IMG/VR virus record: IMGVR_UViG_3300045391_003833
Location: 1-63,541 of that record
Source: a virus
DNA: 63,541 bases
Direction: 5' to 3' (one strand)
Part shown: positions 1 through 63,541 of the stretch, piece by piece
Layout of the letters: every line of letters starts with the position of its first letter
How positions within the stretch are numbered: position 1 is the stretch's first letter
Program-made: the position numbers and the translations under genes
The notes under the pieces: generated by a model
What the model saw: only the letters and a program-made list of their open reading frames with translations
Databases searched by the model: none
What the model was told of the DNA's origin: nothing

Positions 1-69
1 GGCGTTCTGTGGTCGCTCAACAAAGAACTCATCAAATGGATGTGTCTGGGTATATTTTGGAAAACGATC
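1..69. repeat. Terminal overlap: bases 1-69 are identical to 63473-63541 (circular or terminally redundant genome, unit 63,472 bp)
   Basis: Direct comparison of the two window ends; the same 69-nt string ggcgttctgtggtcgctcaac...ggaaaacgatc is present at both. Confidence 0.95.
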
Positions 70-992
70 CTTTATTCGTACACCTTATGCTACCAATGGA
101 ATTTGAGGCAGAGAGAAAATGTCGCACCGTAACACTAAGCGGAAAGGTATGGGAAGATCCAAGGAATATTCCCGGGGAATTATTATGGCCAAACCGCATT
201 GGGGATAGTGCTCTAAAACGGTTAAAGAACGGGTTAGGCTCAGAATATAGGATAGCCGGTCAGTTACAACAGAGGCCTGCACCTGCTGAGGGAGGATTGA
301 TCAAGAAAGCCTGGTGGAAGCTTTGGAAGCATCCATCAGCTCCTAAGTACACTCAGATCATCCAAAGCTGGGATACTGCCCTTAATGCCAATGAGCTTGA
401 TGCTTACTCAGCATGTACGACATGGGGATTATTCAACGATGAAAACGGTATTCCAAACCTCATCTTGATCAATATGTGGCGAGGAAGAGTAGAATATCCA
501 GAACTTAGGAAACTTGCTAAGTTGTTCTATCAAGACTATCGCAATGGTGGGCCGGTAGAGATAAAGGGAAATGGCGATCACGTTCCAGACATTGTGATGG
601 TAGAGGAAAAAGCATCAGGATTTAGTTTGATTCAGGATTTCAGAAGAGCGGGTATTTCAGCTATGAAGTTCAATCCCACGCCTTATGGAGACAAGATAGC
701 CCGGGTTAAACTTTCAAGTTTTGTTATTGAGACTGGAAGAGTATGGTTGCCAGCAAAGGGACCAGACTTTATTACGTTGAAGGACTATGCTCATAACTTC
801 AGGGAACTTTGTTCAGTGTTTCCAAATTCTGAGGCAAGGGATGTCGTAGATAGTATGACTCAGGTTCTAATTAGGTTAATATACAGTGGACAGTTGAGAG
901 GTTCTGAGGATGATAATAGTAAGACGGGTTCTATTATTCCGAAGAATACAGGCTATCCTATAGAAAGGGGTGCTGTGGTTAACATGTTTTGA
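1..992 (+). CDS. terL: Terminase large subunit, C-terminal nuclease part (continues in frame from 62833..63472 across the junction)
   Basis: Frame of ORF 9..992 is continuous with the open frame at the window end through the 69-bp overlap. RNaseH-like nuclease motifs IIQSWDTA, MVEEKASG and DVVDSMTQ are present. Confidence 0.9.
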   Translation, partial: RSVVAQQRTHQMDVSGYILENDPLFVHLMLPMEFEAERKCRTVTLSGKVWEDPRNIPGELLWPNRIGDSALKRLKNGLGSEYRIAGQLQQRPAPAEGGLIKKAWWKLWKHPSAPKYTQIIQSWDTALNANELDAYSACTTWGLFNDENGIPNLILINMWRGRVEYPELRKLAKLFYQDYRNGGPVEIKGNGDHVPDIVMVEEKASGFSLIQDFRRAGISAMKFNPTPYGDKIARVKLSSFVIETGRVWLPAKGPDFITLKDYAHNFRELCSVFPNSEARDVVDSMTQVLIRLIYSGQLRGSEDDNSKTGSIIPKNTGYPIERGAVVNMF

Positions 993-1216
993 AGGGAGTA
1001 TTTATTTTGAACGAACTTGATTTAGATTTAGAAACATTAATTAAAAAAATACATCTAGAATTGGATGGAAGTATAAACCCTAAATATATAGAAAGAACTA
1101 CGTTTATTAAAGGCGTTTATGATCGCAGAAAAAGACGTGAAAGAATACGCAAGGCAGAGTATTACGACGCAGATTCAATCCCTGATTATAAACTACCTGA
1201 TTGGTATGACAAATGA
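989..1216 (+). CDS. hypothetical protein (75 aa)
   Basis: ORF track; ATGA-type overlap with terL stop; no motif recognised. Confidence 0.5.
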   Translation: MKGVFILNELDLDLETLIKKIHLELDGSINPKYIERTTFIKGVYDRRKRRERIRKAEYYDADSIPDYKLPDWYDK

Positions 1217-1497
1217 CAGAAGAAAATAACATCCTTACCTTAACACAAGGTGTTACTAAGTTCTTTATGGATTCTCAGATTGTAGCACTTAACAGCTTTC
1301 CTGAAGAAGAAGGTAGGGTGAATGTTTGCATCTATATATTGAAAGACCTAAAGAACTCATTATATATGCTATTGGTTAATTTCGCAGACAGATGGAGTTG
1401 GTCAAATTACAATCCTATAGATGTAATAGTAGAAGACTATGAAAAGCTCTTATTTAATGAGCGGATGGCTAGGAAAATAATTGAGAGGGTGCATTAA
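1213..1497 (+). CDS. hypothetical protein (94 aa)
   Basis: ORF track; start overlaps upstream stop; no motif recognised. Confidence 0.5.
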   Translation: MTEENNILTLTQGVTKFFMDSQIVALNSFPEEEGRVNVCIYILKDLKNSLYMLLVNFADRWSWSNYNPIDVIVEDYEKLLFNERMARKIIERVH

Positions 1498-1925
1498 TGA
1501 CTATTACCACATCACAATTGGTTGATTTATTAAGACCGGGTTGGAATGCGTATTGTGACGCTCTTCAGAATGATAAGAAATTTAGAGCAAAAGTATTGCG
1601 TGAGATAAGAAGAGATAAGAAAAGAGAGGCTTTGATAGAGGAAGCTATTAAGAGAGTTTCTGAAGAGGAAGGAGATGCTTTTGCGAAAGGGTTTGAGCAT
1701 TACAGAAGTATTATTCAAAAAGCTTTGGCAATTATTGACAAGGGTTACAGAAAAGATCCGGAACGTTTTTACATTGATGAAGAGCTGATGAAATGGGAAG
1801 GTCTTTATGACGATCCAATTATAAACTACGGGGATTGTCACATATTCTTAGATAAACATCAGTTTAGGTTATTTTACTTAATAGCGGTTGCTAAGGGATA
1901 TATTAAGCCTAAAAAAAGTACTTGA
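1497..1925 (+). CDS. hypothetical protein (142 aa)
   Basis: ORF track; coupled to upstream ORF; its TGA stop lies inside the TTGACA of the next promoter. Confidence 0.55.
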   Translation: MTITTSQLVDLLRPGWNAYCDALQNDKKFRAKVLREIRRDKKREALIEEAIKRVSEEEGDAFAKGFEHYRSIIQKALAIIDKGYRKDPERFYIDEELMKWEGLYDDPIINYGDCHIFLDKHQFRLFYLIAVAKGYIKPKKST

Positions 1926-1950
1926 CAACGTATGTACATATGTTATTATT
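1922..1950 (+). promoter_or_regulatory. Sigma70-type phage promoter P1 (TTGACA-17-ATTATT) with ACGTATGTA spacer element
   Basis: TTGACA 1922-1927, 17-bp spacer acgtatgtacatatgtt, ATTATT 1945-1950. About 25 nt are identical to the promoter at 49195. Confidence 0.7.
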
Positions 1951-1951
1951 C

Positions 1952-2487
1952 GATAGCTGTCTATCCAAGCTCCCTGAGTTTGACCAATTGAAAGCGATTC
2001 TCCTTGCTAAGTAGATACTCTCATAGTAATGGATAGACAGCTACATCAAATGTGATTCTTTGTTTGGGTTGTCCCGCATGTTTTGGGTTCAGGCACACCC
2101 GCTGTGATTCTGGATGAGGGATCACATCTGATGTGATTATTTGTCGGAAGTAAAGTCCTGCCTCATACCAGGGGAATGCAGGTGAAAATCCTGTCTGTTG
2201 TGCTCCTTACACTTCGACAGTAACTTAATACGATGAATAAGGCGGTGAAGTAGTCGTACGCCGATAAGTAGTCACATCAAATGTCCAATCCATGGAATGG
2301 AAGGCCGTCGTAAATAGCTTGATGGCATCAAGCTGCTATTGTATGTGGATACTGTGCTGTCTCCACGTTTGATCAACTGACGCCTCCAGGTGTGTGCACG
2401 CATCGGTAAGCTGAAATAAATGTATGTGCGCTATCAGCATTTATGGTTCCATGGGGTTGGATATTTTACTTTTATAGGAGATAGGGA
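1952..2487 (+). ncRNA. Candidate large structured non-coding RNA or long structured leader (about 530 nt), class unknown
   Basis: No ORF of 60 aa or more in any frame. Lies immediately downstream of P1. Visibly more G+C-rich than its flanks. Contains a 14-bp perfect long-range helix (1954-1967/2030-2043) plus several other helices and repeated motifs. Confidence 0.4.
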
Positions 2488-2895
2488 ATGTCGGATATGA
2501 TTAGTTTATTAAGGCCAGCTTTTGATAAATACGACAGAGAATGGTTTAGGTCAAAGCTAGAGGTGCCTTATAAGGGAGAAAAGTTTGATGAAGAATTTCA
2601 GTGTAGAGGTCCAGATTTTAAGGTAAAAAAAGGGAAGTGGTTTCATTTTATCAATCCAGTTCCATATTATATTGTTTATCCTAAACTTTCAAAGTATCCT
2701 GACTGTATTAAAAGAGAGATGGAGGACTTTATCGAGCAGTGTGTAGAGAGACTAAATAAAAAGATTAAGAGACGTAAATATAATGGGGCGTTTGTTAGGG
2801 ATTTTAAGATAGATATAGCTGGTGACTATTTAAGTGGCGATTTAATGATTGGTGTATACTTTAGGGTCAGCGTTGGAAGGGTAGAGGAAAAATAG
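2488..2895 (+). CDS. hypothetical protein (135 aa), first gene of the RNA ligase operon
   Basis: ORF track; SD ataggagatagggaATG; no motif recognised. Confidence 0.6.
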   Translation: MSDMISLLRPAFDKYDREWFRSKLEVPYKGEKFDEEFQCRGPDFKVKKGKWFHFINPVPYYIVYPKLSKYPDCIKREMEDFIEQCVERLNKKIKRRKYNGAFVRDFKIDIAGDYLSGDLMIGVYFRVSVGRVEEK

Positions 2896-2899
2896 GTTT

Positions 2900-3424
2900 A
2901 TGCTAGAAAAGTATTGGGAGCCGGCAAAATATGAAAAAGCCATTTATGATAAATGGGAAAGATCTGGATGTTTTGATGCTAAGATAGAAACGCCCATAGA
3001 AGACATAGGCGACTTAAAAAGACAAAGGCAAATATTAAAAGAAAAGATTTCTCAGGTAGAAAAGTTTGTTAAAGATACATTTACTGATGAGTACGTTCTT
3101 TTAAGATTATCTTTTAAGAATGAGGTTGGTGACCATGCCATGATGCATCAGGTTTTTACAAAAAATAAAGTATCGTATCGTTTTTTTTATGATGAATTAA
3201 ATGACATTAACAATATATGCGCTATAATTAGCGATATAGTGGAAAAGGAGATTGAACGAGTAAATTTATTTGTTAAGAATAATGTTTTTAGTAAGGTTCG
3301 AGTTAATGGTATTTTTTTTGATATTTGGGACGAGTTTCCAAATGGTTTTACTCCTACAATTTGTTTTGAGTTTGGTTATACATTGGCTAGAAAAAATGAT
3401 GATAGGACTATATGGGGTAAATAA
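2900..3424 (+). CDS. hypothetical protein (174 aa) whose first ~27 residues resemble a class Ia aminoacyl-tRNA synthetase (ValRS/LeuRS) N-terminus
   Basis: LEKYWEPAKYEKAIYDKWERSGCFDA compared with remembered E. coli ValRS [26 protein letters not shown]. No HIGH motif follows. Confidence 0.55.
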   Translation: MLEKYWEPAKYEKAIYDKWERSGCFDAKIETPIEDIGDLKRQRQILKEKISQVEKFVKDTFTDEYVLLRLSFKNEVGDHAMMHQVFTKNKVSYRFFYDELNDINNICAIISDIVEKEIERVNLFVKNNVFSKVRVNGIFFDIWDEFPNGFTPTICFEFGYTLARKNDDRTIWGK

Positions 3425-3427
3425 GTT

Positions 3428-4603
3428 ATGTTAGGTTGTGGTTTGTATGGAATGTTAGAACATTACGTTGATAAAGGTCTCGTACGTAAGTGTGAGATGG
3501 ATAACCTAGTTTTGTATAAGTACACAGAAAAATGTGTGTACTGTAAAGGATGGTACAAAGAAACTAGACTTGCAAGGGGTCTTATCCTTAACAAGGATAC
3601 TGGTGAGATAGTGGCTCATCCTTTCCCGAAGTTCTTTAATCTTAATGAGATGCCGGAGAGTAGTTATAACGAGATAATAAAGCATAAGGAATATGAAGTT
3701 TACGATAAGCTAGATGGAAGTCTTGGAATAAGCTATTTACATAATGGGATAGTAAAGATTGCCACTGTTGGTAGTTTTGTGAGCGAGCAGGCTGTTGAAG
3801 CAACAGATATATTGCTTGAATTGTATCAAGGAGCTGCTAGGGCAATAGAGAAGTATGACGGTATTACTTTTCTTTTTGAAATAATTTACCCTTCAAATAA
3901 GATAGTGTGTGATTATAAGGGAAAAAGGGAGTTAGTGTTATTAGCTGCTTTTAGATATAAAAGTGCTTTTGATTTGGATATTGGATATGAATTTCCCCGC
4001 GAATGGTTATATCGTTTTTCCGAGACATATGGAATACCAATTGTAGAAAAACTAAATTACACAATAGATGAGATGATAGCTTTACAGAAAACTCTCCCTA
4101 AAGACAAAGAGGGTTTTGTAGTAAGGTTCCCAAATGGTCTTAGGGTTAAGTTTAAAGGTGAGGAGTACTTGCGGATTCATAAGCTTGCTACTGAGTGTTC
4201 TCCTTTATCTGTGTGGGAGAATATGAAGTATGGGAAGGTTCCTTTAGAGGTAACTATGAATATTCCCGAGGAATATTTGGAAGAGTTTAAAGAGATAGAG
4301 AAACAATTGATATCTCAATATTGGACAGTATATGGAGAGGTGACAGAGGAATTTATTCGTAACTTTTCGGAATATTATAGATCTAATGCTGAATGGGAAG
4401 GAGATAGATTAGTATTTAACTATACTCCTACGCCTGAGGAGCGAAAAGAAGTGGGTTTAAAAATAAAGAATAATCCTGATAAGTTTAAACATGCTTCTTG
4501 TATGTTTCCTTTAATTCTGGATAAAGTAGAGTCAGTAGATAAGTACGTAATGGATTATATTAGGCCAAAGGCAAATAAACTTGATGGGTTAGATGTGGAG
4601 TAA
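3428..4603 (+). CDS. RNA ligase, T4 Rnl1-like (tRNA repair-type ATP-dependent ligase)
   Basis: KxDG motif I (VYDKLDGSLG), FLFEIIYP, EGFVVRF and VKFKGEEY motifs. PFPKFFNLNE and GSFVSEQA match remembered T4 Rnl1 PMEKFFNLNE and GSIKSEQA. Length of 391 aa is similar to T4 Rnl1. Confidence 0.8.
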   Translation: MLGCGLYGMLEHYVDKGLVRKCEMDNLVLYKYTEKCVYCKGWYKETRLARGLILNKDTGEIVAHPFPKFFNLNEMPESSYNEIIKHKEYEVYDKLDGSLGISYLHNGIVKIATVGSFVSEQAVEATDILLELYQGAARAIEKYDGITFLFEIIYPSNKIVCDYKGKRELVLLAAFRYKSAFDLDIGYEFPREWLYRFSETYGIPIVEKLNYTIDEMIALQKTLPKDKEGFVVRFPNGLRVKFKGEEYLRIHKLATECSPLSVWENMKYGKVPLEVTMNIPEEYLEEFKEIEKQLISQYWTVYGEVTEEFIRNFSEYYRSNAEWEGDRLVFNYTPTPEERKEVGLKIKNNPDKFKHASCMFPLILDKVESVDKYVMDYIRPKANKLDGLDVE

Positions 4604-4608
4604 ATGCT

Positions 4609-4824
4609 ATGAAGGTTAGTGTAGAGACAAAGGTTACGATTGAGGTTATGGAACGTAGTATGATGCCTTGGTTAGAGGCTTCTAAGGTTATGGCTAAGAT
4701 TATGAAGAAAAAGAATGATGACATTATGAAGACTAAAGAGATAATGAAGGCTTTTAAGGATGCTGGGTTAGTAGATATGGAAGAAGCTGAAAAGCGTTCA
4801 AAGGGTTGTTGTGTAATTTTATAG
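4609..4824 (+). CDS. hypothetical protein (71 aa)
   Basis: ORF track; co-oriented tight tiling. Confidence 0.5.
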   Translation: MKVSVETKVTIEVMERSMMPWLEASKVMAKIMKKKNDDIMKTKEIMKAFKDAGLVDMEEAEKRSKGCCVIL

Positions 4825-4834
4825 GAGCGATGGT

Positions 4835-5650
4835 ATGAATTTTCAAGAAATTTGGATGTGTGTTAAGTATCCGCTTGCTTTTAGCTTTGTAGCTATAGTT
4901 AGTGTTTTGACCTTTGCAAAGTTGAGACGTGATGCCAAGGATGCTGAGGAAATGCAAAAAGAGATTGAAAAAGATCCTCTTTTTAAAAAGTCTGTAGTTA
5001 AATCAGGTAAATGCACTACCTTTTCTGATCTTAAAGTAACTCCTCCTGAAGGTGTAACTTATAAATGGTGTAGGTTGTACAGAGGTGGTGAGTCTTATGG
5101 GGGTGGGGTTTGCTTAGATGAGAATCGGATTAAGAAGGTTATTGGGGATGGTTATTATCCTGTGCCTTATGAGAGACATCAGGATGTGACTGAGACATTG
5201 GACCCTAAGAAGCTTTCGATACAGTTGGATGGATTTATCTTGGTTCAAGATAAACCATTGGTTGGGATAGAGGATAAGGATGATAGTTTGACAAAGGTTA
5301 TAGAAGGAGAAGTAGGAGCATATTTGACCACAAAAGAAGTAATGGATAATGTGGCCGATCACAGCGCTAGAATGAATGCAGCTCTTTTAAGTGGCCTTGT
5401 AGAAAAAAAGAACATACTAGAAGGAGAGGTATTGCCACCAGAGCAAGAGGAATTAAACCCTGTTGTGGAGGGATGTAAACAATATTGGAAAGAATGCAAA
5501 GAAAAAAACAAAACCATAGACGTTGTTCCTGAAAAGGCTCCTGATTACAAGAAGATGATAGAAGAGTCTATAGAGAATAAGGATGCGCATATTCATATTG
5601 AGGGTGCGCATGATGGGATGCAGTTTAAGTTAGACATAAAGAGCGAGTAG
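4835..5650 (+). CDS. hypothetical membrane-anchored protein (271 aa)
   Basis: ORF track; N-terminal hydrophobic helix YPLAFSFVAIVSVLTFAKL. Confidence 0.55.
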   Translation: MNFQEIWMCVKYPLAFSFVAIVSVLTFAKLRRDAKDAEEMQKEIEKDPLFKKSVVKSGKCTTFSDLKVTPPEGVTYKWCRLYRGGESYGGGVCLDENRIKKVIGDGYYPVPYERHQDVTETLDPKKLSIQLDGFILVQDKPLVGIEDKDDSLTKVIEGEVGAYLTTKEVMDNVADHSARMNAALLSGLVEKKNILEGEVLPPEQEELNPVVEGCKQYWKECKEKNKTIDVVPEKAPDYKKMIEESIENKDAHIHIEGAHDGMQFKLDIKSE

Positions 5651-5660
5651 GGGGAAAGTA

Positions 5661-5963
5661 ATGTTAATTGATCTTATTTCAAATATCTTTTCAAAGAAAG
5701 ACGGCTCCGAATACAAGGTGGAAATAACAAAGAAGTTAGCATCAGATTGTACAGACGGCCAAGACAAAGAGATATTACGGTTAACCAAAGACGTTATGGA
5801 GTTGATGACTAAAGTTAAATATAGCACTGGCTGTTCAGCTTTGGCGAATGTGACTTATTTTATATTGAAAGGTATTGACGATAAAGGTTTTAGGGATTTT
5901 AATTGTATGGTGATTCGAGAAACTATAAATAAGATAATTGATGAAATAGAAAGGATGGGTTAA
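5661..5963 (+). CDS. hypothetical protein (100 aa)
   Basis: ORF track; SD gggggaaagtaATG. Confidence 0.5.
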   Translation: MLIDLISNIFSKKDGSEYKVEITKKLASDCTDGQDKEILRLTKDVMELMTKVKYSTGCSALANVTYFILKGIDDKGFRDFNCMVIRETINKIIDEIERMG

Positions 5964-6019
5964 ATCGAAATGAAAAAATGATATACTCACTCAATTAACC
6001 CAACGGAAGGGAGAAGAGT

Positions 6020-6733
6020 ATGTTAACCTTTATAAAAGTCGTATTTATAACTTTATTTCTGATATATCCATTTTCGGTCAAAGGAAATGAATTCTTATTC
6101 GAAAACCTACGTCCATACTTTGGCTTAGATGTCCAAATCCGGTCCATGAAGTACATGGAAGGCATGGGGGATAACCTATTTAAGCCAAAATCTCCTCAAG
6201 GCAACATCTATGCAGGTCTTAGGCTTAACGATTACGTTGGGATAGAGGCAGGCTATGAAACTACTCCTATGAGGACTAGAGGAGTGGAAATACAAGCTGG
6301 AGAACGCTCTCTTGGTCTATCTCCCATGCTACCACCTGAAAAACATCTTACCAAGTCCAAGATCAAAGGCTGGCATGGGGCAATTATTGGGTTTTTCCCA
6401 ATAGTTGATCGGGCAGACGGTAAGCTAGAGGCTATGGGCTACATTGGAACGATAAGGCTGAAGGTGTTTAACCAAGACATATTGTTTGCGAACAAAAGTG
6501 GTCCTTTGAATATTCTAACAACCAGTCGAACGTTTGTTTCAAGGAAGTCTCTCTTAAAACTAGGAGCTGGTTTTCAATATACCGTGAACCATACCGGTTT
6601 TCGATTTATGCTTGGATATGAAAACAGCAAACGGTTTAACCGAATGGCTCCAAACGAGAATGCAAAGAGCCAGAAAAGACTGGGGATAAAGAACTCGTTC
6701 CTGATGGGGATTGGATTTTTTGTTGTGATTTAA
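6020..6733 (+). CDS. Outer-membrane beta-barrel protein (OMP_b-brl/OmpA-like barrel), signal peptide; moron cargo
   Basis: N-terminal signal sequence MLTFIKVVFITLFLIYPFSVKG. Alternating beta-strand pattern. Paralogous to 7562..8107 (YFGLDVQIRSM / YGGLELQVRDM; GIEAGYE / SLEAGAN). Confidence 0.65.
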   Translation: MLTFIKVVFITLFLIYPFSVKGNEFLFENLRPYFGLDVQIRSMKYMEGMGDNLFKPKSPQGNIYAGLRLNDYVGIEAGYETTPMRTRGVEIQAGERSLGLSPMLPPEKHLTKSKIKGWHGAIIGFFPIVDRADGKLEAMGYIGTIRLKVFNQDILFANKSGPLNILTTSRTFVSRKSLLKLGAGFQYTVNHTGFRFMLGYENSKRFNRMAPNENAKSQKRLGIKNSFLMGIGFFVVI

Positions 6734-6739
6734 ACAATC

Positions 6740-7501
6740 CTACATGTTAGCCGGGCCGTTCATTCTGTCTTTTTCAGCCGCTATAGCAGCTTGATAGCCA
6801 GCGTTGTAGCCTAACTTATAGGTGTTGTCAACCGAAACAGCATGACTAGCAATTATTCTCTGGGAATATTCTAGAGAACTTCTTGTCTTGGCATGATCTT
6901 GTTGCTCAGCTATCAATGCAGCTTGAGTAGCCTCATGTAAGACTTTCTCGTTAATCATGGCGGCTTTTGTTTCTAGTCTTAATTTTATCTCAGATGCAAT
7001 CTCCGCATCTCTCTTAGAAATATCAGCTTTCGCTTTAGATTCTTGCTCTAAAATTTGCTGCTCATATAGCTTCTTTTGAGCAGATAGCTCGCTCTCATAC
7101 TTTCTTGATAAATCTGCTGTGATTTTGGCGATCGCATCTTGCATATCTTTTACATGTCGTTCGTGCTGTGCCTTTAGCTCATCAGCATGATTTTTCCTAA
7201 GCATCAAAAGCTCATCAGAATTAACCTTGTCTGTGACAGTCTTTATCTCAACATCAAGCTTGTCCGGAGGGGTAGCTGGAGAAACATTTCCAGACGAAGG
7301 AGGTGGCAATATTATTTCTGGTGGAGTATGTACACCCTTCTTATTTGGAGAAGCCGTCTTAGAATTAGGCATAGACCATATTTCAGGGGTTAAAAGATTT
7401 GCAGCGGTAGGGGACTGAGGAGATGAATGCGCCGAACCAGCTCCATCTACTACAACATATCCAGATTGAGAGTTTTGCATCTCAGATGAACTTTTTGACA
7501 T
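6740..7501 (-). CDS. Pro/Ser-rich N-terminus plus long coiled-coil protein (about 253 aa); possible host-interaction cargo
   Basis: ORF track, trimmed to the Met of MSKSSSEMQ. Low-complexity SP/TP/PPP region followed by heptad-like charged helices. Confidence 0.5.
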   Translation of the reverse strand: MSKSSSEMQNSQSGYVVVDGAGSAHSSPQSPTAANLLTPEIWSMPNSKTASPNKKGVHTPPEIILPPPSSGNVSPATPPDKLDVEIKTVTDKVNSDELLMLRKNHADELKAQHERHVKDMQDAIAKITADLSRKYESELSAQKKLYEQQILEQESKAKADISKRDAEIASEIKLRLETKAAMINEKVLHEATQAALIAEQQDHAKTRSSLEYSQRIIASHAVSVDNTYKLGYNAGYQAAIAAEKDRMNGPANM

Positions 7502-7525
7502 TGCGTGCTCCCTGCACTTAAGAAT

Positions 7526-7552
7526 CAACCGGTGACAATTTGTCACCGGTTG
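7526..7552. other. Perfect 13-bp inverted repeat CAACCGGTGACAA-T-TTGTCACCGGTTG between the two minus-strand cargo genes
   Basis: Read directly. Sits between the stop of 7562..8107 and the start of 6740..7501. No strong T-run follows. Confidence 0.6.
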
Positions 7553-7561
7553 AAATTTCCA

Positions 7562-8107
7562 TTAGAAAGTCTTGATAACTCCAAGGCTATAAGAGGTACT
7601 ATCTTTCGACCGTACAAAGCTGTCTTTCAGCTTCTTGGTCTTTTCATGGGCTACAGAGGCTCTAATATCTAATCCATCTAAAATGGAGTATTGCAAGCCA
7701 ACCAATCCCCTAGGAACGACCTTCTTTAGCTTACTCTGCTTAAGTTTAGCTGCATTATGATAGGTTGCGCTTACTCTAGCAGCTCCAAGCCCACCCAATA
7801 ATGTGACCTTGTTACTTAATGGATAATGCCCAATAGCACCTAAATGCACAGCATTTGACTTGTGAAAGTTTTTGCTTTTGTGAGTAAACCTGCAAATGTT
7901 AGCCCCAGCTTCTAAACTAACGTTCTCATGTACTTTAACACCAGCTAAAATATTAGGCTGTAAGGCAGCAGGTGAAAAAACACCAATATTACCGTCTCTT
8001 ACTCCCATATCACGGACTTGAAGCTCTAATCCGCCATAAATAGATGGGTCGTTTGCTTTAGCCCCAAAAGGCAAAATCAATAAAAGAATTGCTACTAATC
8101 GTTTCAT
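7562..8107 (-). CDS. Outer-membrane beta-barrel protein (8-strand OmpA/OmpW-like size), signal peptide, C-terminal Phe
   Basis: Signal peptide MKRLVAILLLILPFGAKA. Ends in GVIKTF, an OMP C-terminal signature. SD GGGAG lies upstream. Confidence 0.7.
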   Translation of the reverse strand: MKRLVAILLLILPFGAKANDPSIYGGLELQVRDMGVRDGNIGVFSPAALQPNILAGVKVHENVSLEAGANICRFTHKSKNFHKSNAVHLGAIGHYPLSNKVTLLGGLGAARVSATYHNAAKLKQSKLKKVVPRGLVGLQYSILDGLDIRASVAHEKTKKLKDSFVRSKDSTSYSLGVIKTF

Positions 8108-8140
8108 GTAAAAAACTCCCTATAAGTTTAAGTTCTGACT

Positions 8141-8169
8141 ATAGTACATATCTGATATTAATTTGTCAA
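8141..8169 (-). promoter_or_regulatory. Sigma70 promoter for the OMP moron (TTGACA-17-TACTAT on the minus strand)
   Basis: The reverse complement reads TTGACAaattaatatcagatatgTACTAT, followed about 30 nt later by GGGAG and ATG. Confidence 0.7.
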
Positions 8170-8199
8170 CAGGGTGATTTGTGAATATGCAAAAAAAAC

Positions 8200-8228
8200 T
8201 TGACAACGTATGTAGGTGTTGCTACGCT
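8200..8228 (+). promoter_or_regulatory. Phage promoter P2 (TTGACA-17-TACGCT) with ACGTATGTAGG spacer element
   Basis: TTGACA 8200-8205, spacer acgtatgtaggtgttgc, TACGCT 8223-8228. Back-to-back with the OMP promoter. Confidence 0.65.
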
Positions 8229-8324
8229 TTACAAAATTGATTAAGGGGTAAGGATCATGGAAAGTAAGTGGAAAGTTTATTTGTATGATTTCGGAATGGC
8301 AATAGTAATGGGAGTAACAGCTTC

Positions 8325-8549
8325 ATGGATGACATTAAAGCTATTATCAATAATGTAAAGAATTCTTTAAAAAATTTGAGAGAAGAAGACTGTAGTATTG
8401 CTAAAGAAGTGACAACTTTTTTTTCATGGCTTAGTTGTTTTCTTACTCCAATTGTTTTATGTGTTATAACCGATTGTTGGTGGATTTGTTTATTCTATCC
8501 TATTTTTGGATTTTCTTGGCTATATTTTATGGGCAAAAAAGATGATTGA
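8325..8549 (+). CDS. hypothetical membrane protein (74 aa)
   Basis: ORF track; hydrophobic, Cys/Trp-rich C-terminal half. Confidence 0.45.
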   Translation: MDDIKAIINNVKNSLKNLREEDCSIAKEVTTFFSWLSCFLTPIVLCVITDCWWICLFYPIFGFSWLYFMGKKDD

Positions 8550-8745
8550 GGTAAAAGAAGAGCTAAATAGCCAAGCGTTTCTGAATATGAAAGCTTTACG
8601 AAAAAGTATTGATAATATCAACTCATTTAAGAGTGAGGTTGATAAGATTGTTGATTATTTGAAGTCAAAACGTAAGATAAGATCACGTACTAGTGATGCT
8701 TATAACACACTTGTTAAAAGGAAGGGGAAAAATAATGGCTATTAA
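8542..8745 (+). CDS. hypothetical protein (67 aa)
   Basis: ORF track, trimmed to the ATG that overlaps the upstream stop (gATGATTGA). Confidence 0.45.
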   Translation: MIEVKEELNSQAFLNMKALRKSIDNINSFKSEVDKIVDYLKSKRKIRSRTSDAYNTLVKRKGKNNGY

Positions 8746-9733
8746 GAAATCGGTAAAGAAGAAAATTGAAAAGAAAAAGAAGGTGGTTAAAAAACCTGTA
8801 AAAAATAGTTCTGTAAAGAAGAAGCTTGTTAAGAAAAAGGTTGTAAGGAAGGTTTTAAATAATCACCCTCTTGAGCCTACCCCTTGGCAAGAATTTCTGG
8901 ATGAATTTAATAATTCAGATATTGACATGAATCAACCTTGTAAACTTGTTCTTGAAGAAAATAAGCCAGAAGAAAAGGTTTACAAGTGGGTTAATATAAT
9001 ATTTCACGATATGCCAATGATGGATAAAATTCAATCTGCGTATAATCTTGGCGGAAATGCCGTTTCTGTTGCGCAATATAAGAAGAATAAGGATATGTTT
9101 GACAAGCTTTTCACATCTAGTCCACGTTTTATGCGTGAAAATGACGGTCTTGAGTTAGAGAAAGATGATAATGTTTGCAAGCTTTACAAAAATGAAGACG
9201 GTACGATAAATAAAGTTGTCTTGTTTGAATTCCCAAAGAGCGAATTAGACAGAAGGGATAGAGAATATCTAGACATGTTTTCTGGTTTAGAAGGTGTTGA
9301 GAAGATAGATGCAAGATGGGGAAGTTCGTGTACTCCTACTATTGGCTCTATTGACGTTAGGTCGCAGTACTTTAAAGAAAAAATGGAAGAAATGGAAGAA
9401 TTTGAAAAGCTTATAGGTCCTGTGGAAGACCCTGTTGAGCTTGCAGTTCTTATGAAGGAAAAAAACCGAGAAGAATGGGAAAAGAGAAAAGAGGCATATC
9501 TAGGCTCTAAGATTGATAGCCATGAAATTGACTATCTTGGTGAACACAGTACCTTTAAAAAAGTGGCTGATAAGTATCTTGATAAAGAGCAAAAAGAGAT
9601 TGCTGACTTGATGGGAATGTCTAGGTTTAGATATTTACTCGGTTGGATTGAAGATATATTAGACAATGTAGATGCTTATGGGTTCTATGCTCGGGGTAGG
9701 GTTAAGGTCGAAGGATACGATAGTTTCGAATGA
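8735..9733 (+). CDS. Lysine-rich histone H1-like N-terminal tail fused to an unknown ~290-aa domain
   Basis: Trimmed to MAIKKSVKKKIEKKKKVVKKPVKNSSVKKKLVKKKVVRKV, with SD aaggaaggggaaaaataATG. Its stop overlaps the patatin start (ATGA). Confidence 0.6.
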   Translation: MAIKKSVKKKIEKKKKVVKKPVKNSSVKKKLVKKKVVRKVLNNHPLEPTPWQEFLDEFNNSDIDMNQPCKLVLEENKPEEKVYKWVNIIFHDMPMMDKIQSAYNLGGNAVSVAQYKKNKDMFDKLFTSSPRFMRENDGLELEKDDNVCKLYKNEDGTINKVVLFEFPKSELDRRDREYLDMFSGLEGVEKIDARWGSSCTPTIGSIDVRSQYFKEKMEEMEEFEKLIGPVEDPVELAVLMKEKNREEWEKRKEAYLGSKIDSHEIDYLGEHSTFKKVADKYLDKEQKEIADLMGMSRFRYLLGWIEDILDNVDAYGFYARGRVKVEGYDSFE

Positions 9734-10713
9734 AAAAGTTTAAGATACTTTCAATAGATGGTGGAGGGGTAAGAGGGGTGATTCCTGCTCGCATCTTACA
9801 GGCCATTGAAGAAGAGCAAGGAAAGCCTATATCAGATATCTTCGATATGATTATAGGCACGTCTACAGGGGCATTAATTGCTCTTTGTCTGGCTTCTCCC
9901 ATTCCTCCTTACAAGGCTTCTGAGATAGTAGATATCTACCTAAAAGAGTCAAAAAACATCTTCAAGAAATCTATCTGGAGGATGATTACCACCGGAGATG
10001 GATTGTGGGCACCGAAATATGATCGCACCTACTTAGACGATCTTCTTAAAAAAACGTTCTCAACCAACAAGAATGGGCTTAGTCATAGCTTGCTGAGTCA
10101 TGCTAAATGTAAGGTATTGATACCAACTTATTGTCTTTGCCGAGGAGAGCCAATCGTTCATTCTTCCGAAGATGCTATTAAGTCTATGGTTCATGACTTT
10201 AAAATGTGGGAAATAGCGGCGGCAGCAACTGCTTCTCCTGTTTACTTTAAGCCTTTCTGGATGAAGCATAAAAAGGGACTAGAGTGGAATGATAAAAGCG
10301 CATGGGGTTTAGAGGTGGACGGAGGGATATGGGTCAATAATCCCGAATCTTTGGCTGTTTGCGAGTTTGCAAAACTCTCAGAGAGTAAAAAGTATGAGTC
10401 TATATCTGTTCTCTCTATTGGCACCGGTAAGCCAAGATATTCAATGAATCGACTTGCTTTGGACAATCCAGGCGTTATTGGATGGTTTGACAATGGCTTT
10501 ATCGACATGATGATAAACGCTGACATGGACGAAACAGCCATGCTAAGCAAAGCCATATTCAATAATCATCACAGGGTTCAATTTACTCTAGAACAGGATT
10601 ATCAACTTGATGAAGGGGACGACGATACCATGAAAGCGTTGTTAAAGATTGCAGAAGGTATTATTGCGGATAAAGGCGAAATGGATAAGGTTAGGGAGAT
10701 AGTTAATGCTTGA
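9730..10713 (+). CDS. Patatin-like phospholipase
   Basis: GGGVRG oxyanion motif, GTSTG nucleophile elbow (GxSxG) and a DGG catalytic Asp motif (VDGGIWVNNP). Confidence 0.9.
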   Translation: MKKFKILSIDGGGVRGVIPARILQAIEEEQGKPISDIFDMIIGTSTGALIALCLASPIPPYKASEIVDIYLKESKNIFKKSIWRMITTGDGLWAPKYDRTYLDDLLKKTFSTNKNGLSHSLLSHAKCKVLIPTYCLCRGEPIVHSSEDAIKSMVHDFKMWEIAAAATASPVYFKPFWMKHKKGLEWNDKSAWGLEVDGGIWVNNPESLAVCEFAKLSESKKYESISVLSIGTGKPRYSMNRLALDNPGVIGWFDNGFIDMMINADMDETAMLSKAIFNNHHRVQFTLEQDYQLDEGDDDTMKALLKIAEGIIADKGEMDKVREIVNA

Positions 10714-10870
10714 AACAGAATTTGAGCCAACAATAGAATATTCAGAATGCCTATGTGGCTGCTGTCCTGAGTGCGACGTAAGAGAGTTTTGGGATAATCT
10801 TCGGATGAAACCATGGACAAGCACTATTATTGAAAAATACACTCTCGATCTTTCTAAATACTTTTCTTAA
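10706..10870 (+). CDS. small Cys-rich protein (54 aa), below the ORF-track cutoff
   Basis: ATG overlaps the patatin stop (aATGcTTGA). Contains CLCGCCPEC. Confidence 0.35.
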   Translation: MLETEFEPTIEYSECLCGCCPECDVREFWDNLRMKPWTSTIIEKYTLDLSKYFS

Positions 10871-10958
10871 AGTGTAGATGCACTTTAGTTAAATCACTTT
10901 ACTTTGTGAAATAACTGTTGTAGGATTATTGAGTTTCAATTATCAACTTGGATGATAA

Positions 10959-13487
10959 GTGGCTCAATACGGACGTGAGAGTTATTCAGATCTTGGGCAG
11001 CCTGAAATGCAGGTTCAGTATCCACCACAAGATTTTGAATTAAGTGCAGTTACACAACCGGTTGAGCCACCAGAAGATTTCTACGAAAACCTTGCGTTTA
11101 AGATTAGAGATAGTGTTCTACTCGACTTAAGCAACAAGTTACTTGAAGAGATAGAAGGGGATATAGCGGCCCGCCAGGGATGGGAAACCGCTATAAATAT
11201 TGTCCTCAAGTACCTAGGCTTCAAGATAGAAGAATCCAGAACCGTTCCATTCATCCAAGCCTGCGGTGCATTTGACACCACGTTAGCCAGAGCTTTAGTC
11301 AGCGCCTACGCAACCATCTTTCCTCAATTATTCCCTCCTCAAGGACCTGCTAAGGTTCAAATAAACGGTGTTCCGACAAAAGAAGTAGAAGACGAAGGAG
11401 AACGGGTTAAGTACTTCATGAATTACTACTTAACCGAGGTAGACAGAGAATACAGACCTGATTCAGAATCTTGCGTGATGCAAACCATATTCTATGGAAG
11501 CGGTTTCAAACAAGTATGGCAAGACACAATCCTAAACAGACCAGTTTCAAGATTCATAAAACCACAAGACTTCATTGTTAACCCAGACACAGAAAGCCTA
11601 TTATCAGCTGAACGTATTACCAAGGTAATTCGATTCGATAAGAGAACGGTCAAGCTAAAAGAAAGAAGCGGAGAGTTTAAAAAAGGAACCTTCCCTTACC
11701 AAGATGACAACGTAGACGAACCTTCTGCTATTAACAAGACCATTAACAATATGGAAGGCATTTCAAAAGAAAGCCAGGAAAAGAAAAGCCTTATTGAATA
11801 CTACGAAGTTCACACCAACCTTACAGACGAAGATTTAAAATTTATCAACGGTATGCCAGAGCCTGAACCTTTAGAAGATTCAGAATTTGGAAGTACAGAA
11901 GACAATGGATTAGGAGATACGGTTGACGAAACCGAAGAAGACGAATCAGACGACATTCCAAAGCCTTATGTAATCACTATTTGCAAGTCAAGCGAGAAAA
12001 TAGTCTCTATCAAGAGAAACTGGAAAGAAGGTAATGAGAATTACGAAAAACTAGAACACTTTGTAAACTACTACTATCTAAAAGGATTTGGTATTTACGG
12101 ATTAGGTTTAGTGCATCTCTTAGGCTCTAACGCAGTTGCCTTGACTACGATTGAAAGACAATTGATTGACGCCGCTACTTTAAAGAATTTCCCAGGTGGT
12201 TATAAGCGCAAAGACTTCAAAGCAGAAGACAATAATATTTCCCCAAGCCCAGGTTCATTTATTGATGTAGAAACGGGTGGAATGGAACCGATACAGAATG
12301 GATTTATGTTGATGCCGTATGGTGAGCCATCTCAGGTTCTGATGGCGTTAAGAGATGCATTGATACAGGAAACCGCTGCGTTGGCTGCAACGGCTGAGAA
12401 AGCCATTCCTGAGAATGTTAATCAGAACATGCCAGTTGGAACTGCATTAGCTTACTTAGAGGTTAACTCTCGTATTCAGTCTGCGGTTGTCTCTTCTTTC
12501 TACCACTCTGTTGGAACTGAATTACAACTTATTGGTAATCTTTTTGGTGAGCATTTATCAGATGAGCCATACCCTTTCACTGTGCCTGGTGGAAACATGG
12601 CCATTATGCGTAAGGATTTCAGTGACAGGATTAGAATTTGCCCAGTAGCAGACCCTAATGTGTTAACCAGTACTCATCGCTTGATAAGAGATCAAGAGTT
12701 GATGAAGCTAGCCCAGATGTTCCCTCAGCTCTATAACATGAGGGAAGTGAACTCTAGAATGCTTAATTCTATGAACATTGAGGCTATAGACAAGATTTTG
12801 CTTCCTGAGCCTACAGAGGTGGCATTAGATGCTATAAGTGAGAACATGCTTATCATCTCAGGAAAGCCTGTTACTGTATTGCCTAACCAAGATCATGATT
12901 CTCATATCATAGACCATCTTAAAGATGCCATGGAACAAAAGATGATGGGAAACATGCAAGCGTTTGTCTCTATTACCATGCATTCACAGGTACACAAGGG
13001 ATTTAAGGCTTTGCATAGTTTAATGCAAGAAATAGACCAAATGAGTATGAAAGCTCAAATGTCTCAGAATTTTGAAATGATGCAAGAAGTACAACAAAGG
13101 GGTATGCAGATACAACAATGGTCTCAAGCGACTGCTAAAGACATTCTTACTATCCCAGAGATTCAAAACAAGGTTAGCAAAATGGATGCTGAAGAGATTA
13201 AACAGCAGCAACAAATGGCTGCACAGCAACCTCAGCCAATCGACCCAGCTATTCCTGTGTTAGAAGATGTGAAACAGAAGAGAGAAGCTGCGCAGTTGAA
13301 ATATGATTCGGACCTTAAGAAAGTTGAGCTTGAAGCTTATAAGACATCGACTGAGTTTGAATCTGACAAGATGAAGTTGGAGACTGACAGAGATTTAGCA
13401 GAAGAAAAGAACAAGGTAACGTTACAAGTTGAAAAGATGAAGCAATCAAAGCGAGGGGGTAAAAATGAAACCAGGGTACCAAGGTAG
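10959..13487 (+). CDS. Portal protein (842 aa) with Gln-rich charged C-terminal extension
   Basis: Size and position at the head of the morphogenesis module, upstream of scaffold and capsid. The central region resembles podovirus portals. GTG start follows an in-frame TAA. Confidence 0.7.
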   Translation: MAQYGRESYSDLGQPEMQVQYPPQDFELSAVTQPVEPPEDFYENLAFKIRDSVLLDLSNKLLEEIEGDIAARQGWETAINIVLKYLGFKIEESRTVPFIQACGAFDTTLARALVSAYATIFPQLFPPQGPAKVQINGVPTKEVEDEGERVKYFMNYYLTEVDREYRPDSESCVMQTIFYGSGFKQVWQDTILNRPVSRFIKPQDFIVNPDTESLLSAERITKVIRFDKRTVKLKERSGEFKKGTFPYQDDNVDEPSAINKTINNMEGISKESQEKKSLIEYYEVHTNLTDEDLKFINGMPEPEPLEDSEFGSTEDNGLGDTVDETEEDESDDIPKPYVITICKSSEKIVSIKRNWKEGNENYEKLEHFVNYYYLKGFGIYGLGLVHLLGSNAVALTTIERQLIDAATLKNFPGGYKRKDFKAEDNNISPSPGSFIDVETGGMEPIQNGFMLMPYGEPSQVLMALRDALIQETAALAATAEKAIPENVNQNMPVGTALAYLEVNSRIQSAVVSSFYHSVGTELQLIGNLFGEHLSDEPYPFTVPGGNMAIMRKDFSDRIRICPVADPNVLTSTHRLIRDQELMKLAQMFPQLYNMREVNSRMLNSMNIEAIDKILLPEPTEVALDAISENMLIISGKPVTVLPNQDHDSHIIDHLKDAMEQKMMGNMQAFVSITMHSQVHKGFKALHSLMQEIDQMSMKAQMSQNFEMMQEVQQRGMQIQQWSQATAKDILTIPEIQNKVSKMDAEEIKQQQQMAAQQPQPIDPAIPVLEDVKQKREAAQLKYDSDLKKVELEAYKTSTEFESDKMKLETDRDLAEEKNKVTLQVEKMKQSKRGGKNETRVPR

Positions 13488-13665
13488 TGATTCTTGTAGA
13501 GAGTTTGCAGAAAGAACGATGGGAGCAGCAGAAATGCGAGCCGCATCAGATCGTCCGCAAGCTTATAAGAAAGGCGGACATGTGAAGGCTAAATGCATGG
13601 CTATGGGTGGAGCAGGAAAGATTAGACATAACGAAGCCACTAAGAAAGGCGGTCGTAAAGGTTAA
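13465..13665 (+). CDS. small basic protein (66 aa) with KKGGHV / MGGAGK motifs
   Basis: ORF track; overlaps the portal end by 23 nt. Its motif is shared with the internal virion proteins. Confidence 0.45.
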   Translation: MKPGYQGSDSCREFAERTMGAAEMRAASDRPQAYKKGGHVKAKCMAMGGAGKIRHNEATKKGGRKG

Positions 13666-13667
13666 TA

Positions 13668-13874
13668 ATGCTCATAAGGTTAAGGGATGATTTTTTAAGG
13701 GAGTTGAACAAGATAAAGTTCCTTTATCAGGAAAAAATTGATACTGGAAGGTTAAGTCTTGAGGACTACAGGTTCATATCTGGTAAGAATCTTGGCATTA
13801 AAGAAGCCGAGAATGTCTTGCAAGAGTTGATTAGGAAGTTGTTTGACGAGAGAGAGTTAAAAAGGAAGGAGTGA
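13668..13874 (+). CDS. hypothetical protein (68 aa)
   Basis: ORF track; tight tiling. Confidence 0.5.
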   Translation: MLIRLRDDFLRELNKIKFLYQEKIDTGRLSLEDYRFISGKNLGIKEAENVLQELIRKLFDERELKRKE

Positions 13875-13879
13875 AAGGA

Positions 13880-14554
13880 ATGAGCTTAATAGTAGACCAC
13901 ATGGGAAGGAATGTTAATTCTGAGAAAAAGTTGGTAGGCATTGACGGTAATAATATTACATCAGAGAAAACTATTGAAGAAATTCAAGAAGGTTATCGGG
14001 AAGATGTTAAGAAAGCCATAGCAGAGCAAAGAGGAGACAAGACTCTTATAGAGAAAAACAAATATGCTTTAGGTGGGCTGAACATGGAGGTTCATAATAG
14101 GGTATTTAAGTCTTACAAAGAGCTGAATCCACATTCTTTTGTAGAGGAAGAAGAGTTAGAAGCTAATAAGAAGCTTGTTAGGGAGCTCCTAGGGTTCGAG
14201 CCTCCAAGAACAGTGGGCTTTAATATGTGCGTAATGCTTTATATTAGACCGGAAAAGGTAACAGAGGGTGGGATATACCATGCAAGCGGTATATCGGTTT
14301 CAGATTTTATAAATGAGGGTAGATTAAGTAGAGATCAGTACACAACTTGTGTTGCATTAGTTTGCTATCAAGGCAATGAGTGTTATACAAATCCTCTTTT
14401 CCAGGGGGTTAGATGGTGTAATGTTGGAGATTGGATACTCTTTCCTAGAAATGAGGGAGTAAGAGTTAACTATAGAGGGGTTCAAATGCAGTTCATACAA
14501 GACATTAACATGTATTCTGTAATTGAAGATCCAGCCTATGTAACCAGGGACTAA
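13880..14554 (+). CDS. Morphogenesis-module protein with C-terminal GroES/Cpn10-like domain
   Basis: MLYIRPEKVTEGGIYHASG ... VGDWILFPRNEGVRVNYRGVQMQFIQDINMYSVIEDP parallels remembered GroES RVIVKR..ETKSAGGIVL ... [33 protein letters not shown]. Confidence 0.5.
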   Translation: MSLIVDHMGRNVNSEKKLVGIDGNNITSEKTIEEIQEGYREDVKKAIAEQRGDKTLIEKNKYALGGLNMEVHNRVFKSYKELNPHSFVEEEELEANKKLVRELLGFEPPRTVGFNMCVMLYIRPEKVTEGGIYHASGISVSDFINEGRLSRDQYTTCVALVCYQGNECYTNPLFQGVRWCNVGDWILFPRNEGVRVNYRGVQMQFIQDINMYSVIEDPAYVTRD

Positions 14555-14563
14555 AGGTGAGAT

Positions 14564-15634
14564 ATGAAAAATACAGTTGAAGCATACATACAGGAACAGC
14601 TGGGAGATACCAGTGATCTGGCTCCAGTAAGGAGAGAGGATAGAAGAGAAGATCCGGCTCAGCAAGAAGAACCGGCATATCGTGATCCCGAACCTCATCT
14701 GGAAGAACCAGAATACGTCGAAGAAGAGCCGGAAGAGGAACCAGAACCAGAGCCAGAGTATTACGGCGATCCGGAAGTAGATAGGCAGAGAGAACAGGAA
14801 GCCAAACCTAAGCAAGAACATCGTTCTCGTGCAGATCAGCGCATTCGTGAAGCGATTAGCGAGCGACAAAAGGCTATTGAAATTGCTAACAGATTGGCAG
14901 CAGAAAACGAGCAACTGCGCCAAATGGCAAGCCAAAGTAGCGAAGCAGTCAATCTTTTCCGAGAGGATTCTATTGAGCGCAGAAGGGATTTGGCCAAGAA
15001 AAAGTATTTTGAGGCTCGTGAGAATGGAGATTTATCTTTAGAAGCAGATGCAAGTTTTGAGCTTGCAGAGATTGCTGCTGAGCTGAAAGAAGTTCAAAAG
15101 CAGAAGATAGAAACCGAGTATTGGAACAAGAAAGCTCAAGAAGACAGACAAAACGCTGAGCGTATGCAACAACAGGCATATGCACAACCTCAAGTTCCTA
15201 CTCATGATGTTGAAGCATGGTTCAACAAGAACACATGGGCTTTGCCTAATCATCCAGATTACGATGCTGATGCGGCTGAGGAGCTGGGTATTTATGCTGA
15301 TGGATTAGAGAATCGGTACAGAGCGGCTGGTATGCAACATCTGATAGGAAGCCAACAATATTTGGCCGAAATAAACAGATTTGTAGCTAAGGCACGTGTA
15401 ACACCTAACAGTCAAACACAAAGGAGACAAATACCAATGAAGACGTCAAGAACTCCCGTATCGCAAGCCAGAGGAAACTCTGGAAGACCTGCGACGCGTG
15501 GTAAGCCAGGGGATAGTTTATCAGAAGCTCAAAAAGACATGGCTCGCAGACAAGGCGTGTCTTATGAAACTTATGAAAAGTGGGTTAAGGAAGACAGAGC
15601 AGAGCACGCCGATATGGGACGTGGACAATATTAA
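14564..15634 (+). CDS. Putative scaffolding protein (356 aa, highly charged, acidic PE-rich N-terminus)
   Basis: Position between portal and capsid; helical, charged composition. Confidence 0.55.
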   Translation: MKNTVEAYIQEQLGDTSDLAPVRREDRREDPAQQEEPAYRDPEPHLEEPEYVEEEPEEEPEPEPEYYGDPEVDRQREQEAKPKQEHRSRADQRIREAISERQKAIEIANRLAAENEQLRQMASQSSEAVNLFREDSIERRRDLAKKKYFEARENGDLSLEADASFELAEIAAELKEVQKQKIETEYWNKKAQEDRQNAERMQQQAYAQPQVPTHDVEAWFNKNTWALPNHPDYDADAAEELGIYADGLENRYRAAGMQHLIGSQQYLAEINRFVAKARVTPNSQTQRRQIPMKTSRTPVSQARGNSGRPATRGKPGDSLSEAQKDMARRQGVSYETYEKWVKEDRAEHADMGRGQY

Positions 15635-15645
15635 TTTTGGAGTAA

Positions 15646-16218
15646 ATGGAAATGAGTAGAGACAGGGCGTTGAACCAAGATACGTTAGATAAACGAGCAG
15701 AAATTACGTTGTCTAGAAGTACTAAAATGGTTATGAGCAGGGAAGATTATCGTCGTAAGAAACAGAATATGAAGCCTAAGGGTGAATTAGATATTGATAT
15801 GTCTAAGAAGCCTTTGGATATGACATATAGATGGTTGAGTATTTCTGTTTTGAATGAACCCTATCATGCACGTGAAACTTACATGCATTCAGAAGGATGG
15901 ACACCAGTACCGGCTGACAGACATCCGGAAGCGTTGCCACCAGACTTCTTGGGAAGAAAACAACTGACGCACAATTACATTGAGCGCAGAGGTTTGTTAT
16001 TATGTGAGAGACCAACGGTTTATGTGGAAGTGGATGAAGAAGACTTGAATGAACAGACACGGCAAATCACGGAAGGATTGCCAGCTGTTAACAATCCAAT
16101 GAACGACCAATTGGCGTTTATGGATCCTTTAAGATCTAACACCCAAGTTTCGCGTACTTACACAGTAAGACGTGATAAAGCTCCACCACAGGTTCAAGGG
16201 AGTGACTTTGGGCAATAG
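15646..16218 (+). CDS. hypothetical structural-module protein (190 aa)
   Basis: ORF track; followed by a terminator. Confidence 0.55.
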   Translation: MEMSRDRALNQDTLDKRAEITLSRSTKMVMSREDYRRKKQNMKPKGELDIDMSKKPLDMTYRWLSISVLNEPYHARETYMHSEGWTPVPADRHPEALPPDFLGRKQLTHNYIERRGLLLCERPTVYVEVDEEDLNEQTRQITEGLPAVNNPMNDQLAFMDPLRSNTQVSRTYTVRRDKAPPQVQGSDFGQ

Positions 16219-16237
16219 GGATGTTGCCATTTTTTTT
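16209..16237 (+). terminator. Rho-independent terminator (GGCAA-8 nt-TTGCC followed by T8)
   Basis: Hairpin 16211-16228 followed by tttttttt at 16230-16237; overlaps the stop of 15646..16218. Confidence 0.6.
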
Positions 16238-16260
16238 AAGCAGTAATAGACTACCGTCTA

Positions 16261-16410
16261 AGAGTGGGCCAAATCTCTTTAAAAAGGTCTCCATTGCAAT
16301 ATGGACTTCGTGCAGTATCACGTTAATCTATAGATAGAGTGGGCCAAATCTCTTTAAAAAGGTCGCTGTTGAGATACAGCCATCGTGTGACATCACGTAA
16401 ATCTGGGAAG
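16261..16410 (+). repeat. Tandem 75-bp direct repeat (2 copies), each with two hairpins, upstream of the capsid genes
   Basis: 29 nt are identical in both copies (agagtgggccaaatctctttaaaaaggtc at 16261 and 16336). Hairpin A is TCCAT/ATGGA in copy 1 and GCTGT/ACAGC in copy 2, giving 3 compensatory pairs. Confidence 0.85.
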
Positions 16411-16448
16411 TGTGTTTTTACATATTTTAGATTTTAGTGAGGTTAGAA

Positions 16449-17171
16449 ATGTCATACGGTGTAAATGCTCCTCAAGGGATGCAACCATACAGTTTCTTAG
16501 ACGGTTCTTTATATAACGGTCAATTATCAGCTTATAACATAGCCAGCGGATATAACAATGCTATATACACTGGAGATCCGGTCACTTTATTAGCTGACGG
16601 AACTATCGGTATTGGTGTTGCTGGTTCTCAAATCATTGGTTCTTTCCAAGGTTGCAAATTCTATGCAGCTGATGGAACTTATACGTTTTCTCCCTATTGG
16701 ACAGCCGCTCTCGCAACACAAAATGCAGTGTTAGTCGAAGCTTTGGTAGCTGATGCTCCAGGGCTAATTTACAACATGCAGGTTTCAACTCATGTTGACG
16801 CTGGTGGAAATCCTGAACCTGCTCCTACTATTGCTCAAGACGACATTAACAAAAATATTAACTTTGCAATTGGTGCTGTAACTAATTTCGGTGGCGCTAA
16901 TGTTTTCACAACCCCTACTAATCCAGGCGCATTAGCAGATCAAACTGACGCTGCTGAAGCTGCTCCAAACAATCCTACTGGTGGAAACACTCGTACTGGA
17001 CAATCTGGGGCATACCTTGATTACAACACGATTGGCAACGGTGCAACGCTTAATTTCAAGATAATTGGAATTGTGCCGCAACCAGGTAACGTAGCGGGTT
17101 TAATCTTTAACAATGCAAGAGTTATTATCAACGCAAATGTTTACAAGAGCGTTGGAACAGCTGGCGTTTAA
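16449..17171 (+). CDS. Putative capsid decoration/cement or other abundant head protein (240 aa)
   Basis: ORF trimmed to MSYGVNAPQG; immediately upstream of the major capsid gene. Gly/Ala/Asn-rich composition suggests a beta-rich fold. Confidence 0.4.
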   Translation: MSYGVNAPQGMQPYSFLDGSLYNGQLSAYNIASGYNNAIYTGDPVTLLADGTIGIGVAGSQIIGSFQGCKFYAADGTYTFSPYWTAALATQNAVLVEALVADAPGLIYNMQVSTHVDAGGNPEPAPTIAQDDINKNINFAIGAVTNFGGANVFTTPTNPGALADQTDAAEAAPNNPTGGNTRTGQSGAYLDYNTIGNGATLNFKIIGIVPQPGNVAGLIFNNARVIINANVYKSVGTAGV

Positions 17172-17200
17172 CACGGAATTATTTACAGGAGTTAATTTAA

Positions 17201-18100
17201 ATGGCAACTAATACCACTGCAATTGTAAACTTGTTAAGACCAGGTTTAAAAGACGTTTTCGGTGATCTTCCAGGATATCGCCCAGAGTGGCCAGAGATTT
17301 TTGAATCTGGAACCTCGGACAAAGCGGTTGAATACGAAGTTGAAATGAAGTTCTTAGGCTTAGGCCAAATTAAGAACGAAGGTGGTCCGATCGCAATGGA
17401 TACAATGGGTCAACGCATTGTAACGAGCTATGTTAACAGATACGTAGCTTTGCAATTTCAGATCACAGCGCAGGCCGTGGCCGACAACCTTTATAAAGAC
17501 AAATTCCCAATGATGGTTAAGTCATTGAAAAAATCGATGGCAATCACTAAGGAAATCTTAGGAGCCTCCGTTTTAAACAATGCGTTTAACAACAATTTCC
17601 CAATCGGTGACGGTGTTAGCTTATGTAACACCCAGCATCCAATCGATAACGGATATGTTGCTAATACACCAACGATTCAAGCTGACTTGAATGAAGCATC
17701 TTTGGAACAAGCGTTAATCGCTATTTCTCTCTTTAAAGACCAAGCTGGTTTAATCAGCATGGTATTGCCAGAGAAACTAGTTGTTCCACCACAAGGTGAC
17801 TTCGTTGCATCACGTTTGTTGAATTCTCAATTCCGTGTTGGAACTCCTAACAACGATATCAACGCAATCAACTATGGAAGCAGAATTCCTAAAGGATACG
17901 TGGTTAACCACTTCTTAACTCTGCCAAATAGCTGGTTCGTGCTTACCAATTGCGAAGGGTTAAAACACTATGTTCGTGAAAAAATCCGTACAGATATGTG
18001 GTCGGATTTCTCTACTGAGAACATTATGGCGAAAGCAGTGGAACGGTATTCGTTCGGATGCTCAAACTTCCGTTCAATTTACGGTTCGAATGGTCCTTAA
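17201..18100 (+). CDS. Major capsid protein (HK97-fold type, 299 aa)
   Basis: Strong SD caggagttaatttaaATG. N-terminal LLRPGLKDVFG..Y.PEWPEIF pattern is typical of podovirus/Mu-like capsid proteins. A strong terminator follows. Confidence 0.7.
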   Translation: MATNTTAIVNLLRPGLKDVFGDLPGYRPEWPEIFESGTSDKAVEYEVEMKFLGLGQIKNEGGPIAMDTMGQRIVTSYVNRYVALQFQITAQAVADNLYKDKFPMMVKSLKKSMAITKEILGASVLNNAFNNNFPIGDGVSLCNTQHPIDNGYVANTPTIQADLNEASLEQALIAISLFKDQAGLISMVLPEKLVVPPQGDFVASRLLNSQFRVGTPNNDINAINYGSRIPKGYVVNHFLTLPNSWFVLTNCEGLKHYVREKIRTDMWSDFSTENIMAKAVERYSFGCSNFRSIYGSNGP

Positions 18101-18113
18101 TAAATGATCTTCT

Positions 18114-18148
18114 GGGTACTTGAGCCAATAACAAGTACCCGGTTTTTT
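18114..18148 (+). terminator. Strong rho-independent terminator after the capsid gene
   Basis: GGGTACTTG-9 nt-CAAGTACCC perfect 9-bp stem, then ggTTTTTT. Confidence 0.85.
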
Positions 18149-18178
18149 AAGATTTCTGAAACCTTATAGAGGTGACTC

Positions 18179-19324
18179 ATGGCTTTTAATCAAGACTTAG
18201 CGCAAAAATTAACTAGTGGAATTCTTATTTCTACTACGAGTGGTAACGATTTACCAACCTTCAGTAGCGATTCTACTAATTTTGAGTTGCAAGGTACTGA
18301 CTGGGCAATGATGTTCAACTCGATGACATCTACTCAACGAGATGCATTGACTGACCCTGCTAACGGGATGGTTTTCTACAATAGTACTACGGGTACTATT
18401 CAGGCTAGAGAAGCAGGCGCATGGGTTTCATTATCGAATGCAGCTGGTGGAATTTTTCAAGCCGCTGCTGGAACCGCTGCTGCTCCTGGGTATACCTTTA
18501 CTGGTGATACTAATACCGGGATTTACAGGTCTGCTGCGGACATCATGGATTTCTCTGCTGGCGGATTTAGACAGGCATCAGTTGTATTCACAAACAACGC
18601 GGTTAACTATTTCGGAATAACTGGAGCACCTACAGGTGGACTTCCATATTTTACTAATGCTCCTACTATTTTTTCTGAAGGTACAGATACTCACATTGGT
18701 CTAAACCTTTTAGCTAAAGGTCTTGGTGCCGTTAACATAATGGGCGATACAAACAATGGTGAAGTAAGATTTTGGAATTCTTTAAATACTTTCTATATTG
18801 GATTAAGTTGCGCAAATCCTACTGCTAATAAGGATTTTACCTTACCTAATGATTACCCAACTCTGGATGGTATCCCAATCCTTGTTTCTACAGCGGGAGC
18901 AATGACGTACGACCCAGCTGGAGCAATTCTGCATACAAGAGTGCAAATCCCAACCGCAGCTGTTAAGACGATGTTTGCAACTCCAGTGCAATTACTTGCA
19001 GCTCCTGGGGCTACAAAAGCATACATGATTCATAAAGCTCTGTTGAATGTGAAATATAATTCTGCAACTTATACATCTGGTGGAGCTATAGGTATTGTTT
19101 ATTCACCATCAGCTGCTGCTGCTATGGAGGCCAGTGTTGACGCCGCATTACTAGTCGGTCCAACACAGTCTACCATTGAATCAGTTACTGGATTGATTGG
19201 TAACGATAACTTATCAGCAGTTGTTAACAATGCAGTTTTTATTGAGAATGCAACAGCAAACTTTGCTACAGGTAATAGCGACCTGTACGTAGACTTGTGG
19301 TACTCGGTCGTAACAGCACCATAA
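18179..19324 (+). CDS. Fibre-like virion protein (381 aa)
   Basis: TSTQRDALTDPANGMVFYNSTTGTIQAREAGAWVSL motif is common in phage fibre N-terminal domains. A related motif occurs in 21929..23086. Confidence 0.5.
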   Translation: MAFNQDLAQKLTSGILISTTSGNDLPTFSSDSTNFELQGTDWAMMFNSMTSTQRDALTDPANGMVFYNSTTGTIQAREAGAWVSLSNAAGGIFQAAAGTAAAPGYTFTGDTNTGIYRSAADIMDFSAGGFRQASVVFTNNAVNYFGITGAPTGGLPYFTNAPTIFSEGTDTHIGLNLLAKGLGAVNIMGDTNNGEVRFWNSLNTFYIGLSCANPTANKDFTLPNDYPTLDGIPILVSTAGAMTYDPAGAILHTRVQIPTAAVKTMFATPVQLLAAPGATKAYMIHKALLNVKYNSATYTSGGAIGIVYSPSAAAAMEASVDAALLVGPTQSTIESVTGLIGNDNLSAVVNNAVFIENATANFATGNSDLYVDLWYSVVTAP

Positions 19325-19356
19325 AATGTTTTTTTCACACAAAGGAGTAAGTAACT

Positions 19357-19584
19357 ATGAGTCAAGCAATCAAGGTTCTTGAAGATAATGTAAAGAATTT
19401 TCAAGACACGATTAAACAGGAACAGATTGACATTATCAACATCAAGAAAATCTTGAAAGATAAAGTCAAGAACGTAAGCGTTTATGAAGGGGCCATTCAA
19501 ATGGCTAGTCAAACCCTAAATTTGCTAAAAGCAGAGGAAGAAAAGGCTAAGGCAGAAGCTTCTAAGGAAGTCAAGCCTAAGTAA
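19357..19584 (+). CDS. small coiled-coil protein (75 aa)
   Basis: ORF track; heptad-like charged sequence. Confidence 0.5.
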   Translation: MSQAIKVLEDNVKNFQDTIKQEQIDIINIKKILKDKVKNVSVYEGAIQMASQTLNLLKAEEEKAKAEASKEVKPK

Positions 19585-19599
19585 CCTAGAAGGACGAAT

Positions 19600-20247
19600 A
19601 TGAGACCAGTTGTATTTGAATGGCAAGCTCTCGATTCTGCTGCGGTTTCATCACTGCAAACAGTAGGCGCAGCCGGTAATCTAGCAATAGATGGTACGCT
19701 CTCATCTCCCATTCGTCCTGATTCAACTGCGAGACAAGCAACGTTTGGAAAGACCCAAAGACAAGTTACCTTGACATCGGTAAACGACTTGCATTTGGTT
19801 AACTTCACTATTTCAGGCTATCTAAACGGTAAACCTGTTTCTGAAACCAGAGCTGGCCCTACCAGTAATACAGTAGCTACTACACAGTTATTCAATATTG
19901 TTACATCAATCTCATTCAATGCCGCAGTAACTGCTGTTAAAGCAGGCATTAGTGGAGTTGGTAATACAGATTTATACACCTACGACCATCACGTAACTAC
20001 GCCCGACTTGTCAGCGCAAGTTGTTGTATCTGGAACTATTACCTATGACTTTCAGGTAACCAACGATGACGCTAACAATCCGGCGATCACCCCTACTTGG
20101 TTTACTCCCGTAACCGAACTGACCAATAAAACGGACAATCGGTATGGAAGCATCTCATCACCTATTGCATTTGCCAGGATTAATGTTACCGCTGGAACCG
20201 GTTCTCTGGTTGCAACGTTAGTACAACAAGGATTTGGAGCTACGTAA
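19600..20247 (+). CDS. virion structural protein (215 aa), unknown role
   Basis: ORF track; Thr/Ser/Ala/Val-rich, beta-rich composition; lies in the structural operon. Confidence 0.5.
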   Translation: MRPVVFEWQALDSAAVSSLQTVGAAGNLAIDGTLSSPIRPDSTARQATFGKTQRQVTLTSVNDLHLVNFTISGYLNGKPVSETRAGPTSNTVATTQLFNIVTSISFNAAVTAVKAGISGVGNTDLYTYDHHVTTPDLSAQVVVSGTITYDFQVTNDDANNPAITPTWFTPVTELTNKTDNRYGSISSPIAFARINVTAGTGSLVATLVQQGFGAT

Positions 20248-20432
20248 TGGGTGCTAAAAAGTTCATTCAAAAGATGCATATGAAGAAAGGGGCTTTGCAC
20301 AAACAGCTAGGCGTTCCTCAAGGTAAAAAGATACCTGAGGCTAAGCTTGAGAAAGCTGAGCACTCTAGTAATCCTACGTTAAGAAAAAGGGCAGTCTTGG
20401 CAGAAACGTTAAAGAGTTTTCACAGAGGATGA
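20247..20432 (+). CDS. small basic protein (61 aa)
   Basis: ORF track; start overlaps upstream stop (TAATG). Confidence 0.45.
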   Translation: MGAKKFIQKMHMKKGALHKQLGVPQGKKIPEAKLEKAEHSSNPTLRKRAVLAETLKSFHRG

Positions 20433-20439
20433 AGCGTAA

Positions 20440-21528
20440 GTGGCAACTACATCGGGAACTTATAACTTCAGTTCTTCCGCAACTGTTGAGAATGTCATAA
20501 ACGAAGCTTATGAAAGAATTGGTATTACCCCAAATTTAACCCCTGGTTACAGTTTAGAATCCGCACAACGTTCGCTTAACTTCTTACTTACCTCTTGGAC
20601 AAACAACAGTAAAGGTCTAAAGCTTTGGACTGTTCAGAAATACATTTTGTCTCTTAAGCCTGGTCAAGCCTCTTATGCAATGCCTCCTTTTACCATTACA
20701 ACGTTAGAAGTTCAGTTAAGGCAGTCTAACCGAAATCTTGGTGGAACTCCTTTTGCAAAAGTAGCTGGGGTTAATAATGGTATCGCAGCCAATGCTTTTG
20801 ACGGCAATCCCAATACCGCATGTACTCAAACGCTTCCTAACGGTGATATTGGATATAGCTGGGCTACATCTACTTATGCTATCCAGATGGTTGGGGTACA
20901 GAGCAATGTTACCAGAACCTATACCTTGGTTTTTGAATACAGCGTTGATGGAACTACTTGGACACAGGTAGGTGCACCGGCTGCTCAAGAATTTCCTGTT
21001 GGGACTAACATCTGGTTTGCCATTAACTCGGCACAAATGGGAACTGCTTTCAGGATAAGAGAAACCGCGGGTGCTACTTTAGATATTCAAGAACTGTATT
21101 TCAACACTCAGCTGCAAGATACTGTTATGAGCGCGTTTAGTCGTTCTGAATATGAAGCTCAGCCTAACAAGAATCAAACTGGAAGACCCAGTAGTTATTA
21201 CCTAGACAGACAAATAGAGCCCGTTTTAAACATCTGGCCTGCGCCGATCAATACTTACAATGCGATTGCATTTACCGCTACTTCTTACATTCAGGATATT
21301 GGAGCGTTGTTAAATCTTCCACAGGTTCCAAGTCGATACTATGAGCCCTTGGTTACGGGGTTAGCATTCTTGTTAGGGCTGAAGAATCCAAAGTTGGTGG
21401 ATATAAACCGGTTGCAGTATTTGAAAGCCCTGTATGACGAAGCGTTTAAGATTGCGTCTGACGAAGACCGAGAAAGGGTGCCGTTGCGTATTTATGGTTC
21501 TTACATTTCTGGATGGAGTCAATCATGA
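20440..21528 (+). CDS. Virion (tail/adaptor) protein with inserted galactose-binding/discoidin-like domain
   Basis: AANAFDGNPNTACTQ...YTLVFEYSVDGTTWTQV resembles F5/8 type C / CBM32 signatures. N-terminal AYERIG..SLNFLLTSW pattern is seen in podovirus tail proteins. Confidence 0.45.
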   Translation: MATTSGTYNFSSSATVENVINEAYERIGITPNLTPGYSLESAQRSLNFLLTSWTNNSKGLKLWTVQKYILSLKPGQASYAMPPFTITTLEVQLRQSNRNLGGTPFAKVAGVNNGIAANAFDGNPNTACTQTLPNGDIGYSWATSTYAIQMVGVQSNVTRTYTLVFEYSVDGTTWTQVGAPAAQEFPVGTNIWFAINSAQMGTAFRIRETAGATLDIQELYFNTQLQDTVMSAFSRSEYEAQPNKNQTGRPSSYYLDRQIEPVLNIWPAPINTYNAIAFTATSYIQDIGALLNLPQVPSRYYEPLVTGLAFLLGLKNPKLVDINRLQYLKALYDEAFKIASDEDRERVPLRIYGSYISGWSQS

Positions 21529-21932
21529 GACCACCAAAGGGCAAGTACGTAACCATAGATATTAACAATCCTGATGCGTTAGGTATTTGTGATTACAGTG
21601 GCTCTGTTTTTAACAAAAGAGACTTGGTTAAGCAAATGGAATGGCGTGGAAACGCTCTGGAATGGACAGGGTTTTTAGTAGGAAAGCCGTTTATAGATGT
21701 TCCTAATGAGCAAAATAGAAACCCTGTGTTACCTCCGGACCCAGTACCTGTTCCATTACCAAGAGTTATGCAGGACCAGACTATTACCTGGGAGCAAAAT
21801 CTACAATTGCCTTGGGAGCAATTAATTATGTACCCATGGGAAAATTGGGGAACTATTTACAACGGTGCTGCTGAACTTAATGAAGCGCAGAAATTGTCTC
21901 AACTTGAAAATGTTAATTGGATGGGCGGATGA
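21525..21932 (+). CDS. hypothetical structural-module protein (135 aa)
   Basis: ORF trimmed to the ATGA overlap with the upstream stop. Confidence 0.5.
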   Translation: MRPPKGKYVTIDINNPDALGICDYSGSVFNKRDLVKQMEWRGNALEWTGFLVGKPFIDVPNEQNRNPVLPPDPVPVPLPRVMQDQTITWEQNLQLPWEQLIMYPWENWGTIYNGAAELNEAQKLSQLENVNWMGG

Positions 21933-23086
21933 CTAGATTAGTAGGTAAAATGCCTGGATACTCGTTTGGTGATGTATTGACCACAACTAATGAGGGTCAA
22001 GGACTAACTAACGTCTTGAAAAATCTCCAAGATGGATTTGGGAACAATAGTACCGTTCTGATTGCAAATAACGCTATTCAGTTCTTATATGGTGGTGGAA
22101 ATAGTCTATATCTAAACGGTACTGCGCTTCTTTCAAGCGGAAACAATATTAACCTTTCTACTCAGGATAACCCCATATTCCAAGGAACTGGAGCACTGAC
22201 TGTTCCAATAGGAACCACTGGCGAGAGACCATCGAGTCCTGTGAACGGAATGTTTAGATACAACAGGAGTACGGAAAGTTTTGAGTTCTATGAAAATGGT
22301 GGATGGGTAGACTCTACTGGTATTGCAACCATCACGGGAACTGCTAATCAGATAGTGGTTACTGGAACTACGGATGTTGTTATATCGCTTGCAAGCAATA
22401 TTCAAAACATTAATTCGCTAAAAACTGCCAATATTAATATTGACGTGGTGGCAAGAACCATCAGTACAAGCACCTCCTCTCTTCCTCTTGTTATAGAAAG
22501 TCGTGGAGGACCGGTACAAATTGGTACGCCATCTGGTAGTTTTCTTGATAATTTAGAAATTAGAAATGGAGGCGCGCTTAAATTATATAATTCACTAGAC
22601 GACGCATATTCAGGATGGGCGGCAAGTTTAACCTCTCCAAATAATGTTTGGAGAATGCCGCAAGCTGATGGAACCGCAGGTCAAGTATTTACTACTAACG
22701 GAGCATTTGGAACCAGTTGGACAACGCCCTCTGTGTCTAAAATAGAAGTAACGGTTAATCAGCCAGGAAATACATTTATTGTTGGAACTATTATAAGACT
22801 AAACGAAGGAACTAATACATATGTTGCTGCAAAAGCAGACACAGAAGAAAATCAACGAGTCGTTGGGATAGTAAGTTCAGTAGGAGATACTTTTAAATAT
22901 GTAATTTCTGGCGTAGGTTCCACGGGTGTGACTGCAATAACTCCTGGAACATTATATTACTTAGACAATACAGTTGCGGGTACCTTTGTGGATGAAGCAC
23001 CATCTACAGGATTCTCAAAACCTTTATTCATTGCAATTACTACTAATACTTATGTTTGGCTAAATCAAAGAGGTCAGGAATTATGA
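21929..23086 (+). CDS. Tail fibre-like protein (385 aa)
   Basis: GTTGERPSSPVNGMFRYNRSTESFEFYENGGWV fibre motif; ATGA coupling. Confidence 0.55.
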   Translation: MTRLVGKMPGYSFGDVLTTTNEGQGLTNVLKNLQDGFGNNSTVLIANNAIQFLYGGGNSLYLNGTALLSSGNNINLSTQDNPIFQGTGALTVPIGTTGERPSSPVNGMFRYNRSTESFEFYENGGWVDSTGIATITGTANQIVVTGTTDVVISLASNIQNINSLKTANINIDVVARTISTSTSSLPLVIESRGGPVQIGTPSGSFLDNLEIRNGGALKLYNSLDDAYSGWAASLTSPNNVWRMPQADGTAGQVFTTNGAFGTSWTTPSVSKIEVTVNQPGNTFIVGTIIRLNEGTNTYVAAKADTEENQRVVGIVSSVGDTFKYVISGVGSTGVTAITPGTLYYLDNTVAGTFVDEAPSTGFSKPLFIAITTNTYVWLNQRGQEL

Positions 23087-25155
23087 GCGATGCAATTAAA
23101 GCGGTAAGAAGTTTAAGTCTTAACACTGATCAGTTCCAAAACACTGGGACTCTTCTAAACCCAAACGTGGCTTTTGCGACCAATCCGCGTGTCGACAGTA
23201 ATTTTATTATTGAAAGTGGGTTTAGACTGGAATTCCACGACCCTACGGACACATATTCGACCAACATAAAAGCTGGCAATCAAACCCTTGACATAACTTT
23301 AAAACTTCCTACGACAGCTCCATCAGATGGGCAAATGCTAATCGCCATAGGTGGCCCACCTACAAACGTTACTCTTGGGTGGCGAAACTTCATGACGGGA
23401 CCCGGGACTACTGTTAATGGTCAAGTACCTTTTTTCAGCGGAACAAACGGGTTTGTTCTTGACGTTCTCGCAGGATTTAAAGTAGATCCAGCATTAGTTT
23501 CTCTTGTTTTTGGAGACAATAACGTCGTCACCAACGGAGAAAGAGCAGTCATATTAGCTGGCGCAAACAATACAATCGATAGCACTGGCGGAGACTTATT
23601 TATCGTTGGGGGCACCGGAAATCAGCTTACATCCTTGTCTAGTGCAGGAATATGCGGAGGCAAAACAAACTTAGTATCTGGAGACCAATCTATTGCCATT
23701 GGCGGAGAAAGCAACACCGTCAGTGGAAGTAATTCTTACGGATTAGGTTTTAAATCTTTAGTAGCACATGATTACAGTTTTGTCTTTTCAGACCATTCTA
23801 ATATCTCCACAGGATTAGAAACAACCGCAGCTGGTCAGTATTTATTGCAAGCGACTGGCGGATTTGGTTTTGTTAGCGCTGCAATGACGCTTACTTCGTT
23901 CCCAAATAACTTTATTAACATCTATGCTGACACTGGCGCAAATAGAGCAAAGTTGCAATACAAAAACAACGCGGGAACGGTCTCAACCACTATATTAGAC
24001 GTTCTGCAAGTAAAAGGGGATTTGTATACCTTTAATTCGACGACTAATGACCGTTTAGGAGTTGGAACTAACGGACAAATTCTAAGCGCAAATTCAGCTA
24101 CTACAACTGGTTTAGAATGGATTAACAACACTCCAAGCGGCGTAACCAGCATCTCGTCTGGTTCTAACATTGTTTGTACGCCAAACCCAATCGTTTCAAC
24201 AGGTACTGTAGCATTAAGCACCACACCAAGTGGCCTTACTTCATTAGGTGTTGGAAACTTTACATTCTCTAGTTCTACAATAACAACTGCTGTTTCTAGT
24301 CTTAACTTATCATCAGTTGACGGAAGAGTTCTTTTTAACACTGGTGGCGGTAATCCAGGAGTTGGGTTATTTTTTAATACCGGCGGTTTTTATGCTTCTA
24401 TTGGTGCAAGTGCTTCTGCTACAGGTAATATGGCATTTACGCTTCCAGCTACTCACACTACTAACGGTTTGCTTGTTAACACAGGCTCTGGCGTGCTAGC
24501 AGAAACTATTACACCCTCTGGTCTTACTTCTATTGGCGTAGGTAATTTAACCCTATCTGGCGACACTATAACTGGTACCAATGGGGTACTGATTCAAAGC
24601 ACTGGTTCTGGCCAAGCTATTGGATTGTCTCCGAAAGGAGCAGCACAGGTAAGAATCTTTAGCCAAGATGCATCAAATGCAGTTCCTTTGAGATTCTACA
24701 ATTCAGCGAGTACTCAGTACATAGAATTCAAAGCAGGAACCCTATCAGGAAATACAACCTGGACGTGGCCAACAGCAGACGCCGCAGGCGCATGGGTATC
24801 AGATGGTGCAGGAGCAACTTCGTTTACAGCAAGCCCAAGTATATATCGCGCTATAGTTTCCGTCTCAGGAACCTCTAAAACCTTTGCGTTAAGCGATGCT
24901 AACACCTTCCAGCAATGCACAAATGGTTCAACGGTAACATTAACCGTAGACACCAACGCAAACGTTGCCTTTCCAGTAGGAACAGAAATTGACATATTCC
25001 AAGAAGGAGCAGGCCAAGTGGTTATTGCCGCAGCTGGCGGAGTAACAATTGAAAGTGCTTTTTCAAATCTAAAAATTGCAGTTCAGTACGGCGGCGCAAC
25101 ATTAAAGAAACTGGCCACTAACACTTGGTGTCTCGTTGGAAACTTAACAGCATGA
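23083..25155 (+). CDS. Tail fibre/spike protein (690 aa) with internal repeats
   Basis: Repeated PSGLTS(L/I)GVGN(F/L)T(F/L)S modules; Gly/Thr/Ser/Asn-rich; ATGA coupling. Confidence 0.6.
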   Translation: MSDAIKAVRSLSLNTDQFQNTGTLLNPNVAFATNPRVDSNFIIESGFRLEFHDPTDTYSTNIKAGNQTLDITLKLPTTAPSDGQMLIAIGGPPTNVTLGWRNFMTGPGTTVNGQVPFFSGTNGFVLDVLAGFKVDPALVSLVFGDNNVVTNGERAVILAGANNTIDSTGGDLFIVGGTGNQLTSLSSAGICGGKTNLVSGDQSIAIGGESNTVSGSNSYGLGFKSLVAHDYSFVFSDHSNISTGLETTAAGQYLLQATGGFGFVSAAMTLTSFPNNFINIYADTGANRAKLQYKNNAGTVSTTILDVLQVKGDLYTFNSTTNDRLGVGTNGQILSANSATTTGLEWINNTPSGVTSISSGSNIVCTPNPIVSTGTVALSTTPSGLTSLGVGNFTFSSSTITTAVSSLNLSSVDGRVLFNTGGGNPGVGLFFNTGGFYASIGASASATGNMAFTLPATHTTNGLLVNTGSGVLAETITPSGLTSIGVGNLTLSGDTITGTNGVLIQSTGSGQAIGLSPKGAAQVRIFSQDASNAVPLRFYNSASTQYIEFKAGTLSGNTTWTWPTADAAGAWVSDGAGATSFTASPSIYRAIVSVSGTSKTFALSDANTFQQCTNGSTVTLTVDTNANVAFPVGTEIDIFQEGAGQVVIAAAGGVTIESAFSNLKIAVQYGGATLKKLATNTWCLVGNLTA

Positions 25156-25907
25156 GCAATCATTTTGGCATTATTCAATCGACATTTGAACCTAGAAATC
25201 TAGGAAGCATCTTAACTGGATGGTGGGATGGAAACGACCCTAGCGCTAACGGTACAAAGCCTGCGAATAATGCTTCTGTTTCCACATGGGTTGACAAATC
25301 AACATACGGAAATAATTTAACCCAAGGTACCGGCGCATTGCAGTTTGTCTATAAAACCAGTTTAAAAAATGGACTAGGTGGATTTAGCGTTAACACCGCT
25401 CAAGCAATGACCAGTGCTAACCCACCCAGTGGATGGACCTTTGGAACGAATGCTAGAAGTATAATTTTTGTATTCAACATAACAGGAACTATTTCTGGAA
25501 ATAATCAGGTTGTATGGGGACAAGGTGGCGGAGGAAATGGAAATAACACTACATTTGGTCATCTAAACGCAGGTGGCGCAGTTTTTGGTATAGATTCTGG
25601 TGGCACAGGAAACTATGTAACATTTAACACTACCACTGTTGTTCAAAATACTTATTACGTTTGGGAATATTATTGCCCATCGGGGACTCTAACTGCTTCT
25701 ACTTCGGTTATCAACGGTACCTCACAATCAGCAACCAGTCATAGTTATACAGGCGGAGTGGTAGCATCCTCAGCGGTTACGGCTGGAAATCCTAATGCTG
25801 TTAGCTTAAATGGCAACTACTTAGAAGTTATCGCTTGTAATGCGCAGCTGAATTCTACCCAACAAACCTTGGTTAGAGCTTATTTACGAAACAAATGGAA
25901 CATCTAA
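25152..25907 (+). CDS. LamG/concanavalin-like domain tail-fibre-associated protein
   Basis: GWWDGNDPSANGTKPANNASVSTWVDKSTYGNNLTQ matches the W.DA.D...G..V..W.DKSGNGN..TQ pattern of LamG-type jelly rolls. Confidence 0.5.
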   Translation: MSNHFGIIQSTFEPRNLGSILTGWWDGNDPSANGTKPANNASVSTWVDKSTYGNNLTQGTGALQFVYKTSLKNGLGGFSVNTAQAMTSANPPSGWTFGTNARSIIFVFNITGTISGNNQVVWGQGGGGNGNNTTFGHLNAGGAVFGIDSGGTGNYVTFNTTTVVQNTYYVWEYYCPSGTLTASTSVINGTSQSATSHSYTGGVVASSAVTAGNPNAVSLNGNYLEVIACNAQLNSTQQTLVRAYLRNKWNI

Positions 25908-25908
25908 T

Positions 25909-26184
25909 ATGACACTCTATTTCACCGGTACAGAAGAAAACATCGCGCTTGCTAATTATCAGATTGGGCAAAACCTAGGTTTGCCTTTTAGAGGAACCAT
26001 GCGTTGGGCAGACCCTCTACAAGCTTATCAGCAGAATTTTTGGTTTATCTTGATGCCGCCTGCTGAAGGGTGGACGCGAGAAGACGGAACGTATTTCACC
26101 CAACAACAAATGATTGAAAACGTCCAGAACGTCAGCATTGAGGAAGGCCAATCCAGTTGGTTTCCGCCAATAGGAGAGGGTTAA
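25909..26184 (+). CDS. hypothetical protein (91 aa)
   Basis: ORF track; tight tiling. Confidence 0.5.
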   Translation: MTLYFTGTEENIALANYQIGQNLGLPFRGTMRWADPLQAYQQNFWFILMPPAEGWTREDGTYFTQQQMIENVQNVSIEEGQSSWFPPIGEG

Positions 26185-26826
26185 ATGGCGCTTACATACA
26201 ACTCTCTTATAGAGCAGGTTAAGCAAGAACTTGAAAGAACAGATGATAATTTTACAGCCAATATTCCTAACTTCATCAGTCAGGCTCAGGATATTATTAA
26301 TCTGGAAGTTAAGAACATCGGATTAGAGCAAGTTGCTATTGGAGCTTTCACTATAGGAAGCGCGGTGGTTGTAAAGCCTACACGTTGGAGAAGAACGATT
26401 TCTTTCAACTATGGAACCGGTCCCACCAATGACGTTTCTAATATTCTCTTGCCAAGACGCTATGAATATCTGATGACGCTTTGGCCAAATAGAACATTGA
26501 CAGATGTGAATCAACCACCAAGATACTATGCGGATTATGGGTTTCAGAATTTCCTCGTAGCTCCTACGCCTGCGTTGGCTTATCCATTTGAGCTTATTTA
26601 CATGGAGACGCCAGCAACATTGTCAGCTTCTAATCAAACTAATTGGTTGACCGATTTTGCACCTGCGTTGCTTTTTTACCGTACTTTAATGCAAGCGGTT
26701 ATCTATTTGAAGGATGACGAAAGGCTTCAGATTTTTGGTTCTATTTACAAGGAAATAGTAGATGGTATGAATTCTCAAGATGGTATGAGACAAACAGACC
26801 GCTCTATGGATGGAGATGCAGATTAA
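26185..26826 (+). CDS. putative neck/adaptor-type virion protein (213 aa)
   Basis: ORF track. N-terminal LTYNSLIEQVKQELERTD...IPNFISQAQ pattern resembles adaptor proteins, from memory only. Confidence 0.35.
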   Translation: MALTYNSLIEQVKQELERTDDNFTANIPNFISQAQDIINLEVKNIGLEQVAIGAFTIGSAVVVKPTRWRRTISFNYGTGPTNDVSNILLPRRYEYLMTLWPNRTLTDVNQPPRYYADYGFQNFLVAPTPALAYPFELIYMETPATLSASNQTNWLTDFAPALLFYRTLMQAVIYLKDDERLQIFGSIYKEIVDGMNSQDGMRQTDRSMDGDAD

Positions 26827-28349
26827 TGTCAGGAAAGCTTTTTCCGCTTAACCCTAAGCCTGGTATACAACGAGACGGGACTAAATTCTCTACTGACAAG
26901 TGGACGGATGGGCAGTGGATGCGGTTTTACCGTGGTAAACCTAGAACCATGGAAGGATACAGACAGTTAATTACTGTTCCTAATGTGCCACGTGGAACAA
27001 TCATTGTTCCGAATTCCCCTAATTTTAATGTGTATATAGCAGATTCTGGTAGTTTGAAATATTTCCCAATGGATAACTCTGGAAACGTTTTGGGCGCGTT
27101 GGTAGGTAGAACGCCTACGTTGTTTCCTAACAATGCAAACAATGACTGGTCTTTTGATATAATGTTTGACACCAACAGTAGTTCGAGTACGTTGTTAGCT
27201 TATGCTGGTCAAAATTTATCGTCGATTGATAATCCGGTTGAAAGTCCTATTTACTATGGAGATGCCCTTGCGTCCACCGCATTGGTTTCTACCGGTCTTA
27301 ATACAGCTGGTAACATTGTTGTTCTTCATCCTTATTTGTTTATCCTTAACAATGACGGGGAAGTCAGCTGGACTAGGGCAAACGATCCTACTACCATATT
27401 AAACACCGCCAGAATAACCGCTTCTAAGCTCATATACGGCGCAAGAACCCGAGGGGGTAATACCAGCCCCGCAGGCCTTTTTTGGAGCCTAGATAGCCTT
27501 ATTAGGGCTACTAATGTAGGTCCAACCCCTGATTTGTTTAACTTTGACACGATCGCAGACGACATAAGCATTCTCTCCAATAAAAGCGTCGTTGAATACA
27601 ATGGCAAGTATTTTTGGGCAGGATTGGATACGTTCTATGTCTATAATGGCGTGGTGAACGAGCTTCCCAATGATACGAATTTGGCCTTTTTCTTTCAGAA
27701 TTTGAATTACGACCAAAGACAAAAAGTATGGGCCACCAAGGTCGCAGAATGGGGTGAAATATGGTGGTTTTTCCCAAAAGGAGCAACTGCAACAGAATGT
27801 AATCACGCAGTCATATACAACGTTCGGGAAAATACCTGGTATGACACGCCGATTAACAGGAGTTGTGGGGACTTTGATCAAAAATTCCAGTATCCAATTT
27901 GGGCAGACAATGTGGCGTCAGGGGGGAACTACCCAATATGGCAACATGAGTATGGAAACAATCAAGATGTAAACGGAGTAGTTACAGCGATTGATAAATA
28001 CATTGAAACTCCTGAAATCTCTTTTTGCGCATTTCCTCCGAGCGCAGGCTTCGCTGGCCTTGACAAACAAGTCAAATTAGACCGTGTAGAGCCTGATTTC
28101 TTAGGAACTCCAGATGTAAATGGTGATCTGGAAACTGGAGATATTACACTGGTTGCCAATGGGCGTGATTATGCACAGTCTACGCCAGTTTCTTCAGATA
28201 CTTTCACTTTTGATAATTCCACTGGAAAGATAGACATACGATATCAAGCGAGATTAATGACATTGAAGTTTAGAAGCGTTGTGGTTAATGGTTTTTTTGA
28301 AATGGGTCAGATATTATTAAATTTGATAGTAGGAGATGGACGTCAATGA
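26826..28349 (+). CDS. Tail (nozzle/tubular-type) virion protein (507 aa)
   Basis: ORF track; size and position; PGIQRDGTKFSTDKWTDGQWMRFYRGKPRTMEGY N-terminal pattern. Confidence 0.4.
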   Translation: MSGKLFPLNPKPGIQRDGTKFSTDKWTDGQWMRFYRGKPRTMEGYRQLITVPNVPRGTIIVPNSPNFNVYIADSGSLKYFPMDNSGNVLGALVGRTPTLFPNNANNDWSFDIMFDTNSSSSTLLAYAGQNLSSIDNPVESPIYYGDALASTALVSTGLNTAGNIVVLHPYLFILNNDGEVSWTRANDPTTILNTARITASKLIYGARTRGGNTSPAGLFWSLDSLIRATNVGPTPDLFNFDTIADDISILSNKSVVEYNGKYFWAGLDTFYVYNGVVNELPNDTNLAFFFQNLNYDQRQKVWATKVAEWGEIWWFFPKGATATECNHAVIYNVRENTWYDTPINRSCGDFDQKFQYPIWADNVASGGNYPIWQHEYGNNQDVNGVVTAIDKYIETPEISFCAFPPSAGFAGLDKQVKLDRVEPDFLGTPDVNGDLETGDITLVANGRDYAQSTPVSSDTFTFDNSTGKIDIRYQARLMTLKFRSVVVNGFFEMGQILLNLIVGDGRQ

Positions 28350-28576
28350 TGATTCCTGAACTTACTACCTTGACGGATTGGGCTGCATCGTTAGTTGTAG
28401 ATTTCCCGTTAGACAACATTCCTTTTTTAGAAAATGAATCGGAGTGGGAAAAATGGGGCAATGCACTGATTGGTGAAAATAGCTTTGCAGAGAACGGAGC
28501 ACCAGGGACTGGTGGATACTCGAATTGGAAGCCATGGGCGGCAGATGTTTACAAAGTTATGCTTAATTCAGCATAG
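28346..28576 (+). CDS. hypothetical protein (76 aa)
   Basis: ORF track; ATGA coupling. Confidence 0.5.
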   Translation: MMIPELTTLTDWAASLVVDFPLDNIPFLENESEWEKWGNALIGENSFAENGAPGTGGYSNWKPWAADVYKVMLNSA

Positions 28577-28586
28577 GGAGTAGTTT

Positions 28587-29573
28587 ATGGGATTTTTCTC
28601 AGATATTGGGGATGCATTAGGTTCTGTTGTTAAGCCAATTACCGGTGCCTTAGGTTCTTTAGCCCCTAGTATTGGAGGTCTCCTAGGAGGCCGATTTGGT
28701 GGTCCGATGGGAGCCGCTCTTGGTTCTCAGTTAGGAGGTGTTGCCAGTAATTTACTGGGCGGTGGTGGAGCGGGCGGAATGACATCTGCTACACAACAAC
28801 CTCAGAGTTATTTAGAAGGATTTGTTCCTGGTTTTCAAAGTGGTGGCGTATCTCCTCAGAATAATAGTCTTGCACCTACACCTTCACCTAACGTATATGG
28901 TGGAGGAAATGCTTATAACAACTTTGGAAATGCTGGTTACAATCTTGGACAGCAAGCGGGTAACTTTTTTCAAAATCAAGTAATGCCTTATGTTCCTCAG
29001 CAATTCCAAAACGCTGAGTTTAGAAAAATGCCTGGAATGCTTGGACAACAAGCGGGTAATTTCATGAACAATATGGCCCAGCAATATCTGCCGCAAAACA
29101 TGCAATCCATGACCATGAGTCAATTGCCAGGATATTTTGGAAATCGTTTAGGCAGTATGGCTGCATCTTATCTTCCACAGTCTATGCAAGGATTTGGATC
29201 ACAATTATCTCAATGGGGTCAATCACTGGGAGATTCTCTTGGTCAGCGCATGAATAACTATATTCCTCAGCAATTCCAGAATACGCAACTGGGAAGAATG
29301 GGAACACAGTTAGGCGCAGCGGGTGGGAATTATCTTAAAAATGCAGTAATGCCGCATATGCCTGTTGGTATGCAAAACAGCAGTATTAGTTCTATGGGAC
29401 AAGATTTTGGAAACATGGGGCAAAACCTTGGACAACAAGCTGCGCAAAGCATGGGAGCGCAACCTGAGCCTGAAAGGGAAGGGTTAGCCGGAATGGGCTT
29501 TGCAGCAGGTGGTCATGTTGGAAGAGGCGTTAGGGATTACTTGCAAGTCATGAACGACTTCGCTTACGCATAG
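28587..29573 (+). CDS. Gly/Gln/Met/Asn-rich low-complexity internal virion protein (328 aa)
   Basis: Repeats Y(L/V/I)PQ(Q/N/S)(F/M)Q and GQQAGNF; C-terminal FAAGGHV motif. Confidence 0.55.
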   Translation: MGFFSDIGDALGSVVKPITGALGSLAPSIGGLLGGRFGGPMGAALGSQLGGVASNLLGGGGAGGMTSATQQPQSYLEGFVPGFQSGGVSPQNNSLAPTPSPNVYGGGNAYNNFGNAGYNLGQQAGNFFQNQVMPYVPQQFQNAEFRKMPGMLGQQAGNFMNNMAQQYLPQNMQSMTMSQLPGYFGNRLGSMAASYLPQSMQGFGSQLSQWGQSLGDSLGQRMNNYIPQQFQNTQLGRMGTQLGAAGGNYLKNAVMPHMPVGMQNSSISSMGQDFGNMGQNLGQQAAQSMGAQPEPEREGLAGMGFAAGGHVGRGVRDYLQVMNDFAYA

Positions 29574-29583
29574 GAGCCAGCTT

Positions 29584-30906
29584 GTGAAAAACGATATGGG
29601 GTTAAGAATTTACGCAGAGAAAGTGCGTAAGGCCGGTCAACGCGGAGATAAAGTCTTAGCGCATATAAACGTGCACGAAGCAAATGAGCTTGCAAGGAAG
29701 TATGGGTTTGACATTAATCCTCATACTGGGCTGCCTCAGTTTGGAAAATTCAAACTTAAAAAACTTATTAAAAATGTCGCAAGGATTGCTGCCCCAGTTA
29801 TTGGTCACATGATAGCTGGTCCAGTAGGAGCAGGTATCGGTGGTGGTCTCGCTCGAGGAGCAACAAGCGGAGGGAATTTTTTTAAAAACTTTGGACGTGG
29901 CGCACTTCCTGCTGCGGGTATTTCTGCATTAGCTTCTACTGCTGGTGGGGCTATGGGATCTCCTTTTCTGTCAGGAGGGCAAGGTCTTTTTGGAATGCAA
30001 GGGCCTCAATCAGGATTTTTAGGAAAAGCATTTGGAACAGGTCCAGGATCTCTTACTGGAGGACTGAATCAATTCGGTTCTGGAATGGTTGGTGGTGGCA
30101 ATTCAGCAAGAATGGCCGCTATAAATTCTCTCCGAGGCGTTGGACAAGGAGGAGGACCAACGGGATATGGCGGAGGAGATAAAGGCGGTGAAGGCGGTGG
30201 CGGATTATTGTCTAGTCTTGGTGGTGGATTAAACACTGCATTATTGGGAGCTGGCCTTGCTGGTACCCTGATGCGTAGGGAAAAAGTGACTCCACAACAG
30301 ATTTCGGATGAAAGGGCAGAGCTTGAACGTTTGAGAAACATGCCAACAGGCGATATAACAGCCAGTTATAGTCGATGGGGTCATGAATATCAGCCAAAAA
30401 AAGGGAAGTCCCATAAGCGAAAATATATCCATCCCGTTCAAACAGAAGGTGAGCCTATCTTCTTCGATGAAGTAAATCCGGAAATAGAATACATGGCAGC
30501 AGGTGGATATGTTCAAGGTAATTCTGGAGGAGCACAGGATAATCGTAACACAAGAATTCCAGAAGGTTCTTACGTGATGAATTCCACAGATTTAAGCCTG
30601 TTAGGAGACGGCAACAGTAACAAAGGGGCTGATGAAGTAGCGGAATTGGAAAGACGTTTCTTACAAAGTGGATTAACCCGAAATCATGGTCTTTATAGAG
30701 ACATGGAAAGACCAAGATATATTGATGTTCATTTGAGTGACGGGGAGTATGTTCTAGATCCTCGTGTTGTCACTGCTATTGGAAAAGGAAACAATGAACG
30801 TGGAGCTAAGATTCTGGACAAAGGTAGACGTAAGTTGCGTCAAGACAAGGGAATGAAACACATCCTACCACCCAAATCTAAACCAATTGCGAGTTATTTG
30901 AGGTAA
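29584..30906 (+). CDS. Gly-rich internal virion protein (440 aa)
   Basis: Long Gly-rich central tract; MAAGGYV motif; position in the run of ejection-type proteins. Confidence 0.5.
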   Translation: MKNDMGLRIYAEKVRKAGQRGDKVLAHINVHEANELARKYGFDINPHTGLPQFGKFKLKKLIKNVARIAAPVIGHMIAGPVGAGIGGGLARGATSGGNFFKNFGRGALPAAGISALASTAGGAMGSPFLSGGQGLFGMQGPQSGFLGKAFGTGPGSLTGGLNQFGSGMVGGGNSARMAAINSLRGVGQGGGPTGYGGGDKGGEGGGGLLSSLGGGLNTALLGAGLAGTLMRREKVTPQQISDERAELERLRNMPTGDITASYSRWGHEYQPKKGKSHKRKYIHPVQTEGEPIFFDEVNPEIEYMAAGGYVQGNSGGAQDNRNTRIPEGSYVMNSTDLSLLGDGNSNKGADEVAELERRFLQSGLTRNHGLYRDMERPRYIDVHLSDGEYVLDPRVVTAIGKGNNERGAKILDKGRRKLRQDKGMKHILPPKSKPIASYLR

Positions 30907-30913
30907 TAGAACT

Positions 30914-31816
30914 ATGGCATTTAGTGTAAATTATCAAGCTGCAACTGCACCTCCTTGGCAAGACACGGGGATGCAAAATCTTATTAGAGATGCGGATGTT
31001 CTTGGAGCAGCTCCGTATATCCCGTATCGTGAATCAAGACTTGCACAATTCTCACCGGATACTTTAGAAGCACAAAGACTTGCAAGAGCTGGATTAGGCG
31101 AGTATTTGCCTTATTTGCAGAGAGCCGAAAGTTATCTTCCAAGAGCAGGTGCGCCCGCGTATGAAAACATACGTAGGTACATGAATCCTTATGAACAAGA
31201 AGTAATTGATCGCGCAGGACAGGACGCTACGAAAACCTTTAGAGAAGGCATCCTGCCTCAGCTTGAACAGCAATTTGTAAGCCGAGGTCAATTAGGCTCT
31301 AAACGTCACAGAGAGCTTGCTTTGCAAGCTGCTGCTGATCTTCAAAATAACCTAGCAGGCCAAAGAGCTTCTATGCGTTCCAAGCATTACCAAGAAGCTG
31401 CAAACATGCAGCATGCGGACCAAATACGTGCAATGGAAACAGCCCGTCAACTAGCAAGTTTAGCAAATCAAAGGCAAGCTGGACGAGCAGTCGATACGAG
31501 TATTCTGTCTGGAATTGGGGGAGATACTGAGGCACGAAGGCAACAAGAGCTAAACATGAGATATGAAGCTTTTATGCGTCAACTTGAATACCCATGGGAT
31601 ATGGTACAAAGACGTGCAAACATACTTCACGGAATGCCTATGCAAACCATGACATCCACACTTAATATGGAACCATTACAACGTCAAACTAATACCGCCG
31701 GCCTTTTAGGAAGTATGGCATTACAAGCATTGGGTGCCCGGATGGCCATGGGAAACAGAGGTGGAAATCCCCTTGGACTTAAACGCGGGGGCGCAATTCC
31801 AATGAGGGCCAGATAA
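30914..31816 (+). CDS. internal virion protein (300 aa)
   Basis: ORF track; Gln/Arg-rich helical; C-terminal KRGGAIPMRAR. Confidence 0.5.
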   Translation: MAFSVNYQAATAPPWQDTGMQNLIRDADVLGAAPYIPYRESRLAQFSPDTLEAQRLARAGLGEYLPYLQRAESYLPRAGAPAYENIRRYMNPYEQEVIDRAGQDATKTFREGILPQLEQQFVSRGQLGSKRHRELALQAAADLQNNLAGQRASMRSKHYQEAANMQHADQIRAMETARQLASLANQRQAGRAVDTSILSGIGGDTEARRQQELNMRYEAFMRQLEYPWDMVQRRANILHGMPMQTMTSTLNMEPLQRQTNTAGLLGSMALQALGARMAMGNRGGNPLGLKRGGAIPMRAR

Positions 31817-32952
31817 TGGATACTTTGCAAAACTATCTCAATAATCCTCAAGTACAGGCTAGAATGTATCAACAACAGCCTCAACAACAAGCTTACAATC
31901 CTATTACTGCTGGCAGTCTAGCGGGAATGGAATCTGCGCGCCGATCATTAGACATGGATGCGCAGGAAAGACAACGCGCTATGGGATTGGCTATTGCACG
32001 ATTTGGTGCAGGCTTAAGTCAACCGGGACATGGACCAGGATTTGCAGGTGCTTTGTCTGCGGTTAACTCTAATATCTATCCAGCAATGCAATCTTACATT
32101 GGCGAAGAAGATAAGGTGGCTGGTTTGAAAGCACATTTGTTAAGACAGCAAATGGAACTGGAAAGACATAAACGTCAAGAAGACTACAAAAGAGAAAGAG
32201 ACAAAGTTGAAGATCGTTTTATGCAAGAAAAAATCGGTATTTTGAAAGACAAAACCTATCGACAAGAAAAGCTTGAAGAAAGACGACAGGGTTTAGTTGA
32301 AAAAGGTGAAATGCCAGAAGACGGTATGTTCTATGCTGAGCAAACACCCGCACAGATTCAGCAAAACACTAAAGATATGATGGAGAGAAGAAAAGAAGTT
32401 ATCTTCGCCAAAGATGCAGTTAAAACAATTAATCGCATGGAAGATATAATGGGCGCTCCTGAAAATAAGCACCTTTGGAACAGCTATGCTTTAGTATTAG
32501 ATGCGGCTGATCAGAAAAACAAGAGCTTACTTAATCAGACTTTAAGAGGGATGAACAAGAAGGATACTGACACGCTAACCAAGCTTTACAAATACCAAAC
32601 ACGCCTTGGTTTGCAAGAGCTTAAAGGTATGGGTGGCCGTCCATCTGACATTACCAAGAAAGCAGTATTTGCTGCTACACCTAGTGGTGAAATGAGTCCT
32701 GAAGCAGGGCTGCCTATCTTGAAGGATATGAAAAATCATTTCAGAGAAACGGTAGACTTGGAAGAAAAGAAGATGAAGAATGCTGCTAAATATCGATTCT
32801 ACTATCCAAGACCTTTAGGAGCAGAAGGAATTGAGGAAGGAAAGACTCGAGAACCTGTTGCACAAGCTGGTGAAGTAAATGCAGGAAATGACATTGACAG
32901 CAGATTGCAAGAAATAGAACAAGAAATAATGTCGCTCCAAGGCGGTGGTTAA
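31816..32952 (+). CDS. internal virion protein (378 aa)
   Basis: ORF track; TAATG coupling; charged helical. Confidence 0.5.
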   Translation: MDTLQNYLNNPQVQARMYQQQPQQQAYNPITAGSLAGMESARRSLDMDAQERQRAMGLAIARFGAGLSQPGHGPGFAGALSAVNSNIYPAMQSYIGEEDKVAGLKAHLLRQQMELERHKRQEDYKRERDKVEDRFMQEKIGILKDKTYRQEKLEERRQGLVEKGEMPEDGMFYAEQTPAQIQQNTKDMMERRKEVIFAKDAVKTINRMEDIMGAPENKHLWNSYALVLDAADQKNKSLLNQTLRGMNKKDTDTLTKLYKYQTRLGLQELKGMGGRPSDITKKAVFAATPSGEMSPEAGLPILKDMKNHFRETVDLEEKKMKNAAKYRFYYPRPLGAEGIEEGKTREPVAQAGEVNAGNDIDSRLQEIEQEIMSLQGGG

Positions 32953-35195
32953 TGGCCGTATCTCGACTAGAAGCGTTAATGGCTGAAAGAGATAGATTGC
33001 TGGCTGAGAAAGCTGCGCAAACAGCTGCGCCAGTGGAAAATTCAGTACAAAATCCACGATTACAGGCATTAATATCTGAAAGAGATAATCTGTTAGCAGA
33101 AAAAGCCAGACGTCAACAAGCTTCGAATAACGAACCCTGGACTGTTGGACAAAGAGCATTGCAAGCCGGACATGGTGCTGCAAGTACTTATGAATCAACA
33201 GCTGATTTGGTTCCAAAAGGAATGGCAGGCATTCTGTCTGCAATTGATGCTGGTGTTAATACGCTTACTAAAAATGTCAATCCTGAATCAGAAGAGGGAA
33301 GAAGGTTAGCGCAGTCAAGGAATGAAAACCAAAAAGCAATTACTACTCTTAAGAAGCCTTTTGCCAAAGGATTAGTAACAGATAGATTAAGCAATTTAGC
33401 TGGAAGAGAACTTGCTCCTACAGAAGATGACAGGTTTGGAAAGCTCATTCATACTGCTGGTGAATTTGCAGCACCGCTACCTGGTGGTGGTTTGATTAAC
33501 GCTGGTAAAGCTGGCGCAAAGACGTTAGCAAAGCATGTAGGAAAAGATTTAGCTACTGCTGGAGGAGCTTCTGCTGCGCTTAATCTAACTCCATCCATGA
33601 CGGAAGAAGGAACGATAGGTAGAGCTGCTGAAGATATTGGAAAGATAGTGCTGGGTGGTAAGCTAGGCCGAGGCGTAACAAGTGGTGTTAAAGATTTGCC
33701 TGCTAAAGCAATGGCGTTTAGGGCCAATCCTAATGAGAAAGTATTCCAGTTGGCTGAGAAGCATGGTGTTGAATTGCCTTTCAATGTGGGAATGGGTAGC
33801 ACACCATCCAACTTTATGGCTAATAACTATCTTAAATCTATGTTCTCTAGTGATAAGTACAAAAAGGTATTTACCAATGCGACTGGGAAAATGCTTGATA
33901 AGGTGAAAAAAACTATTAATAGCCTTGGTTCTTCTGAGTTAAAACCCTCTGAGGCTTCTGGAGAATTTAGGCAGGCTATGAAAGAGGAAGAAAGGGCGTT
34001 GTCGGGTCAAGCTAGGCAAAAATATGAAGAAGCTAATAAGTTGCTTAGTGAGAAGGACGTTGTTATTCCTGAGAAAACAATTAAGTCTTTAACAGGAGCG
34101 CATGAAATATTAAATAGAGACATAACTTCGCCAGCTACTAAAAAGGTTGCAAAGGTTCTGGGTGATTTAATGGAAGCATGGGGTCTTTCTCCAAAGTTGC
34201 CTAAGACTAGTAGTGGAGATTTTGATACTAAGAAGTTGGCTGCAATGCTTAAGAAAACCACTAAATCTAAGCCTATAGAAGTGTCAAGATTAGATGCGGT
34301 TAGAAAAGAATTAAACCAGATGATTGAGTTTGATCCGGAAGTAAGAGGTGTGCAAGCATTTCTCTCTAGGTTGGTAAAAGATCTTGAGCATGATATTGGC
34401 ACTTCTTCAAATCAAGCGTATGTTACTGCGCGAAAAGATGCAAACAAATTCTTTAAAGAAAATATCGCAGAAAGATTTAGAACCAGTATGGCTGAGTCTG
34501 TTTTAAGAAATGAAGCTCCTACAGAAGCGTTTAACTTAATGACAAATGCTCAAAGGGTACGAGATCTTCAAAAGATCGCCGGAAGTTCTCCTCAATCTCA
34601 AGAAGTGTTTAATTCTCTTAAAAAAGCCAAATTGAGACAGATATTTGAAGGTGCTGTAGAAGATGAGGCAATTAGGTCAGCTCCATTCGCCAAACTATTT
34701 AGCAAGAAGGAAGGAAGGCAAGAGCTTATTGAAGAGCTGTTAGGAAACAAAAAAGCCTACGATGAACTTTCAGAAATAGCGCAGATTGCAGAATCTTTTT
34801 CAGAATCTGGACGAGAACTTTTAAATACATCTGGAACAGCTTTAGCTCACTCAGATATTACACGAGCTGAACAGTTAGTAAAAACCACGTTAGGCACTTT
34901 CTTTGGTGCAGGCGCTGGATTTAGTGCGGCTGGATTACCTGGAGCAGCCGTTGGTGCGGGTATGCCATATATATTGTCTCAAGTGGTATCAAATCCTAAA
35001 TGGGTTCGTCAAGCTAGACAATATGCTCTCGCCAGACAAAAAGGCAATGAGAAGTATGCAAAAACTCTTTTAAAAGGACTTGTCAAGACAACAATGCCAA
35101 CGATTAGAGACGCTGAAAACGTGGGTGTCTGGAGTATTACGCGAAACGAAAAGGGAATACCTGTGGTAACCCAAAATCCAAAAGGAGGGAAGTAA
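32952..35195 (+). CDS. Large internal virion/ejection protein (747 aa)
   Basis: Size and position. N-terminal duplicated RLEALMAERDRLLAEKAAQ / RLQALISERDNLLAEKARRQ. No lysozyme motif seen. Confidence 0.5.
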   Translation: MAVSRLEALMAERDRLLAEKAAQTAAPVENSVQNPRLQALISERDNLLAEKARRQQASNNEPWTVGQRALQAGHGAASTYESTADLVPKGMAGILSAIDAGVNTLTKNVNPESEEGRRLAQSRNENQKAITTLKKPFAKGLVTDRLSNLAGRELAPTEDDRFGKLIHTAGEFAAPLPGGGLINAGKAGAKTLAKHVGKDLATAGGASAALNLTPSMTEEGTIGRAAEDIGKIVLGGKLGRGVTSGVKDLPAKAMAFRANPNEKVFQLAEKHGVELPFNVGMGSTPSNFMANNYLKSMFSSDKYKKVFTNATGKMLDKVKKTINSLGSSELKPSEASGEFRQAMKEEERALSGQARQKYEEANKLLSEKDVVIPEKTIKSLTGAHEILNRDITSPATKKVAKVLGDLMEAWGLSPKLPKTSSGDFDTKKLAAMLKKTTKSKPIEVSRLDAVRKELNQMIEFDPEVRGVQAFLSRLVKDLEHDIGTSSNQAYVTARKDANKFFKENIAERFRTSMAESVLRNEAPTEAFNLMTNAQRVRDLQKIAGSSPQSQEVFNSLKKAKLRQIFEGAVEDEAIRSAPFAKLFSKKEGRQELIEELLGNKKAYDELSEIAQIAESFSESGRELLNTSGTALAHSDITRAEQLVKTTLGTFFGAGAGFSAAGLPGAAVGAGMPYILSQVVSNPKWVRQARQYALARQKGNEKYAKTLLKGLVKTTMPTIRDAENVGVWSITRNEKGIPVVTQNPKGGK

Positions 35196-35197
35196 AT

Positions 35198-37582
35198 ATG
35201 GGACAGTATGATAATAGATTTGGTAACTACACAATAGGGGTTACGAATTTTTCGTATGTTTCTATTTCTCTGACAGACGATAATTCTCCGCTACAATTAT
35301 ACTGGCCTGATCAAGCAGTAGACTCTGCTGTAGCTCATCCTACTACGCTTGCCTCATGGATAGATATAACAGCAGATGATGATGGATTTTCAGTAAAGAT
35401 GCCAGATGCAAGACTTGCTTCTCCTGGTCAGATAATGGATTTTAATAACTATGGGGCCAATCATGATATTAATATCAACAAGCAAGACGGCACAATAATA
35501 AGCATTCTTCCGCGAACACAATTAGCACGATTGGTCTTGATTGACAACAGTACTGCAAACGGTAGCTGGAGAATTGCGCCTATCAACGGGCTTGCTACTG
35601 CTGTTACTCAGATTACTCAGATTTCTGATACTGGAAATATTGTAATCACTCCTACGGGAGGTCAAGCAGGAAATGTGACTTATCATTTTAACGTTGGGGC
35701 TGATTTAAACTCCACTACTGGGCTTACTCATTTTGCCGCTGCCACAGGCATAGCGGTTCGAACAGCTACCAATACTTGGGCACTCAGAACTATAACGGGG
35801 ACTAATAATCAAATCACCGTAAACTTGGGCAGCGGTGCAGCAGGTAATCCAACTATTGGTCTTGCAACGACCATTACGGGAATAAATGATCTTACAGTAG
35901 GAAATCTTAATCTTACTGCGAATACGATTTCTTCTATTGATGCAAACGGCAATATAATCTTTTCTCCACAAGGGACAGGTGTTTCTACATTTAGAACACA
36001 TGTAAAATTACTTCAAGGAGCACATCTTTATTTTAGAGATACTAATAACAACTGGGATACTATTCTCCAAGCCGGCATACAAAGTGCAAATATAACATAT
36101 ACGTTACCAACTTCTCCTCCTGCGGATGGTCAAGCATTGGTTAGCAGTGCCGCAGGCTTATGGTCATGGGCTAATGTTAGTACTTCTACTGGAGGAGGAA
36201 CCACTCAACATGCTATTGCCAGGTATTTTGACACTACAGGAAAATTAGAGAATTCATTAGTGTTACTAGATGATGCTGGAAACGTATCGAATATGACTTC
36301 TTTGATTGTTGGTTCTTTGCAGCTAGGTTTAGGAAGTGTTACCAATATCTCTACTGTTACAGGAAATCTAATACTCAGTCCAAATGGTGTGTCAGAGGTT
36401 TACAGTAATAGTAATTTGAATATCAGAAATGGAAGTCTCTTAAAGCTTTCTGAAGTCACCAATACTAATTTTGTTTCCTTTAAAGCGGGAGCCTCTACTG
36501 CCACTCAAAATTACACATTACCTTTATTACAAGGTACTAGCGGAGATGTGTTTGCTGTTACTGACGGAAGCGGTAATTTATCTCCCGCAACCATCCCTGG
36601 CAGAAATAGACTAGTCAATGGAGACTTTTCTGTCTGGCAAGCAGGAACTACTTTTACATCTACGGGCGTCGCTGTAACTCCAACTGCTGATTGTTGGGCT
36701 ACTAAGACAGCTGGAGGTTTATCTGTCACTGTTTCCAGAACAGCTGGCGCAAACTATGCAACATTCTTGGCTAAGGTGCAAAGAGTAGCGGCTAATACTG
36801 ACACGAATCCTGTGCTATTTAGTCAAACATTGCCTGCTAATTTCTGTGTAGGGATGTCAGGCAATAAAGCGGTTTACAGCTTCTGGTTAAAATTAGGAGC
36901 TAATTTCTCAGGCGTAGGCGGAAACATCACTGCTACGATATATTCTGGCAAAGACCCAGCAGACGTTGGATTCTTAACCAACGGAGGATTCACTTCACAA
37001 GTAACCGAAGGGACTGTTACTTTTGCTCCTACTACCACGTTGACTAAGTACACTTTAACTACTAACTCTACCGTTCAAACAGGAGCTACTCAGCTTGCTG
37101 TATTGTTTACCTACACTCCATCTGGAACAGCAGGAGCTGACGACAGTTTCTATGTAACAGATTGTCAGCTAGAACAAGGCGTAGCAGCTACCGCTTTTGA
37201 ACGATTGCCATTTAGTGAGCAAATATCCAATTGTGAATATTTTTACACCAAATCGTTCAAATACGATACTGCGCCTGCTCAAAATATAGGAAAAAACAAA
37301 GCGGAGTTCATTTATATAGCCTATGCGGCAGGAGCTGTGGCGTTGAGCTCTTCTGCTATATTTTTCAAGGAAAGTATGCGAATAACTCCAACAATTACGT
37401 TATACAATCCTGAGGCGGCTAATGGAGCAATTCGGGATGAATCAGCCGCACAAGATCTGACCGGTTCTAGTACTTACAATGCGAGCGAAAATAGCTTTTT
37501 CGTAAATGGCACAGGTCATGCAACGACAACTGTTGGCGGCGTATTAGGCGTACATTACACAGCAGACGCAAGATTAAGTTAA
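35198..37582 (+). CDS. Tail fibre / receptor-binding protein (794 aa)
   Basis: Fibre-type repeats (LTVGNLNLTANTISS); Thr/Gly/Asn/Ala-rich; last large gene of the late operon. Confidence 0.6.
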   Translation: MGQYDNRFGNYTIGVTNFSYVSISLTDDNSPLQLYWPDQAVDSAVAHPTTLASWIDITADDDGFSVKMPDARLASPGQIMDFNNYGANHDININKQDGTIISILPRTQLARLVLIDNSTANGSWRIAPINGLATAVTQITQISDTGNIVITPTGGQAGNVTYHFNVGADLNSTTGLTHFAAATGIAVRTATNTWALRTITGTNNQITVNLGSGAAGNPTIGLATTITGINDLTVGNLNLTANTISSIDANGNIIFSPQGTGVSTFRTHVKLLQGAHLYFRDTNNNWDTILQAGIQSANITYTLPTSPPADGQALVSSAAGLWSWANVSTSTGGGTTQHAIARYFDTTGKLENSLVLLDDAGNVSNMTSLIVGSLQLGLGSVTNISTVTGNLILSPNGVSEVYSNSNLNIRNGSLLKLSEVTNTNFVSFKAGASTATQNYTLPLLQGTSGDVFAVTDGSGNLSPATIPGRNRLVNGDFSVWQAGTTFTSTGVAVTPTADCWATKTAGGLSVTVSRTAGANYATFLAKVQRVAANTDTNPVLFSQTLPANFCVGMSGNKAVYSFWLKLGANFSGVGGNITATIYSGKDPADVGFLTNGGFTSQVTEGTVTFAPTTTLTKYTLTTNSTVQTGATQLAVLFTYTPSGTAGADDSFYVTDCQLEQGVAATAFERLPFSEQISNCEYFYTKSFKYDTAPAQNIGKNKAEFIYIAYAAGAVALSSSAIFFKESMRITPTITLYNPEAANGAIRDESAAQDLTGSSTYNASENSFFVNGTGHATTTVGGVLGVHYTADARLS

Positions 37583-37598
37583 ACAAAGGAGACAAGGA

Positions 37599-37793
37599 AT
37601 GTTAGTTTTAAGCAGGATGGTAGGACAAGGAGTTACTTTAAATCTTCCCAATGGGGAAACGGTTAAGCTCAAGATATTGACTTACAAAGGTCCCCATACC
37701 CAAATCGGGATCATTGCCCCGAAATCCGTCATTATTCTAAGGGACGAACTAGTGAAACAACACGAAAATTATTCCCAGGGAATAAATGCTTGA
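37599..37793 (+). CDS. csrA: CsrA/RsmA-family RNA-binding translational regulator homologue (64 aa)
   Basis: MLVLSRMVGQGVTL...TQIGIIAPKSVIILRDEL aligns with remembered E. coli CsrA MLILTRRVGETLMIG...VRIGVNAPKEVSVHREEI, including the GxxxIGIxAP core and the critical Arg. SD aaaggagacaaggaATG. Confidence 0.85.
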   Translation: MLVLSRMVGQGVTLNLPNGETVKLKILTYKGPHTQIGIIAPKSVIILRDELVKQHENYSQGINA

Positions 37794-37818
37794 CAAGGCT
37801 CTAGCGTATGTACATACT
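37790..37818 (+). promoter_or_regulatory. Phage promoter P3 (TTGACA-17-CATACT) containing the palindrome GTATGTACATAC
   Basis: TTGACA 37790-37795 overlaps the csrA TGA stop; CATACT 37813-37818. Followed by the leader hairpin AAAGTG-6-CACTTT at 37820-37837. Confidence 0.65.
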
Positions 37819-37837
37819 TAAAGTGTAACTGCACTTT

Positions 37838-38092
37838 ATGGGGGATATGGAAATGGAGAATGTTACACCGTTGTATGGAGTTGAGATATCGAGACATGAG
37901 CAAAAGATAATTCATGATGCTCTGGATATGATCGACAATATCGTTACAGAAAGACTACTAATAATGAAGAGAATGAGAATAAGTAACAAGGTTGACTTCT
38001 ATGATTTACTCTCGAGAGAGATTGCGGATTTATTTGACGAAGCGTGGCATCGCTATTTCAAATTAATTTCTCAGGAGGTGAATCATGTGTAA
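37838..38092 (+). CDS. hypothetical protein (84 aa or slightly shorter; alternative ATGs at 37847 and 37853)
   Basis: ORF track; first gene after P3. Confidence 0.5.
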   Translation: MGDMEMENVTPLYGVEISRHEQKIIHDALDMIDNIVTERLLIMKRMRISNKVDFYDLLSREIADLFDEAWHRYFKLISQEVNHV

Positions 38093-38223
38093 TGGGTTAA
38101 GGGTTTTGTATTTTGTATGTGGGGTAGTTCTAATAGGTATCTCTGTATTAGGCTTTGAAAAACCTAATCCATATGATGATCTATTTAACGTAAACATCTC
38201 TTCTTTAGAAGAGTAAGGCGTCT

Positions 38224-38715
38224 TTACATTGCCTGCAACGCAAAGGTAATTTCGTTGCAGGTATGTTTCAAAGATGTTAGGTCTTCTTGATCTGCGTATC
38301 CGGCTGAAAATACCTCATTATCAATTTTTTCCTGAAATTCTTTCCAAATTTTGTATCCAATCTCAACAGCTTGCTCTCCAAGTTCTGTCAATGAATAACA
38401 CTTGCCAATTAAATAAGTCTTTCTTCCTTCTTCTTCCTTCAAGATATTCACAAACCCTGATTTTTGCAAAAGCTTCATATTACGCATTACCGTTGTGCGC
38501 ATTTGCCCTGTAGTTTTACAAAAATCACGCCTCTGGATCCCAGAATATCCCTTTACAGCCATCAACATAAACAACTGCGAATAGCATATCTTCAGACCAG
38601 CCTCGGCCAGCTTCGCATCATAAAAAGCTGTAATCACTCTTGATAGTTTTCTGACATAATTAGCATGAGAATTATCTAGGAAATCCTTTATTTCTGAATC
38701 GACCATTGTGTACAT
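38224..38715 (-). CDS. MarR-family winged-helix transcription regulator
   Basis: Pattern LFMLMAVKGYSGIQRRDFCKTTGQMRTTVMRNMKLLQKSGFVNILKEEEGRKTYL is a typical MarR wHTH. Start is uncertain (38715, 38706 or 38751). A GTATGTAC motif overlaps the 5' end. Confidence 0.7.
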   Translation of the reverse strand: MYTMVDSEIKDFLDNSHANYVRKLSRVITAFYDAKLAEAGLKICYSQLFMLMAVKGYSGIQRRDFCKTTGQMRTTVMRNMKLLQKSGFVNILKEEEGRKTYLIGKCYSLTELGEQAVEIGYKIWKEFQEKIDNEVFSAGYADQEDLTSLKHTCNEITFALQAM

Positions 38716-38797
38716 ACACCTCCATGAGTTTATTGGATGACATTTTACCATACTTAGGATAAAATGCTTACTTGTATATTTTTACACGGATGTTTCA

Positions 38798-39253
38798 GTG
38801 GTTGTAAGAAGAACCAGGGTTTGGCGAATAAAGAAAGCTCCTTCTTTAAGGAGAAAGCGCGCTCATCCAGAACAAGACATGCAGGTACGTTTCTTTGCGT
38901 GGCTTGCCACCTATAACCCGGAGATTTACAAGGTAGCATGGCATACCCCAAACCAAGGCAGAAGTGCTCAGGAAGGGGCTAAATTAAAGCTTATGGGTGT
39001 AAAGGCCGGCGTTCCTGACATCTTCGTTGCGGTCCCTTTTAACTCTTTATTGGGAAAGGATGAAAATTATTCCTTGGCAATAGGCTCTTATCCAGGTTTA
39101 TTTCTGGAGCTAAAATCAGATAAAGGAAGTTTATCTGACAGTCAAAAGTTAATGCTCGATAATCTTGGTAGGCGTGGGTTTATGTGCTGTACAGCTAATA
39201 CCCTAGAAAAAGCCAAGCAAATCATAAGAAACTGCTATGGGGGAATGGAGTGA
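38798..39253 (+). CDS. VRR-NUC domain nuclease (PD-(D/E)xK)
   Basis: EQDMQVRFFAWL..., GVKAGVPDIFV, GLFLELKSDKGSLSDSQ and L..RGF...ANTLEKAKQII match the VRR-NUC layout. Confidence 0.75.
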   Translation: MVVRRTRVWRIKKAPSLRRKRAHPEQDMQVRFFAWLATYNPEIYKVAWHTPNQGRSAQEGAKLKLMGVKAGVPDIFVAVPFNSLLGKDENYSLAIGSYPGLFLELKSDKGSLSDSQKLMLDNLGRRGFMCCTANTLEKAKQIIRNCYGGME

Positions 39254-39753
39254 ACTTTAAGCAATTTTCAGATCACGTTATAAGACCCACTCTTATCAGC
39301 CTTTCAACTTATACTCTAAAGTCTTATTTTTCGGAAAATGCTATCGCTCTTCTATTAGCTACTATGGCTCAAGAGTCACAGGGAGAATATCTCATTCAAC
39401 AAGGTGGACCAGCCGTTGGACTGTTTCAAATGGAGCCTGCTACTTTCCATAGTCTTTGGAAGAACGAAATAGAGGGAAAACCTATTCAAAATCACTTAGC
39501 TAAGGTATGTAACTTTTCAAGAACTCCGATTGCCGAAGACATGATTTACAACCTAAAGCTAGCTGTGGCAATCGCTCGAATTTTTTATTGGAATATTGAA
39601 GAGCCTCTTCCAAGTTATCGTGATGCTGAAGGGATTTGGAAGTACTACAAGAAGTATTGGAACACTGAGAAAGGTGAAGCAACGAGGGAGCAGTTCATGG
39701 AGAACTACAACAGGTATTGTAAGGGACTATATGACGGAAAAGAAAATAGGTAA
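39250..39753 (+). CDS. Lytic transglycosylase (SLT)-like lysozyme, candidate endolysin
   Basis: ATMAQESQGEYLIQQGGPAVGLFQMEPATF carries the E-S...GLxQ SLT signature. Confidence 0.6.
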   Translation: MNFKQFSDHVIRPTLISLSTYTLKSYFSENAIALLLATMAQESQGEYLIQQGGPAVGLFQMEPATFHSLWKNEIEGKPIQNHLAKVCNFSRTPIAEDMIYNLKLAVAIARIFYWNIEEPLPSYRDAEGIWKYYKKYWNTEKGEATREQFMENYNRYCKGLYDGKENR

Positions 39754-40258
39754 GATTTGGATTAACGGAAAGCTCGTATACTATCCAGACTATTTAAAAG
39801 AGGCTTGTAAGCCTCCAAAGAGACGCAAGAGAAAAAAGAAGGGCGATAAGAACGATAAAAGATTCATCCATGGCATGGGCTCTAAAAAAAGAGGGGTAAC
39901 TCCCACTTATTGGACCTGGCAAAAGATAAAGAATTACTACATGTTTAAGAAAAGAACCACAGGGATTGACCGACCATTTCATCCTGCATGGCTGGAAGAT
40001 AAAACCGGTTTCTTGAACTTCTTACAAGACATGGGAGAGAAGCCATCCCGAAGTCACAAGCTCAGATTGCTTGTCAAGAATGACGGACATATTCCTGGGA
40101 ATTGTATTTGGAAAGAATGTGGTAAGGTGTCTATTATCTGCCGGGTGTGTGGAGTTGAGTTTGTGAAATGGCGTTCAAAGAGAGACCTTGCAAAATATTG
40201 CAGTAATAAATGCAAGAGGGAAAGAAATCCTTTTAAAAAGCGTCCTCTCCCTCAATAA
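39731..40258 (+). CDS. Homing-endonuclease-like DNA-binding protein with C-terminal zinc ribbon
   Basis: HGMG..TPTYWTWQKIK...FLNFLQDMGEKPS.SHKL.LLVKNDGHIPGNCIW resembles a widespread phage family usually annotated as HNH/homing-endonuclease-like. CRVCG...CSNKC is also present. Confidence 0.45.
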   Translation: MTEKKIGKIWINGKLVYYPDYLKEACKPPKRRKRKKKGDKNDKRFIHGMGSKKRGVTPTYWTWQKIKNYYMFKKRTTGIDRPFHPAWLEDKTGFLNFLQDMGEKPSRSHKLRLLVKNDGHIPGNCIWKECGKVSIICRVCGVEFVKWRSKRDLAKYCSNKCKRERNPFKKRPLPQ

Positions 40259-40260
40259 GG

Positions 40261-40473
40261 TTACTTTTTGTTCGCTTTACTTTTAGCCAGTACTTCTGAA
40301 ATATCATCAGAAAACTTTTTAGCCCAAGTATCTCTTTCTTCTTTAGGGATCTCTTCTAAATAAGCATAGATAAATGCGGCTATATTTTGAGAAATGACTT
40401 CCATTGATTTCCCATTAAAGGCATCCACCACACCTTCAAATGCGTGAAATATTTCTATATCCTCTTGGTTCAT
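40261..40473 (-). CDS. hypothetical protein (70 aa)
   Basis: ORF trimmed to MNQEDIEIF, with SD AAAGGGGAG. Confidence 0.5.
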   Translation of the reverse strand: MNQEDIEIFHAFEGVVDAFNGKSMEVISQNIAAFIYAYLEEIPKEERDTWAKKFSDDISEVLAKSKANKK

Positions 40474-40489
40474 GATCTCCCCTTTATAC

Positions 40490-41347
40490 TTACTTAACCA
40501 CTTGTAAGGGCGTGGGTTGTTTGCTTTTAAGAAAAGCAATCATCTTACTACCTTGTTCTTGACTTAAAGCTGACAGCTCTAACACGTTTGCACTGGTAAG
40601 ACATTTTGCAATCCATTCCTCAGAATTTGGCGTTCTAGCAATAAGATTTTGGAGTTCTGCTAAGCTTTCTTCCGAAATCAATTCTAAGGGGACTGATTTA
40701 CCCAGGTCTTTACGATAGAGCCCATCGAGCATCTTGTAGTTAAAGTCTATCTCTTCTCCTGTTGGCATGCTGGAGATTCTTGATTTCTTTATGACTCCTA
40801 CGTATCTCTTGTTTTCAATCTTAGTTTCTATTACTAAGTCAAATATATAGTCAAGCTTTTTATAGGCATCAAACGTGGTGCCAATAACCGACATTTCTTT
40901 GCCATACTCTTTTTTAGAGTGGGAAGTGATTATTACATTCATATCTATGCGTAAAAGTAAGTCTAACAATCGTTCGAAGGACTTATTCAGCTCTCCGTAA
41001 TGCTTGTTAAAGCGATTGTCAAACTTCTTAGAGCACGCGTCTAACAGATTGGAATAAATGGAAGTGATTGGATCTATAATGATCGTCTCAAAATCATGCT
41101 GCTCAGTGGCTAGCGCTTTAACCTGATCGTACAAATCTTCAAAATCTCTTGTCTGATAAACCACACTGTTGTTCTTTGTCAGTACGTCAACATATTGTTG
41201 ATGTTCTGCGCCTTTTTCAGTATCTATGTAATATGCATTTGGAAATTGGATACAACAAGAAGTCTTGCCGGTTCCAGAACTGCCGTAAAAGAAAGCTTTT
41301 AGGCGCTTTTTGGTAAGAGTAGGGGCTTTTCCTTTAAGTTTAGACAT
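40490..41347 (-). CDS. AAA_24/Sak4-like RecA-fold ATPase (recombination/replication)
   Basis: Walker A FYGSSGTGKTS followed by YIDTEKG; Walker B-like IIIDPI. Trimmed to MSKLKGK, with SD AAGGAG. Confidence 0.7.
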   Translation of the reverse strand: MSKLKGKAPTLTKKRLKAFFYGSSGTGKTSCCIQFPNAYYIDTEKGAEHQQYVDVLTKNNSVVYQTRDFEDLYDQVKALATEQHDFETIIIDPITSIYSNLLDACSKKFDNRFNKHYGELNKSFERLLDLLLRIDMNVIITSHSKKEYGKEMSVIGTTFDAYKKLDYIFDLVIETKIENKRYVGVIKKSRISSMPTGEEIDFNYKMLDGLYRKDLGKSVPLELISEESLAELQNLIARTPNSEEWIAKCLTSANVLELSALSQEQGSKMIAFLKSKQPTPLQVVK

Positions 41348-41382
41348 ACCTAGTATCTCCTTAAACAAATAAAAAATAAAAC

Positions 41383-41411
41383 TTGACAACGTATGTAGGA
41401 GCATACATACT
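41383..41411 (+). promoter_or_regulatory. Rightward early promoter P4 (TTGACA-17-CATACT) with operator-like GTATGTA-6-TACATAC
   Basis: TTGACA 41383-41388, CATACT 41406-41411. Inverted repeat 41391-41397 / 41404-41410. Confidence 0.65.
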
Positions 41412-41428
41412 TTAAAAACATTTGTCAA
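41400..41428 (-). promoter_or_regulatory. Leftward promoter (TTGACA-17-TATGCT on the minus strand) interleaved with P4
   Basis: The reverse complement reads TTGACAaatgtttttaaagtatgTATGCT. Its -10 abuts the -10 of P4. Confidence 0.55.
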
Positions 41429-41461
41429 GTAGTAGTGGTTGTAGAATGGTTGGAGAGGGTA

Positions 41462-41671
41462 ATGAAAAAAGAAATTAAGATGAGATATTGTGTGTTTATG
41501 GATCCGAATATGAAAAAGGAGGTAGATAAGCTATGTGACATAATCAGACGAGATCCGCGGGAGATCGTGCAGTATGATTTTGACTCAGATCTTAATTTAT
41601 CTTTTATGGTACGCTTGTTTGTCCGTGAAGGGCTAGACAAGTATTTTGAAAAGTATGGAAGGAGAAAGTAA
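41462..41671 (+). CDS. Putative ribbon-helix-helix (CopG/Arc-like) regulator, first rightward gene
   Basis: MRYCVFMDPNMKKEVDKLCD beta-strand plus helix pattern; SD GGAGAGGG. Confidence 0.4.
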   Translation: MKKEIKMRYCVFMDPNMKKEVDKLCDIIRRDPREIVQYDFDSDLNLSFMVRLFVREGLDKYFEKYGRRK

Positions 41672-42127
41672 ATGCGATTTGAGTATGAAGAAAATCCAGC
41701 CCCAGATGGTCAATACAAAAACAAGATATTGGCTCCTGGTAAAGCTAGATATGTAGTGGAGACAGCAATTGAGGCTATCTCAAAAAGCTCTGGTAAGCCC
41801 ATGATTGAGTTGACGTTAAACGTTACAGACCAGCTAGGCGAAACCGGGAAGGTATGGGTATATCTCATGCATAATAACCCAGGAAGAATCAAGGCTTTCT
41901 TAGAGTCTGCTGGGCGATCTTCTCTATACAATTCCTCTGCGGAATTAAGAGACAGAGACCTGCCTGGATTACGTGGAGAATGTGAGATAAAGACGCAATA
42001 CTCTACCAATCCACAATATGGGGACAAGACAGTTGTAGATCACTTTATTGTCAATCCAACAGCAGGTGCTACTACAAGTATGCGACTGGATAGTAACCCT
42101 TCTGTCCATGACGATGTTCCGTTTTAA
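41672..42127 (+). CDS. DUF669-like protein (usual partner of Sak4/AAA_24)
   Basis: APGKARYVVETAIEAISKSSGKPMIELTLNV...GKVWVYL pattern and its genomic association. Confidence 0.5.
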   Translation: MRFEYEENPAPDGQYKNKILAPGKARYVVETAIEAISKSSGKPMIELTLNVTDQLGETGKVWVYLMHNNPGRIKAFLESAGRSSLYNSSAELRDRDLPGLRGECEIKTQYSTNPQYGDKTVVDHFIVNPTAGATTSMRLDSNPSVHDDVPF

Positions 42128-42196
42128 AATCTAAATCCCAAAGTTAAGCCACGTAAGTTATTACATGGTTTAACTTTGCTTAAAAAAGGTAAAAGT

Positions 42197-42637
42197 ATGA
42201 AAAAAAATAGTAAAAAGAAAGGCAAAAGCCTCCACACAAGAGAATGTCGACGCCATGGAGTGTTATCTATTGATAACTTCTACAAGTGTCATCATCCAGA
42301 TGGAGGATATATCTATAAGTGCAAGCATTGCGCTAAAGATAGCTACATTCGGAACAAAAAATATATCTTAGAGTATGCAAGATGGTATTCTAACAGATAT
42401 TATAAACGGAACAAAGAAAAAATATTAAAAAAAGCTCGTGAGGAATATAGGAGAAATGGTAGTAAGCGAATGGAATATTATATAAATAACCGTGAAAAGT
42501 ACTTAGAAAGAGCTAAGAGATATTATAAGACGAATCTTGAGTATCACCGCAAACGTGCTCGGCTTTACTATTGGAGAAACAAAGAAAGACTTTTAAAGCA
42601 AATGAAGAAGTACAGAGAAAGAAATAAGAGAGGGTAA
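42197..42637 (+). CDS. Basic zinc-finger protein with Tyr/Arg/Lys-rich helical repeats
   Basis: CRRHG..CHHPDG..CKHC, then repeats NKEKILKKAREEYRRN / NREKYLERAKRYYKTN / NKERLLKQMKKYRERN. Confidence 0.5.
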   Translation: MKKNSKKKGKSLHTRECRRHGVLSIDNFYKCHHPDGGYIYKCKHCAKDSYIRNKKYILEYARWYSNRYYKRNKEKILKKAREEYRRNGSKRMEYYINNREKYLERAKRYYKTNLEYHRKRARLYYWRNKERLLKQMKKYRERNKRG

Positions 42638-42642
42638 AAGAT

Positions 42643-42719
42643 TGGTCAAGGTGGTGGGATTTGAACTCACGGCCCTCTGCTCCCAAAGCAGATGCTCTAC
42701 CAGGCTGAGCTACACCCTG
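42643..42719 (-). tRNA. tRNA-Pro (anticodon UGG), CCA encoded
   Basis: Manual cloverleaf on the reverse complement: CAGGGTG/TA/GCTC-AGCCTGGTA-GAGC/A/TCTGC-TTTGGGA-GCAGA/GGGCC/GTGAG-TTCAAAT-CCCAC/CACCTTG/A/CCA. There is one A-C mismatch in the T stem. Confidence 0.8.
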
Positions 42720-42729
42720 ATATGCGACT

Positions 42730-42760
42730 GATAGGGTGAATGAGTTACAAACACCCTATC
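42730..42760. other. 9-bp perfect hairpin GATAGGGTG-13 nt-CACCCTATC next to tRNA-Pro
   Basis: Read directly. Followed by TTTC on the + strand, so at most a weak terminator. Confidence 0.5.
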
Positions 42761-42847
42761 TTTCGCCACTCAACATTAGCTTAATTTAAGGAGAAATTAA
42801 GTAAGGGTAGTGTAACATGGATTTTTGAAGAATAAAAGGGGGATTGA

Positions 42848-43117
42848 ATGAGTAATTACTTAGAAGATAAGCACCTTTCGTGGAAGGCAAAGGGGATGTT
42901 GGCGTTTCTTTTGAGCTTGCCTGAAGAAGAGAGATCTAAAATAAGGGTAAACTGGGTCTCTAAACAATCAATTGGCGGAGAAGGAATAGCGAAAAGCTGT
43001 ATTAAAGAATTAATTAATAATGGCTATTTGAAAAAAATAGCCCAAATAGGAGAAAAAGGCAGGTTTGCTGGTTATGTAACTATTATTTCTGCAATTCGAG
43101 ATAATTTAAGAGAATAA
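42848..43117 (+). CDS. Winged-helix DNA-binding protein (HTH_36-like, replication-organiser N-terminal type)
   Basis: LSWKAKGMLAFLLSLPEE...IKELINNGYLKK pattern. Confidence 0.5.
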   Translation: MSNYLEDKHLSWKAKGMLAFLLSLPEEERSKIRVNWVSKQSIGGEGIAKSCIKELINNGYLKKIAQIGEKGRFAGYVTIISAIRDNLRE

Positions 43118-43214
43118 ATATTTTGCGTTACCTACATTATCTGATATTCTATGTTGTCGACAATTCACCGCTAGGGGCGTAATGGACTTTTTTTGACCTA
43201 CAAGGGGAAGGAAA

Positions 43215-44357
43215 TTGAGTAGAATTAGAACTGTGAAGCCAGAATTTTGGTCTTCTCCACAAGTTGTTTCGTGTTCGAGAAATGCGAGATTATTATTCAT
43301 AGGTTTGTGGAATTTTTGCGATGACAGAGGAATTCACACTAAAGATTACATGAGAATTAAGATGGAAGTGTTTCCATCAGACAATTTTAAGGAAAAAAAC
43401 ATCGTAAAGTTGATAGACGAACTCATAAAAAATAAGTTAGTAGAAGAATATGAAGTTGATGGTCAGTTTTATTTCAAAGTATGTAGCTGGGAAAAACACC
43501 AGAAGATTGATCGGCCGACCTATCGTTATCCATATCCATTTTCACCCAAAAATGAACAAAATTCGACGAGTCCTCGACGAGCATTCGACGAGTCCTCGAC
43601 GAGCATTCGACGAGCATTCGACGAGTCCTCGACTACGGAAGGGAATGGAAGGGAGTCGAATGGAGATGAAAACATAATCACTAACCTCAAACTAAATTCT
43701 GAAAATATCAGTAAAAATATCAATCAAGAAATAAATACATATGAAAAAAACAAGTGTTTTAAAAAAAATAATAAAAAAAGGGTCGTCGGCCGCGCTGAGC
43801 GCGGAGAGGAAAATCCTCATGTGTTAGAAGGCAAAATCATAGAAGGTTTTGTCGACAGTTCAACTGTGGTGGTTAGATCTGCATCAAAAGCACTCCAAGA
43901 AGGCGTCAAATCTGCGATTCTGGAGGTTTTTAAAGAATGGTCGCTACTACTGCATGCCGACTCTGAAATAAACGCTCAGAGAGAGAAAATTATTAGGGGT
44001 GCTTTGAGGCATAATTCAGTCGAAAAACTTAAGAAAGCAATTAGGGGATGTACGTTAACGCCGTTTTACATGGATCAAAATTTTACACAGCTGAAACACA
44101 TCCTCAAAGATCAAGACACAATCGACATGTTTGTCAAAAACGCTGACAAGCCACCACGAATACCAATTAATCCAAATAACAAAGATGCTGTTAGACATTC
44201 TGCTAACCAAGCTGCAAGGCAGGGGCATGAAGAGTTGAAAAGAAAATTAGATGAAAGAGCTGCAAGGCTCAGGGAGAAGGAGATTGGAGAGGAACGTAAT
44301 AGGAAGAAGGAGGAGTTAGATGCATCCGTATGCGGAGAAGTTGCCAGAATTGAATAA
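43215..44357 (+). CDS. Putative replication initiator (lambda O-like role) containing internal iterons
   Basis: TTG start with SD AAGGGGAAGGA. N-terminal IRTVKPEFWSSPQV...RLLFIGLWNFCDDRG is a phage replication-protein pattern. Lies upstream of a lambda P-like gene. Confidence 0.55.
   Translation: MSRIRTVKPEFWSSPQVVSCSRNARLLFIGLWNFCDDRGIHTKDYMRIKMEVFPSDNFKEKNIVKLIDELIKNKLVEEYEVDGQFYFKVCSWEKHQKIDRPTYRYPYPFSPKNEQNSTSPRRAFDESSTSIRRAFDESSTTEGNGRESNGDENIITNLKLNSENISKNINQEINTYEKNKCFKKNNKKRVVGRAERGEENPHVLEGKIIEGFVDSSTVVVRSASKALQEGVKSAILEVFKEWSLLLHADSEINAQREKIIRGALRHNSVEKLKKAIRGCTLTPFYMDQNFTQLKHILKDQDTIDMFVKNADKPPRIPINPNNKDAVRHSANQAARQGHEELKRKLDERAARLREKEIGEERNRKKEELDASVCGEVARIE
43563..43633. repeat. 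Seven TCGACGAG repeats phased at exactly 11 bp (candidate origin iterons)
   Basis: TCGACGAG at 43563, 43574, 43585, 43596, 43607 and 43618, plus TCGAC at 43629. An A/T-rich tract and a GC hairpin (CCGCGC-TGA-GCGCGG) follow. Confidence 0.8.
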
Positions 44358-44808
44358 TGCTCCATTGAATACAATTTGTGATAGTAAGAATCGATTGACT
44401 ATGTTTGAAGATATAGATCAAGAATTGGTTTCTGAATATGTAGTAGGCAAATTAGCGGGGTATTATGGTGGATATAAACATTTTTGGGAAGATCCACGAG
44501 ATAGAGAAATGATCATGCAAGCGTGGAAGTTAGGTATAAATGATCTGACTCCTAGACAAGTATTTGCAGGGCTTTATAGGATTATTAGTGGAGATCCTTC
44601 GTTTGTTTGGAGCCCGCCGAAACATGTGATTGCTTTTAAGTTTGTGTGTTTAGATAGCACGATTGCTGATGAGATATTGGATAAAGATCTGAGGTTAGAA
44701 TATAATCCTATGCGTTCGTCAGATGAAGTGACGTCAGAAAATTTGAAGAAGTTAAGAGGGATGTTGTGTGAGGCGATGTCTCCATTGCAATTGGTGAAAA
44801 AGGAGTGA
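44320..44808 (+). CDS. Lambda P-like replication protein (helicase loader)
   Basis: QAWKLGINDLTPRQVFAGLYRIISGDPSFVWSPPKHVIAFKFVC parallels remembered lambda P RQWVLAFRENGITTMEQVNAGMRVARRQNRPFLPSPGQFVAWC. Strong SD AAGGAGGAG. Confidence 0.6.
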   Translation: MHPYAEKLPELNNAPLNTICDSKNRLTMFEDIDQELVSEYVVGKLAGYYGGYKHFWEDPRDREMIMQAWKLGINDLTPRQVFAGLYRIISGDPSFVWSPPKHVIAFKFVCLDSTIADEILDKDLRLEYNPMRSSDEVTSENLKKLRGMLCEAMSPLQLVKKE

Positions 44809-44813
44809 AGGGA

Positions 44814-45152
44814 ATGGAAAGATATATTGCTGAGATTGGTAAGTACTATTCAATATTAGATTTTCAAACTAATGTTCCTGGAGCTGGGAGTTGTTCGTGT
44901 GGGGTTAGTAATACGAGGTGTGAGATGAAAAAAGATACTTCTTACAAGAAATCGATAGAGTTTACTATGGATGAGATTAGATGGATTGATCAGCATTTTG
45001 GATTATGGATGTGTGGGCAAATTAACAAAAAGGATTGTTTACATGAGGAATTGGCAGACCAAGAATATGCTGATAGAGTAGGGCAAAAGGCTCTGAAGAG
45101 AATTAAGAGAGCATTGTATCCAATGTTTGTACCACCTGTGGATGGGAAGTAA
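44814..45152 (+). CDS. hypothetical protein (112 aa)
   Basis: ORF trimmed to the ATG after SD AAGGAG. Shares the (I/F)xFT(M/L)(D/E)E motif with 45165 and 45665. Confidence 0.5.
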   Translation: MERYIAEIGKYYSILDFQTNVPGAGSCSCGVSNTRCEMKKDTSYKKSIEFTMDEIRWIDQHFGLWMCGQINKKDCLHEELADQEYADRVGQKALKRIKRALYPMFVPPVDGK

Positions 45153-45164
45153 GGAGTGAAGTAA

Positions 45165-45365
45165 ATGAAGAAGCGAAAAGATAAGTCAGAGTTGAAAAGC
45201 ATACGGTTTACATTGGATGAGTTATGTTTGATTAAGAATCATGTTAAAAGAGAAATAGGCGAAGACAAAGCTTTTGAAGGAATGATGGGATATGAAAGGG
45301 AAGACGATGAATATGCGGAAGAACTAGCTAAAAGTGTTGTGAGAAAAATACAGAATGAGGTATAA
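45165..45365 (+). CDS. hypothetical protein (66 aa)
   Basis: ORF track; IRFTLDELCLIKNHV motif. Confidence 0.5.
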   Translation: MKKRKDKSELKSIRFTLDELCLIKNHVKREIGEDKAFEGMMGYEREDDEYAEELAKSVVRKIQNEV

Positions 45366-45526
45366 TGCATACGTTCTGAGACGATCATCGCTCACGAACA
45401 TGAGAGCCACTTCCGTTTCTTGGTGATCACGAAATACTAGTGGCTCTCTCTAGCTCGACTACCACTCTGAAACATGAGGTAAGCGTAGAAAGAGTATCTG
45501 GGCACGTTCATGGCGTGCCTTGTTAT

Positions 45527-45611
45527 GGATGGGTGTCAGAGTGTTTATTGAGACGGACTGTAAATTCGTTGGTTTATGCTATCGTAGGTTAAAATCCTAC
45601 CCCATCCACCA
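45527..45611 (+). tRNA. tRNA-Tyr (anticodon GUA), long variable arm, CCA encoded, non-canonical D and T loops
   Basis: Manual fold: GGATGGG/TG/TCAG-AGTGTTTA-TTGA/G/ACGGA-CTGTAAA-TTCGT/TGGTTTATGCTATC/GTAGG-TTAAAAT-CCTAC/CCCATCC/A/CCA. The T loop is TTA rather than TTC and the D loop lacks GG. Confidence 0.7.
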
Positions 45612-45664
45612 TTGAGTAAGTGTTAACCAGTTAGCAAACATATGTTTAGTGATAGGATACAGTT

Positions 45665-45901
45665 ATGGAAGCTAAGCTAGAAATTAAAAATTGTGATGTT
45701 TTTCCTTTTAGATTTACTCTTGAAGAAGTAGAATGCATTTCACATGCGATAGATAATTTGTATGCTAAAATGCGCGAAAATGAAATGGATAAATTTATTT
45801 CTGATAAGAAAGAGTTTTATGATTATTTGCATTGTGTTGATAATTTGAAAGAGTTATTTGACGAAACGTTATGGAAGATTGGGAAGGAAACAGATGAGTA
45901 G
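45665..45901 (+). CDS. hypothetical protein (78 aa)
   Basis: ORF track; FRFTLEEVECISHAI motif. Confidence 0.5.
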   Translation: MEAKLEIKNCDVFPFRFTLEEVECISHAIDNLYAKMRENEMDKFISDKKEFYDYLHCVDNLKELFDETLWKIGKETDE

Positions 45902-46250
45902 TTTAGGTAAACCTGGTAATCCAGCATGGGTAAAAGGTATTTGTCAGAATCCTGGTGGACTGAAACAGCATCTTGTACTTAAGGCACAAAGCTATTGTGA
46001 AAAAGGCTTAGAAGTACTTGCTAGAATGATAGAAGACGAAGGAGAAAGACCTGATATACGCTTAGCTGCGATAAAGTTGATGCTTGATAGAGGCATGGGA
46101 TTACCTAAAGTTCATACTGATGATGACGAGAAAAAAGTAGTTACTCCTAGATTGGCGAGTGATGAAGAATTACGCAAACGTATAGCGCATATTGAAGGTG
46201 TGGAAAAGAATTTGAATGTGATTGATATTAGGGCGGAGGAAGTGAAATGA
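45894..46250 (+). CDS. DUF5681-like protein; possible DNA-binding or small-terminase-type protein
   Basis: KPGNPAWVKGICQNPGG ... RLAAIKLMLDRGMGLP pattern, from memory of the family. Trimmed to the ATG overlapping the upstream stop. Confidence 0.3.
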   Translation: MSSLGKPGNPAWVKGICQNPGGLKQHLVLKAQSYCEKGLEVLARMIEDEGERPDIRLAAIKLMLDRGMGLPKVHTDDDEKKVVTPRLASDEELRKRIAHIEGVEKNLNVIDIRAEEVK

Positions 46251-46609
46251 AGATAGTTGATAAAGAAGAGTTTAAGAATTTGCCAAAGAATACATTATAT
46301 TGCCATGTGCATGTTAAGGATGGTGTAAATGTTGGTTTGGGAAATTTGAGGATTAAATTGACTGGTACGGAGGGTCAGCATAGTGAAGAAATGGAGCTCT
46401 TCCCACACAAGATTAACTGGGCATATAAGGATGTGCTGCCATTTCCTTTAGCCGATGATGGTTGTAGGGCGCATGCGAAAGAAGGGTATTTCCACAAAGA
46501 TTTCAGTGATGATAAATTTTATGTATTGGAAGAGATAGATTTGCTTAATATGAAGGAGGCTATTGATTTAGAGGATGTTTTAGATGGCATATTGGGAGGA
46601 AGTAAATGA
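46247..46609 (+). CDS. hypothetical protein (120 aa), paralogue of 46606..47016
   Basis: EEFKNLPKNTLY...FYVLEEIDLLNMKEAI versus EEFLKLPNDIIF...FYVLEKEDLKTMADVI. Confidence 0.55.
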   Translation: MKIVDKEEFKNLPKNTLYCHVHVKDGVNVGLGNLRIKLTGTEGQHSEEMELFPHKINWAYKDVLPFPLADDGCRAHAKEGYFHKDFSDDKFYVLEEIDLLNMKEAIDLEDVLDGILGGSK

Positions 46610-47016
46610 GATTAGTTACTAGAGAAGAGTTTTTGAAGTTACCTAATGACATTATCTTTATGAAGATAGGTAGATTGGGGCGTTGTTGGAATTTGGCTAT
46701 AAAAAGAAGCGACTCTCAGCATGTATTGGTGGAAAGTAAAAAGGGTGCTCAGGATGGTTCTGATTTCTATCATAGTTATGTTAAAGGATTAATAGACGAA
46801 GGAAAGCCTCTTACCTATTGGTATTATAGCTGGGTTGGAGGTACTTTTGATGGTGAAAGAAATCCTGGTGGAAAGTTGTATCCGCCTCAGCCTGGTATAG
46901 ATGCAGATAAAGATCATGAAAAAGAGGATACTTTTTACGTGTTAGAAAAGGAAGATTTAAAGACCATGGCAGATGTTATTAAGAGAGCATATGTTGCATT
47001 GGAGTTGGATATATAA
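46606..47016 (+). CDS. hypothetical protein (136 aa), paralogue of 46247..46609
   Basis: See the paralogue entry; ATGA coupling. Confidence 0.55.
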   Translation: MRLVTREEFLKLPNDIIFMKIGRLGRCWNLAIKRSDSQHVLVESKKGAQDGSDFYHSYVKGLIDEGKPLTYWYYSWVGGTFDGERNPGGKLYPPQPGIDADKDHEKEDTFYVLEKEDLKTMADVIKRAYVALELDI

Positions 47017-47027
47017 GGATAGGCTGA

Positions 47028-47210
47028 ATGAACTGTTGTAGCGACGTATTTGTTATAATCAACTGTATTTTGATTATTCTAATGGTAGTGCGAAGTTCTG
47101 GGATTGTATTGATATTGGCCCTATTAGGGTTATGTTCAAATTGGTGTATGTATGATGTTGGGGATAAGGCGATAACTATTAAATGGGGCACCCATGAGTG
47201 TAATATGTAG
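47028..47210 (+). CDS. small hydrophobic membrane protein (60 aa)
   Basis: ORF track; two hydrophobic segments. Confidence 0.4.
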   Translation: MNCCSDVFVIINCILIILMVVRSSGIVLILALLGLCSNWCMYDVGDKAITIKWGTHECNM

Positions 47211-47631
47211 CTTTTTAGAATGGATTTCAGACCCTGTAACGTTTGTTGTACATGCTATAGCGTTTTATGTGGGATGGAACTTGATGGATTGGTGGAGAGC
47301 TATTAAGAAACGTTTTGGGAAAGAGAAAGCGCTTCCAGCGTGTATTAGGTGTGGAGGGCAAGGAGTTTGGCATGGTAATACTTATTTTTGTGTTGATTGC
47401 TCATCTCCGTCTTCAGGTTTTGGCGCTGCATTAAGAGGTGGATATTCTGGTTCAGGATTAGGTCTTGGATGCCAGGACCCAGAGATTATAATGCGACATA
47501 TGGGTTACTCTTTTGTTGGCGCTCCTCCAGGTATGCATCCACTTAGGAACGTTAAGGCGCCTGAAAAAGTAGTAGATGGTGAGGTGATAAGGGATGAGTG
47601 TAAGAGGATAAAGCATGATAAAGACGATTAG
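47194..47631 (+). CDS. membrane-anchored Cys-rich protein (145 aa)
   Basis: N-terminal TM helix; CIRCGGQG...CVDC. Confidence 0.5.
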   Translation: MSVICSFLEWISDPVTFVVHAIAFYVGWNLMDWWRAIKKRFGKEKALPACIRCGGQGVWHGNTYFCVDCSSPSSGFGAALRGGYSGSGLGLGCQDPEIIMRHMGYSFVGAPPGMHPLRNVKAPEKVVDGEVIRDECKRIKHDKDD

Positions 47632-47800
47632 TTTCAATGACCTCATGATGAAGCCATCTGTTGATAGGGATATTGAGTTTCAGAAGTTGTTGGAAGAATC
47701 AAGAAAGCATACTATTAAGACTTCGAGACAGATGGCCAAAAAGAAGGCCAAGAATCGTAAGCGAAATAAACAGGCTAGAAAGCAACGGAAGGCACAATGA
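47615..47800 (+). CDS. small basic protein (61 aa)
   Basis: ORF track; Lys/Arg-rich C-terminus. Confidence 0.45.
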   Translation: MIKTISFNDLMMKPSVDRDIEFQKLLEESRKHTIKTSRQMAKKKAKNRKRNKQARKQRKAQ

Positions 47801-48159
47801 CAAATCCTGAAATGTCTCCCTTAGTTCCCTGTGGGATGAGCAAAGAAGCCATAAAGCTTTTAGAGTTTCTGACCGTAGTACAGAAGATTAATGCCGAGCT
47901 ACCTATCTATGTTAGTGGATGGTCTGAAAGAGATGTTCCGCTGCCTTTTAAGGTTTATCCATGGGAGATAAAAGCAGAATGTATTCCTAAGGGGAAAGGG
48001 GGTAAAGAATTTCGGTCATATTCCGTAAGGTTAACTTATCTTCCCTTCGGGATATCTGTATATTATTATGACAAGCTCTTTACGTGGCAAAACACCAATT
48101 GTTGTATTGATTTACTTAAACAGGAGTTAAATAAGCGTTATGAACTTAAAACCAATTGA
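47797..48159 (+). CDS. hypothetical protein (120 aa)
   Basis: ORF track; ATGA coupling. Confidence 0.5.
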   Translation: MTNPEMSPLVPCGMSKEAIKLLEFLTVVQKINAELPIYVSGWSERDVPLPFKVYPWEIKAECIPKGKGGKEFRSYSVRLTYLPFGISVYYYDKLFTWQNTNCCIDLLKQELNKRYELKTN

Positions 48160-48409
48160 ACCAGCTCAAGAGATTAGCTCATCAATAGTGTTATTACATT
48201 ATCCACCGGGTAATTGTTTTCATATCTACATGAAAGACCGGGATGGTATAGAAGACGTATACGAGCATGAATGTGAGGCTTTGCGTACTATGTCGCCCGA
48301 TGAAATTAAGGCGTTCCTAGATGATACGGCTAAGACTATGGTTAACATGTATGAGGAGCATATAGAGTCAATACGGGAGAGTATGGGGAAGGATAATGGA
48401 GAAAGCTAA
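48140..48409 (+). CDS. hypothetical protein (89 aa), paralogue of 48396..48641
   Basis: IVLLHYPPGNCFHIYMKD...EIKAFLDDTAKTM versus IELLYYPKDERFYIFIAD...QIERYLQDTAEVM. Confidence 0.55.
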   Translation: MNLKPIEPAQEISSSIVLLHYPPGNCFHIYMKDRDGIEDVYEHECEALRTMSPDEIKAFLDDTAKTMVNMYEEHIESIRESMGKDNGES

Positions 48410-48641
48410 GGTAGCCAAATCAAAACCAATTAAGGCCACAATAGAGTTACTCTATTATCCAAAAGATGAGCGATTTTATATTTTCATAGCGGACGCAGAA
48501 GGATATGGGAATTTGCATGTGGTACGCAATAAGGAGTTGTTAAAAATGAATAAGGCTCAGATTGAGAGGTATTTGCAAGATACAGCAGAGGTTATGGCTA
48601 GTAAATACATGATGGGGTTTGGAGAGGATAATGGCGTTTAA
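48396..48641 (+). CDS. hypothetical protein (81 aa), paralogue of 48140..48409
   Basis: See the paralogue entry. Confidence 0.55.
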   Translation: MEKAKVAKSKPIKATIELLYYPKDERFYIFIADAEGYGNLHVVRNKELLKMNKAQIERYLQDTAEVMASKYMMGFGEDNGV

Positions 48642-48864
48642 AGGCACAGATACCATCATAGAGCAGCTAGACGGTTGTGTAAGTGATAGGAATGATATAA
48701 GTGTTAGAGATATCGTTCCTGTGGTCCTAAATAACGGTATTAAAGCTGATTTTGGAAATGCTGCTACCGCTCATACCCTTACGCGCCATATCAACTGGTT
48801 AAGCTACAAGAGTATGGGGTATAACGAACTTCTTAATCACTATCGGACAAAGGAGTATTTATGA
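48631..48864 (+). CDS. hypothetical protein (77 aa)
   Basis: ORF trimmed to the ATG after SD GGAGAGG. Confidence 0.5.
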   Translation: MAFKGTDTIIEQLDGCVSDRNDISVRDIVPVVLNNGIKADFGNAATAHTLTRHINWLSYKSMGYNELLNHYRTKEYL

Positions 48865-49100
48865 CTACAGCAAATAACGTCTTAAAGACAAACGATCATG
48901 AGGGGACACTTAAAGGCTCTTTGATATTTGAACACAAACTAGGTAGTGAAGTCTTAGTTGTGACAAACAATATTAGTGGTGAGTCTACAAAGTATCACGT
49001 ACGTCGTAGTATGGGAGAAGGGAATTTATCAGTCTTGATGGACGAAGTAATGTGGATGGCCGAAAACGAAGGAATACTGTGTAGCTGTGACGTCGATTGA
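48861..49100 (+). CDS. hypothetical protein (79 aa)
   Basis: ORF track; ATGA coupling. Confidence 0.5.
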   Translation: MTTANNVLKTNDHEGTLKGSLIFEHKLGSEVLVVTNNISGESTKYHVRRSMGEGNLSVLMDEVMWMAENEGILCSCDVD

Positions 49101-49194
49101 CATTATTCTCTGGGGAATATTCTTCCTTATCCTTATAGACATAGTTAGGATTTTTACTAAGTGAAAATATTTTGCAAAAAAGTGAAAAAAGTAC

Positions 49195-49223
49195 TTGACA
49201 ACGTATGTAGGTACCTGCATACT
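49195..49223 (+). promoter_or_regulatory. Phage promoter P5 (TTGACA-17-CATACT) with ACGTATGTAGG element
   Basis: TTGACA 49195-49200, CATACT 49218-49223. The upstream aaaaagtacttgacaacgtatgta is identical to P1. Confidence 0.7.
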
Positions 49224-49268
49224 TCAGATATGTAGTTAATTTTGGTTTTAGATAGGAGGATAGTTGAT

Positions 49269-49592
49269 ATGAATGCACAGGTAAAGAATGCACAGGTAAA
49301 GTTTGATGATATGCTAAAAAACATTGCAGAAAATCGTTGCGATGATGTATTAGATTTGTTTTACGAGGAGTTAGATATTGTTCAGATAAAGAGCCTTTTG
49401 GATGTGCTTAAAGATAATACGTCCATTAAGATCTTATCGATTCCAGAACCACTTTATGGGTTTGGATTAGATGTGTGGGATAAAATAAGGGATTTATTTA
49501 GGGCAAAGAAATACGATGAGTTATGGGTGGGTGGTAAGCTTGTTAAGGAGGGCTTTAATCCATTTAGCCCAATTTGTAACCAAGTGGGATAG
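49269..49592 (+). CDS. hypothetical protein (107 aa)
   Basis: Start after aggaggatagttgatATG; the same 20-nt initiation region recurs at 49627. Confidence 0.55.
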   Translation: MNAQVKNAQVKFDDMLKNIAENRCDDVLDLFYEELDIVQIKSLLDVLKDNTSIKILSIPEPLYGFGLDVWDKIRDLFRAKKYDELWVGGKLVKEGFNPFSPICNQVG

Positions 49593-49626
49593 TAAGATAT
49601 TAAATTAGATAAGGAGGATAGTTGAT

Positions 49627-49878
49627 ATGAAATATTATGCATATGTTGAAGATGGTGATATTACTCAAGTGTTCAATACCTTGGAGTATGCTTTAGCTAA
49701 GCTAAAGAGGGTGAGGAATATCTTGATAAAAGACATATTGGATTATTGTAATGAAACGGGGAATTGGGATGGGTGTGCATCTCGGATAAGGGAAGTAAGG
49801 AATACAAAGAGGATGTGCGTAGAAGAGATAAGTGCATTACAGAGAGCTGCTTTTGAAAAGGAAGTTTGCAGATGTTAA
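49627..49878 (+). CDS. hypothetical protein (83 aa)
   Basis: ORF track; duplicated initiation region aggaggatagttgatATG. Confidence 0.55.
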   Translation: MKYYAYVEDGDITQVFNTLEYALAKLKRVRNILIKDILDYCNETGNWDGCASRIREVRNTKRMCVEEISALQRAAFEKEVCRC

Positions 49879-50108
49879 ACAGACTCAATCTTAAAATCTC
49901 CATGCTTAGCCCATTGTTTCTTATGACACATGGGCTATTAGTGGGATGGTTAATGATAGAGTCGTATAAGGCAGAGATGTTTAATACGTTCATGCTGGCT
50001 TATCTGTTGTTTCCGACGATAATTGCGTTTACATTTGTTGTGTCATATGGGGTATTGATTTTGCTGGTGATGTTGATGGAAATGGTAAAAGGTACGGGAG
50101 GTAGGTAA
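49866..50108 (+). CDS. multi-pass small membrane protein (80 aa)
   Basis: ORF track; 2-3 hydrophobic helices. Confidence 0.5.
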   Translation: MQMLNRLNLKISMLSPLFLMTHGLLVGWLMIESYKAEMFNTFMLAYLLFPTIIAFTFVVSYGVLILLVMLMEMVKGTGGR

Positions 50109-50269
50109 TGAATAAGGCTCAATGGGTATTTAAAGCTGGTTCTAATGGCATGAAGGGTTATGTTGAGTATCTTAAGGCGGTGGTCGTGATTCTGACTATT
50201 GTTTCAAAGATTCATGCAAAGACGCAAGGCGGGAAAGAAGTCAAAAAGGATAATATTCCTGGGGAATAA
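50108..50269 (+). CDS. small protein (53 aa) with one hydrophobic helix, below the track cutoff
   Basis: ATG overlaps the upstream stop (gtaATGaat); fills an otherwise empty gap. Confidence 0.3.
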   Translation: MNKAQWVFKAGSNGMKGYVEYLKAVVVILTIVSKIHAKTQGGKEVKKDNIPGE

Positions 50270-50270
50270 T

Positions 50271-50456
50271 ATGGGCCTGACGATTATACCTATGAATGAT
50301 CTAGTAGAAGCCTATAGGGCAACTCTCTACGAAGATTGGGGATGGCTTGGTGATGAGCGAGATAGGGTTATACTTAAGCTTGTGGAAGAGGTGGAAGAGC
50401 TTAAGTCAAAGATAGCGCAATACAAAGATTGGATAGGTGAGCCTGATGGTAGCTGA
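50271..50456 (+). CDS. hypothetical protein (61 aa)
   Basis: ORF track, trimmed to MGLTIIPMNDL. Confidence 0.45.
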   Translation: MGLTIIPMNDLVEAYRATLYEDWGWLGDERDRVILKLVEEVEELKSKIAQYKDWIGEPDGS

Positions 50457-50476
50457 GGAAGAGGGAGTGGAAAAAG

Positions 50477-50662
50477 ATGCCTAATTGGTTATACGAATGG
50501 TGTAGACAATGGGATAAATTCTGGGAAGAGTATTTCCAAGGTAAGGAGTTATCTCCAGCAATTATGGAGATGGCTAGGAAAGAGTTGGAAGAGCTTCAAA
50601 GGTTGTCTGATGAGGCTTTCCTGATTAGGGCTGATATGGATAGGAGGTTAGTGTCGTTATGA
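50477..50662 (+). CDS. hypothetical protein (61 aa)
   Basis: ORF track; SD gagggagtggaaaaagATG. Confidence 0.5.
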   Translation: MPNWLYEWCRQWDKFWEEYFQGKELSPAIMEMARKELEELQRLSDEAFLIRADMDRRLVSL

Positions 50663-50847
50663 GTAGCGATAGAATCTTTGATGTTAAATTGTCTGAAATG
50701 CAGATAAGGTATTTAATAAGAGCTATTACACTGTCAAATAAGGCTATACATCTGGAGAGCATGGCCAGAGGAATTAGTGCAGAAGCAGATAGCGAATATC
50801 TTGAGATTATGGATTTAAAGGAAAAGTTGAATGAGTATTTGGGATAG
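50659..50847 (+). CDS. hypothetical protein (62 aa)
   Basis: Initiation region ataggaggttagtgtcgttATG is duplicated at 50863. Confidence 0.5.
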   Translation: MSSDRIFDVKLSEMQIRYLIRAITLSNKAIHLESMARGISAEADSEYLEIMDLKEKLNEYLG

Positions 50848-50862
50848 GAGGTTAGTGTCGAT

Positions 50863-51057
50863 ATGAACGTTGAAACATTTAACGATATAGTAGCAGCTAA
50901 GAAAGCTGTTGAGGGTGTTGTGGAGAGTATTAGGGTGAAATATGGATCATTAGCAAAAGGGATTGGAGTAGATTGTGCTCAAATGGAAAAGCTTAAGAAT
51001 GCTATAGTGCTGTTGCAAAACATCATTCATATAGAGGAGCCAGGGGTAAGGATATGA
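50863..51057 (+). CDS. hypothetical protein (64 aa)
   Basis: Initiation region ataggaggttagtgtcgatATG. Confidence 0.5.
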   Translation: MNVETFNDIVAAKKAVEGVVESIRVKYGSLAKGIGVDCAQMEKLKNAIVLLQNIIHIEEPGVRI

Positions 51058-51269
51058 GCAAAGTAACAAGGATTAATCCCAAGGATACAGACTTCCTGGA
51101 GATAGTTATAGGCAAGAATGGTGTTCCAATGGTATTGGACGACCAAGGTTTTAGACATGAACCACACGATGGAAAGAAAACTGAGCGTGGTGAATATGTA
51201 TTCTTGTGGAACTCGTTTAGAAAGCCTAGATGGAGGTCATACGATGGTGGACCAAAAGAAGCAGCATAA
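51054..51269 (+). CDS. hypothetical protein (71 aa)
   Basis: ORF track; ATGA coupling. Confidence 0.5.
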   Translation: MSKVTRINPKDTDFLEIVIGKNGVPMVLDDQGFRHEPHDGKKTERGEYVFLWNSFRKPRWRSYDGGPKEAA

Positions 51270-51369
51270 TCTTTACAGAGAAGAGATAGTTGGTAGATTA
51301 AGATTTCTTTGGAGAAACTGGTTGATTGGAAGAAAGTGTCCCTGTCCGTTTTGTAAGGAGGCTGCGTAA
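51244..51369 (+). CDS. small protein (41 aa) with CPCPFC motif
   Basis: Internal Met of track ORF 51118..51369, preceded by GGAGG-7 nt. Confidence 0.3.
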   Translation: MVDQKKQHNLYREEIVGRLRFLWRNWLIGRKCPCPFCKEAA

Positions 51370-51551
51370 TGAAATATGCTCCGCTTACACTGTCTGAAAA
51401 GCAAGTAAGGATTTTACTGGGAATAATTGACATGTATAAATCTATACTTAGGGATAGAGGCTATCCTATCAATGGGGAGCTGGATGAGGTTGAAAAGCTT
51501 AATAGATATCTTTGTAAGATATTATTTGAGTTGGAAGTGGAGGATGTTTGA
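51369..51551 (+). CDS. hypothetical protein (60 aa)
   Basis: ORF track; TAATG coupling. Confidence 0.45.
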   Translation: MKYAPLTLSEKQVRILLGIIDMYKSILRDRGYPINGELDEVEKLNRYLCKILFELEVEDV

Positions 51552-51856
51552 TGGTCTTTTTAGCGCCAGACAAATATCACAAATGGGTTAGCCTCTTTAA
51601 GCGCGTGAAGACAAAGAATGGGTCTAAGTTATACCTGGACATAGTGAATATCAAAAAGCATATTGATGCTGGATGGAAATTTGTAGGCGAAAGTGGGCAT
51701 CGTGGGGTAATGAGTATTTATGATCCTCAGATAGGGGAGCTGGTAAAGTTTATGAAAGAGCAATGGGGTATAAAGGATATGGTCGTTCTATCTACGCTTG
51801 TCTTTATGGAGATAGAAAGAGATAAGTATGATTTAAATAAAGAGGCTAATTTATGA
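51548..51856 (+). CDS. hypothetical protein (102 aa)
   Basis: ORF track; coupled. Confidence 0.5.
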   Translation: MMVFLAPDKYHKWVSLFKRVKTKNGSKLYLDIVNIKKHIDAGWKFVGESGHRGVMSIYDPQIGELVKFMKEQWGIKDMVVLSTLVFMEIERDKYDLNKEANL

Positions 51857-52110
51857 GTAAAGAGCTTGACGAATATCGAGCTAACAGTATAAAGGAAGTA
51901 GATTTTTTGCATACAAAATACTGTAGGGAAGTAAGAAAAGAGTTTAAGGCTTTAGAGAGTGTCCCCGAGAAAGAACTTATTTTATCAGGAATTATAGGTA
52001 GGTTAACAGATATATGTCTTAAGTTACATTTTGAATGTATAGCTAATAGGGATAAGATTCAGGAGTTGTTTGATAGATTGAATGTACGATTAGAGGAGGG
52101 ACAATCATGA
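51853..52110 (+). CDS. hypothetical protein (85 aa)
   Basis: ORF track; ATGA coupling. Confidence 0.5.
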   Translation: MSKELDEYRANSIKEVDFLHTKYCREVRKEFKALESVPEKELILSGIIGRLTDICLKLHFECIANRDKIQELFDRLNVRLEEGQS

Positions 52111-52274
52111 GCGTAGTATACGTAGACTTTGTGAATAAAGAACGAGTAGAAGTATCTGAAAAGGTTATGGGCTACATGGATAACTATTATGATAAAGAGG
52201 AGTTACGCGAGTATATTCTCGATGCTCAAAGGGCAAAGTTTTTCATGAAGGTGCAAGAGGTTTTTGGAAGATAA
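52107..52274 (+). CDS. small protein (55 aa), below the track cutoff
   Basis: ATGA overlap with the upstream stop; fills a gap. Confidence 0.3.
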   Translation: MSVVYVDFVNKERVEVSEKVMGYMDNYYDKEELREYILDAQRAKFFMKVQEVFGR

Positions 52275-52412
52275 ACTAGAAGAGATAAATGTGGCGGCCG
52301 CTGAAGCATTAATAGCATGGCATAAGTTGTGGAAGAATGGGATTAAATGGGTTCCGGATAGTGTGGGATTGGAAAGAGTGGTTAAAGAAAGGTTTAAGAG
52401 AGGAGTAATAGG

Positions 52413-53336
52413 ATGATTTTGTTTATTATTGGTTTTATTTTATTGGTTGGTTCAGGTTTTGCTTATTGGTTTCTTAAGTGGGACTTAGACAACATTTGGT
52501 CTAAATTAGGGTCTATAGGTGGGATGGGGTTTGGTATCTTAATAATGACACTAAACCTCGTAACATTCATTAACCCTGGGGAAGTAGGTGTAGTGGTTGA
52601 CCTGTTTGGTTCTGACAGAGGCGTAGAAGACAAAGAAATTACAGTGGGGATGCACATAGTGATGCCCTGGAAGAGGGTCTATGTATTCCCAATCTTTGAG
52701 CAAAACCATCAATGGACAGGCAACGAAAAGTTTACCTTTCAGACTTCTGAGGGCCTTTCAGTAAGCTCTGAAGTAGGTATTACCTATAATTTAGTTCCTA
52801 GTCGTATCCATGAGCTCTTTAGCAAGTACCGCAGAGGTATGGACGAGATTACGCATTTATTCGTCAGGAATAATATCCGTGACGCGATGAATCGATATTC
52901 GTCTAGAATGAAGATAGAAGAACTTTACGGAGAGAAGAAGGAAGACTTCTTTACCAAGATTCTGACAGACGTAAATACAGAGCTTTCACCGCTTGGGTTT
53001 AACATCTCGCATATCTATATCATTGGGCAATTTGACGTCCCGCCGACGGTAAAAGAAGCCTTAAACAAGAAGATTGAGGCTATTCAGAGAGCGCAGCAAA
53101 GAGAGAATGAGCTGAGAGAGGCTGAAGCACAGTCCAGGAAAGAAGTAGCGTTAGCGGAAGGTGAATCAAAGAGTAAGCTGATTAAGGCTAAGGCCGATGC
53201 AGAAGCTAATGCGTTGTTGACCCGCTCACTGAATGATGAGCTCTTGAGATGGGAAGCTATCAACAAGTGGGATGGTAAGTTACCAACTACTATGATGAGC
53301 AAGGAAGTGCCGTTTGTAGTTGGGGCGACCAAATGA
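52413..53336 (+). CDS. SPFH/Band-7 (stomatin-prohibitin-HflK/C-like) membrane protein
   Basis: N-terminal TM helices, then PGEVGVVVDLFG...ITVGMHIVMPW..VYVFP, followed by a coiled-coil AEAQSRKEVALAEGESKSKLIKAKADAEAN. Confidence 0.75.
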   Translation: MILFIIGFILLVGSGFAYWFLKWDLDNIWSKLGSIGGMGFGILIMTLNLVTFINPGEVGVVVDLFGSDRGVEDKEITVGMHIVMPWKRVYVFPIFEQNHQWTGNEKFTFQTSEGLSVSSEVGITYNLVPSRIHELFSKYRRGMDEITHLFVRNNIRDAMNRYSSRMKIEELYGEKKEDFFTKILTDVNTELSPLGFNISHIYIIGQFDVPPTVKEALNKKIEAIQRAQQRENELREAEAQSRKEVALAEGESKSKLIKAKADAEANALLTRSLNDELLRWEAINKWDGKLPTTMMSKEVPFVVGATK

Positions 53337-53557
53337 ATTCAATAGAAGAATCTGAGAAAGAAGAAGCATGGAATCATGACGTCACTGTTTGGTGTAGAGG
53401 TCTTCTTGGAAGGCTATCTCCTGACTTGGGTAAAGAAATAAGACGGAAATGGTGTGCAGATAAATTAAGAGCATTTATCCGAGCATACTATGCTGGCGCA
53501 ATACTTTTGAGAAACTTTCCATGCGGGTATATTAAGTCAAGGATTGGTGATGCATAA
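53333..53557 (+). CDS. hypothetical protein (74 aa)
   Basis: ORF track; ATGA coupling. Confidence 0.5.
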   Translation: MNSIEESEKEEAWNHDVTVWCRGLLGRLSPDLGKEIRRKWCADKLRAFIRAYYAGAILLRNFPCGYIKSRIGDA

Positions 53558-53750
53558 CATTAAAATATCTATGTATGACTCTATGAATGGAACGAGTGGT
53601 TTAAGGATAACCAATTATAGTGTTTTGAATAAGAACCAGGAAGTTCTTTGGGTTAGCATTCCTTGGGAACAGGTAATAGATGTGGCGAGAGAAATGATTC
53701 AGTGGTTTGACACTAAGGAATATATGAATAATGGAAGAGGGGTAGATTAA
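53544..53750 (+). CDS. hypothetical protein (68 aa)
   Basis: ORF track. Confidence 0.45.
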   Translation: MVMHNIKISMYDSMNGTSGLRITNYSVLNKNQEVLWVSIPWEQVIDVAREMIQWFDTKEYMNNGRGVD

Positions 53751-53751
53751 G

Positions 53752-53955
53752 ATGACCGATAAAATAGTAGAATGCAAAATAATTGGTCGTAAAACTAAGA
53801 AAAAGAAGGAAGTAGCCAAGCGCGTTGAAGCGTTTATGAATACAGCATGTCGTGACGAACTTTTGAAAATAGTAGAAAAACATAGAAAGATTTTTATGGA
53901 TATGCTTATGTATGGCTTTTCGGAATATTCAGAACAACGTAAGGAAGTTTCTTAG
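53752..53955 (+). CDS. hypothetical protein (67 aa)
   Basis: ORF track. Confidence 0.5.
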   Translation: MTDKIVECKIIGRKTKKKKEVAKRVEAFMNTACRDELLKIVEKHRKIFMDMLMYGFSEYSEQRKEVS

Positions 53956-53956
53956 T

Positions 53957-54148
53957 ATGCCAGACATCAGCAAATGTGAAGGTATAGGATGCCCGCTCAG
54001 GAATAAGTGTTATAGGTATACGTCTATTCCAACGCCTTATTATCAGGCGTGGTCAGAATATTATAAGTACCTTGAGCATACTGACAATGGCGTGAAGTGT
54101 GAGAATTTTATGCGGGATGAGAGACGTGGAACTAAAGCTGCCACTTAG
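53957..54148 (+). CDS. small Cys-rich protein (63 aa)
   Basis: Trimmed to MPDISKCEGIGCPLRNKCYRY; recurrent phage Cys pattern. Confidence 0.5.
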   Translation: MPDISKCEGIGCPLRNKCYRYTSIPTPYYQAWSEYYKYLEHTDNGVKCENFMRDERRGTKAAT

Positions 54149-54311
54149 ATGTGGTATATGCAGGAATGCAATCATGGATGATAGTTTCAGGGTTCACATT
54201 CCTGGGGATGATTTTAAGGCAGGCAAGGACCCGTTTCCTGAAGGTAGTTATATTGCATGCAAGGTGTGTAGTGATATTTTAATAGAAGCTGGAGTAGCTA
54301 TAGATGATTAA
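54099..54311 (+). CDS. small Cys-rich protein (70 aa; start uncertain, alternative at 54117)
   Basis: ORF track; CGICRN...CKVC. Confidence 0.4.
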   Translation: MRILCGMRDVELKLPLRCGICRNAIMDDSFRVHIPGDDFKAGKDPFPEGSYIACKVCSDILIEAGVAIDD

Positions 54312-54606
54312 GGATAAAAAAGAATATTGGTCTACCATATCTAAAGAAGATGAGGTGGAATTAGAGCGTGAAATTAGGGTTCTATACTCTGATGGCGTCA
54401 CTGAAGAAGAGCTAAAAGAGTATGAAGTTGAGCAGGCAGAAATTGAAGCCAGAGGTTATCCGGAATGGATGGATGAGGATTTAGCTAAAGTGTGGAATGC
54501 TCGCTGCAATTTAATCAGTATGCAGCTTAGAAGTCCTGATAATGCGCTTCTAAAAGAATCTATAGCTTTATTAACCGAATACATGTTTCCGAAGGGGGAA
54601 GAGTAG
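54304..54606 (+). CDS. acidic protein (100 aa)
   Basis: ORF track; Glu/Asp-rich. Confidence 0.5.
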   Translation: MIKDKKEYWSTISKEDEVELEREIRVLYSDGVTEEELKEYEVEQAEIEARGYPEWMDEDLAKVWNARCNLISMQLRSPDNALLKESIALLTEYMFPKGEE

Positions 54607-54841
54607 ATGACAATGAGTCTCATAGAAAAAGCACGCTACCACGCAGATTTGGCGCACGCTAGCATAAATTACAGACGAAAGTATACTAACGAGCTATACT
54701 TCAGGCACTGCGAGAATGTTGCCTATTTGGTATCGCTAGTAGTGGAGGAGATTTTGGTTTAAGAAGCTTGGCTTTAACGCTTATGTATAGATATAAAAAT
54801 GAATTTGAATGGATGGATGCATCAGAGAGAGGGGGTAAAAT

Positions 54842-55042
54842 ATGAAAATCAAACTAATCGAAGAATCGTTGGAGAGACTTTCAAGCAAAATAAGTTATAT
54901 CGAAAGACGGTTAGACAAATCTTCGGGCTGCAATTGTAAATATTGCAATGGAACAAGATATGTCACATATCCTACGAATGGTGGGTCTGGCGGTGGTCCG
55001 TGCCATCTTTGCACGCCACCCTACATGAGATGGCCATTTTAA
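54842..55042 (+). CDS. small Cys-rich protein (66 aa)
   Basis: SD agagggggtaaaatATG; CNCKYCNG...CHLC. Confidence 0.5.
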   Translation: MKIKLIEESLERLSSKISYIERRLDKSSGCNCKYCNGTRYVTYPTNGGSGGGPCHLCTPPYMRWPF

Positions 55043-55296
55043 TGTCGATTAACCTAGTCGGAGAAGCCCTAGACACAGTCTTCAGCCTATCAGGAAAAAC
55101 TGGTAGATTTCTGAATGCTAAGGGTAAAAAGATATGCTGGCCTATTTGGACTGTGTGTGCTGCGTATTGGTCTCTACGTAATCTACAGATGGAGTTGTAC
55201 TCACAAGCTTTCTTTGCGGGGACATCGGTGTTTCTGAATTTGTACGGGCTATGGAGTTGGAAGAAGAAGGGTTATGACGAGCAAAAAGACAAGTAA
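55042..55296 (+). CDS. PnuC-like single-repeat membrane protein (84 aa)
   Basis: LNAKGKKICWPIWTVCAAYWSLRNLQMELYSQAFFAGTSVFLNLYGLWSW resembles the first repeat of remembered E. coli PnuC (...QLYASLLLQVFFFAANIYGWYAW). TAATG coupling. Confidence 0.4.
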   Translation: MSINLVGEALDTVFSLSGKTGRFLNAKGKKICWPIWTVCAAYWSLRNLQMELYSQAFFAGTSVFLNLYGLWSWKKKGYDEQKDK

Positions 55297-55435
55297 AAGG
55301 CGTGATGAAAAGCCTTGGTGGGAAAAAAGAGTCTGTAGAAAATGCAATAGAAGGCTGGACGATGATGAGTTTGTCCCTTATCCGGTAGTTAAATATGTAA
55401 ATTTGTGTCACAGCTGCTTTAATAACAGATATTAG
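55274..55435 (+). CDS. small basic zinc-ribbon protein (53 aa), below the track cutoff
   Basis: CRKCNRRL...CHSC; fills the gap before 55447. Confidence 0.3.
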   Translation: MTSKKTSKRRDEKPWWEKRVCRKCNRRLDDDEFVPYPVVKYVNLCHSCFNNRY

Positions 55436-55446
55436 GAAGATAGTGT

Positions 55447-55662
55447 ATGACGAAAAAAACTGACGAAGAAATTCTTGCCGACCTAGTAATGGAAAAGCTT
55501 AAGGAAGATGATTTATTTGATTTTGATGGCCATAACTGTCACTACGTAGACCAAGATTGTGGAGGATGGGACGGAGTTAGCAGACGATGCAATTGTGGTA
55601 ATCGACGCGTTACATGGGTGTTGTCAGATGACAAGAGTTATGTTTACGCAGAGGCTTATTAG
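55447..55662 (+). CDS. small Cys-rich protein (71 aa)
   Basis: ORF track; HNCHYVDQDCGGWDGVSRRCNCGN. Confidence 0.5.
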   Translation: MTKKTDEEILADLVMEKLKEDDLFDFDGHNCHYVDQDCGGWDGVSRRCNCGNRRVTWVLSDDKSYVYAEAY

Positions 55663-55676
55663 ATAAAGATATTTTC

Positions 55677-55752
55677 CCTCGTGTAGCTCAGTTGGTAGAG
55701 CAGCTCCTTGTTAAGGAGAAGGTCCGTGGTTCGAGTCCACGCGTGAGGGCCA
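55677..55752 (+). tRNA. tRNA-Asn (anticodon GUU), CCA encoded
   Basis: Manual fold: CCTCGTG/TA/GCTC-AGTTGGTA-GAGC/A/GCTCC-TTGTTAA-GGAGA/AGGTC/CGTGG-TTCGAGT-CCACG/CGTGAGG/G/CCA. Layout matches remembered E. coli tRNA-Asn. Confidence 0.85.
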
Positions 55753-55770
55753 GTTTATAGGGGCTGAATT

Positions 55771-56040
55771 ATGATAGATGAATCTGTGGACTATGAAGGT
55801 AATGATTTTTATATCTGTCTTTGCTTGGTAAAAGAAGGCGATAGATTTGTTTTCTATGGGGATAAAGAAGGAGATGGTCTTGGAACTGACGGAAGTTACG
55901 CAAGCTGTGTTGTGGACCTTAATATGAGCGAATGGTTAAAAATTATAAAGAAAGCTGTGTGTTATATGAATGAAGAAGAGATTGGAGAATTGAAAGAATA
56001 TATTGGATTATTGAGTAGAGCAGAGAAAAGCGATGCCTAA
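55771..56040 (+). CDS. hypothetical protein (89 aa)
   Basis: ORF track. Confidence 0.5.
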   Translation: MIDESVDYEGNDFYICLCLVKEGDRFVFYGDKEGDGLGTDGSYASCVVDLNMSEWLKIIKKAVCYMNEEEIGELKEYIGLLSRAEKSDA

Positions 56041-56200
56041 AAAAAATCCAGTATTCAAGACTTACTATGTACTGAAGTGCAGAAATTGTGACGCTACCCA
56101 TGATGTGTTTGAGGAGTTCCGTTGTCTTGGCAAAGCGGTTATAAAGCCTAAGCCTAAACGCAAGGCTAAGAAGAAAAAGAAATTGACACAACGTATGTAG
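56033..56200 (+). CDS. small basic protein (55 aa) whose 3' end reads through promoter P6
   Basis: ATG overlaps the upstream stop; CRNC motif; Lys-rich tail. Confidence 0.3.
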   Translation: MPKKNPVFKTYYVLKCRNCDATHDVFEEFRCLGKAVIKPKPKRKAKKKKKLTQRM

Positions 56201-56211
56201 GTGTGTATAAT
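56183..56211 (+). promoter_or_regulatory. Phage promoter P6 (TTGACA-17-TATAAT, TGn-extended) with ACGTATGTAGG element
   Basis: TTGACA 56183-56188, spacer caacgtatgtaggtgtg, TATAAT 56206-56211. Confidence 0.75.
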
Positions 56212-56321
56212 GTGTCTGACATAGCATATTTGTGTGTCAACACACTAGATAGCCCTGGTAAGCTGGGGCTGTTTTGTCGTATCCATTATGGGTACGTGGA
56301 TTGAAATAAAGGAGACAGGAA

Positions 56322-56666
56322 ATGAACATTGAGATTAAAGAAGTGAGTGATCAAGACAAAGAAAGAGTGGCTGGAAAGGTAGCTGCTGTGAAGCAATCGC
56401 TTGAAGAGTTGCGTAAGATGTTGGAAGGTCAGCCTAAGTGTGAATCTAATGCAGAATGTTCTGCAAAAGAAGAAATGGTGACCAAAGTGATTTTAGAGGC
56501 GAAGTCCGGAGATGCGATTAAGGTATATCGTAACAAGGACGGAATTGTTTTGGCATGTCTAGATCGCGACGATGATAGAGTAAGGTGCGTATTATCGGAC
56601 GAAGAAGCTAAATCGCTAGGAACTCTATTGCATAACATAGCGAATGAGGATGAGCCTATCCAATGA
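56322..56666 (+). CDS. hypothetical protein (114 aa)
   Basis: SD aaaggagacaggaaATG. Confidence 0.55.
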   Translation: MNIEIKEVSDQDKERVAGKVAAVKQSLEELRKMLEGQPKCESNAECSAKEEMVTKVILEAKSGDAIKVYRNKDGIVLACLDRDDDRVRCVLSDEEAKSLGTLLHNIANEDEPIQ

Positions 56667-56851
56667 TGACGCTTCTATCGAAAATTATCATGGGTTGTAT
56701 AGTAATTATAGTAGTAGTTGCTTTTATGTGCTTTGCGTACATAACAGATACTGAGCTTAAGTACTGGCGTTCCTCTCATCCTGAAGAGCATCAGTGTGCT
56801 AAGCAGAATGGGTTTAAGATTGGAACTGAAGCGTGTTTGGAGTGTTGGTAA
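56663..56851 (+). CDS. small membrane protein (62 aa)
   Basis: ORF track; one TM helix; ATGA coupling. Confidence 0.5.
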   Translation: MMTLLSKIIMGCIVIIVVVAFMCFAYITDTELKYWRSSHPEEHQCAKQNGFKIGTEACLECW

Positions 56852-56871
56852 AAGGGGAGTTAATTAAACAT

Positions 56872-57078
56872 ATGGCAAATATTACGAAGGCGGACTTAGA
56901 AGATAGGTTCAAAGACAATATTGTTGTCTGCATAGATATAAGTGGTTGGCCGCAGATTAAGCGTGAGAGGGATGCGGTGTGGAGTGACGCGCCGTTCTAT
57001 ACAGAAACGGACGAGAAGGGAGATACCTATTACGTATTTACCCAATTTAAGAAGCCGGAGTATGCGGAAGGGTATTGA
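56872..57078 (+). CDS. hypothetical protein (68 aa)
   Basis: ORF track, trimmed to MANITKADL. Confidence 0.45.
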   Translation: MANITKADLEDRFKDNIVVCIDISGWPQIKRERDAVWSDAPFYTETDEKGDTYYVFTQFKKPEYAEGY

Positions 57079-57130
57079 GTAATTGGAGAGTTGATCGAGT
57101 GGTTTATGACACCAGTTCAAGTAGGGTAAT

Positions 57131-57382
57131 ATGGAGCAAGAAATGAAGTTTAAAGTATATAGTCCAGTGCAGAAGGAAGAGGAAAAAGAAATAATCTTGA
57201 AGCTTGTTTCGGAAGAAAGTGGGAGCGTTGAGGTTAGAGTTGTAGACGAGGAAGGGGACTGGGACCAAACATTGTTAAAAATTGATGAAGATGGTGTTTA
57301 TCTGCCTCCTTTAACATGCGAATATCAGGATATTTTTAAATGTGGCAAATATGGAAGATTAAACGTAAAGGAAGTTGGGTAA
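57131..57382 (+). CDS. hypothetical protein (83 aa)
   Basis: ORF track. Confidence 0.5.
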   Translation: MEQEMKFKVYSPVQKEEEKEIILKLVSEESGSVEVRVVDEEGDWDQTLLKIDEDGVYLPPLTCEYQDIFKCGKYGRLNVKEVG

Positions 57383-57484
57383 ATGGGATTCTTTGGATTT
57401 GTTGCCGCAGGGTTTGGGATAATGTTTGGAATTTTCCTGTTTGCATTATTTATTGCATTCCTACGTGATATATTGAATTAAGCT

Positions 57485-57667
57485 ATGACTTCACAAGAAA
57501 TTGCAATGCTAATTGCTCAACATCAGAAGAAGGCAAGCGAGCACGTGGCTAAGACGCTTCAGGAGTCCCGCGCAAGTGTTATCGTAGAAACAGATTGGTT
57601 TTCAATGGAGAATGTGGATAAAGAGTTTAAGATTGAGAAGATTTTGGAGGGAGGGGAAGAGTTATGA
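57485..57667 (+). CDS. hypothetical protein (60 aa)
   Basis: ORF track. Confidence 0.45.
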   Translation: MTSQEIAMLIAQHQKKASEHVAKTLQESRASVIVETDWFSMENVDKEFKIEKILEGGEEL

Positions 57668-57885
57668 CAGATTCTGAGAAGATTGAGCAATTAGAGAAAG
57701 AAGTAAAAAAGCTTAACCATGTTATTGATATTTTGATTAGTTCTAATACAATATGCGAGGCGCCTACCGTAAGTATACAGTTTGGAATTTATAATGTAGT
57801 GGAGAGGTTTTATGAAAAGGATTCGCTAGCTGCGGTACGCAAAAAACTCAGAGAATCGATAGACAGAATAAGCTCGGAGTGGTGA
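57664..57885 (+). CDS. hypothetical protein (73 aa)
   Basis: ORF track; ATGA coupling. Confidence 0.5.
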   Translation: MTDSEKIEQLEKEVKKLNHVIDILISSNTICEAPTVSIQFGIYNVVERFYEKDSLAAVRKKLRESIDRISSEW

Positions 57886-57960
57886 GCATGGAAAGAAAAC
57901 TAGCATCAATCCGTAGAATCAAAGTTATTTCGAATCAGTATTTGTTGCAGGAGAAGTGAG

Positions 57961-58230
57961 GTGCAAGAAGTAAGGAAAATGATAACAGATAATGAAAGGA
58001 TAGAAGTTTCTGTTGATTTTGATAATGAAAATAAATCGCATCACGTTGTATTTTGGATTGGATATCTTAATACATACTGGGATGGTTGGTATGCTAAGTT
58101 AAAGATTGAAGAAGCGGAAAAGCTGAGAGATATGTTGAGTGAAGCGACTAGAGAGTATTGGAATCGTGTTAATCCTCCTCATGGATGGGGTAAGTATGGG
58201 GAAGAAGATGAAAGTCAAAGAACTGATTGA
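57961..58230 (+). CDS. hypothetical protein (89 aa)
   Basis: ORF track; GTG start, alternative ATG at 57979. Confidence 0.5.
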   Translation: MQEVRKMITDNERIEVSVDFDNENKSHHVVFWIGYLNTYWDGWYAKLKIEEAEKLRDMLSEATREYWNRVNPPHGWGKYGEEDESQRTD

Positions 58231-58399
58231 AATACTCTCCAAATATGATGGAGATTTAAAGGTTGTCAATTTAGAGGGTACAGGATGCATTGATTCTGAA
58301 TATACGGATATTGATAAGAATTGGATAGGAAAGATAAAGCTTGATTCAGAAGAAGAAGCTATTGTTCTAAATAGAGAGGTTTTTGAGTATGAAGCATAA
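58208..58399 (+). CDS. MKVKELIE-family small protein, copy 1 (63 aa)
   Basis: Trimmed to MKVKELIEILSKYDGDLKV; family N-terminus is shared by six ORFs. Confidence 0.6.
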   Translation: MKVKELIEILSKYDGDLKVVNLEGTGCIDSEYTDIDKNWIGKIKLDSEEEAIVLNREVFEYEA

Positions 58400-58571
58400 A
58401 GAGACTAAAATTAAGCCCAATAAGTCCATTGAAAAAAAGAGAAAAGAATGGGAAGAAATAATTGTTCATTACTACGACGCATTAAATTACATGATGAGAA
58501 CCTGGGAAGAAAGAGTGAATAATCCAAGAGAATATATCAGAAAGTTAGGAAGAGAAAAGGGGTTGGAATGA
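58383..58571 (+). CDS. hypothetical basic protein (62 aa)
   Basis: ORF track. Confidence 0.45.
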   Translation: MSMKHKETKIKPNKSIEKKRKEWEEIIVHYYDALNYMMRTWEERVNNPREYIRKLGREKGLE

Positions 58572-58789
58572 AAGTCAAAGAACTGATTGAGAAGCTTTCT
58601 AAGTATGATTCACGCTTAGAGGTAGGATTAGTTAACCATGCTGGTTTTAGTAGTGAGATAGAAGATATTGGGCTATATATTGGTGAAAGCAAAGTTTTCG
58701 TCTTGTGTGGGGTTTATCTTCTTTCATCTAAAGGTGTTGGGCCTAATGATTTAACTTTTCCAATGAAGAGGGTGGAAGATGAAGGTTAA
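58568..58789 (+). CDS. MKVKELIE-family small protein, copy 2 (73 aa)
   Basis: MKVKELIEKLSKYDSRLEV; closest to copy 5, sharing a 36-nt identical stretch. Confidence 0.6.
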   Translation: MKVKELIEKLSKYDSRLEVGLVNHAGFSSEIEDIGLYIGESKVFVLCGVYLLSSKGVGPNDLTFPMKRVEDEG

Positions 58790-58994
58790 AGAATTGATTG
58801 AAGAACTATCTAGATATGATGAAAACCTGGTAGTGGTTTTTTATGAGCACAGTATTATTTCTGGATCTCATGTAAGAGATTTTAAAATAACTGATATTCG
58901 AACAGATTCAAGAAAAAAGTGTGAACCGTATGTTATCTTGGACTGGAATGGTGATGTTTTGACTGACGATAAAATTAAAGATGTAGAAGGTTGA
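58779..58994 (+). CDS. MKVKELIE-family small protein, copy 3 (71 aa)
   Basis: MKVKELIEELSRYDENLVV. Confidence 0.6.
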   Translation: MKVKELIEELSRYDENLVVVFYEHSIISGSHVRDFKITDIRTDSRKKCEPYVILDWNGDVLTDDKIKDVEG

Positions 58995-59176
58995 AGATGA
59001 AAGTTAAAGAACTAATTGAAGTGCTAAGCAAATTCGACCCAGAATTAGAGGTTAGGAAAACCTCTCATACTTATGACGGATGGGAAGACCGAGAAGTTAT
59101 TTTAAAGGTAGAGGAAGTAATAGTTAATCGATGCAGAGAAAATTTACCGAACATAAATTTAGTGGTTATTAATTAA
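58991..59176 (+). CDS. MKVKELIE-family small protein, copy 4 (about 60 aa)
   Basis: MKMKVKELIEVLSKFDPELEV. Confidence 0.6.
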   Translation: MKMKVKELIEVLSKFDPELEVRKTSHTYDGWEDREVILKVEEVIVNRCRENLPNINLVVIN

Positions 59177-59187
59177 GGAGCACAAAT

Positions 59188-59748
59188 ATGTCCAAAGTAG
59201 AATCTGATTTATTCCATGATTGGCCAGAAGAGGAGAGTCAGAAGATTATCAAGCATCTTCAATTGGTTATTGCTCTGAAGAAAGAGAATGAGGAGAGAAT
59301 GCAAGAAGCTGCTAAGATTAGAGAAGATGAACTTCAGGCTGAAATTAGCAAGTACATGACAGCGTTACAGCACAGTGAGAATGAGCTTGCTATGACGAGA
59401 GAGATGGCCAGAATGCGTGACGAGAGGATAACTAAACTATTGGAGTCATTAAATAAGTCTGTGGAAATTGTAGGTCATCTGCAAAAAGAACATGAGGAAG
59501 AGCTAAAGAAGCAGATAGATTCTAAGATGCAAGAAATAAATCAACACATGCAGATTAACAAGCATTTGGCAGATGCATATCAGAACCTACAAAGGGACTA
59601 TAATCAGTTGTTACAAACTAACGAGAACTTGGTAACGCAGGTTCAAAGTTATCCTATTGCTTTAAAGAGGCAATACGAAGCAGGGCACGCTAATGGTTAC
59701 GCCAAGGGCGTGAGAGAGGGTCAACCAAATAGGCCGATAGTGGAATAG
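59188..59748 (+). CDS. coiled-coil protein (186 aa)
   Basis: ORF track; SD aaggagcacaaatATG; long charged helices. Confidence 0.55.
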   Translation: MSKVESDLFHDWPEEESQKIIKHLQLVIALKKENEERMQEAAKIREDELQAEISKYMTALQHSENELAMTREMARMRDERITKLLESLNKSVEIVGHLQKEHEEELKKQIDSKMQEINQHMQINKHLADAYQNLQRDYNQLLQTNENLVTQVQSYPIALKRQYEAGHANGYAKGVREGQPNRPIVE

Positions 59749-59756
59749 GTAAGACT

Positions 59757-59954
59757 ATGACCAGAGAGCAGAAGTATATTGAAAGTGAAATACAAGGTCT
59801 TTTTGTTATCAGAATAGAGAACGGTTATGTAGAGATTAGAGATAACAAAGGTAGGTGGCATGCGCCAAAAACTGAATTCTGGGAAGGATACAATAAGCCG
59901 CAATATTTTGTGTTTCCAAGTCTACGGGAGCCAGTCAGTATAAAAAACACTTGA
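59757..59954 (+). CDS. hypothetical protein (65 aa)
   Basis: ORF track; its stop lies inside the TTGACA of P7. Confidence 0.5.
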   Translation: MTREQKYIESEIQGLFVIRIENGYVEIRDNKGRWHAPKTEFWEGYNKPQYFVFPSLREPVSIKNT

Positions 59955-59991
59955 CATCCTCTCCTTACATACATACCTTAGGTATGTATGT
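59951..59991 (+). promoter_or_regulatory. Promoter P7 (TTGACA-17-TACCTT) overlapped by a perfect 11-bp inverted repeat ACATACATACC-TTA-GGTATGTATGT
   Basis: TTGACA 59951-59956. Inverted-repeat arms 59967-59977 and 59981-59991 carry the GTATGTA core on both strands. Confidence 0.55.
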
Positions 59992-60011
59992 TAACCAATA
60001 GGAGAGATAAA

Positions 60012-60449
60012 ATGCCAAAGAAAGCCGAAAGACAAAATAGAGCGCTGTCTTCAACAGAAGTAAGAAGGACAGCTAAAGCAAGTAGTTATGGTGTGAGTCA
60101 AGAAACTGTTACGAGGAATACAGGATTGATTCTAACGGACTACATGATGAAGCAAGCCTTTTCCAGCTTAACCAAGCTGAAAGAGGAAGCAGAGCAGCCT
60201 AAGAAGAGTGAAGAGGAGAAGCGTAAGGAAGAAGCTCAGAAGGCTCTAGATGACGTATTTGAGTTATACAGCAAGAATCATGAAGAGTATTCTAGCTTTG
60301 GGTTTGTGAATGAGGTGAACGGACTAGCGTCTTCCACTGATTCACCATTCTTGAGCCAGTCTTCTTTGCCTGATAGCTCTCCGTCAACGGGGCAGAATAG
60401 TGCTAGAAGTAGTTCTGGGACTGTGTCACCGACGCAAGGTTTAGGGTAG
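60012..60449 (+). CDS. hypothetical protein (145 aa), Ser-rich C-terminus
   Basis: Trimmed to the ATG after SD AGGAGAG. Confidence 0.55.
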   Translation: MPKKAERQNRALSSTEVRRTAKASSYGVSQETVTRNTGLILTDYMMKQAFSSLTKLKEEAEQPKKSEEEKRKEEAQKALDDVFELYSKNHEEYSSFGFVNEVNGLASSTDSPFLSQSSLPDSSPSTGQNSARSSSGTVSPTQGLG

Positions 60450-60485
60450 TGGAGAGATGACAGGGATGTCTTTTAAGGAAATGAT

Positions 60486-60848
60486 ATGAAAGTTAAGAAA
60501 ACAGAAGCTTATAAAGCCCAATGGGCAAACCATATCTTGCCATTGTTTGCAGATTGGGAAGTATTGGAAGATAAATCGGATTTAAGCTTTAGATGTTCTG
60601 GAAAAGTAGATTTATTGGTCAAGTGCGTTGAGGCTGAAAGATATCCTTGGGATAAAAACGAATATGCGCACATACGATGGGATTATGGTAGTTGTATTGG
60701 ATGTGATTCTTTTTATGAGATGACTCATTTAGGAATAATGAAAGACTTACTAGGCAGCGTTTTGTATTTTGAAGATGACGAAGAGCTGGAAGAATGGAAA
60801 AAACGCAGGAGTGAAACAAATGGTGAAGGCGACGAAGAAGATTGTTAA
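60486..60848 (+). CDS. hypothetical protein (120 aa)
   Basis: ORF track. Confidence 0.55.
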   Translation: MKVKKTEAYKAQWANHILPLFADWEVLEDKSDLSFRCSGKVDLLVKCVEAERYPWDKNEYAHIRWDYGSCIGCDSFYEMTHLGIMKDLLGSVLYFEDDEELEEWKKRRSETNGEGDEEDC

Positions 60849-61452
60849 GAAAGCAAAGGTTAGTAAAAAAGGTAAGAAAGTCACTAAGGATGTTCCCCTA
60901 ATACTTCCAAAGGAATGGGGCAACGTTACGCTTAAGAAAGATGTGAAGGTAAAAAAGTTCAATGCAACGCAGGAGTTATTGAGTGTAGATAACTTAGAGA
61001 AATCAGTCAAAGAATGCCTGAAGAATAAAGACTACAAGGGCGTTGTGGAGATGATAGATATTTACAAACAAGCCATATCTAAAGCAGATGTTAAGCTTAA
61101 ACCAGAGTATGAGAAGTCTCCTTTTGTGGATGAGTTATTGCACTACTGCGAAGATAATCCTCCATGTCACATTGTTGATTCTGGAGACGGATGGGCTATT
61201 GTTTGTAAGATAGTTGATTTAGACGTAAGGGTTACTAGAAAAGGAAATAATCCTTTTCAGGATTATTCTAGCGAAAATAACTCGTATCATAAAGTTAAGG
61301 GTGCTTATGGAGTTATGGCTGTTATTAGCTGGGATAAGAATAACCCCTTGTTAAATAACAAGGGTAGTTTCTGGGATTCTTTTCCTGACGTCTATGAAGT
61401 AGAGGCGCCAGGGCAGATTACTTACTGGTTGGATAAGTTGGGGAAGGGATGA
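60820..61452 (+). CDS. protein with Lys-rich H1-like N-terminal tail (210 aa)
   Basis: Trimmed to MVKATKKIVKKAKVSKKGKKVTKD after SD AGGAG. Confidence 0.5.
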   Translation: MVKATKKIVKKAKVSKKGKKVTKDVPLILPKEWGNVTLKKDVKVKKFNATQELLSVDNLEKSVKECLKNKDYKGVVEMIDIYKQAISKADVKLKPEYEKSPFVDELLHYCEDNPPCHIVDSGDGWAIVCKIVDLDVRVTRKGNNPFQDYSSENNSYHKVKGAYGVMAVISWDKNNPLLNNKGSFWDSFPDVYEVEAPGQITYWLDKLGKG

Positions 61453-61453
61453 T

Positions 61454-61633
61454 ATGAATGATAAGGAACTTAAAAAGCTTGTTGAAAAGGTAGATTTAGA
61501 CCAGGCGTTACGTAATATGATTTTGGTTGGTCAGATGATGCATCGCTTTGTGAATGTAGACAAGACTGGAACTGTAGAAGATTTTAACAAGGCTTTAGAG
61601 TTTTGGCTTGCTTTGTCACTTAAGCCAGTTTGA
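61454..61633 (+). CDS. small protein (59 aa), below the track cutoff
   Basis: ATG follows 1 nt after the upstream TGA stop (TGATATG); fills a gap. Confidence 0.4.
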   Translation: MNDKELKKLVEKVDLDQALRNMILVGQMMHRFVNVDKTGTVEDFNKALEFWLALSLKPV

Positions 61634-61651
61634 AGGCAGGAAATATTGAGC

Positions 61652-61945
61652 ATGAATGTTAAAGAACTGATTGAGAAGCTTTCTAAGTATGATTCAGGGT
61701 TAGAGGTAAGAATGGTAAGTTTGGATGGCGTTGATTTCGAAATAGAAGATATGGCTATATATGAAGGTGGTAATGAACTAGAAGAATTGACTGGTGTTTA
61801 TCTGCTTACTTTAGAAGGAGAAGGACCTACTAACTACGTATTCCCGATGATTAGAGTCGATGAGGGTGCTAGAGAGGCCGTTAAGGAACTTACAGAGCTT
61901 TTAGATAAATCTATTAAGAGCTCAGGATTTGAGGAAGTAAGATGA
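61652..61945 (+). CDS. MKVKELIE-family small protein, copy 5 (97 aa)
   Basis: MNVKELIEKLSKYDSGLEV...GVYLLTLEGEGPTNYVFPMIRV parallels copy 2. Confidence 0.6.
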   Translation: MNVKELIEKLSKYDSGLEVRMVSLDGVDFEIEDMAIYEGGNELEELTGVYLLTLEGEGPTNYVFPMIRVDEGAREAVKELTELLDKSIKSSGFEEVR

Positions 61946-62199
61946 AGGTTAGAGAACTGATTGAAGCTCTATCTAAACATCCTGGAGATATAGAGGTTAG
62001 GTTGTCTGAAGAAGATGCTCTTTGCGATAGAGAGGTTACTGGTGTAAAAAGGCTTAACATATACGTAGATGAAAAAGGATATGCAGAACCATGCATTAAA
62101 AGTAAAAGAAATGCAACAGCTGTTTATATAGATGACAGAGAGGATGGAGAAGGTATTCGTAGTTCTTGGAGCAGATGTGAGTATGACGATGAGCCTTAA
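61942..62199 (+). CDS. MKVKELIE-family small protein, copy 6 (85 aa)
   Basis: MKVRELIEALSKHPGDIEV; ATGA coupling. Confidence 0.6.
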   Translation: MKVRELIEALSKHPGDIEVRLSEEDALCDREVTGVKRLNIYVDEKGYAEPCIKSKRNATAVYIDDREDGEGIRSSWSRCEYDDEP

Positions 62200-62467
62200 A
62201 GAACCAATTCACCTAACTACTATCCCAGACTCTATTCCACCTAATGAAAAGCTTGTAGAAGGATTGAGAGGTCTGCTTAAAGAAGCAGAAGAAGGTAAGT
62301 TGCGTTCTTTTGTAGGAGCTGGGAATTATAACACCGGTGATATTTATAGGATGGGACTTATTGACCAAAAAATGAAGGTTGGATTCTTTGGTATTATGGG
62401 CGCTCTTCACAGCCTTGCAAATTGCATACATGCAGAATATTTTAGTGATGACTTTACTACTAGGTAA
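62183..62467 (+). CDS. hypothetical protein (94 aa; start uncertain)
   Basis: ORF track 62132..62467, trimmed to reduce overlap. Confidence 0.4.
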   Translation: MTMSLKEPIHLTTIPDSIPPNEKLVEGLRGLLKEAEEGKLRSFVGAGNYNTGDIYRMGLIDQKMKVGFFGIMGALHSLANCIHAEYFSDDFTTR

Positions 62468-62642
62468 TAACTTTCTTATCCTGGATCTTCCCACACTTCC
62501 CACACTCACGTCTTCTACGCTCTTCTTTGTAATGAACCTTTCTGTCTTTGGCCTTGCAGTGAAATAGAGAACCAAAATAAATTAGGTCATGCTTAACGCC
62601 ATATCCAACCCAATCACCCCAATTATGAAAACACAAACACAT
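62460..62642 (-). CDS. small zinc-ribbon-like protein (60 aa) on the minus strand
   Basis: SD AGGAG lies 8 nt upstream of the ATG on the reverse complement. C-terminal ECGKCGK. Confidence 0.5.
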   Translation of the reverse strand: MCLCFHNWGDWVGYGVKHDLIYFGSLFHCKAKDRKVHYKEERRRRECGKCGKIQDKKVIT

Positions 62643-62832
62643 CCAACTCGCTCCTATCTATATCAGATTAATAACTATTTTTTGTGGATTGAGTATTAAA
62701 GCGGGGGGTCCGCCCATTCGCGTCTATTTTTATTATGGCTGCATTTTTCTTGTTGCTTAGCCATGTTTACACTCCATACAGAATAAGTCACAATACCAAC
62801 AATTAGTTGGGAACGGTTACTGCATACGGATA

Positions 62833-63541
62833 GTGTATATACCCGAAATTATAATTGCAAACGAAATTGCGACCGAAAGGGAGTGGATTACGGAATACCT
62901 TAGTCGATTGAAGGCTGAGGAGTCATTCTATGAGTTTGTAAAACAGGCATGGGAGTATGTAGAAGGTCCGAAGAGGCCATATTCTGACAATTGGCACATG
63001 AAGGCATTGTGCGATCATCTTCAAGCGATATATGAGGGTGATCTAAAGTGTCTTTTGATTAATCTGCCTCCTCGTTGTTCTAAGTCCCTTGTGATGTGTG
63101 TCTTTTTCCCGGCTTGGGTATTTCTCAAAGCTCCTCATTTGCGTATCTATTGTTCTTCTCATTCGAGATCGCTTTCTTTGCGAGACTCTATTAGATGTAG
63201 GGCTCTTATTGGGTCAGATTGGTATCAGGCGCGGTGGGGAGATAGGTTCTTTATAAAGAAGAACATTGATAGCCAGATTAAGTTTGAGACAAATGCGGGG
63301 GGATTCAGAGAGTGTACATCGGTAAAGTCTAAGACAACAGGTAACGAAGGTGACATATTACTTTTGGATGATCCAAATAATGCTATCGATGCTGAATCCG
63401 ATGTTAAACGAAATAGCATCAATGAATCTTATGCCGCAGGCTGGAGTAATAGGTTAACTAGCTATGATACTGGGCGTTCTGTGGTCGCTCAACAAAGAAC
63501 TCATCAAATGGATGTGTCTGGGTATATTTTGGAAAACGATC
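62833..63541 (+). CDS. terL: Terminase large subunit, N-terminal ATPase part (runs off the window end and continues at 1..992; about 543 aa in total)
   Basis: Open frame from the TAG at 62758-62760. The GTG at 62833 is the first conventional start, with a weak SD. Walker A-like LPPRCSKS and Walker B ILLLDDP. 640 nt + 992 nt = 1632 nt, which is in frame. Confidence 0.85.
   Translation, partial: MYIPEIIIANEIATEREWITEYLSRLKAEESFYEFVKQAWEYVEGPKRPYSDNWHMKALCDHLQAIYEGDLKCLLINLPPRCSKSLVMCVFFPAWVFLKAPHLRIYCSSHSRSLSLRDSIRCRALIGSDWYQARWGDRFFIKKNIDSQIKFETNAGGFRECTSVKSKTTGNEGDILLLDDPNNAIDAESDVKRNSINESYAAGWSNRLTSYDTGRSVVAQQRTHQMDVSGYILEND
63473..63541. repeat. Second copy of the 69-bp terminal overlap
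   Basis: Identical to 1-69. Confidence 0.95.

What the first reader, a model, noticed from the sequence alone, without database searches (positions are those of the whole stretch)
1922..2487. Promoter-driven, ORF-free, helix-rich region of about 530 nt: candidate large structured RNA of unknown class
Genes in this genome usually overlap by 1-4 nt, yet 562 bp between the stop at 1925 and the ATG at 2488 carry no ORF of 60 aa or more in any frame. Only ATG ORFs of 15 codons or fewer, without SD sequences, are present.

The region starts right after a consensus early promoter (TTGACA-17-ATTATT, 1922-1950) and looks more G+C-rich than its flanks.

I can read many helices:
- a 14-bp perfect long-range pair, 1954-1967 with 2030-2043
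- 2050-2058 with 2119-2127 (9 bp, one G-U)
- 2157-2161 with 2178-2182
- 2316-2324 with 2326-2334
- 2346-2350 with 2362-2366
- 2416-2422 with 2438-2444

The palindromic 11-mer ACATC-NN-ATGT occurs three times (2043-2053, 2124-2134, 2274-2284). The middle copy lies within the perfect palindrome TCACATC-T-GATGTGA (2122-2136). TGTGATT also occurs three times (2051, 2103, 2132).

The region sits directly upstream of an Rnl1-type RNA ligase operon. Its size and phage context recall the large ornate RNAs (ROOL and GOLLD classes) that are often phage-borne and near tRNA genes. I cannot confirm membership of any class by eye.
Basis: partly seen in the sequence, partly recalled or inferred. Interest (0 to 1): 0.75.

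Follow-up and report, generated by a model that had tools for sequence, protein, structure and literature searches.

The report
New large structured phage RNA
The 562-base gene-free gap encodes a roughly 510-nucleotide, heavily folded RNA whose helices are kept by matching mutations in three related uncultivated phages; it fits no known RNA family and its job is unknown.

Summary
Window 1926-2487 is the largest true ORF-free gap of a 63.5-kb circular phage genome. It follows the best sigma-70-type promoter in the first 9 kb.

Two diverged copies exist, in phages with TerL 82-85% identical (L009, L010). The three copies fold into the same chain of stem-closed domains: P1, H2, H3 and a multi-helix 3' domain.
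- About 32 of roughly 150 base pairs show two-sided compensatory changes, against 0-3 in slid-partner controls.
- The plus strand folds much better than the minus strand.
- The element is 56-79% identical, while four-fold degenerate sites of neighbouring genes are only 33-50% identical.
- The ORFs next to it have been swapped.

No Rfam 15 family matches any copy, so it is not ROOL, GOLLD, an intron, a riboswitch, tmRNA or RNase P. The ACATC..ATGT repeats are strands of RNA helices, not DNA operators.

Function is inferred, not shown. I think it is most likely a discrete stable RNA released at a conserved terminal helix plus U-tract, with read-through into the variable ORFs and the Rnl1 ligase operon.

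Weak points: only three variants, no expression data, unknown host.

The parts
1920..1949 (+). Promoter. Conserved 17-mer ACTTGACAACGTATGTA (1920-1936) containing the -35 TTGACA (1922-1927), and an extended -10 TGtTATTAT (1941-1949). An A-rich tract lies just upstream. The predicted start is about 1955-1956.
   Evidence: Scores 11/12 with TG, the best + strand hit in 9 kb. The 17-mer is present 4 times exactly in the window, all on the + strand, against 0.16 expected. It is conserved in L009 and L010. The start site is inferred from spacing only.
1954..2043 (+). P1 domain. A 14-bp closing helix (1954-1967/2030-2043) encloses 1969-1971/2025-2027, 1975-1978/2020-2023 and hairpin 1993-1997/2004-2008. 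The conserved strings are CAAGCUCCCUG and AUAGUAAUG.
   Evidence: Perfect inverted repeat. In the three-sequence alignment A4, 95.2% of cells are paired. Eleven pairs show two-sided changes, against 4.7 in shuffles (0/500) and 0-2 in slid controls. The domain is tandemly duplicated in L009.
2050..2127 (+). H2 domain. An 18-bp helix (2050-2068/2109-2127) with an inner 2075-2078/2103-2106. It is present in the window and L009 and absent from L010.
   Evidence: 100% paired, with several G-U to A-U changes. L010 goes from P1 to H3 with a 4-5 nt linker.
2129..2279 (+). H3 domain. A 19-bp helix (2129-2147/2261-2279) encloses a variable interior with hairpins 2156-2160/2169-2173, 2178-2182/2190-2194, 2195-2202/2210-2220 and 2229-2234/2253-2258.
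   Evidence: The helix is kept in all three copies, with five pairs changed on both sides and 0 in every slid control. The interior hairpins are supported by window/L009 compensations. The interior is about 38 nt in L010 against 113 nt here.
2284..2461 (+). 3' domain, closed by P4 (2284-2298/2446-2461). It contains P5 (2299-2309/2379-2387), P6 (2315-2322/2328-2335), P7 (2345-2349/2362-2366, weak and absent from L010), P8 (2389-2394/2399-2404, invariant UGCA loop) and P9 (2416-2428/2432-2444, the most conserved stretch).
   Evidence: In alignment A3, 95.7% of cells are paired. Ten pairs show two-sided changes, against 4.3 in shuffles (0/500) and 1-3 in slid controls. Covariance model R1 scores 154-214 bits on the three copies and finds nothing else. 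The P9 region is 87% identical between the window and L010.
2462..2474 (+). U-rich tract UAUUUUACUUUUA directly after the 3' strand of P4. UAUUUU is kept in all three copies. It is a candidate termination or processing point.
   Evidence: Alignments. Sequence similarity between the phages ends here. The terminator scan does not call it, because the 'loop' is a whole domain. Its function is inferred.
2475..2490 (+). Shine-Dalgarno AGGAGA and the ATG (2488) of the first downstream ORF. This ORF is not conserved among the three phages and must be expressed by read-through.
   Evidence: The downstream 135-aa and 174-aa ORFs have no counterpart in L009 or L010.
3428..4603 (+). Rnl1-type RNA ligase. 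It is the first downstream gene conserved in all three phages (context, not part of the RNA).
   Evidence: Pfam RNA_lig_T4_1, E 7.8e-22; PHROG 562; 63% amino-acid identity to the L009 and L010 ligases.

Best explanation
The gap encodes a + strand RNA of about 510 nt (roughly 1955 to 2461-2470). It is transcribed from one of four identical strong phage promoters.

**Architecture (shown).** The RNA folds into a chain of independently closed domains. P1 sequesters the 5' end. H2 and H3 are two long, sequence-related helices, and H3 encloses a variable insert. The 178-nt 3' domain is a multi-helix junction closed by P4. Promoter and RNA behave as a self-contained, modular cassette:
- Whole domains are duplicated or lost between phages.
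- The genes on either side are swapped.
- The helices and a few sequence strings stay fixed: CUCCCUG, AUGGAAGGCC/GAYGCCUCC, the UGCA loop and the P9 hairpin.

**Mechanism (inferred).**
- The RNA acts as RNA in its own right. It is a stable, abundant species whose 3' end is made by partial termination or processing at the conserved UAUUUU tract after P4.
- Its repeated modules serve as binding sites for a protein or other partner, as a scaffold or decoy.
- The polymerases that read through express the variable ORFs and the Rnl1 RNA-repair genes.
For: **Shown.**
- Homologues exist in two phages.
- Compensatory changes exceed shuffled and slid controls in every block: 11, 8, 10 and 5 pairs.
- Each sequence folded alone gives the same domain chain, with z-scores of -7.9 (L009) and -5.4 (L010) on the + strand against -3.5 and -2.3 on the - strand.
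- Consensus folding energy is far better on the + strand: -72/-40/-24 against -35/-23/-19 kcal/mol.
- 25 of 147 pairs are G-U.
- RNA identity is 56-79%, against 33-50% at four-fold degenerate sites of TerL and Rnl1.
- Flanking ORFs are replaced while the promoter and RNA stay.
- The promoter motif occurs 4 times in the genome. The other three copies have leaders of only 40-80 nt.
- The first helix starts at the predicted start site in all three copies, and UAUUUU follows P4 in all three.
- The P1-like module is duplicated in L009, and H2 and H3 share sequence.

**Inferred.** The start and end points, the stability of the RNA, action in trans and partner binding.
Against: - Only three distinct variants exist, so formal R-scape-type statistics are not possible.
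- There are no expression data and the host is unknown.
- There is no canonical short-loop terminator at the 3' end.
- There is no room for a separate promoter before the ATG at 2488. The RNA is therefore at least also the 5' leader of the downstream operon.
- No partner protein has been identified.
- No GNRA-type tertiary motifs typical of ornate RNAs were noticed.
- For the window copy alone, the unconstrained minimum-energy fold differs in part from the consensus (-170.3 against -158.7 kcal/mol constrained). Its z-score is only -2.85.
Confidence: 0.5

Rival explanations
1. It is purely a cis-acting 5' leader of the operon that ends in the Rnl1 RNA-repair genes. The structured domains would protect the long mRNA from 5'-end-dependent decay. 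Alternatively, they would set read-through or translation of what follows, through an attenuator or processive-antitermination element, or through RNase III processing sites in the long helices. No separate RNA would have a role.
For: - The downstream ORF starts 27-38 nt after P4 in all three phages, with no intervening promoter.
- An Rnl1 gene always follows within 1-1.5 kb.
- No canonical terminator is called at the 3' end.
- The 5' end sits in a helix, as in known mRNA stabilisers.
Against: - The genes immediately downstream are unrelated in the three phages, so no gene-specific regulation is conserved.
- The other three copies of the same promoter manage with 40-80 nt leaders.
- A phage with a 64%-identical Rnl1, preceded by RtcB and RlaP, lacks the RNA.
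- 500 nt of sequence-constrained, modular structure is far more than known stabilisers or put-type elements need (established knowledge).
- No conserved alternative, mutually exclusive pairing was found.
Confidence: 0.3
2. It is a DNA-level element, such as a replication origin, packaging site or operator cluster. The inverted and direct repeats would be protein-binding sites or cruciforms.
For: - The ACATC..ATGT motif is over-represented and includes a perfect 7-1-7 palindrome.
- The element lies about 0.9 kb downstream of the terminase gene.
- There is one 8/9 DnaA-box-like string at 2342-2350 (read directly from the sequence).
Against: - L010 loses the palindrome but keeps the helix by compensatory changes.
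- 17% of pairs are G-U, which would be A-C mismatches on the other strand.
- Folding is strongly strand-asymmetric.
- There is no GC-skew switch here.
- The DnaA-like string is not conserved in L009.
- The long-range helices span up to 180 nt.
Confidence: 0.04
3. It is decayed or unconventional coding sequence. One option is a small conserved peptide (MYVRYQHLWFHGxGYF, ATG 2420). Another is a gene read with a different genetic code.
For: A 16-codon frame starting at 2420 is conserved in all three phages.
Against: - Stops of all three kinds occur in all frames.
- There is no Shine-Dalgarno sequence before the frame in L009, and the ATG is GTG in L010.
- Substitutions in the frame are not biased to third positions. 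Those at codons 12-13 are matched by changes 160 nt upstream in the other strand of P4, which only RNA pairing explains.
- The peptide frame covers under 10% of the conserved region.
Confidence: 0.03
4. It is a diverged member of a known RNA class: ROOL, GOLLD, OLE, raiA, HEARO, a group I or II intron, a cobalamin riboswitch, 6S RNA, RNase P, tmRNA, phi29 pRNA or a CsrB-type sponge.
For: - Its size and phage location resemble ROOL and GOLLD.
- The local string GGGAAUGCAGGUGAAAAUCC looks like part of the cobalamin or group II D1 consensus (E 3.4).
- The phage encodes a CsrA homologue.
Against: - No Rfam 15 model reaches even E<1 on any of the three copies, and the weak hits differ between copies.
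- ARAGORN finds nothing in the region.
- The GGUGAAAAUCC hairpin lies in the H3 interior, which L010 lacks.
- GGA is not enriched (11 against 8.4 expected), and no GGA sits in a hairpin loop.
Confidence: 0.03

Closest known systems
ROOL (RF03087) and GOLLD (RF01998) large ornate RNAs
   Same: They are 500-800 nt long, multi-domain and often carried by phages or prophages. Their function is unknown, and they are defined only by conserved structure.
   Different: No covariance-model match. The element is not next to tRNA genes. It has an extremely narrow distribution, with three phage variants. It is built as a linear chain of closed hairpin domains with no obvious tertiary-contact motifs. Its oligomeric state is unknown.
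Promoter-proximal cis-acting phage RNAs (HK022 put, lambda nut leaders) and 5' mRNA stabiliser hairpins (for example the ompA leader)
   Same: They lie immediately downstream of a phage promoter, are co-transcribed with an operon, and have a 5'-terminal helix.
   Different: Those elements are 30-120 nt long (knowledge). This one is about 510 nt, modular and sequence-constrained. It is kept while the downstream genes change.
CsrB/RsmZ-type protein-sponge RNAs
   Same: They have a repeated-module architecture and are several hundred nt long. The phage encodes a CsrA homologue at 37599-37793.
   Different: The defining feature, many GGA motifs in hairpin loops, is absent.
ColE1 RNA II pre-primer
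   Same: It is a promoter-driven, multi-hairpin, non-coding transcript of about 550 nt.
   Different: There is no evidence of an origin, no antisense RNA I-type promoter of note, no skew switch, and replication genes lie elsewhere.
phi29 pRNA
   Same: It is a phage-encoded structured RNA, and here the element is near the packaging ATPase gene.
   Different: There is no RF00044 match. The terminase here is a classical TerL with a nuclease domain. pRNA is 120-174 nt long (knowledge).

Membership tests
Conserved structured RNA (generic definition) | Base pairs are maintained by compensatory substitutions in homologues, above control levels. | tested here: met
   Two-sided changes against shuffles and slid controls: A4 11 (4.7; 0-2), A3 10 (4.3; 1-3), A5 8 (3.9; 0-1), A10 5 (2.3; 0). 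Only 2-3 sequences per alignment.
Conserved structured RNA (generic definition) | The structure is strand-specific and the sequence is under purifying selection. | tested here: met
   z-scores and alifold energies favour the + strand. RNA identity is 56-79% against 33-50% at four-fold degenerate sites.
Conserved structured RNA (generic definition) | It is transcribed as a discrete RNA. | not testable with these tools
   There is only a predicted promoter and a conserved U-tract. No transcript data are available.
ROOL / GOLLD | A match to the family covariance model at or near the gathering score. | tested here: not met
   No hit at E<=10 in the window, L009 or L010 copies.
ROOL / GOLLD | Usual location next to tRNA genes in phage or prophage DNA. 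| tested here: not met
   The three tRNA genes lie at 42.6, 45.5 and 55.7 kb. The element is at 2 kb.
Other Rfam classes (OLE, raiA, HEARO, group I/II introns, cobalamin and other riboswitches, 6S, RNase P, tmRNA, pRNA, self-cleaving ribozymes) | A covariance-model match. | tested here: not met
   Only chance-level hits that differ between copies: IsrR E 1.3, group-II-D1D4-4 E 3.4, snoRNA/miRNA/purine E 2-7. ARAGORN finds no tmRNA or tRNA in the region.
Sigma-70-type promoter | -35 and -10 hexamers with a 16-18 nt spacer. | tested here: met
   TTGACA-16-TATTAT with an upstream TG, 11/12. It is part of a 17-mer repeated 4 times. Activity is untested.
Intrinsic terminator at the RNA 3' end | A G+C-rich hairpin with a short loop, directly followed by a U run. 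| tested here: inconclusive
   A conserved UAUUUU follows the 15-bp helix P4. However, P4 closes a 147-nt domain, and the scan calls no terminator there.
CsrB/RsmZ sponge | Many GGA motifs exposed in hairpin loops. | tested here: not met
   11 GGA against 8.4 expected. All those within the RNA lie in or at the edges of helices.
DNA operator or iteron array | The motif sequence itself is conserved in homologues. | tested here: not met
   ACATC..ATGT is absent from L010, while pairing is kept by A-U to G-C changes.
Type III toxin-antitoxin antitoxin RNA (ToxI-like) | Tandem direct repeats of about 34-45 nt upstream of a toxin gene. | tested here: not met
   No tandem repeats are present, only dispersed 16-22 nt repeats that form helix strands.

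The most novel reading that the evidence does not exclude
This is a previously undescribed class of large phage RNA that works in trans as a multivalent scaffold or decoy.
- It could bind and titrate a host RNA-binding or RNA-cleaving defence factor.
- It could assemble into a homo-oligomeric particle as ROOL and GOLLD do. The invariant self-complementary UGCA loop of P8 and the duplicated modules would suit this.
- It is carried as a mobile promoter-plus-RNA cassette in front of a hypervariable gene slot and RNA-repair genes.
Probability: 0.25. Interest if true: 0.8.

Novelty: new variant of a known kind. Interest (0 to 1): 0.62.

Why it matters
Bacterial and phage RNAs longer than about 400 nt with conserved structure and no known function are few: OLE, GOLLD, ROOL, HEARO, raiA and a handful more. 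Each one that has been solved has revealed unexpected biology, such as RNA-only cages and guide RNAs.

This element adds a new, well-delimited example. It has a defined promoter, defined ends, a modular domain plan and clear compensatory evolution. It sits in an uncultivated phage lineage whose nearest cultured relative has a TerL only 38% identical. It lies next to RNA-repair genes that phages use against host anticodon nucleases.

The element also shows that a promoter-plus-RNA cassette can be the stable unit while the flanking protein genes turn over.

The covariance model and the coordinates given here make a database-wide search and wet-lab tests straightforward.

Tried and rejected
**Known RNA families.**
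- Rfam at gathering score on the whole window, and at E<=10 on the region, a sub-region and both homologues, gave nothing.
- A cobalamin-riboswitch or group II D1 resemblance of GGGAAUGCAGGUGAAAAUCC was recalled by eye. It is not supported by the covariance models, and that segment is absent from L010.

**Searches for more copies.**
- BLAST of the region and its flanks against 50,697 phage records gave no match.
- IMG/VR scans with the two flanking proteins, Rnl1, TerL, a TerL alignment and a p94 alignment gave no close relatives; only 35-48% relatives without the RNA.
- The P9 motif pattern gave 0 hits in IMG/VR, JGI metagenome contigs and GTDB genomes.
- The P5 pattern gave 0 hits in IMG/VR. 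It gave 11 and 14 hits in the metagenome and GTDB collections, about the number expected by chance. All were rejected by covariance model R1.
- nhmmer and model R1 were run on all fetched loci, including TerL relatives of 53-66% identity and an Rnl1 relative of 64%. No further copy was found.

**Alternative functions.**
- Antisense targets elsewhere in the phage genome: only chance-level matches.
- CsrA-sponge idea, prompted by the phage CsrA gene: rejected on GGA content and position.
- Small-peptide reading of the ORF at 2420: rejected as the main explanation (see rivals).
- Origin or pac reading: rejected (see rivals).

**Literature.** Searches for a described equivalent, for phage CsrA/sponge pairs and for the sample accessions found nothing relevant.
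Full report
**1. What the window is**

The window is a JGI metagenome contig, 3300037511 Ga0400237_0000050. Its last 69 nt repeat its first 69 nt, so it is a circular phage genome of 63,472 nt. The terminase large-subunit gene spans the junction, from 62833 round to 992.

Identical copies of the locus occur in four other samples. The nearest cultured phage has a TerL only 38% identical.

A Pfam sweep of 105 ORFs gives the following:
- SU10-type adaptors and a Mu-gpT-like capsid protein;
- OmpA-like barrels, patatin, SPFH and PnuC;
- a VRR-NUC nuclease and an Rnl1 ligase;
- notably, a CsrA homologue at 37599-37793.

**2. The observation**

The 562 nt between the TGA at 1923-1925 and the ATG at 2488 have stops of all three kinds in all six frames. 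This is the largest real ORF-free gap in the genome. G+C rises to 0.44-0.465 from 0.33-0.37 in the flanks.

*The promoter.* It reads TTGACA-16-(TG)nTATTAT and scores 11/12. It is embedded in a 17-mer, ACTTGACAACGTATGTA. That 17-mer occurs exactly four times in the genome, always on the + strand, against 0.16 expected. The other three copies sit 40-80 nt upstream of start codons. Only this copy has a 530-nt leader.

- Five of the six helices stand.
- The sixth is replaced by two better-supported local hairpins.
- The ACATC..ATGT triple is real.
- The statement that only ORFs of 15 codons or fewer are present is slightly wrong.

**3. Homologues**

Nothing similar exists in 50,697 phage records or in IMG/VR.

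A TerL protein search led to two informative relatives:
- L009 (Logan SRR25660878), TerL 85% identical;
- L010 (JGI 3300067034), TerL 82-83% identical.

Both have a gap at the same place, between small ORFs after TerL and an Rnl1 operon. Both gaps begin with the same promoter 17-mer, and both align with the window region.

Phages with TerL at 47-66% identity, and one with Rnl1 at 64%, lack the element. Pattern scans of the metagenome and GTDB collections returned either nothing or chance hits that the covariance model rejected. The family is therefore known from three distinct sequences only.

**4. Selection**

Four-fold degenerate sites of TerL and Rnl1 are only 33-50% identical among the three phages, which is close to saturation.

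The non-coding element is far better conserved:
- 73-79% identical between the window and L009;
- 56-72% identical to L010 over alignable columns;
- 87% identical over the P9 region, the best-conserved nucleotide stretch of the whole locus against L010.

Meanwhile the flanking genes turn over. The 135-aa and 174-aa ORFs downstream have no counterpart in L009 or L010. The 142-aa ORF upstream is missing from L010. The conserved unit is promoter plus RNA.

**5. Structure**

RNAalifold on three blocks, and independent single-sequence folds of L009 and L010, give the same plan. Window coordinates:

| Element | Pairing | Note |
|---|---|---|
| P1 | 1954-1967/2030-2043 | inner helices included |
| H2 | 2050-2068/2109-2127 | absent from L010 |
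| H3 | 2129-2147/2261-2279 | encloses four small hairpins; interior is short in L010 |
| P4 | 2284-2298/2446-2461 | closes the 3' domain |
| P5 | 2299-2309/2379-2387 | |
| P6 | 2315-2322/2328-2335 | |
| P7 | 2345-2349/2362-2366 | weak |
| P8 | 2389-2394/2399-2404 | invariant UGCA loop |
| P9 | 2416-2428/2432-2444 | most conserved |

L009 carries an extra 5' domain (2550-2646). It is a diverged tandem copy of the P1 module and includes the strings ACUCCCUG and CAUAGU..UGAUAGA.

*Pair counts.*

| Alignment | Region | Cells paired | Pairs with two-sided change | Shuffle mean (shuffles reaching observed) | Slid controls |
|---|---|---|---|---|---|
| A4 | P1 domain | 95.2% | 11 | 4.7 (0/500) | 0-2 |
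| A3 | 3' domain | 95.7% | 10 | 4.3 (0/500) | 1-3 |
| A5 | H2+H3, two sequences | 100% | 8 | 3.9 (2/500) | 0-1 |
| A10 | H3 stems, three sequences | 94.7% | 5 | 2.3 (8/500) | 0 |

On the window sequence, the consensus has 147 pairs, of which 25 are G-U.

*Strand specificity.*
- Consensus energies on the + strand are -40.2, -23.5 and -72.1 kcal/mol. On the reverse complement they are -23.0, -19.4 and -34.9.
- Single-sequence z-scores, + against - strand, are -7.9/-3.5 (L009), -5.4/-2.3 (L010) and -2.85/-2.34 (window).

The structure is therefore that of a + strand RNA, not a DNA cruciform and not a - strand transcript.

**6. The repeats explained**

The ACATC..ATGT and TGTGATT repeats are strands of helices:
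- the 5' strands of H2 and H3 are direct repeats of one another;
- the 3' strand of H2 abuts the 5' strand of H3, and this junction produces the perfect palindrome at 2122-2136.

In L010 the motif is gone (GGUGUGG/CCACACC instead of GAUGUGA/UCACAUC), but the helix is intact. This excludes a DNA operator reading.

**7. Ends of the RNA (inferred)**

With a -10 element ending at 1949, transcription should start near 1955-1956, the first base pair of P1. The first helix likewise begins at the predicted start in L009 and L010.

The 3' strand of P4 is followed in all three copies by UAUUUU. Similarity between the phages stops there. An unrelated ORF begins 27-38 nt later.

Both ends are thus tucked into helices. 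A conserved U-tract marks a plausible termination or processing point. It is not a canonical terminator, however, because P4 closes a 147-nt domain.

**8. What it is not**

- No Rfam 15 family matches any copy, and no tRNA or tmRNA is found in the region.
- It has no antisense target in the phage genome.
- It is not a CsrB-type sponge, despite the phage CsrA gene: GGA occurs 11 times against 8.4 expected, never in a hairpin loop.
- A conserved 16-codon frame at 2420 exists, but RNA pairing explains it better. Its variable codons 12-13 covary with the P4 5' strand 160 nt upstream. L009 also has no ribosome-binding site before it.
- The large phage csRNA catalogue (PMC10690425) was built from IMG/VR, which holds no copy of this element.

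**9. Most likely mechanism**

*Shown:* a conserved, modular, + strand RNA structure under purifying selection, placed behind a conserved strong promoter.

*Inferred:*
- It accumulates as a discrete RNA of about 510 nt, ending at the U-tract.
- Read-through feeds the variable ORFs and the RNA-repair genes. These are Rnl1 here; L010 also has an intein-containing RtcB.
- Its duplicated modules and invariant strings are binding sites for a partner.

I put 0.5 on this reading and 0.3 on a purely cis-acting leader. The remainder goes to DNA-level, coding or known-class explanations. That a structured RNA is encoded here at all I put at about 0.9.

**10. Novelty and limits**

It is a new class within a known kind: large structured bacterial and phage RNAs of unknown function.

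The main limits are three variants only, no expression data, no host, and no formal covariation statistics.

Noticed in passing
window 37599-37793 (+): A 64-aa CsrA-family RNA-binding protein is encoded right after the tail-fibre gene (Pfam CsrA E 2.9e-11; 35% identical to E. coli CsrA). A TerL relative also carries one (L018 4520-4756, - strand).
   Followed up: partly
window 1920, 8198, 41381, 49193 (+); L009 2513 and 9097; L010 3918: An identical 17-mer, ACTTGACAACGTATGTA, preceded by an A-tract, heads four transcription units. It is invariant across phages whose silent sites are saturated. The -10 parts differ between copies, so the conserved ACGTATGTA(GG) after the -35 may be a site for a phage factor. 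It could also be a non-sigma-70 promoter.
   Followed up: partly
window 62833-63541 joined to 1-992: The window ends overlap by 69 nt, so the genome is circular at 63,472 nt. The 543-aa TerL gene is split by the window boundary.
   Followed up: yes
L010 7091-9247: The relative carries an RtcB ligase interrupted by an intein, downstream of Rnl1. Several TerL relatives (P0045, P0062; about 890 aa) also carry Hint/intein domains.
   Followed up: no
L013 3092-7179: A phage from the same sample series has an RlaP-RtcB-Rnl1 RNA-repair cluster, with Rnl1 64% identical to the window's, but without the structured RNA.
   Followed up: partly
window 2488-3424 vs L009 3160-3875 vs L010 about 4339-4948: The two ORFs between the RNA and Rnl1 are unrelated in the three phages. 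This is a hypervariable gene slot that starts exactly at the end of the RNA.
   Followed up: partly
L010 4260-4670: The gene call in L010 starts inside the conserved P9 hairpin, fusing the RNA's 3' part to the next ORF. The real start is probably the ATG at 4339.
   Followed up: partly
whole window: TGTGATT occurs 10 times on the + strand, while its reverse complement AATCACA never does. The cause is unknown and may simply reflect strand skew.
   Followed up: no
window 42643-42719 (-), 45527-45611 (+), 55677-55752 (+): There are three tRNA genes (Pro-TGG, Tyr-GTA, Asn-GTT). tRNA-Pro is on the strand opposite to almost all other genes.
   Followed up: no
window 6020-6733 (+) and 7562-8107 (-): OmpA-like beta-barrel outer-membrane proteins are encoded by the phage and its relatives. 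This suggests a Gram-negative host.
   Followed up: no

Follow-up and report, generated by a model that had tools for sequence, protein, structure and literature searches.

A patatin-like phospholipase gene in a variable cargo slot of an uncultivated podovirus, with a possible role in envelope disruption

Introduction

[quoted passage not shown] In bacteria, the soluble patatin CapV ruptures the membrane from inside (PMC12480259). Plant patatin Pat17 is a constitutively active lipid acyl hydrolase and a vacuolar storage/defence protein, while the patatin effectors ExoU, VipD and Rickettsia Pat1/Pat2 are proteins of 500–700 aa with localisation and cofactor-binding domains, which need eukaryotic activators and secretion systems. 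Lipid cleavage also features in mycobacteriophage lysis, where LysB, a cutinase-like esterase, works alongside the endolysin.

Here, we describe a patatin gene carried by an uncultivated phage. An initial annotation of the locus had pointed to three overlapping genes, encoding a lysine-rich protein (ORF-A), the patatin and a cysteine-rich micro-protein (Cys54). We compare the locus with the systems above and with related viral contigs.

Results

Genome and cargo slot

The window, that is, the whole 63,541-nt stretch analysed (IMG/VR record IMGVR_UViG_3300045391_003833), is the closed, permuted and complete 63.5-kb genome of an uncultivated tailed phage. This follows from the split terminase large subunit (TerL) gene: in tblastn, residues 1–236 of TerL from the related contig L003 mapped to the window end and residues 215–543 to the window start. 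The phage is a podovirus with an SU10-type adaptor and is apparently lytic; neither an integrase nor a repressor was found in its genome. The features considered are the following.

1..992, + strand: terminase large subunit, C-terminal part (phrog_38 TerL, E=9e-35); upstream border of the cargo slot
8200..8228, + strand: putative sigma-70-type promoter (TTGACA 8200–8205, 17-nt spacer, TACGCT 8223–8228)
8257..8358, + strand: putative coding 33-aa micro-ORF, MESKWKVYLYDFGMAIVMGVTASWMTLKLLSIM, with a good RBS, AAGGGGTAAGGA
8325..8549, + strand: small membrane protein, 74 aa, two predicted TM helices (2-TM protein), holin-like topology
8542..8745, + strand: basic protein, 67 aa, predicted coiled coil; overlap of 8 nt with the upstream gene and of 11 nt with ORF-A
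8735..9733, + strand: ORF-A, 332 aa; ATG 8735, TGA 9731–9733, AAGGAAGGGG just upstream
9730..10713, + strand: patatin-like phospholipase, 327 aa, single compact domain; ATG 9730, TGA 10711–10713
10706..10870, + strand: Cys54, acidic and Cys-rich, 54 aa; ATG 10706
10880..10958, + strand: conserved leader/promoter-like stretch belonging to the portal operon; delimits the cassette on the 3' side
10959..13487, + strand: portal-like protein, 842 aa; downstream border of the cargo slot
62833..63540, window end: terminase, N-terminal part

The portal-like protein has no family match in Pfam and PHROG searches, and its annotation is one that we infer from size and position. It has 54 relatives in IMG/VR at about 30% identity, each encoded 1.2–4 kb downstream of TerL. 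In these distant relatives the TerL–portal slot is patatin-free, whereas in the window it measures 10 kb. The patatin occupies a variable, expandable cargo slot between TerL and portal, which bears out the placement given in the initial annotation. The phage also carries several OMP beta-barrel genes, and OMP genes neighbour this moron-like slot.

The three genes first noted lie where they had been described, with a 4-nt ATGA overlap between ORF-A and the patatin and an 8-nt overlap between the patatin and Cys54. Their translational coupling had been regarded as unusual. The overlaps are real, but 45 of the 90 adjacent same-strand gene pairs in this genome overlap (19 of the 45 in the ATGA manner); overlap is thus the genomic rule, and the coupling is no special evidence of a functional link.

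We propose that the trio is the 3' portion of an accessory transcription unit that is self-contained, spans about 8200..10870 and runs from the sigma-70-type promoter through the 33-aa ORF and the genes for the 2-TM protein, the 67-aa protein, ORF-A and the patatin to Cys54. The putative promoter is preceded by an A-rich tract, and its spacer starts with ACGTATGTAGG. The 14-mer CTTGACAACGTATG occurs in exactly four copies in the window (1921, 8199, 41382 and 49194); all four lie on the + strand and share one architecture, and the cassette copy is also conserved in L003. Further, the intergenic region 8108..8256 is 89% identical to that of L003, while coding dS exceeds 1.3. Sequence features of this kind suggest that 8200..8228 functions as a promoter.

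The other three members of the promoter class head replication and small-gene clusters rather than the structural operon, so the cassette may be expressed early or in the middle of infection. An uncontrolled lipase in the cytoplasm fits poorly with such timing, which implies some further control step. At the 3' side, no terminator was found between the cassette and the portal operon. The leader at 10880..10958 has a mean identity of 84% across the window, L003 and L004 and holds an extended -10-like element, TGTTGTAGGAT (in L003 and L004, TGTTATAGTAT); a 29-mer of this leader occurs a single time in the window.

The patatin enzyme

The 327-aa protein matches the patatin family PF01734 over residues 7–209 (E=1.5e-23; 84.4 bits against a gathering cut-off of 27.7) and phrog_25573 (E=2.3e-34). 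Its motifs are GGGVRG (residues 11–16), GTSTG (43–47) and DGG (197–199). An alignment of 62 sequences shows no variation at G11, G12, G13, G16, G43, S45, G47, D197 and G198, while R15 and G199 reach at least 90% conservation. By sequence, Ser45 and Asp197 correspond to the catalytic dyad and GGGVRG to the oxyanion/phosphate loop. The gene is under purifying selection of a strength close to that of the portal gene (dN/dS 0.086 vs 0.068), and the AF2 model is confident (pLDDT 90.1, pTM 0.91). On the basis of the invariant motifs, the low dN/dS and the model, the patatin looks catalytically competent, and the initial claim of an intact catalytic set stands.

Neither a signal peptide nor a TM helix is present, and the only hydrophobic stretch (residues 37–58) covers the GxSxG strand–helix of the fold. 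The best PDB match is plant patatin, both in sequence (E=2.7e-23) and in structure (Pat17, also patatin-17; PDB 1oxw, 4pk9 and 4pkb; Foldseek TM 0.81, E ~1e-22). Like Pat17, the window enzyme has a Ser–Asp dyad and lacks accessory domains; the two are 23% identical, and Pat17 has no biological connection to the phage. CapV and CapE (NF041079; PDB 8zr9, 9jeh, 9kh6, 9iom) are likewise compact single-domain cytoplasmic patatins with the same catalytic motifs (TM 0.73–0.76). Sequence and model together suggest a compact cytoplasmic Ser–Asp phospholipase A of the plant-patatin/CapV/CapE structural type.

The initial annotation had likened the enzyme to CBASS effectors and to secreted virulence factors. 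The former likeness held: the protein matches the PADLOC 'Effector phospholipase' model PDLC00758 over its full length (E=2e-63), and NCBIfam CBASS_lipase (NF041079) aligns residues 4–324 to profile positions 1–304 of 317, with a score of 186.4 bits (E=7.5e-55) that falls below the curated equivalog cut-off of 200. The latter did not. ExoU and VipD have the patatin catalytic core in common with the window enzyme, as do Rickettsia Pat1 and Pat2, but they gave TM values of only 0.34–0.43 with an rmsd above 13 Angstrom, and the window protein, a single domain, has none of the additional domains of these effectors.

The closest named homologues of the patatin come from Candidatus Amoebophilus asiaticus (Aasi_0962), Amoebophilus sp., Candidatus Phycorickettsia and Wolbachia phage WO, a distribution that suggests a link to an intracellular lifestyle, as for ExoU, VipD, Pat1 and Pat2. 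Other close homologues are ordinary stand-alone bacterial genes, and a cyclase was found beside none of the four close cellular homologues examined. The best viral structural match is from the amoeba giant virus Catovirus (TM 0.82, 29% identity). Among GenBank phage records, the only named homologues are those of phage WO (WOVitA1 plus five further records; tblastn ~31% identity, 96% coverage, E=3e-29).

Neighbouring genes

The 2-TM protein, with hydropathy peaks at about residues 29–51 and 42–63, is encoded by the sole neighbour kept beside the patatin across all five related contigs (window, L003, L004, L006 and L066), in each of which the patatin lies just upstream of the portal with the 2-TM gene upstream of it. 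The homologues in L003, L004 (partial), L006 and L066 have the common motif YP..x..W(L/I)Y. In L066 the 2-TM stop codon is 1 nt before the patatin ATG; in the window the gene is two genes away. Within the genome, 8325..8549 is the only small multi-TM gene adjoining a lytic-type enzyme gene. Searches of Pfam, PHROG and NCBIfam gave no match for the protein; it shows no similarity to known holins, and its charged C-terminus is very short. Both this invariant partner and the cassette's own conserved promoter had been overlooked in the initial annotation.

Upstream, the 33-aa micro-ORF is 67% identical in amino acids to its counterpart in L003 with a dN/dS of 0.97 and a dS of only 0.17, so the constraint may act on DNA or RNA, not on protein. 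The 67-aa protein (16 of 67 residues Lys or Arg) matches no family; L003 and L004 encode homologues, L006 has an analogue, and L066 lacks the gene.

ORF-A consists of a polybasic N-terminal tail of about 45 aa, a middle domain and a conserved C-terminal segment. The Lys/Val-rich start already noted is as described (19 Lys and 9 Val within the first 46 residues), and no other ORF in the window has 30 consecutive residues as rich in Lys as the densest stretch of ORF-A (16 of 30). Polybasic stretches recur in the phage proteome. The second K-rich protein that had been pointed out also exists (60820..61452; Met at 60820, MVKATKKIVKKAKVSKKGKKVTKD...) and is unrelated to ORF-A. The comparison with linker histone H1 reflects composition only: neither Linker_histone nor any other Pfam family matched the whole protein (E up to 0.01), and the tail is Lys/Val-rich, whereas H1 tails are Lys/Ala/Pro-rich. 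When its halves were searched against Pfam at E up to 10, only a sub-threshold RelB-like match appeared (E=0.009).

PHROG, PADLOC, NCBIfam and PDB likewise yielded no match for ORF-A. The protein is an ORFan, with three members in collections of 5.8 billion and 1.84 billion proteins, and is under purifying selection (dN/dS 0.17). AF2 modelled it poorly (pLDDT 44), the helices at 262–315 reaching a pLDDT of 66–73. This predicted helical, HTH-like region (about residues 262–315) includes a 48-residue segment in common with a shorter, 220-aa homologue in L006, the Lys-rich tail of which is C-terminal (hhalign probability 91%, E=1.2e-6, 48 columns); no HTH family in Pfam, PDB or NCBIfam matched the segment. 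ORF-A represents a new protein family, in which a polybasic tail of movable position accompanies an HTH-like core. Most plausibly it is a regulator or an electrostatic anchor, with the tail binding nucleic acid or an anionic membrane.

Cys54 contains CLCGCCPEC. Its equivalents in L003 and L004, of 60 and 53 aa respectively, have the identical 8-nt overlap, and the core E-C-L-C-x-x-C-P-x-C is invariant across the three homologues, which are otherwise 25–40% identical. The dN/dS of 0.5–0.9 indicates that constraint is confined to this Cys core. Cys54 has no family match and is probably a small metal-binding (Zn) knuckle protein.

Conservation among relatives

The three-gene cassette had been taken as a unit. 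Its full order is kept in the window, L003 and L004, the three closest genomes, but not in the other relatives. L066 carries the patatin without ORF-A, the 67-aa protein or Cys54, and in L006 ORF-A is truncated and rearranged; in both contigs Cys54 is replaced by a small single-TM ORF. The initial annotation had offered a toxin with regulator or immunity partners as one possibility; these losses show that the trio is not an obligate set of this kind. Rather than obligate partners, the extra genes are lineage-specific additions, ORF-A and the 67-aa protein forming one and Cys54 another, and neither ORF-A nor Cys54 is needed for safe carriage of the enzyme.

In L069, which is more distant (TerL 46% and portal 45% identity), a patatin also lies in the TerL–portal slot, without a TM neighbour, ORF-A or Cys54. 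L139 and L140 carry a different patatin within the tail-gene operon. Carrying a lipase is therefore a recurring trait of these phages, and at least 84 IMG/VR contigs hold such a lipase. Among 58 other non-redundant patatin-bearing IMG/VR loci, about 10 have a small same-strand TM neighbour, compared with a background of 9% for small ORFs, which argues against a strong general TM–patatin rule; a Lys-rich neighbour was found at none of the 58.

Discussion

A tentative role in envelope disruption

Our preferred reading, held tentatively, is that the cassette is a phospholipase-based envelope-disruption module serving lysis or egress. Pfam and PHROG searches of essentially every ORF of the closed genome revealed no endolysin, lysozyme, amidase, transglycosylase, holin or spanin family. 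Since no cell-wall-lysing enzyme is recognisable, the patatin is probably part of envelope breakage, bearing in mind that a missing endolysin is negative evidence only, the majority of the ORFs being without family assignment. Under this reading, the patatin would hydrolyse the phospholipids of the bacterial host's own membranes jointly with the conserved 2-TM protein, which may act in a holin-like manner, and the two would constitute the phage's lysis/egress device in a genome without a recognisable endolysin or spanin. The mechanism would resemble membrane rupture by CapV, but under phage control. Several points stand against it: a cytoplasmic lipase needs no holin to reach the inner membrane, the 2-TM protein is unlike known holins, the promoter class may mean early or middle expression, TM neighbours are no strong general rule at viral patatin loci, and the L069 patatin has no TM neighbour.

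The parallel with phage WO is a stand-alone phage patatin with a small membrane protein encoded nearby and no canonical endolysin/holin/spanin set, its function being hypothetical in both phages. The two also differ. WO is a temperate myovirus-like prophage, in which the cassette lies beside the tail module after gpD, together with ankyrin and sometimes PLD genes, and the membrane protein has one N-terminal TM helix; the Pfam scan found no ankyrin domain in the window genome, and the window cassette has additional ORFan genes (ORF-A, the 67-aa protein and Cys54). With LysB and the classical holin–endolysin–spanin cassettes, the locus shares the idea of a lipid-cleaving enzyme in lysis and a small membrane protein beside a lytic enzyme; unlike LysB, to which the patatin has no sequence relationship, it comes with no endolysin or spanin that could be found in the genome.

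It is also conceivable, if doubtful, that the podovirus captured a CapV-type lipase from CBASS, where it normally serves the host as a suicide effector against phages, and rewired it, with the 2-TM partner and the polybasic HTH-like protein, for endolysin-free lysis. Such lysis might reflect adaptation to a host that has little peptidoglycan or lacks it, for example an intracellular protist symbiont.

Alternative readings

The patatin, possibly with the polybasic ORF-A as a DNA-binding companion, might instead reside in or on the particle and, at infection, help it through a lipid barrier (the outer membrane, vesicles or a vacuole derived from the host, for example). The cassette lies directly upstream of the portal with no intervening terminator, and two related podoviruses, L139 and L140, have a gene for a 385-aa patatin inside the structural operon, between adaptor-region genes and a 669-aa tail-fibre-like gene that it overlaps by 4 nt. 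That enzyme, however, is only 26% identical, occupies another locus and may have been acquired independently. In the window, the patatin consists of the catalytic domain alone, without fusion or extension of a structural-protein kind, the cassette promoter belongs to a class serving non-structural gene clusters, and the ejection-protein genes are elsewhere (30914..31816; phrog_4287). We regard an entry function as unlikely.

Cargo directed at a eukaryote seems distinctly unlikely. In this scenario the phage would have an intracellular symbiont or pathogen as its host; once released, the patatin would target the vacuole or cell membrane of the protist or animal concerned, and ORF-A would be a factor directed to the nucleus or to nucleic acid. 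The homologues in Amoebophilus, Phycorickettsia and phage WO and the Catovirus match fit this picture, as do the OMP genes, the resemblance of the ORF-A tail to a classical polybasic NLS and the lack of a peptidoglycan hydrolase, which would suit a host with a reduced cell wall. Yet OMP-based searches yielded no host, and the proteins carry neither a secretion signal nor a known effector-delivery domain. Further, the enzyme is compact, unlike the eukaryote-activated ExoU and VipD, and its other close homologues are ordinary stand-alone bacterial genes. ORF-A is itself dispensable, with a tail of variable position and of a kind that recurs in the proteome.

A CBASS-related function, whether as a phage-borne effector of abortive infection or superinfection exclusion or as an anti-CBASS decoy for host cyclic-nucleotide signals, appears very unlikely, despite the profile and structural matches to CBASS lipases and the moron-like slot beside OMP genes with its own putative sigma-70 promoter. 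The CBASS_lipase score is below its cut-off, the Pfam scan of the whole closed genome found no CD-NTase/SMODS domain, Cap2/Cap3 domains are likewise absent, and the close cellular relatives are stand-alone genes without an adjacent cyclase. As neither integrase nor repressor was found, there is no lysogen needing protection. Of the cGAMP contacts of AbCapV (F147, K149, D159, E207 and R279; PMC12480259), the HMMER alignment to 8zr9 retains only the Glu equivalent to E207, with Val, Ser and Val at the positions of F147, K149 and D159, respectively, and R279 unaligned, although the loops cannot be aligned with certainty and the ligand varies among CapV-type enzymes. The intact catalytic residues and strong purifying selection, in turn, oppose a pure sponge.

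Finally, that ORF-A and/or Cys54 bind the patatin as inhibitor, immunity protein or activator, with coupling setting the stoichiometry, is hardly probable: three genomes keep the gene order and both overlaps, purifying selection acts on ORF-A and a cytoplasmic lipase made before the end of infection needs some restraint, but L066 and L069 carry the patatin with neither protein, L006 lacks Cys54 and has an altered ORF-A, overlaps are the genomic norm, Cys54 evolves near-neutrally outside its Cys core and no Lys-rich neighbour accompanies the other 58 viral patatins.

Significance

How phages leave or enter hosts with unusual envelopes without the classical holin–endolysin–spanin set is poorly understood. 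The patatin cassette of phage WO is the only candidate discussed, and genetic tests are impossible in Wolbachia. The window phage and its relatives represent a second, independent phage lineage that combines a patatin with a conserved small membrane partner and no detectable endolysin, and the compact genes and readily modelled patatin make the hypothesis testable in heterologous hosts. In addition, the lipase fold of CBASS abortive infection circulates in phage genomes, and one podovirus group carries a lipase at two loci, which bears on the exchange between defence effectors and phage tools for lysis or entry.

The phage genome and its cargo slot

TerL is split over the window ends (residues 1-236 at 62833..63540, residues 215-543 at 3..989) with residues 215-236 encoded twice in an end overlap of ~66 nt, and the genome is therefore closed, circularly permuted and complete. 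An identical copy of its patatin, a predicted lipase of 327 aa, occurs on a 63,983-bp JGI contig, where the breakpoint differs, and on a Logan contig. The genes of the window point to a podovirus: TerL matches phrog_38, the capsid has Phage_capsid_4 and Mu gpT-like matches, and SU10-type adaptor domains, an ejection protein, virion structural proteins and a tail fibre are present. No integrase was found in the window genome. TerL lies 10 kb from the 842-aa portal-like gene, whereas the same slot spans only 1.2-4 kb and lacks a patatin in 54 distant IMG/VR relatives (portal ~30% identical); it can therefore be described as an expandable cargo slot.

Features of the cargo slot
3428..4603, T4 Rnl1-type RNA ligase
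6020..6733 (+), OMP beta-barrel gene
6740..7546 (-), 268-aa Pro/Ser-rich coiled-coil protein, flanked by both OMP genes
7562..8107 (-), second OMP beta-barrel gene, paralogous to the first
8200..8228, putative sigma-70-type promoter (TTGACA, 17 nt, TACGCT), ~30 nt upstream of the first genes of the cassette
8257..8358, possible 33-aa ORF upstream of the 2-TM gene
8325..8549, 74-aa protein with two TM helices (2-TM protein), upstream of the 67-aa gene
8542..8745, 67-aa basic protein, upstream of ORF-A
8735..9733, ORF-A, 332 aa, Lys-tailed
9730..10713, patatin
10706..10870, Cys54, 54 aa

The junction of the two minus-strand genes (7525..7553) contains a perfect 13-bp palindrome, after which comes a T-rich run. 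The phage-borne OMP genes yielded no host identification in a genome-contig scan and a protein search.

Other features of the genome
37599..37793, CsrA homologue (PF02599, E=1.8e-9), directly after the tail-fibre gene
42643..42719 (-), 45527..45611 and 55677..55752, tRNA genes Pro-TGG, Tyr-GTA and Asn-GTT
52413..53336, SPFH/Band-7 membrane protein (phrog_200, E=3e-72)
58568..59176, three tandem small ORFs of a paralogous set of five starting MKVKELIE(K/E/A)LSK... (phrog_5861, phrog_22847)
61646..62199, the other two, 2.5 kb downstream

Layout and expression of the cassette

The initial annotation described a coupled trio of ORF-A, patatin and Cys54, and the observation itself holds, with all three ORFs, their coordinates and their overlaps as described; its interpretation is only partly supported. 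The ATG of ORF-A (8735) is preceded by a strong Shine-Dalgarno sequence, and its reading frame ends at 9733, where the patatin ATG (9730) overlaps the stop (ATGA); the ATG of Cys54, which includes CLCGCCPEC, overlaps the patatin stop (10706 and 10711-10713, respectively). Such coupling does not imply a functional trio, as had been proposed, because overlaps occur in half of the adjacent same-strand gene pairs of the window (45/90, 19 of them ATGA). Further, the cassette extends beyond the trio to additional genes upstream of ORF-A, successive ones overlapping.

The core of the cassette promoter, the 14-mer CTTGACAACGTATG, has exactly four copies in the window, all on the + strand.

Copies of the 14-mer and the genes that follow
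1921..1934 (+), part of the cargo slot
8199..8212 (+), patatin cassette
41382..41395 (+), replication cluster
49194..49207 (+), small-gene block

Each copy sits within an A-rich tract, TTGACA, 17 nt (ACGTATGTAGG...) and a -10-like hexamer, and the repeated putative promoter element reads CTTGACAACGTATGTAGG. The four sites look like one phage promoter class, which suggests that the cassette is co-expressed with non-structural genes; such co-expression would imply some control step for a cytoplasmic lipase. Two of the four copies are kept in the close phage contig L003, in which the intergenic region upstream of the cassette is 89% identical despite saturated synonymous sites in coding regions. 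No operator-like inverted or direct repeats were found in the cassette promoter region, and a generic promoter/terminator scan gave a result at background. The pre-portal region (10880..10958) is 84% identical across three phages with saturated synonymous sites in coding regions. An extended -10-like element lies within it together with a short ORF out of frame (MDDKWL...), and it resembles an independent promoter and leader.

The patatin and its relation to CBASS lipases

The patatin matches PF01734 (E=1.5e-23), and the intact catalytic set claimed for it was confirmed, since 62 homologues show little or no variation in GGGVRG (11-16), GTSTG (43-47) and DGG (197-199). Its dN/dS relative to L003 is 0.086, similar to that of the portal (0.068), and no signal peptide was found. 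In an AF2 model built from the 62-sequence alignment (pLDDT 90.1), plant patatin is the closest structural match (TM 0.81), followed by the CBASS lipases CapV and CapE (TM 0.73-0.76), with a Catovirus patatin as the best viral match. VipD and ExoU match weakly (TM 0.34-0.43), and an ExoU/VipD-type assignment was rejected on this ground.

The likeness to CBASS effectors was upheld at the level of sequence profiles, by which the patatin adjoins CBASS lipases: it matches the PADLOC effector phospholipase (E=2e-63) and scores 186.4 bits against NCBIfam CBASS_lipase, just under the curated 200-bit cut-off. It does not extend to a CBASS system, of which the patatin is not a part, because no cyclase domain was found in the window genome, close cellular homologues stand alone (n=4), and among the residues by which AbCapV contacts cGAMP (PMC12480259) the E207 equivalent alone is clearly retained, in an alignment whose loops are uncertain.

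Named relatives are encoded by Amoebophilus, Phycorickettsia, Bacteroidota MAGs and phage WO. Patatin relatives occur on at least 84 IMG/VR contigs, so a patatin in a phage or virus is in itself no rarity. When metagenomes were scanned with the profile of the phage-clade patatins, >500 patatins and no further close clade relative were returned.

The cassette in related phages

Five related contigs were compared: the window, L003, L004, L006 and L066. When sought in relatives, the full order of 2-TM protein, 67-aa protein, ORF-A, patatin and Cys54 was recovered in the window and two close contigs, L003 and L004, and not in L006, L066 or L069. L006 (patatin 53% identical) carries the 2-TM gene together with genes for a small basic protein and for a protein of 220 aa whose C-terminal tail is Lys/Val-rich; the latter has just a helix-turn-helix-like segment of 48 residues in common with ORF-A (hhalign probability 91%, E=1.2e-6), and Cys54 is absent. 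In L066 (patatin 50% identical), the 2-TM gene abuts the patatin directly and ORF-A is absent. Both contigs have a small single-TM ORF in place of Cys54 at the patatin 3' end. More distantly, L069 (IMGVR_UViG_3300046707_000080; TerL 46%, portal 45% identical) carries a 42% identical patatin (4977..6002) in a TerL-portal slot of ~10 kb, adjoined by other genes and without 2-TM, Lys-rich or Cys-rich neighbours.

A different, 385-aa patatin with intact GGGMRG / GSSIG / DGG is found in the related podoviruses L139 (3203..4360) and L140 (4980..6137), whose capsid is 38% and adaptor-like protein 40-42% identical. It lies within a structural (tail-gene) operon, with a 4-nt overlap with a 669-aa tail-fibre-like gene.

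From this comparison, the invariant core is the patatin, joined in the close clade by the 2-TM protein; among these contigs ORF-A, Cys54 and the 67-aa protein are confined to particular lineages. A general rule of a small TM, Lys-rich or Cys-rich neighbour beside viral patatins was rejected: the small TM signal is weak, and a Lys-rich neighbour was seen at none of the 58 other viral loci.

ORF-A, Cys54 and other Lys- or Cys-rich proteins

The first 46 residues of ORF-A include 19 Lys and 9 Val, and the most Lys-dense 30-residue stretch of the window falls within this N-terminal tail. The 'H1-like' label given to it reflects composition only. ORF-A has no domain or defence match in Pfam, PHROGs, PADLOC or NCBIfam, and a PDB profile search was likewise without a match. 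A word-indexed search of 5.8 billion clustered proteins gave a family of three members; a full profile search with HMMER against 1.84 billion representatives, like scans of viral, genome and metagenome contigs, added nothing to these three clade members. ORF-A is, by these searches, an ORFan and a new family. Its dN/dS of 0.17 argues that it is a real gene, and its AF2 model, from three sequences, is poor (pLDDT 44).

The Lys/Val-rich tail is located at either protein end (N-terminal in ORF-A, C-terminal in L006), which suggests an autonomous electrostatic module that may bind nucleic acid or anionic membrane. A second Lys-tailed protein noted earlier does exist, starting at 60820; homology of ORF-A to it (60820..61452) was rejected, the proteins being unrelated, and the product of 60769..61452 has no match in Pfam, PHROGs, PADLOC or NCBIfam. 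In addition, a Cys/His-rich protein (42176..42637) has a polybasic N-terminal MLKKGKSMKKNSKKKGK, and the protein at 39596..40258 an internal polybasic stretch KPPKRRKRKKKGDK. With these further stretches in the proteome, Lys-rich tails are recurrent in this phage.

Cys54 retains only a CxCxxCxxC core, and the rest evolves almost neutrally. The Cys motif, sought as a DNA pattern, was matched in three viral contigs, none accepted as carrying a Cys54 relative: in L064 (1819..2211) and L065 (4696..5088) the same Cys knuckle is in an unrelated 130-aa protein ending ...ECLCVECPECSKQILECICVEV, just upstream of terminase-like genes, and the remaining match falls outside any ORF. These matches were judged to be a generic Cys knuckle or chance.

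Possible roles of the cassette

We tentatively favour envelope disruption, in lysis or egress, as the role of the patatin cassette. Pfam and PHROG scans that covered virtually every ORF of the closed genome found no peptidoglycan hydrolase/endolysin, holin or spanin family, and no small multi-TM gene other than the 2-TM gene adjoins a lytic-type enzyme gene. There are precedents: a patatin plus a holin-like protein was proposed as an endolysin-free lysis system in phage WO (PMC9203015), and CapV is a soluble patatin able to rupture bacterial membranes from within (PMC12480259). Together, these observations favour envelope disruption. Two difficulties stand against this reading: the promoter class, with its suggested expression alongside non-structural genes, would require some control over a cytoplasmic lipase, and the failure to find an endolysin is evidence of a negative kind.

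Alternatively, and less probably, the patatin may be a virion or entry lipase, a reading supported by the L139 and L140 patatins in a structural operon. It may also be an effector against a eukaryotic cell, which the distribution of its homologues supports, or may have a CBASS-related defence or decoy function. That the patatin may act as a toxin with ORF-A and Cys54 as partners is weakened by L066, L006 and L069.

Phage WO likewise has a phage-borne patatin cassette, the only one discussed before, but the cassette described here belongs to another type of phage, occupies another locus and has other partners. What is new is a patatin cassette outside phage WO, together with a new ORFan family. 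The finding would gain in interest if the patatin were the sole lysis device of the phage or a repurposed CBASS effector.
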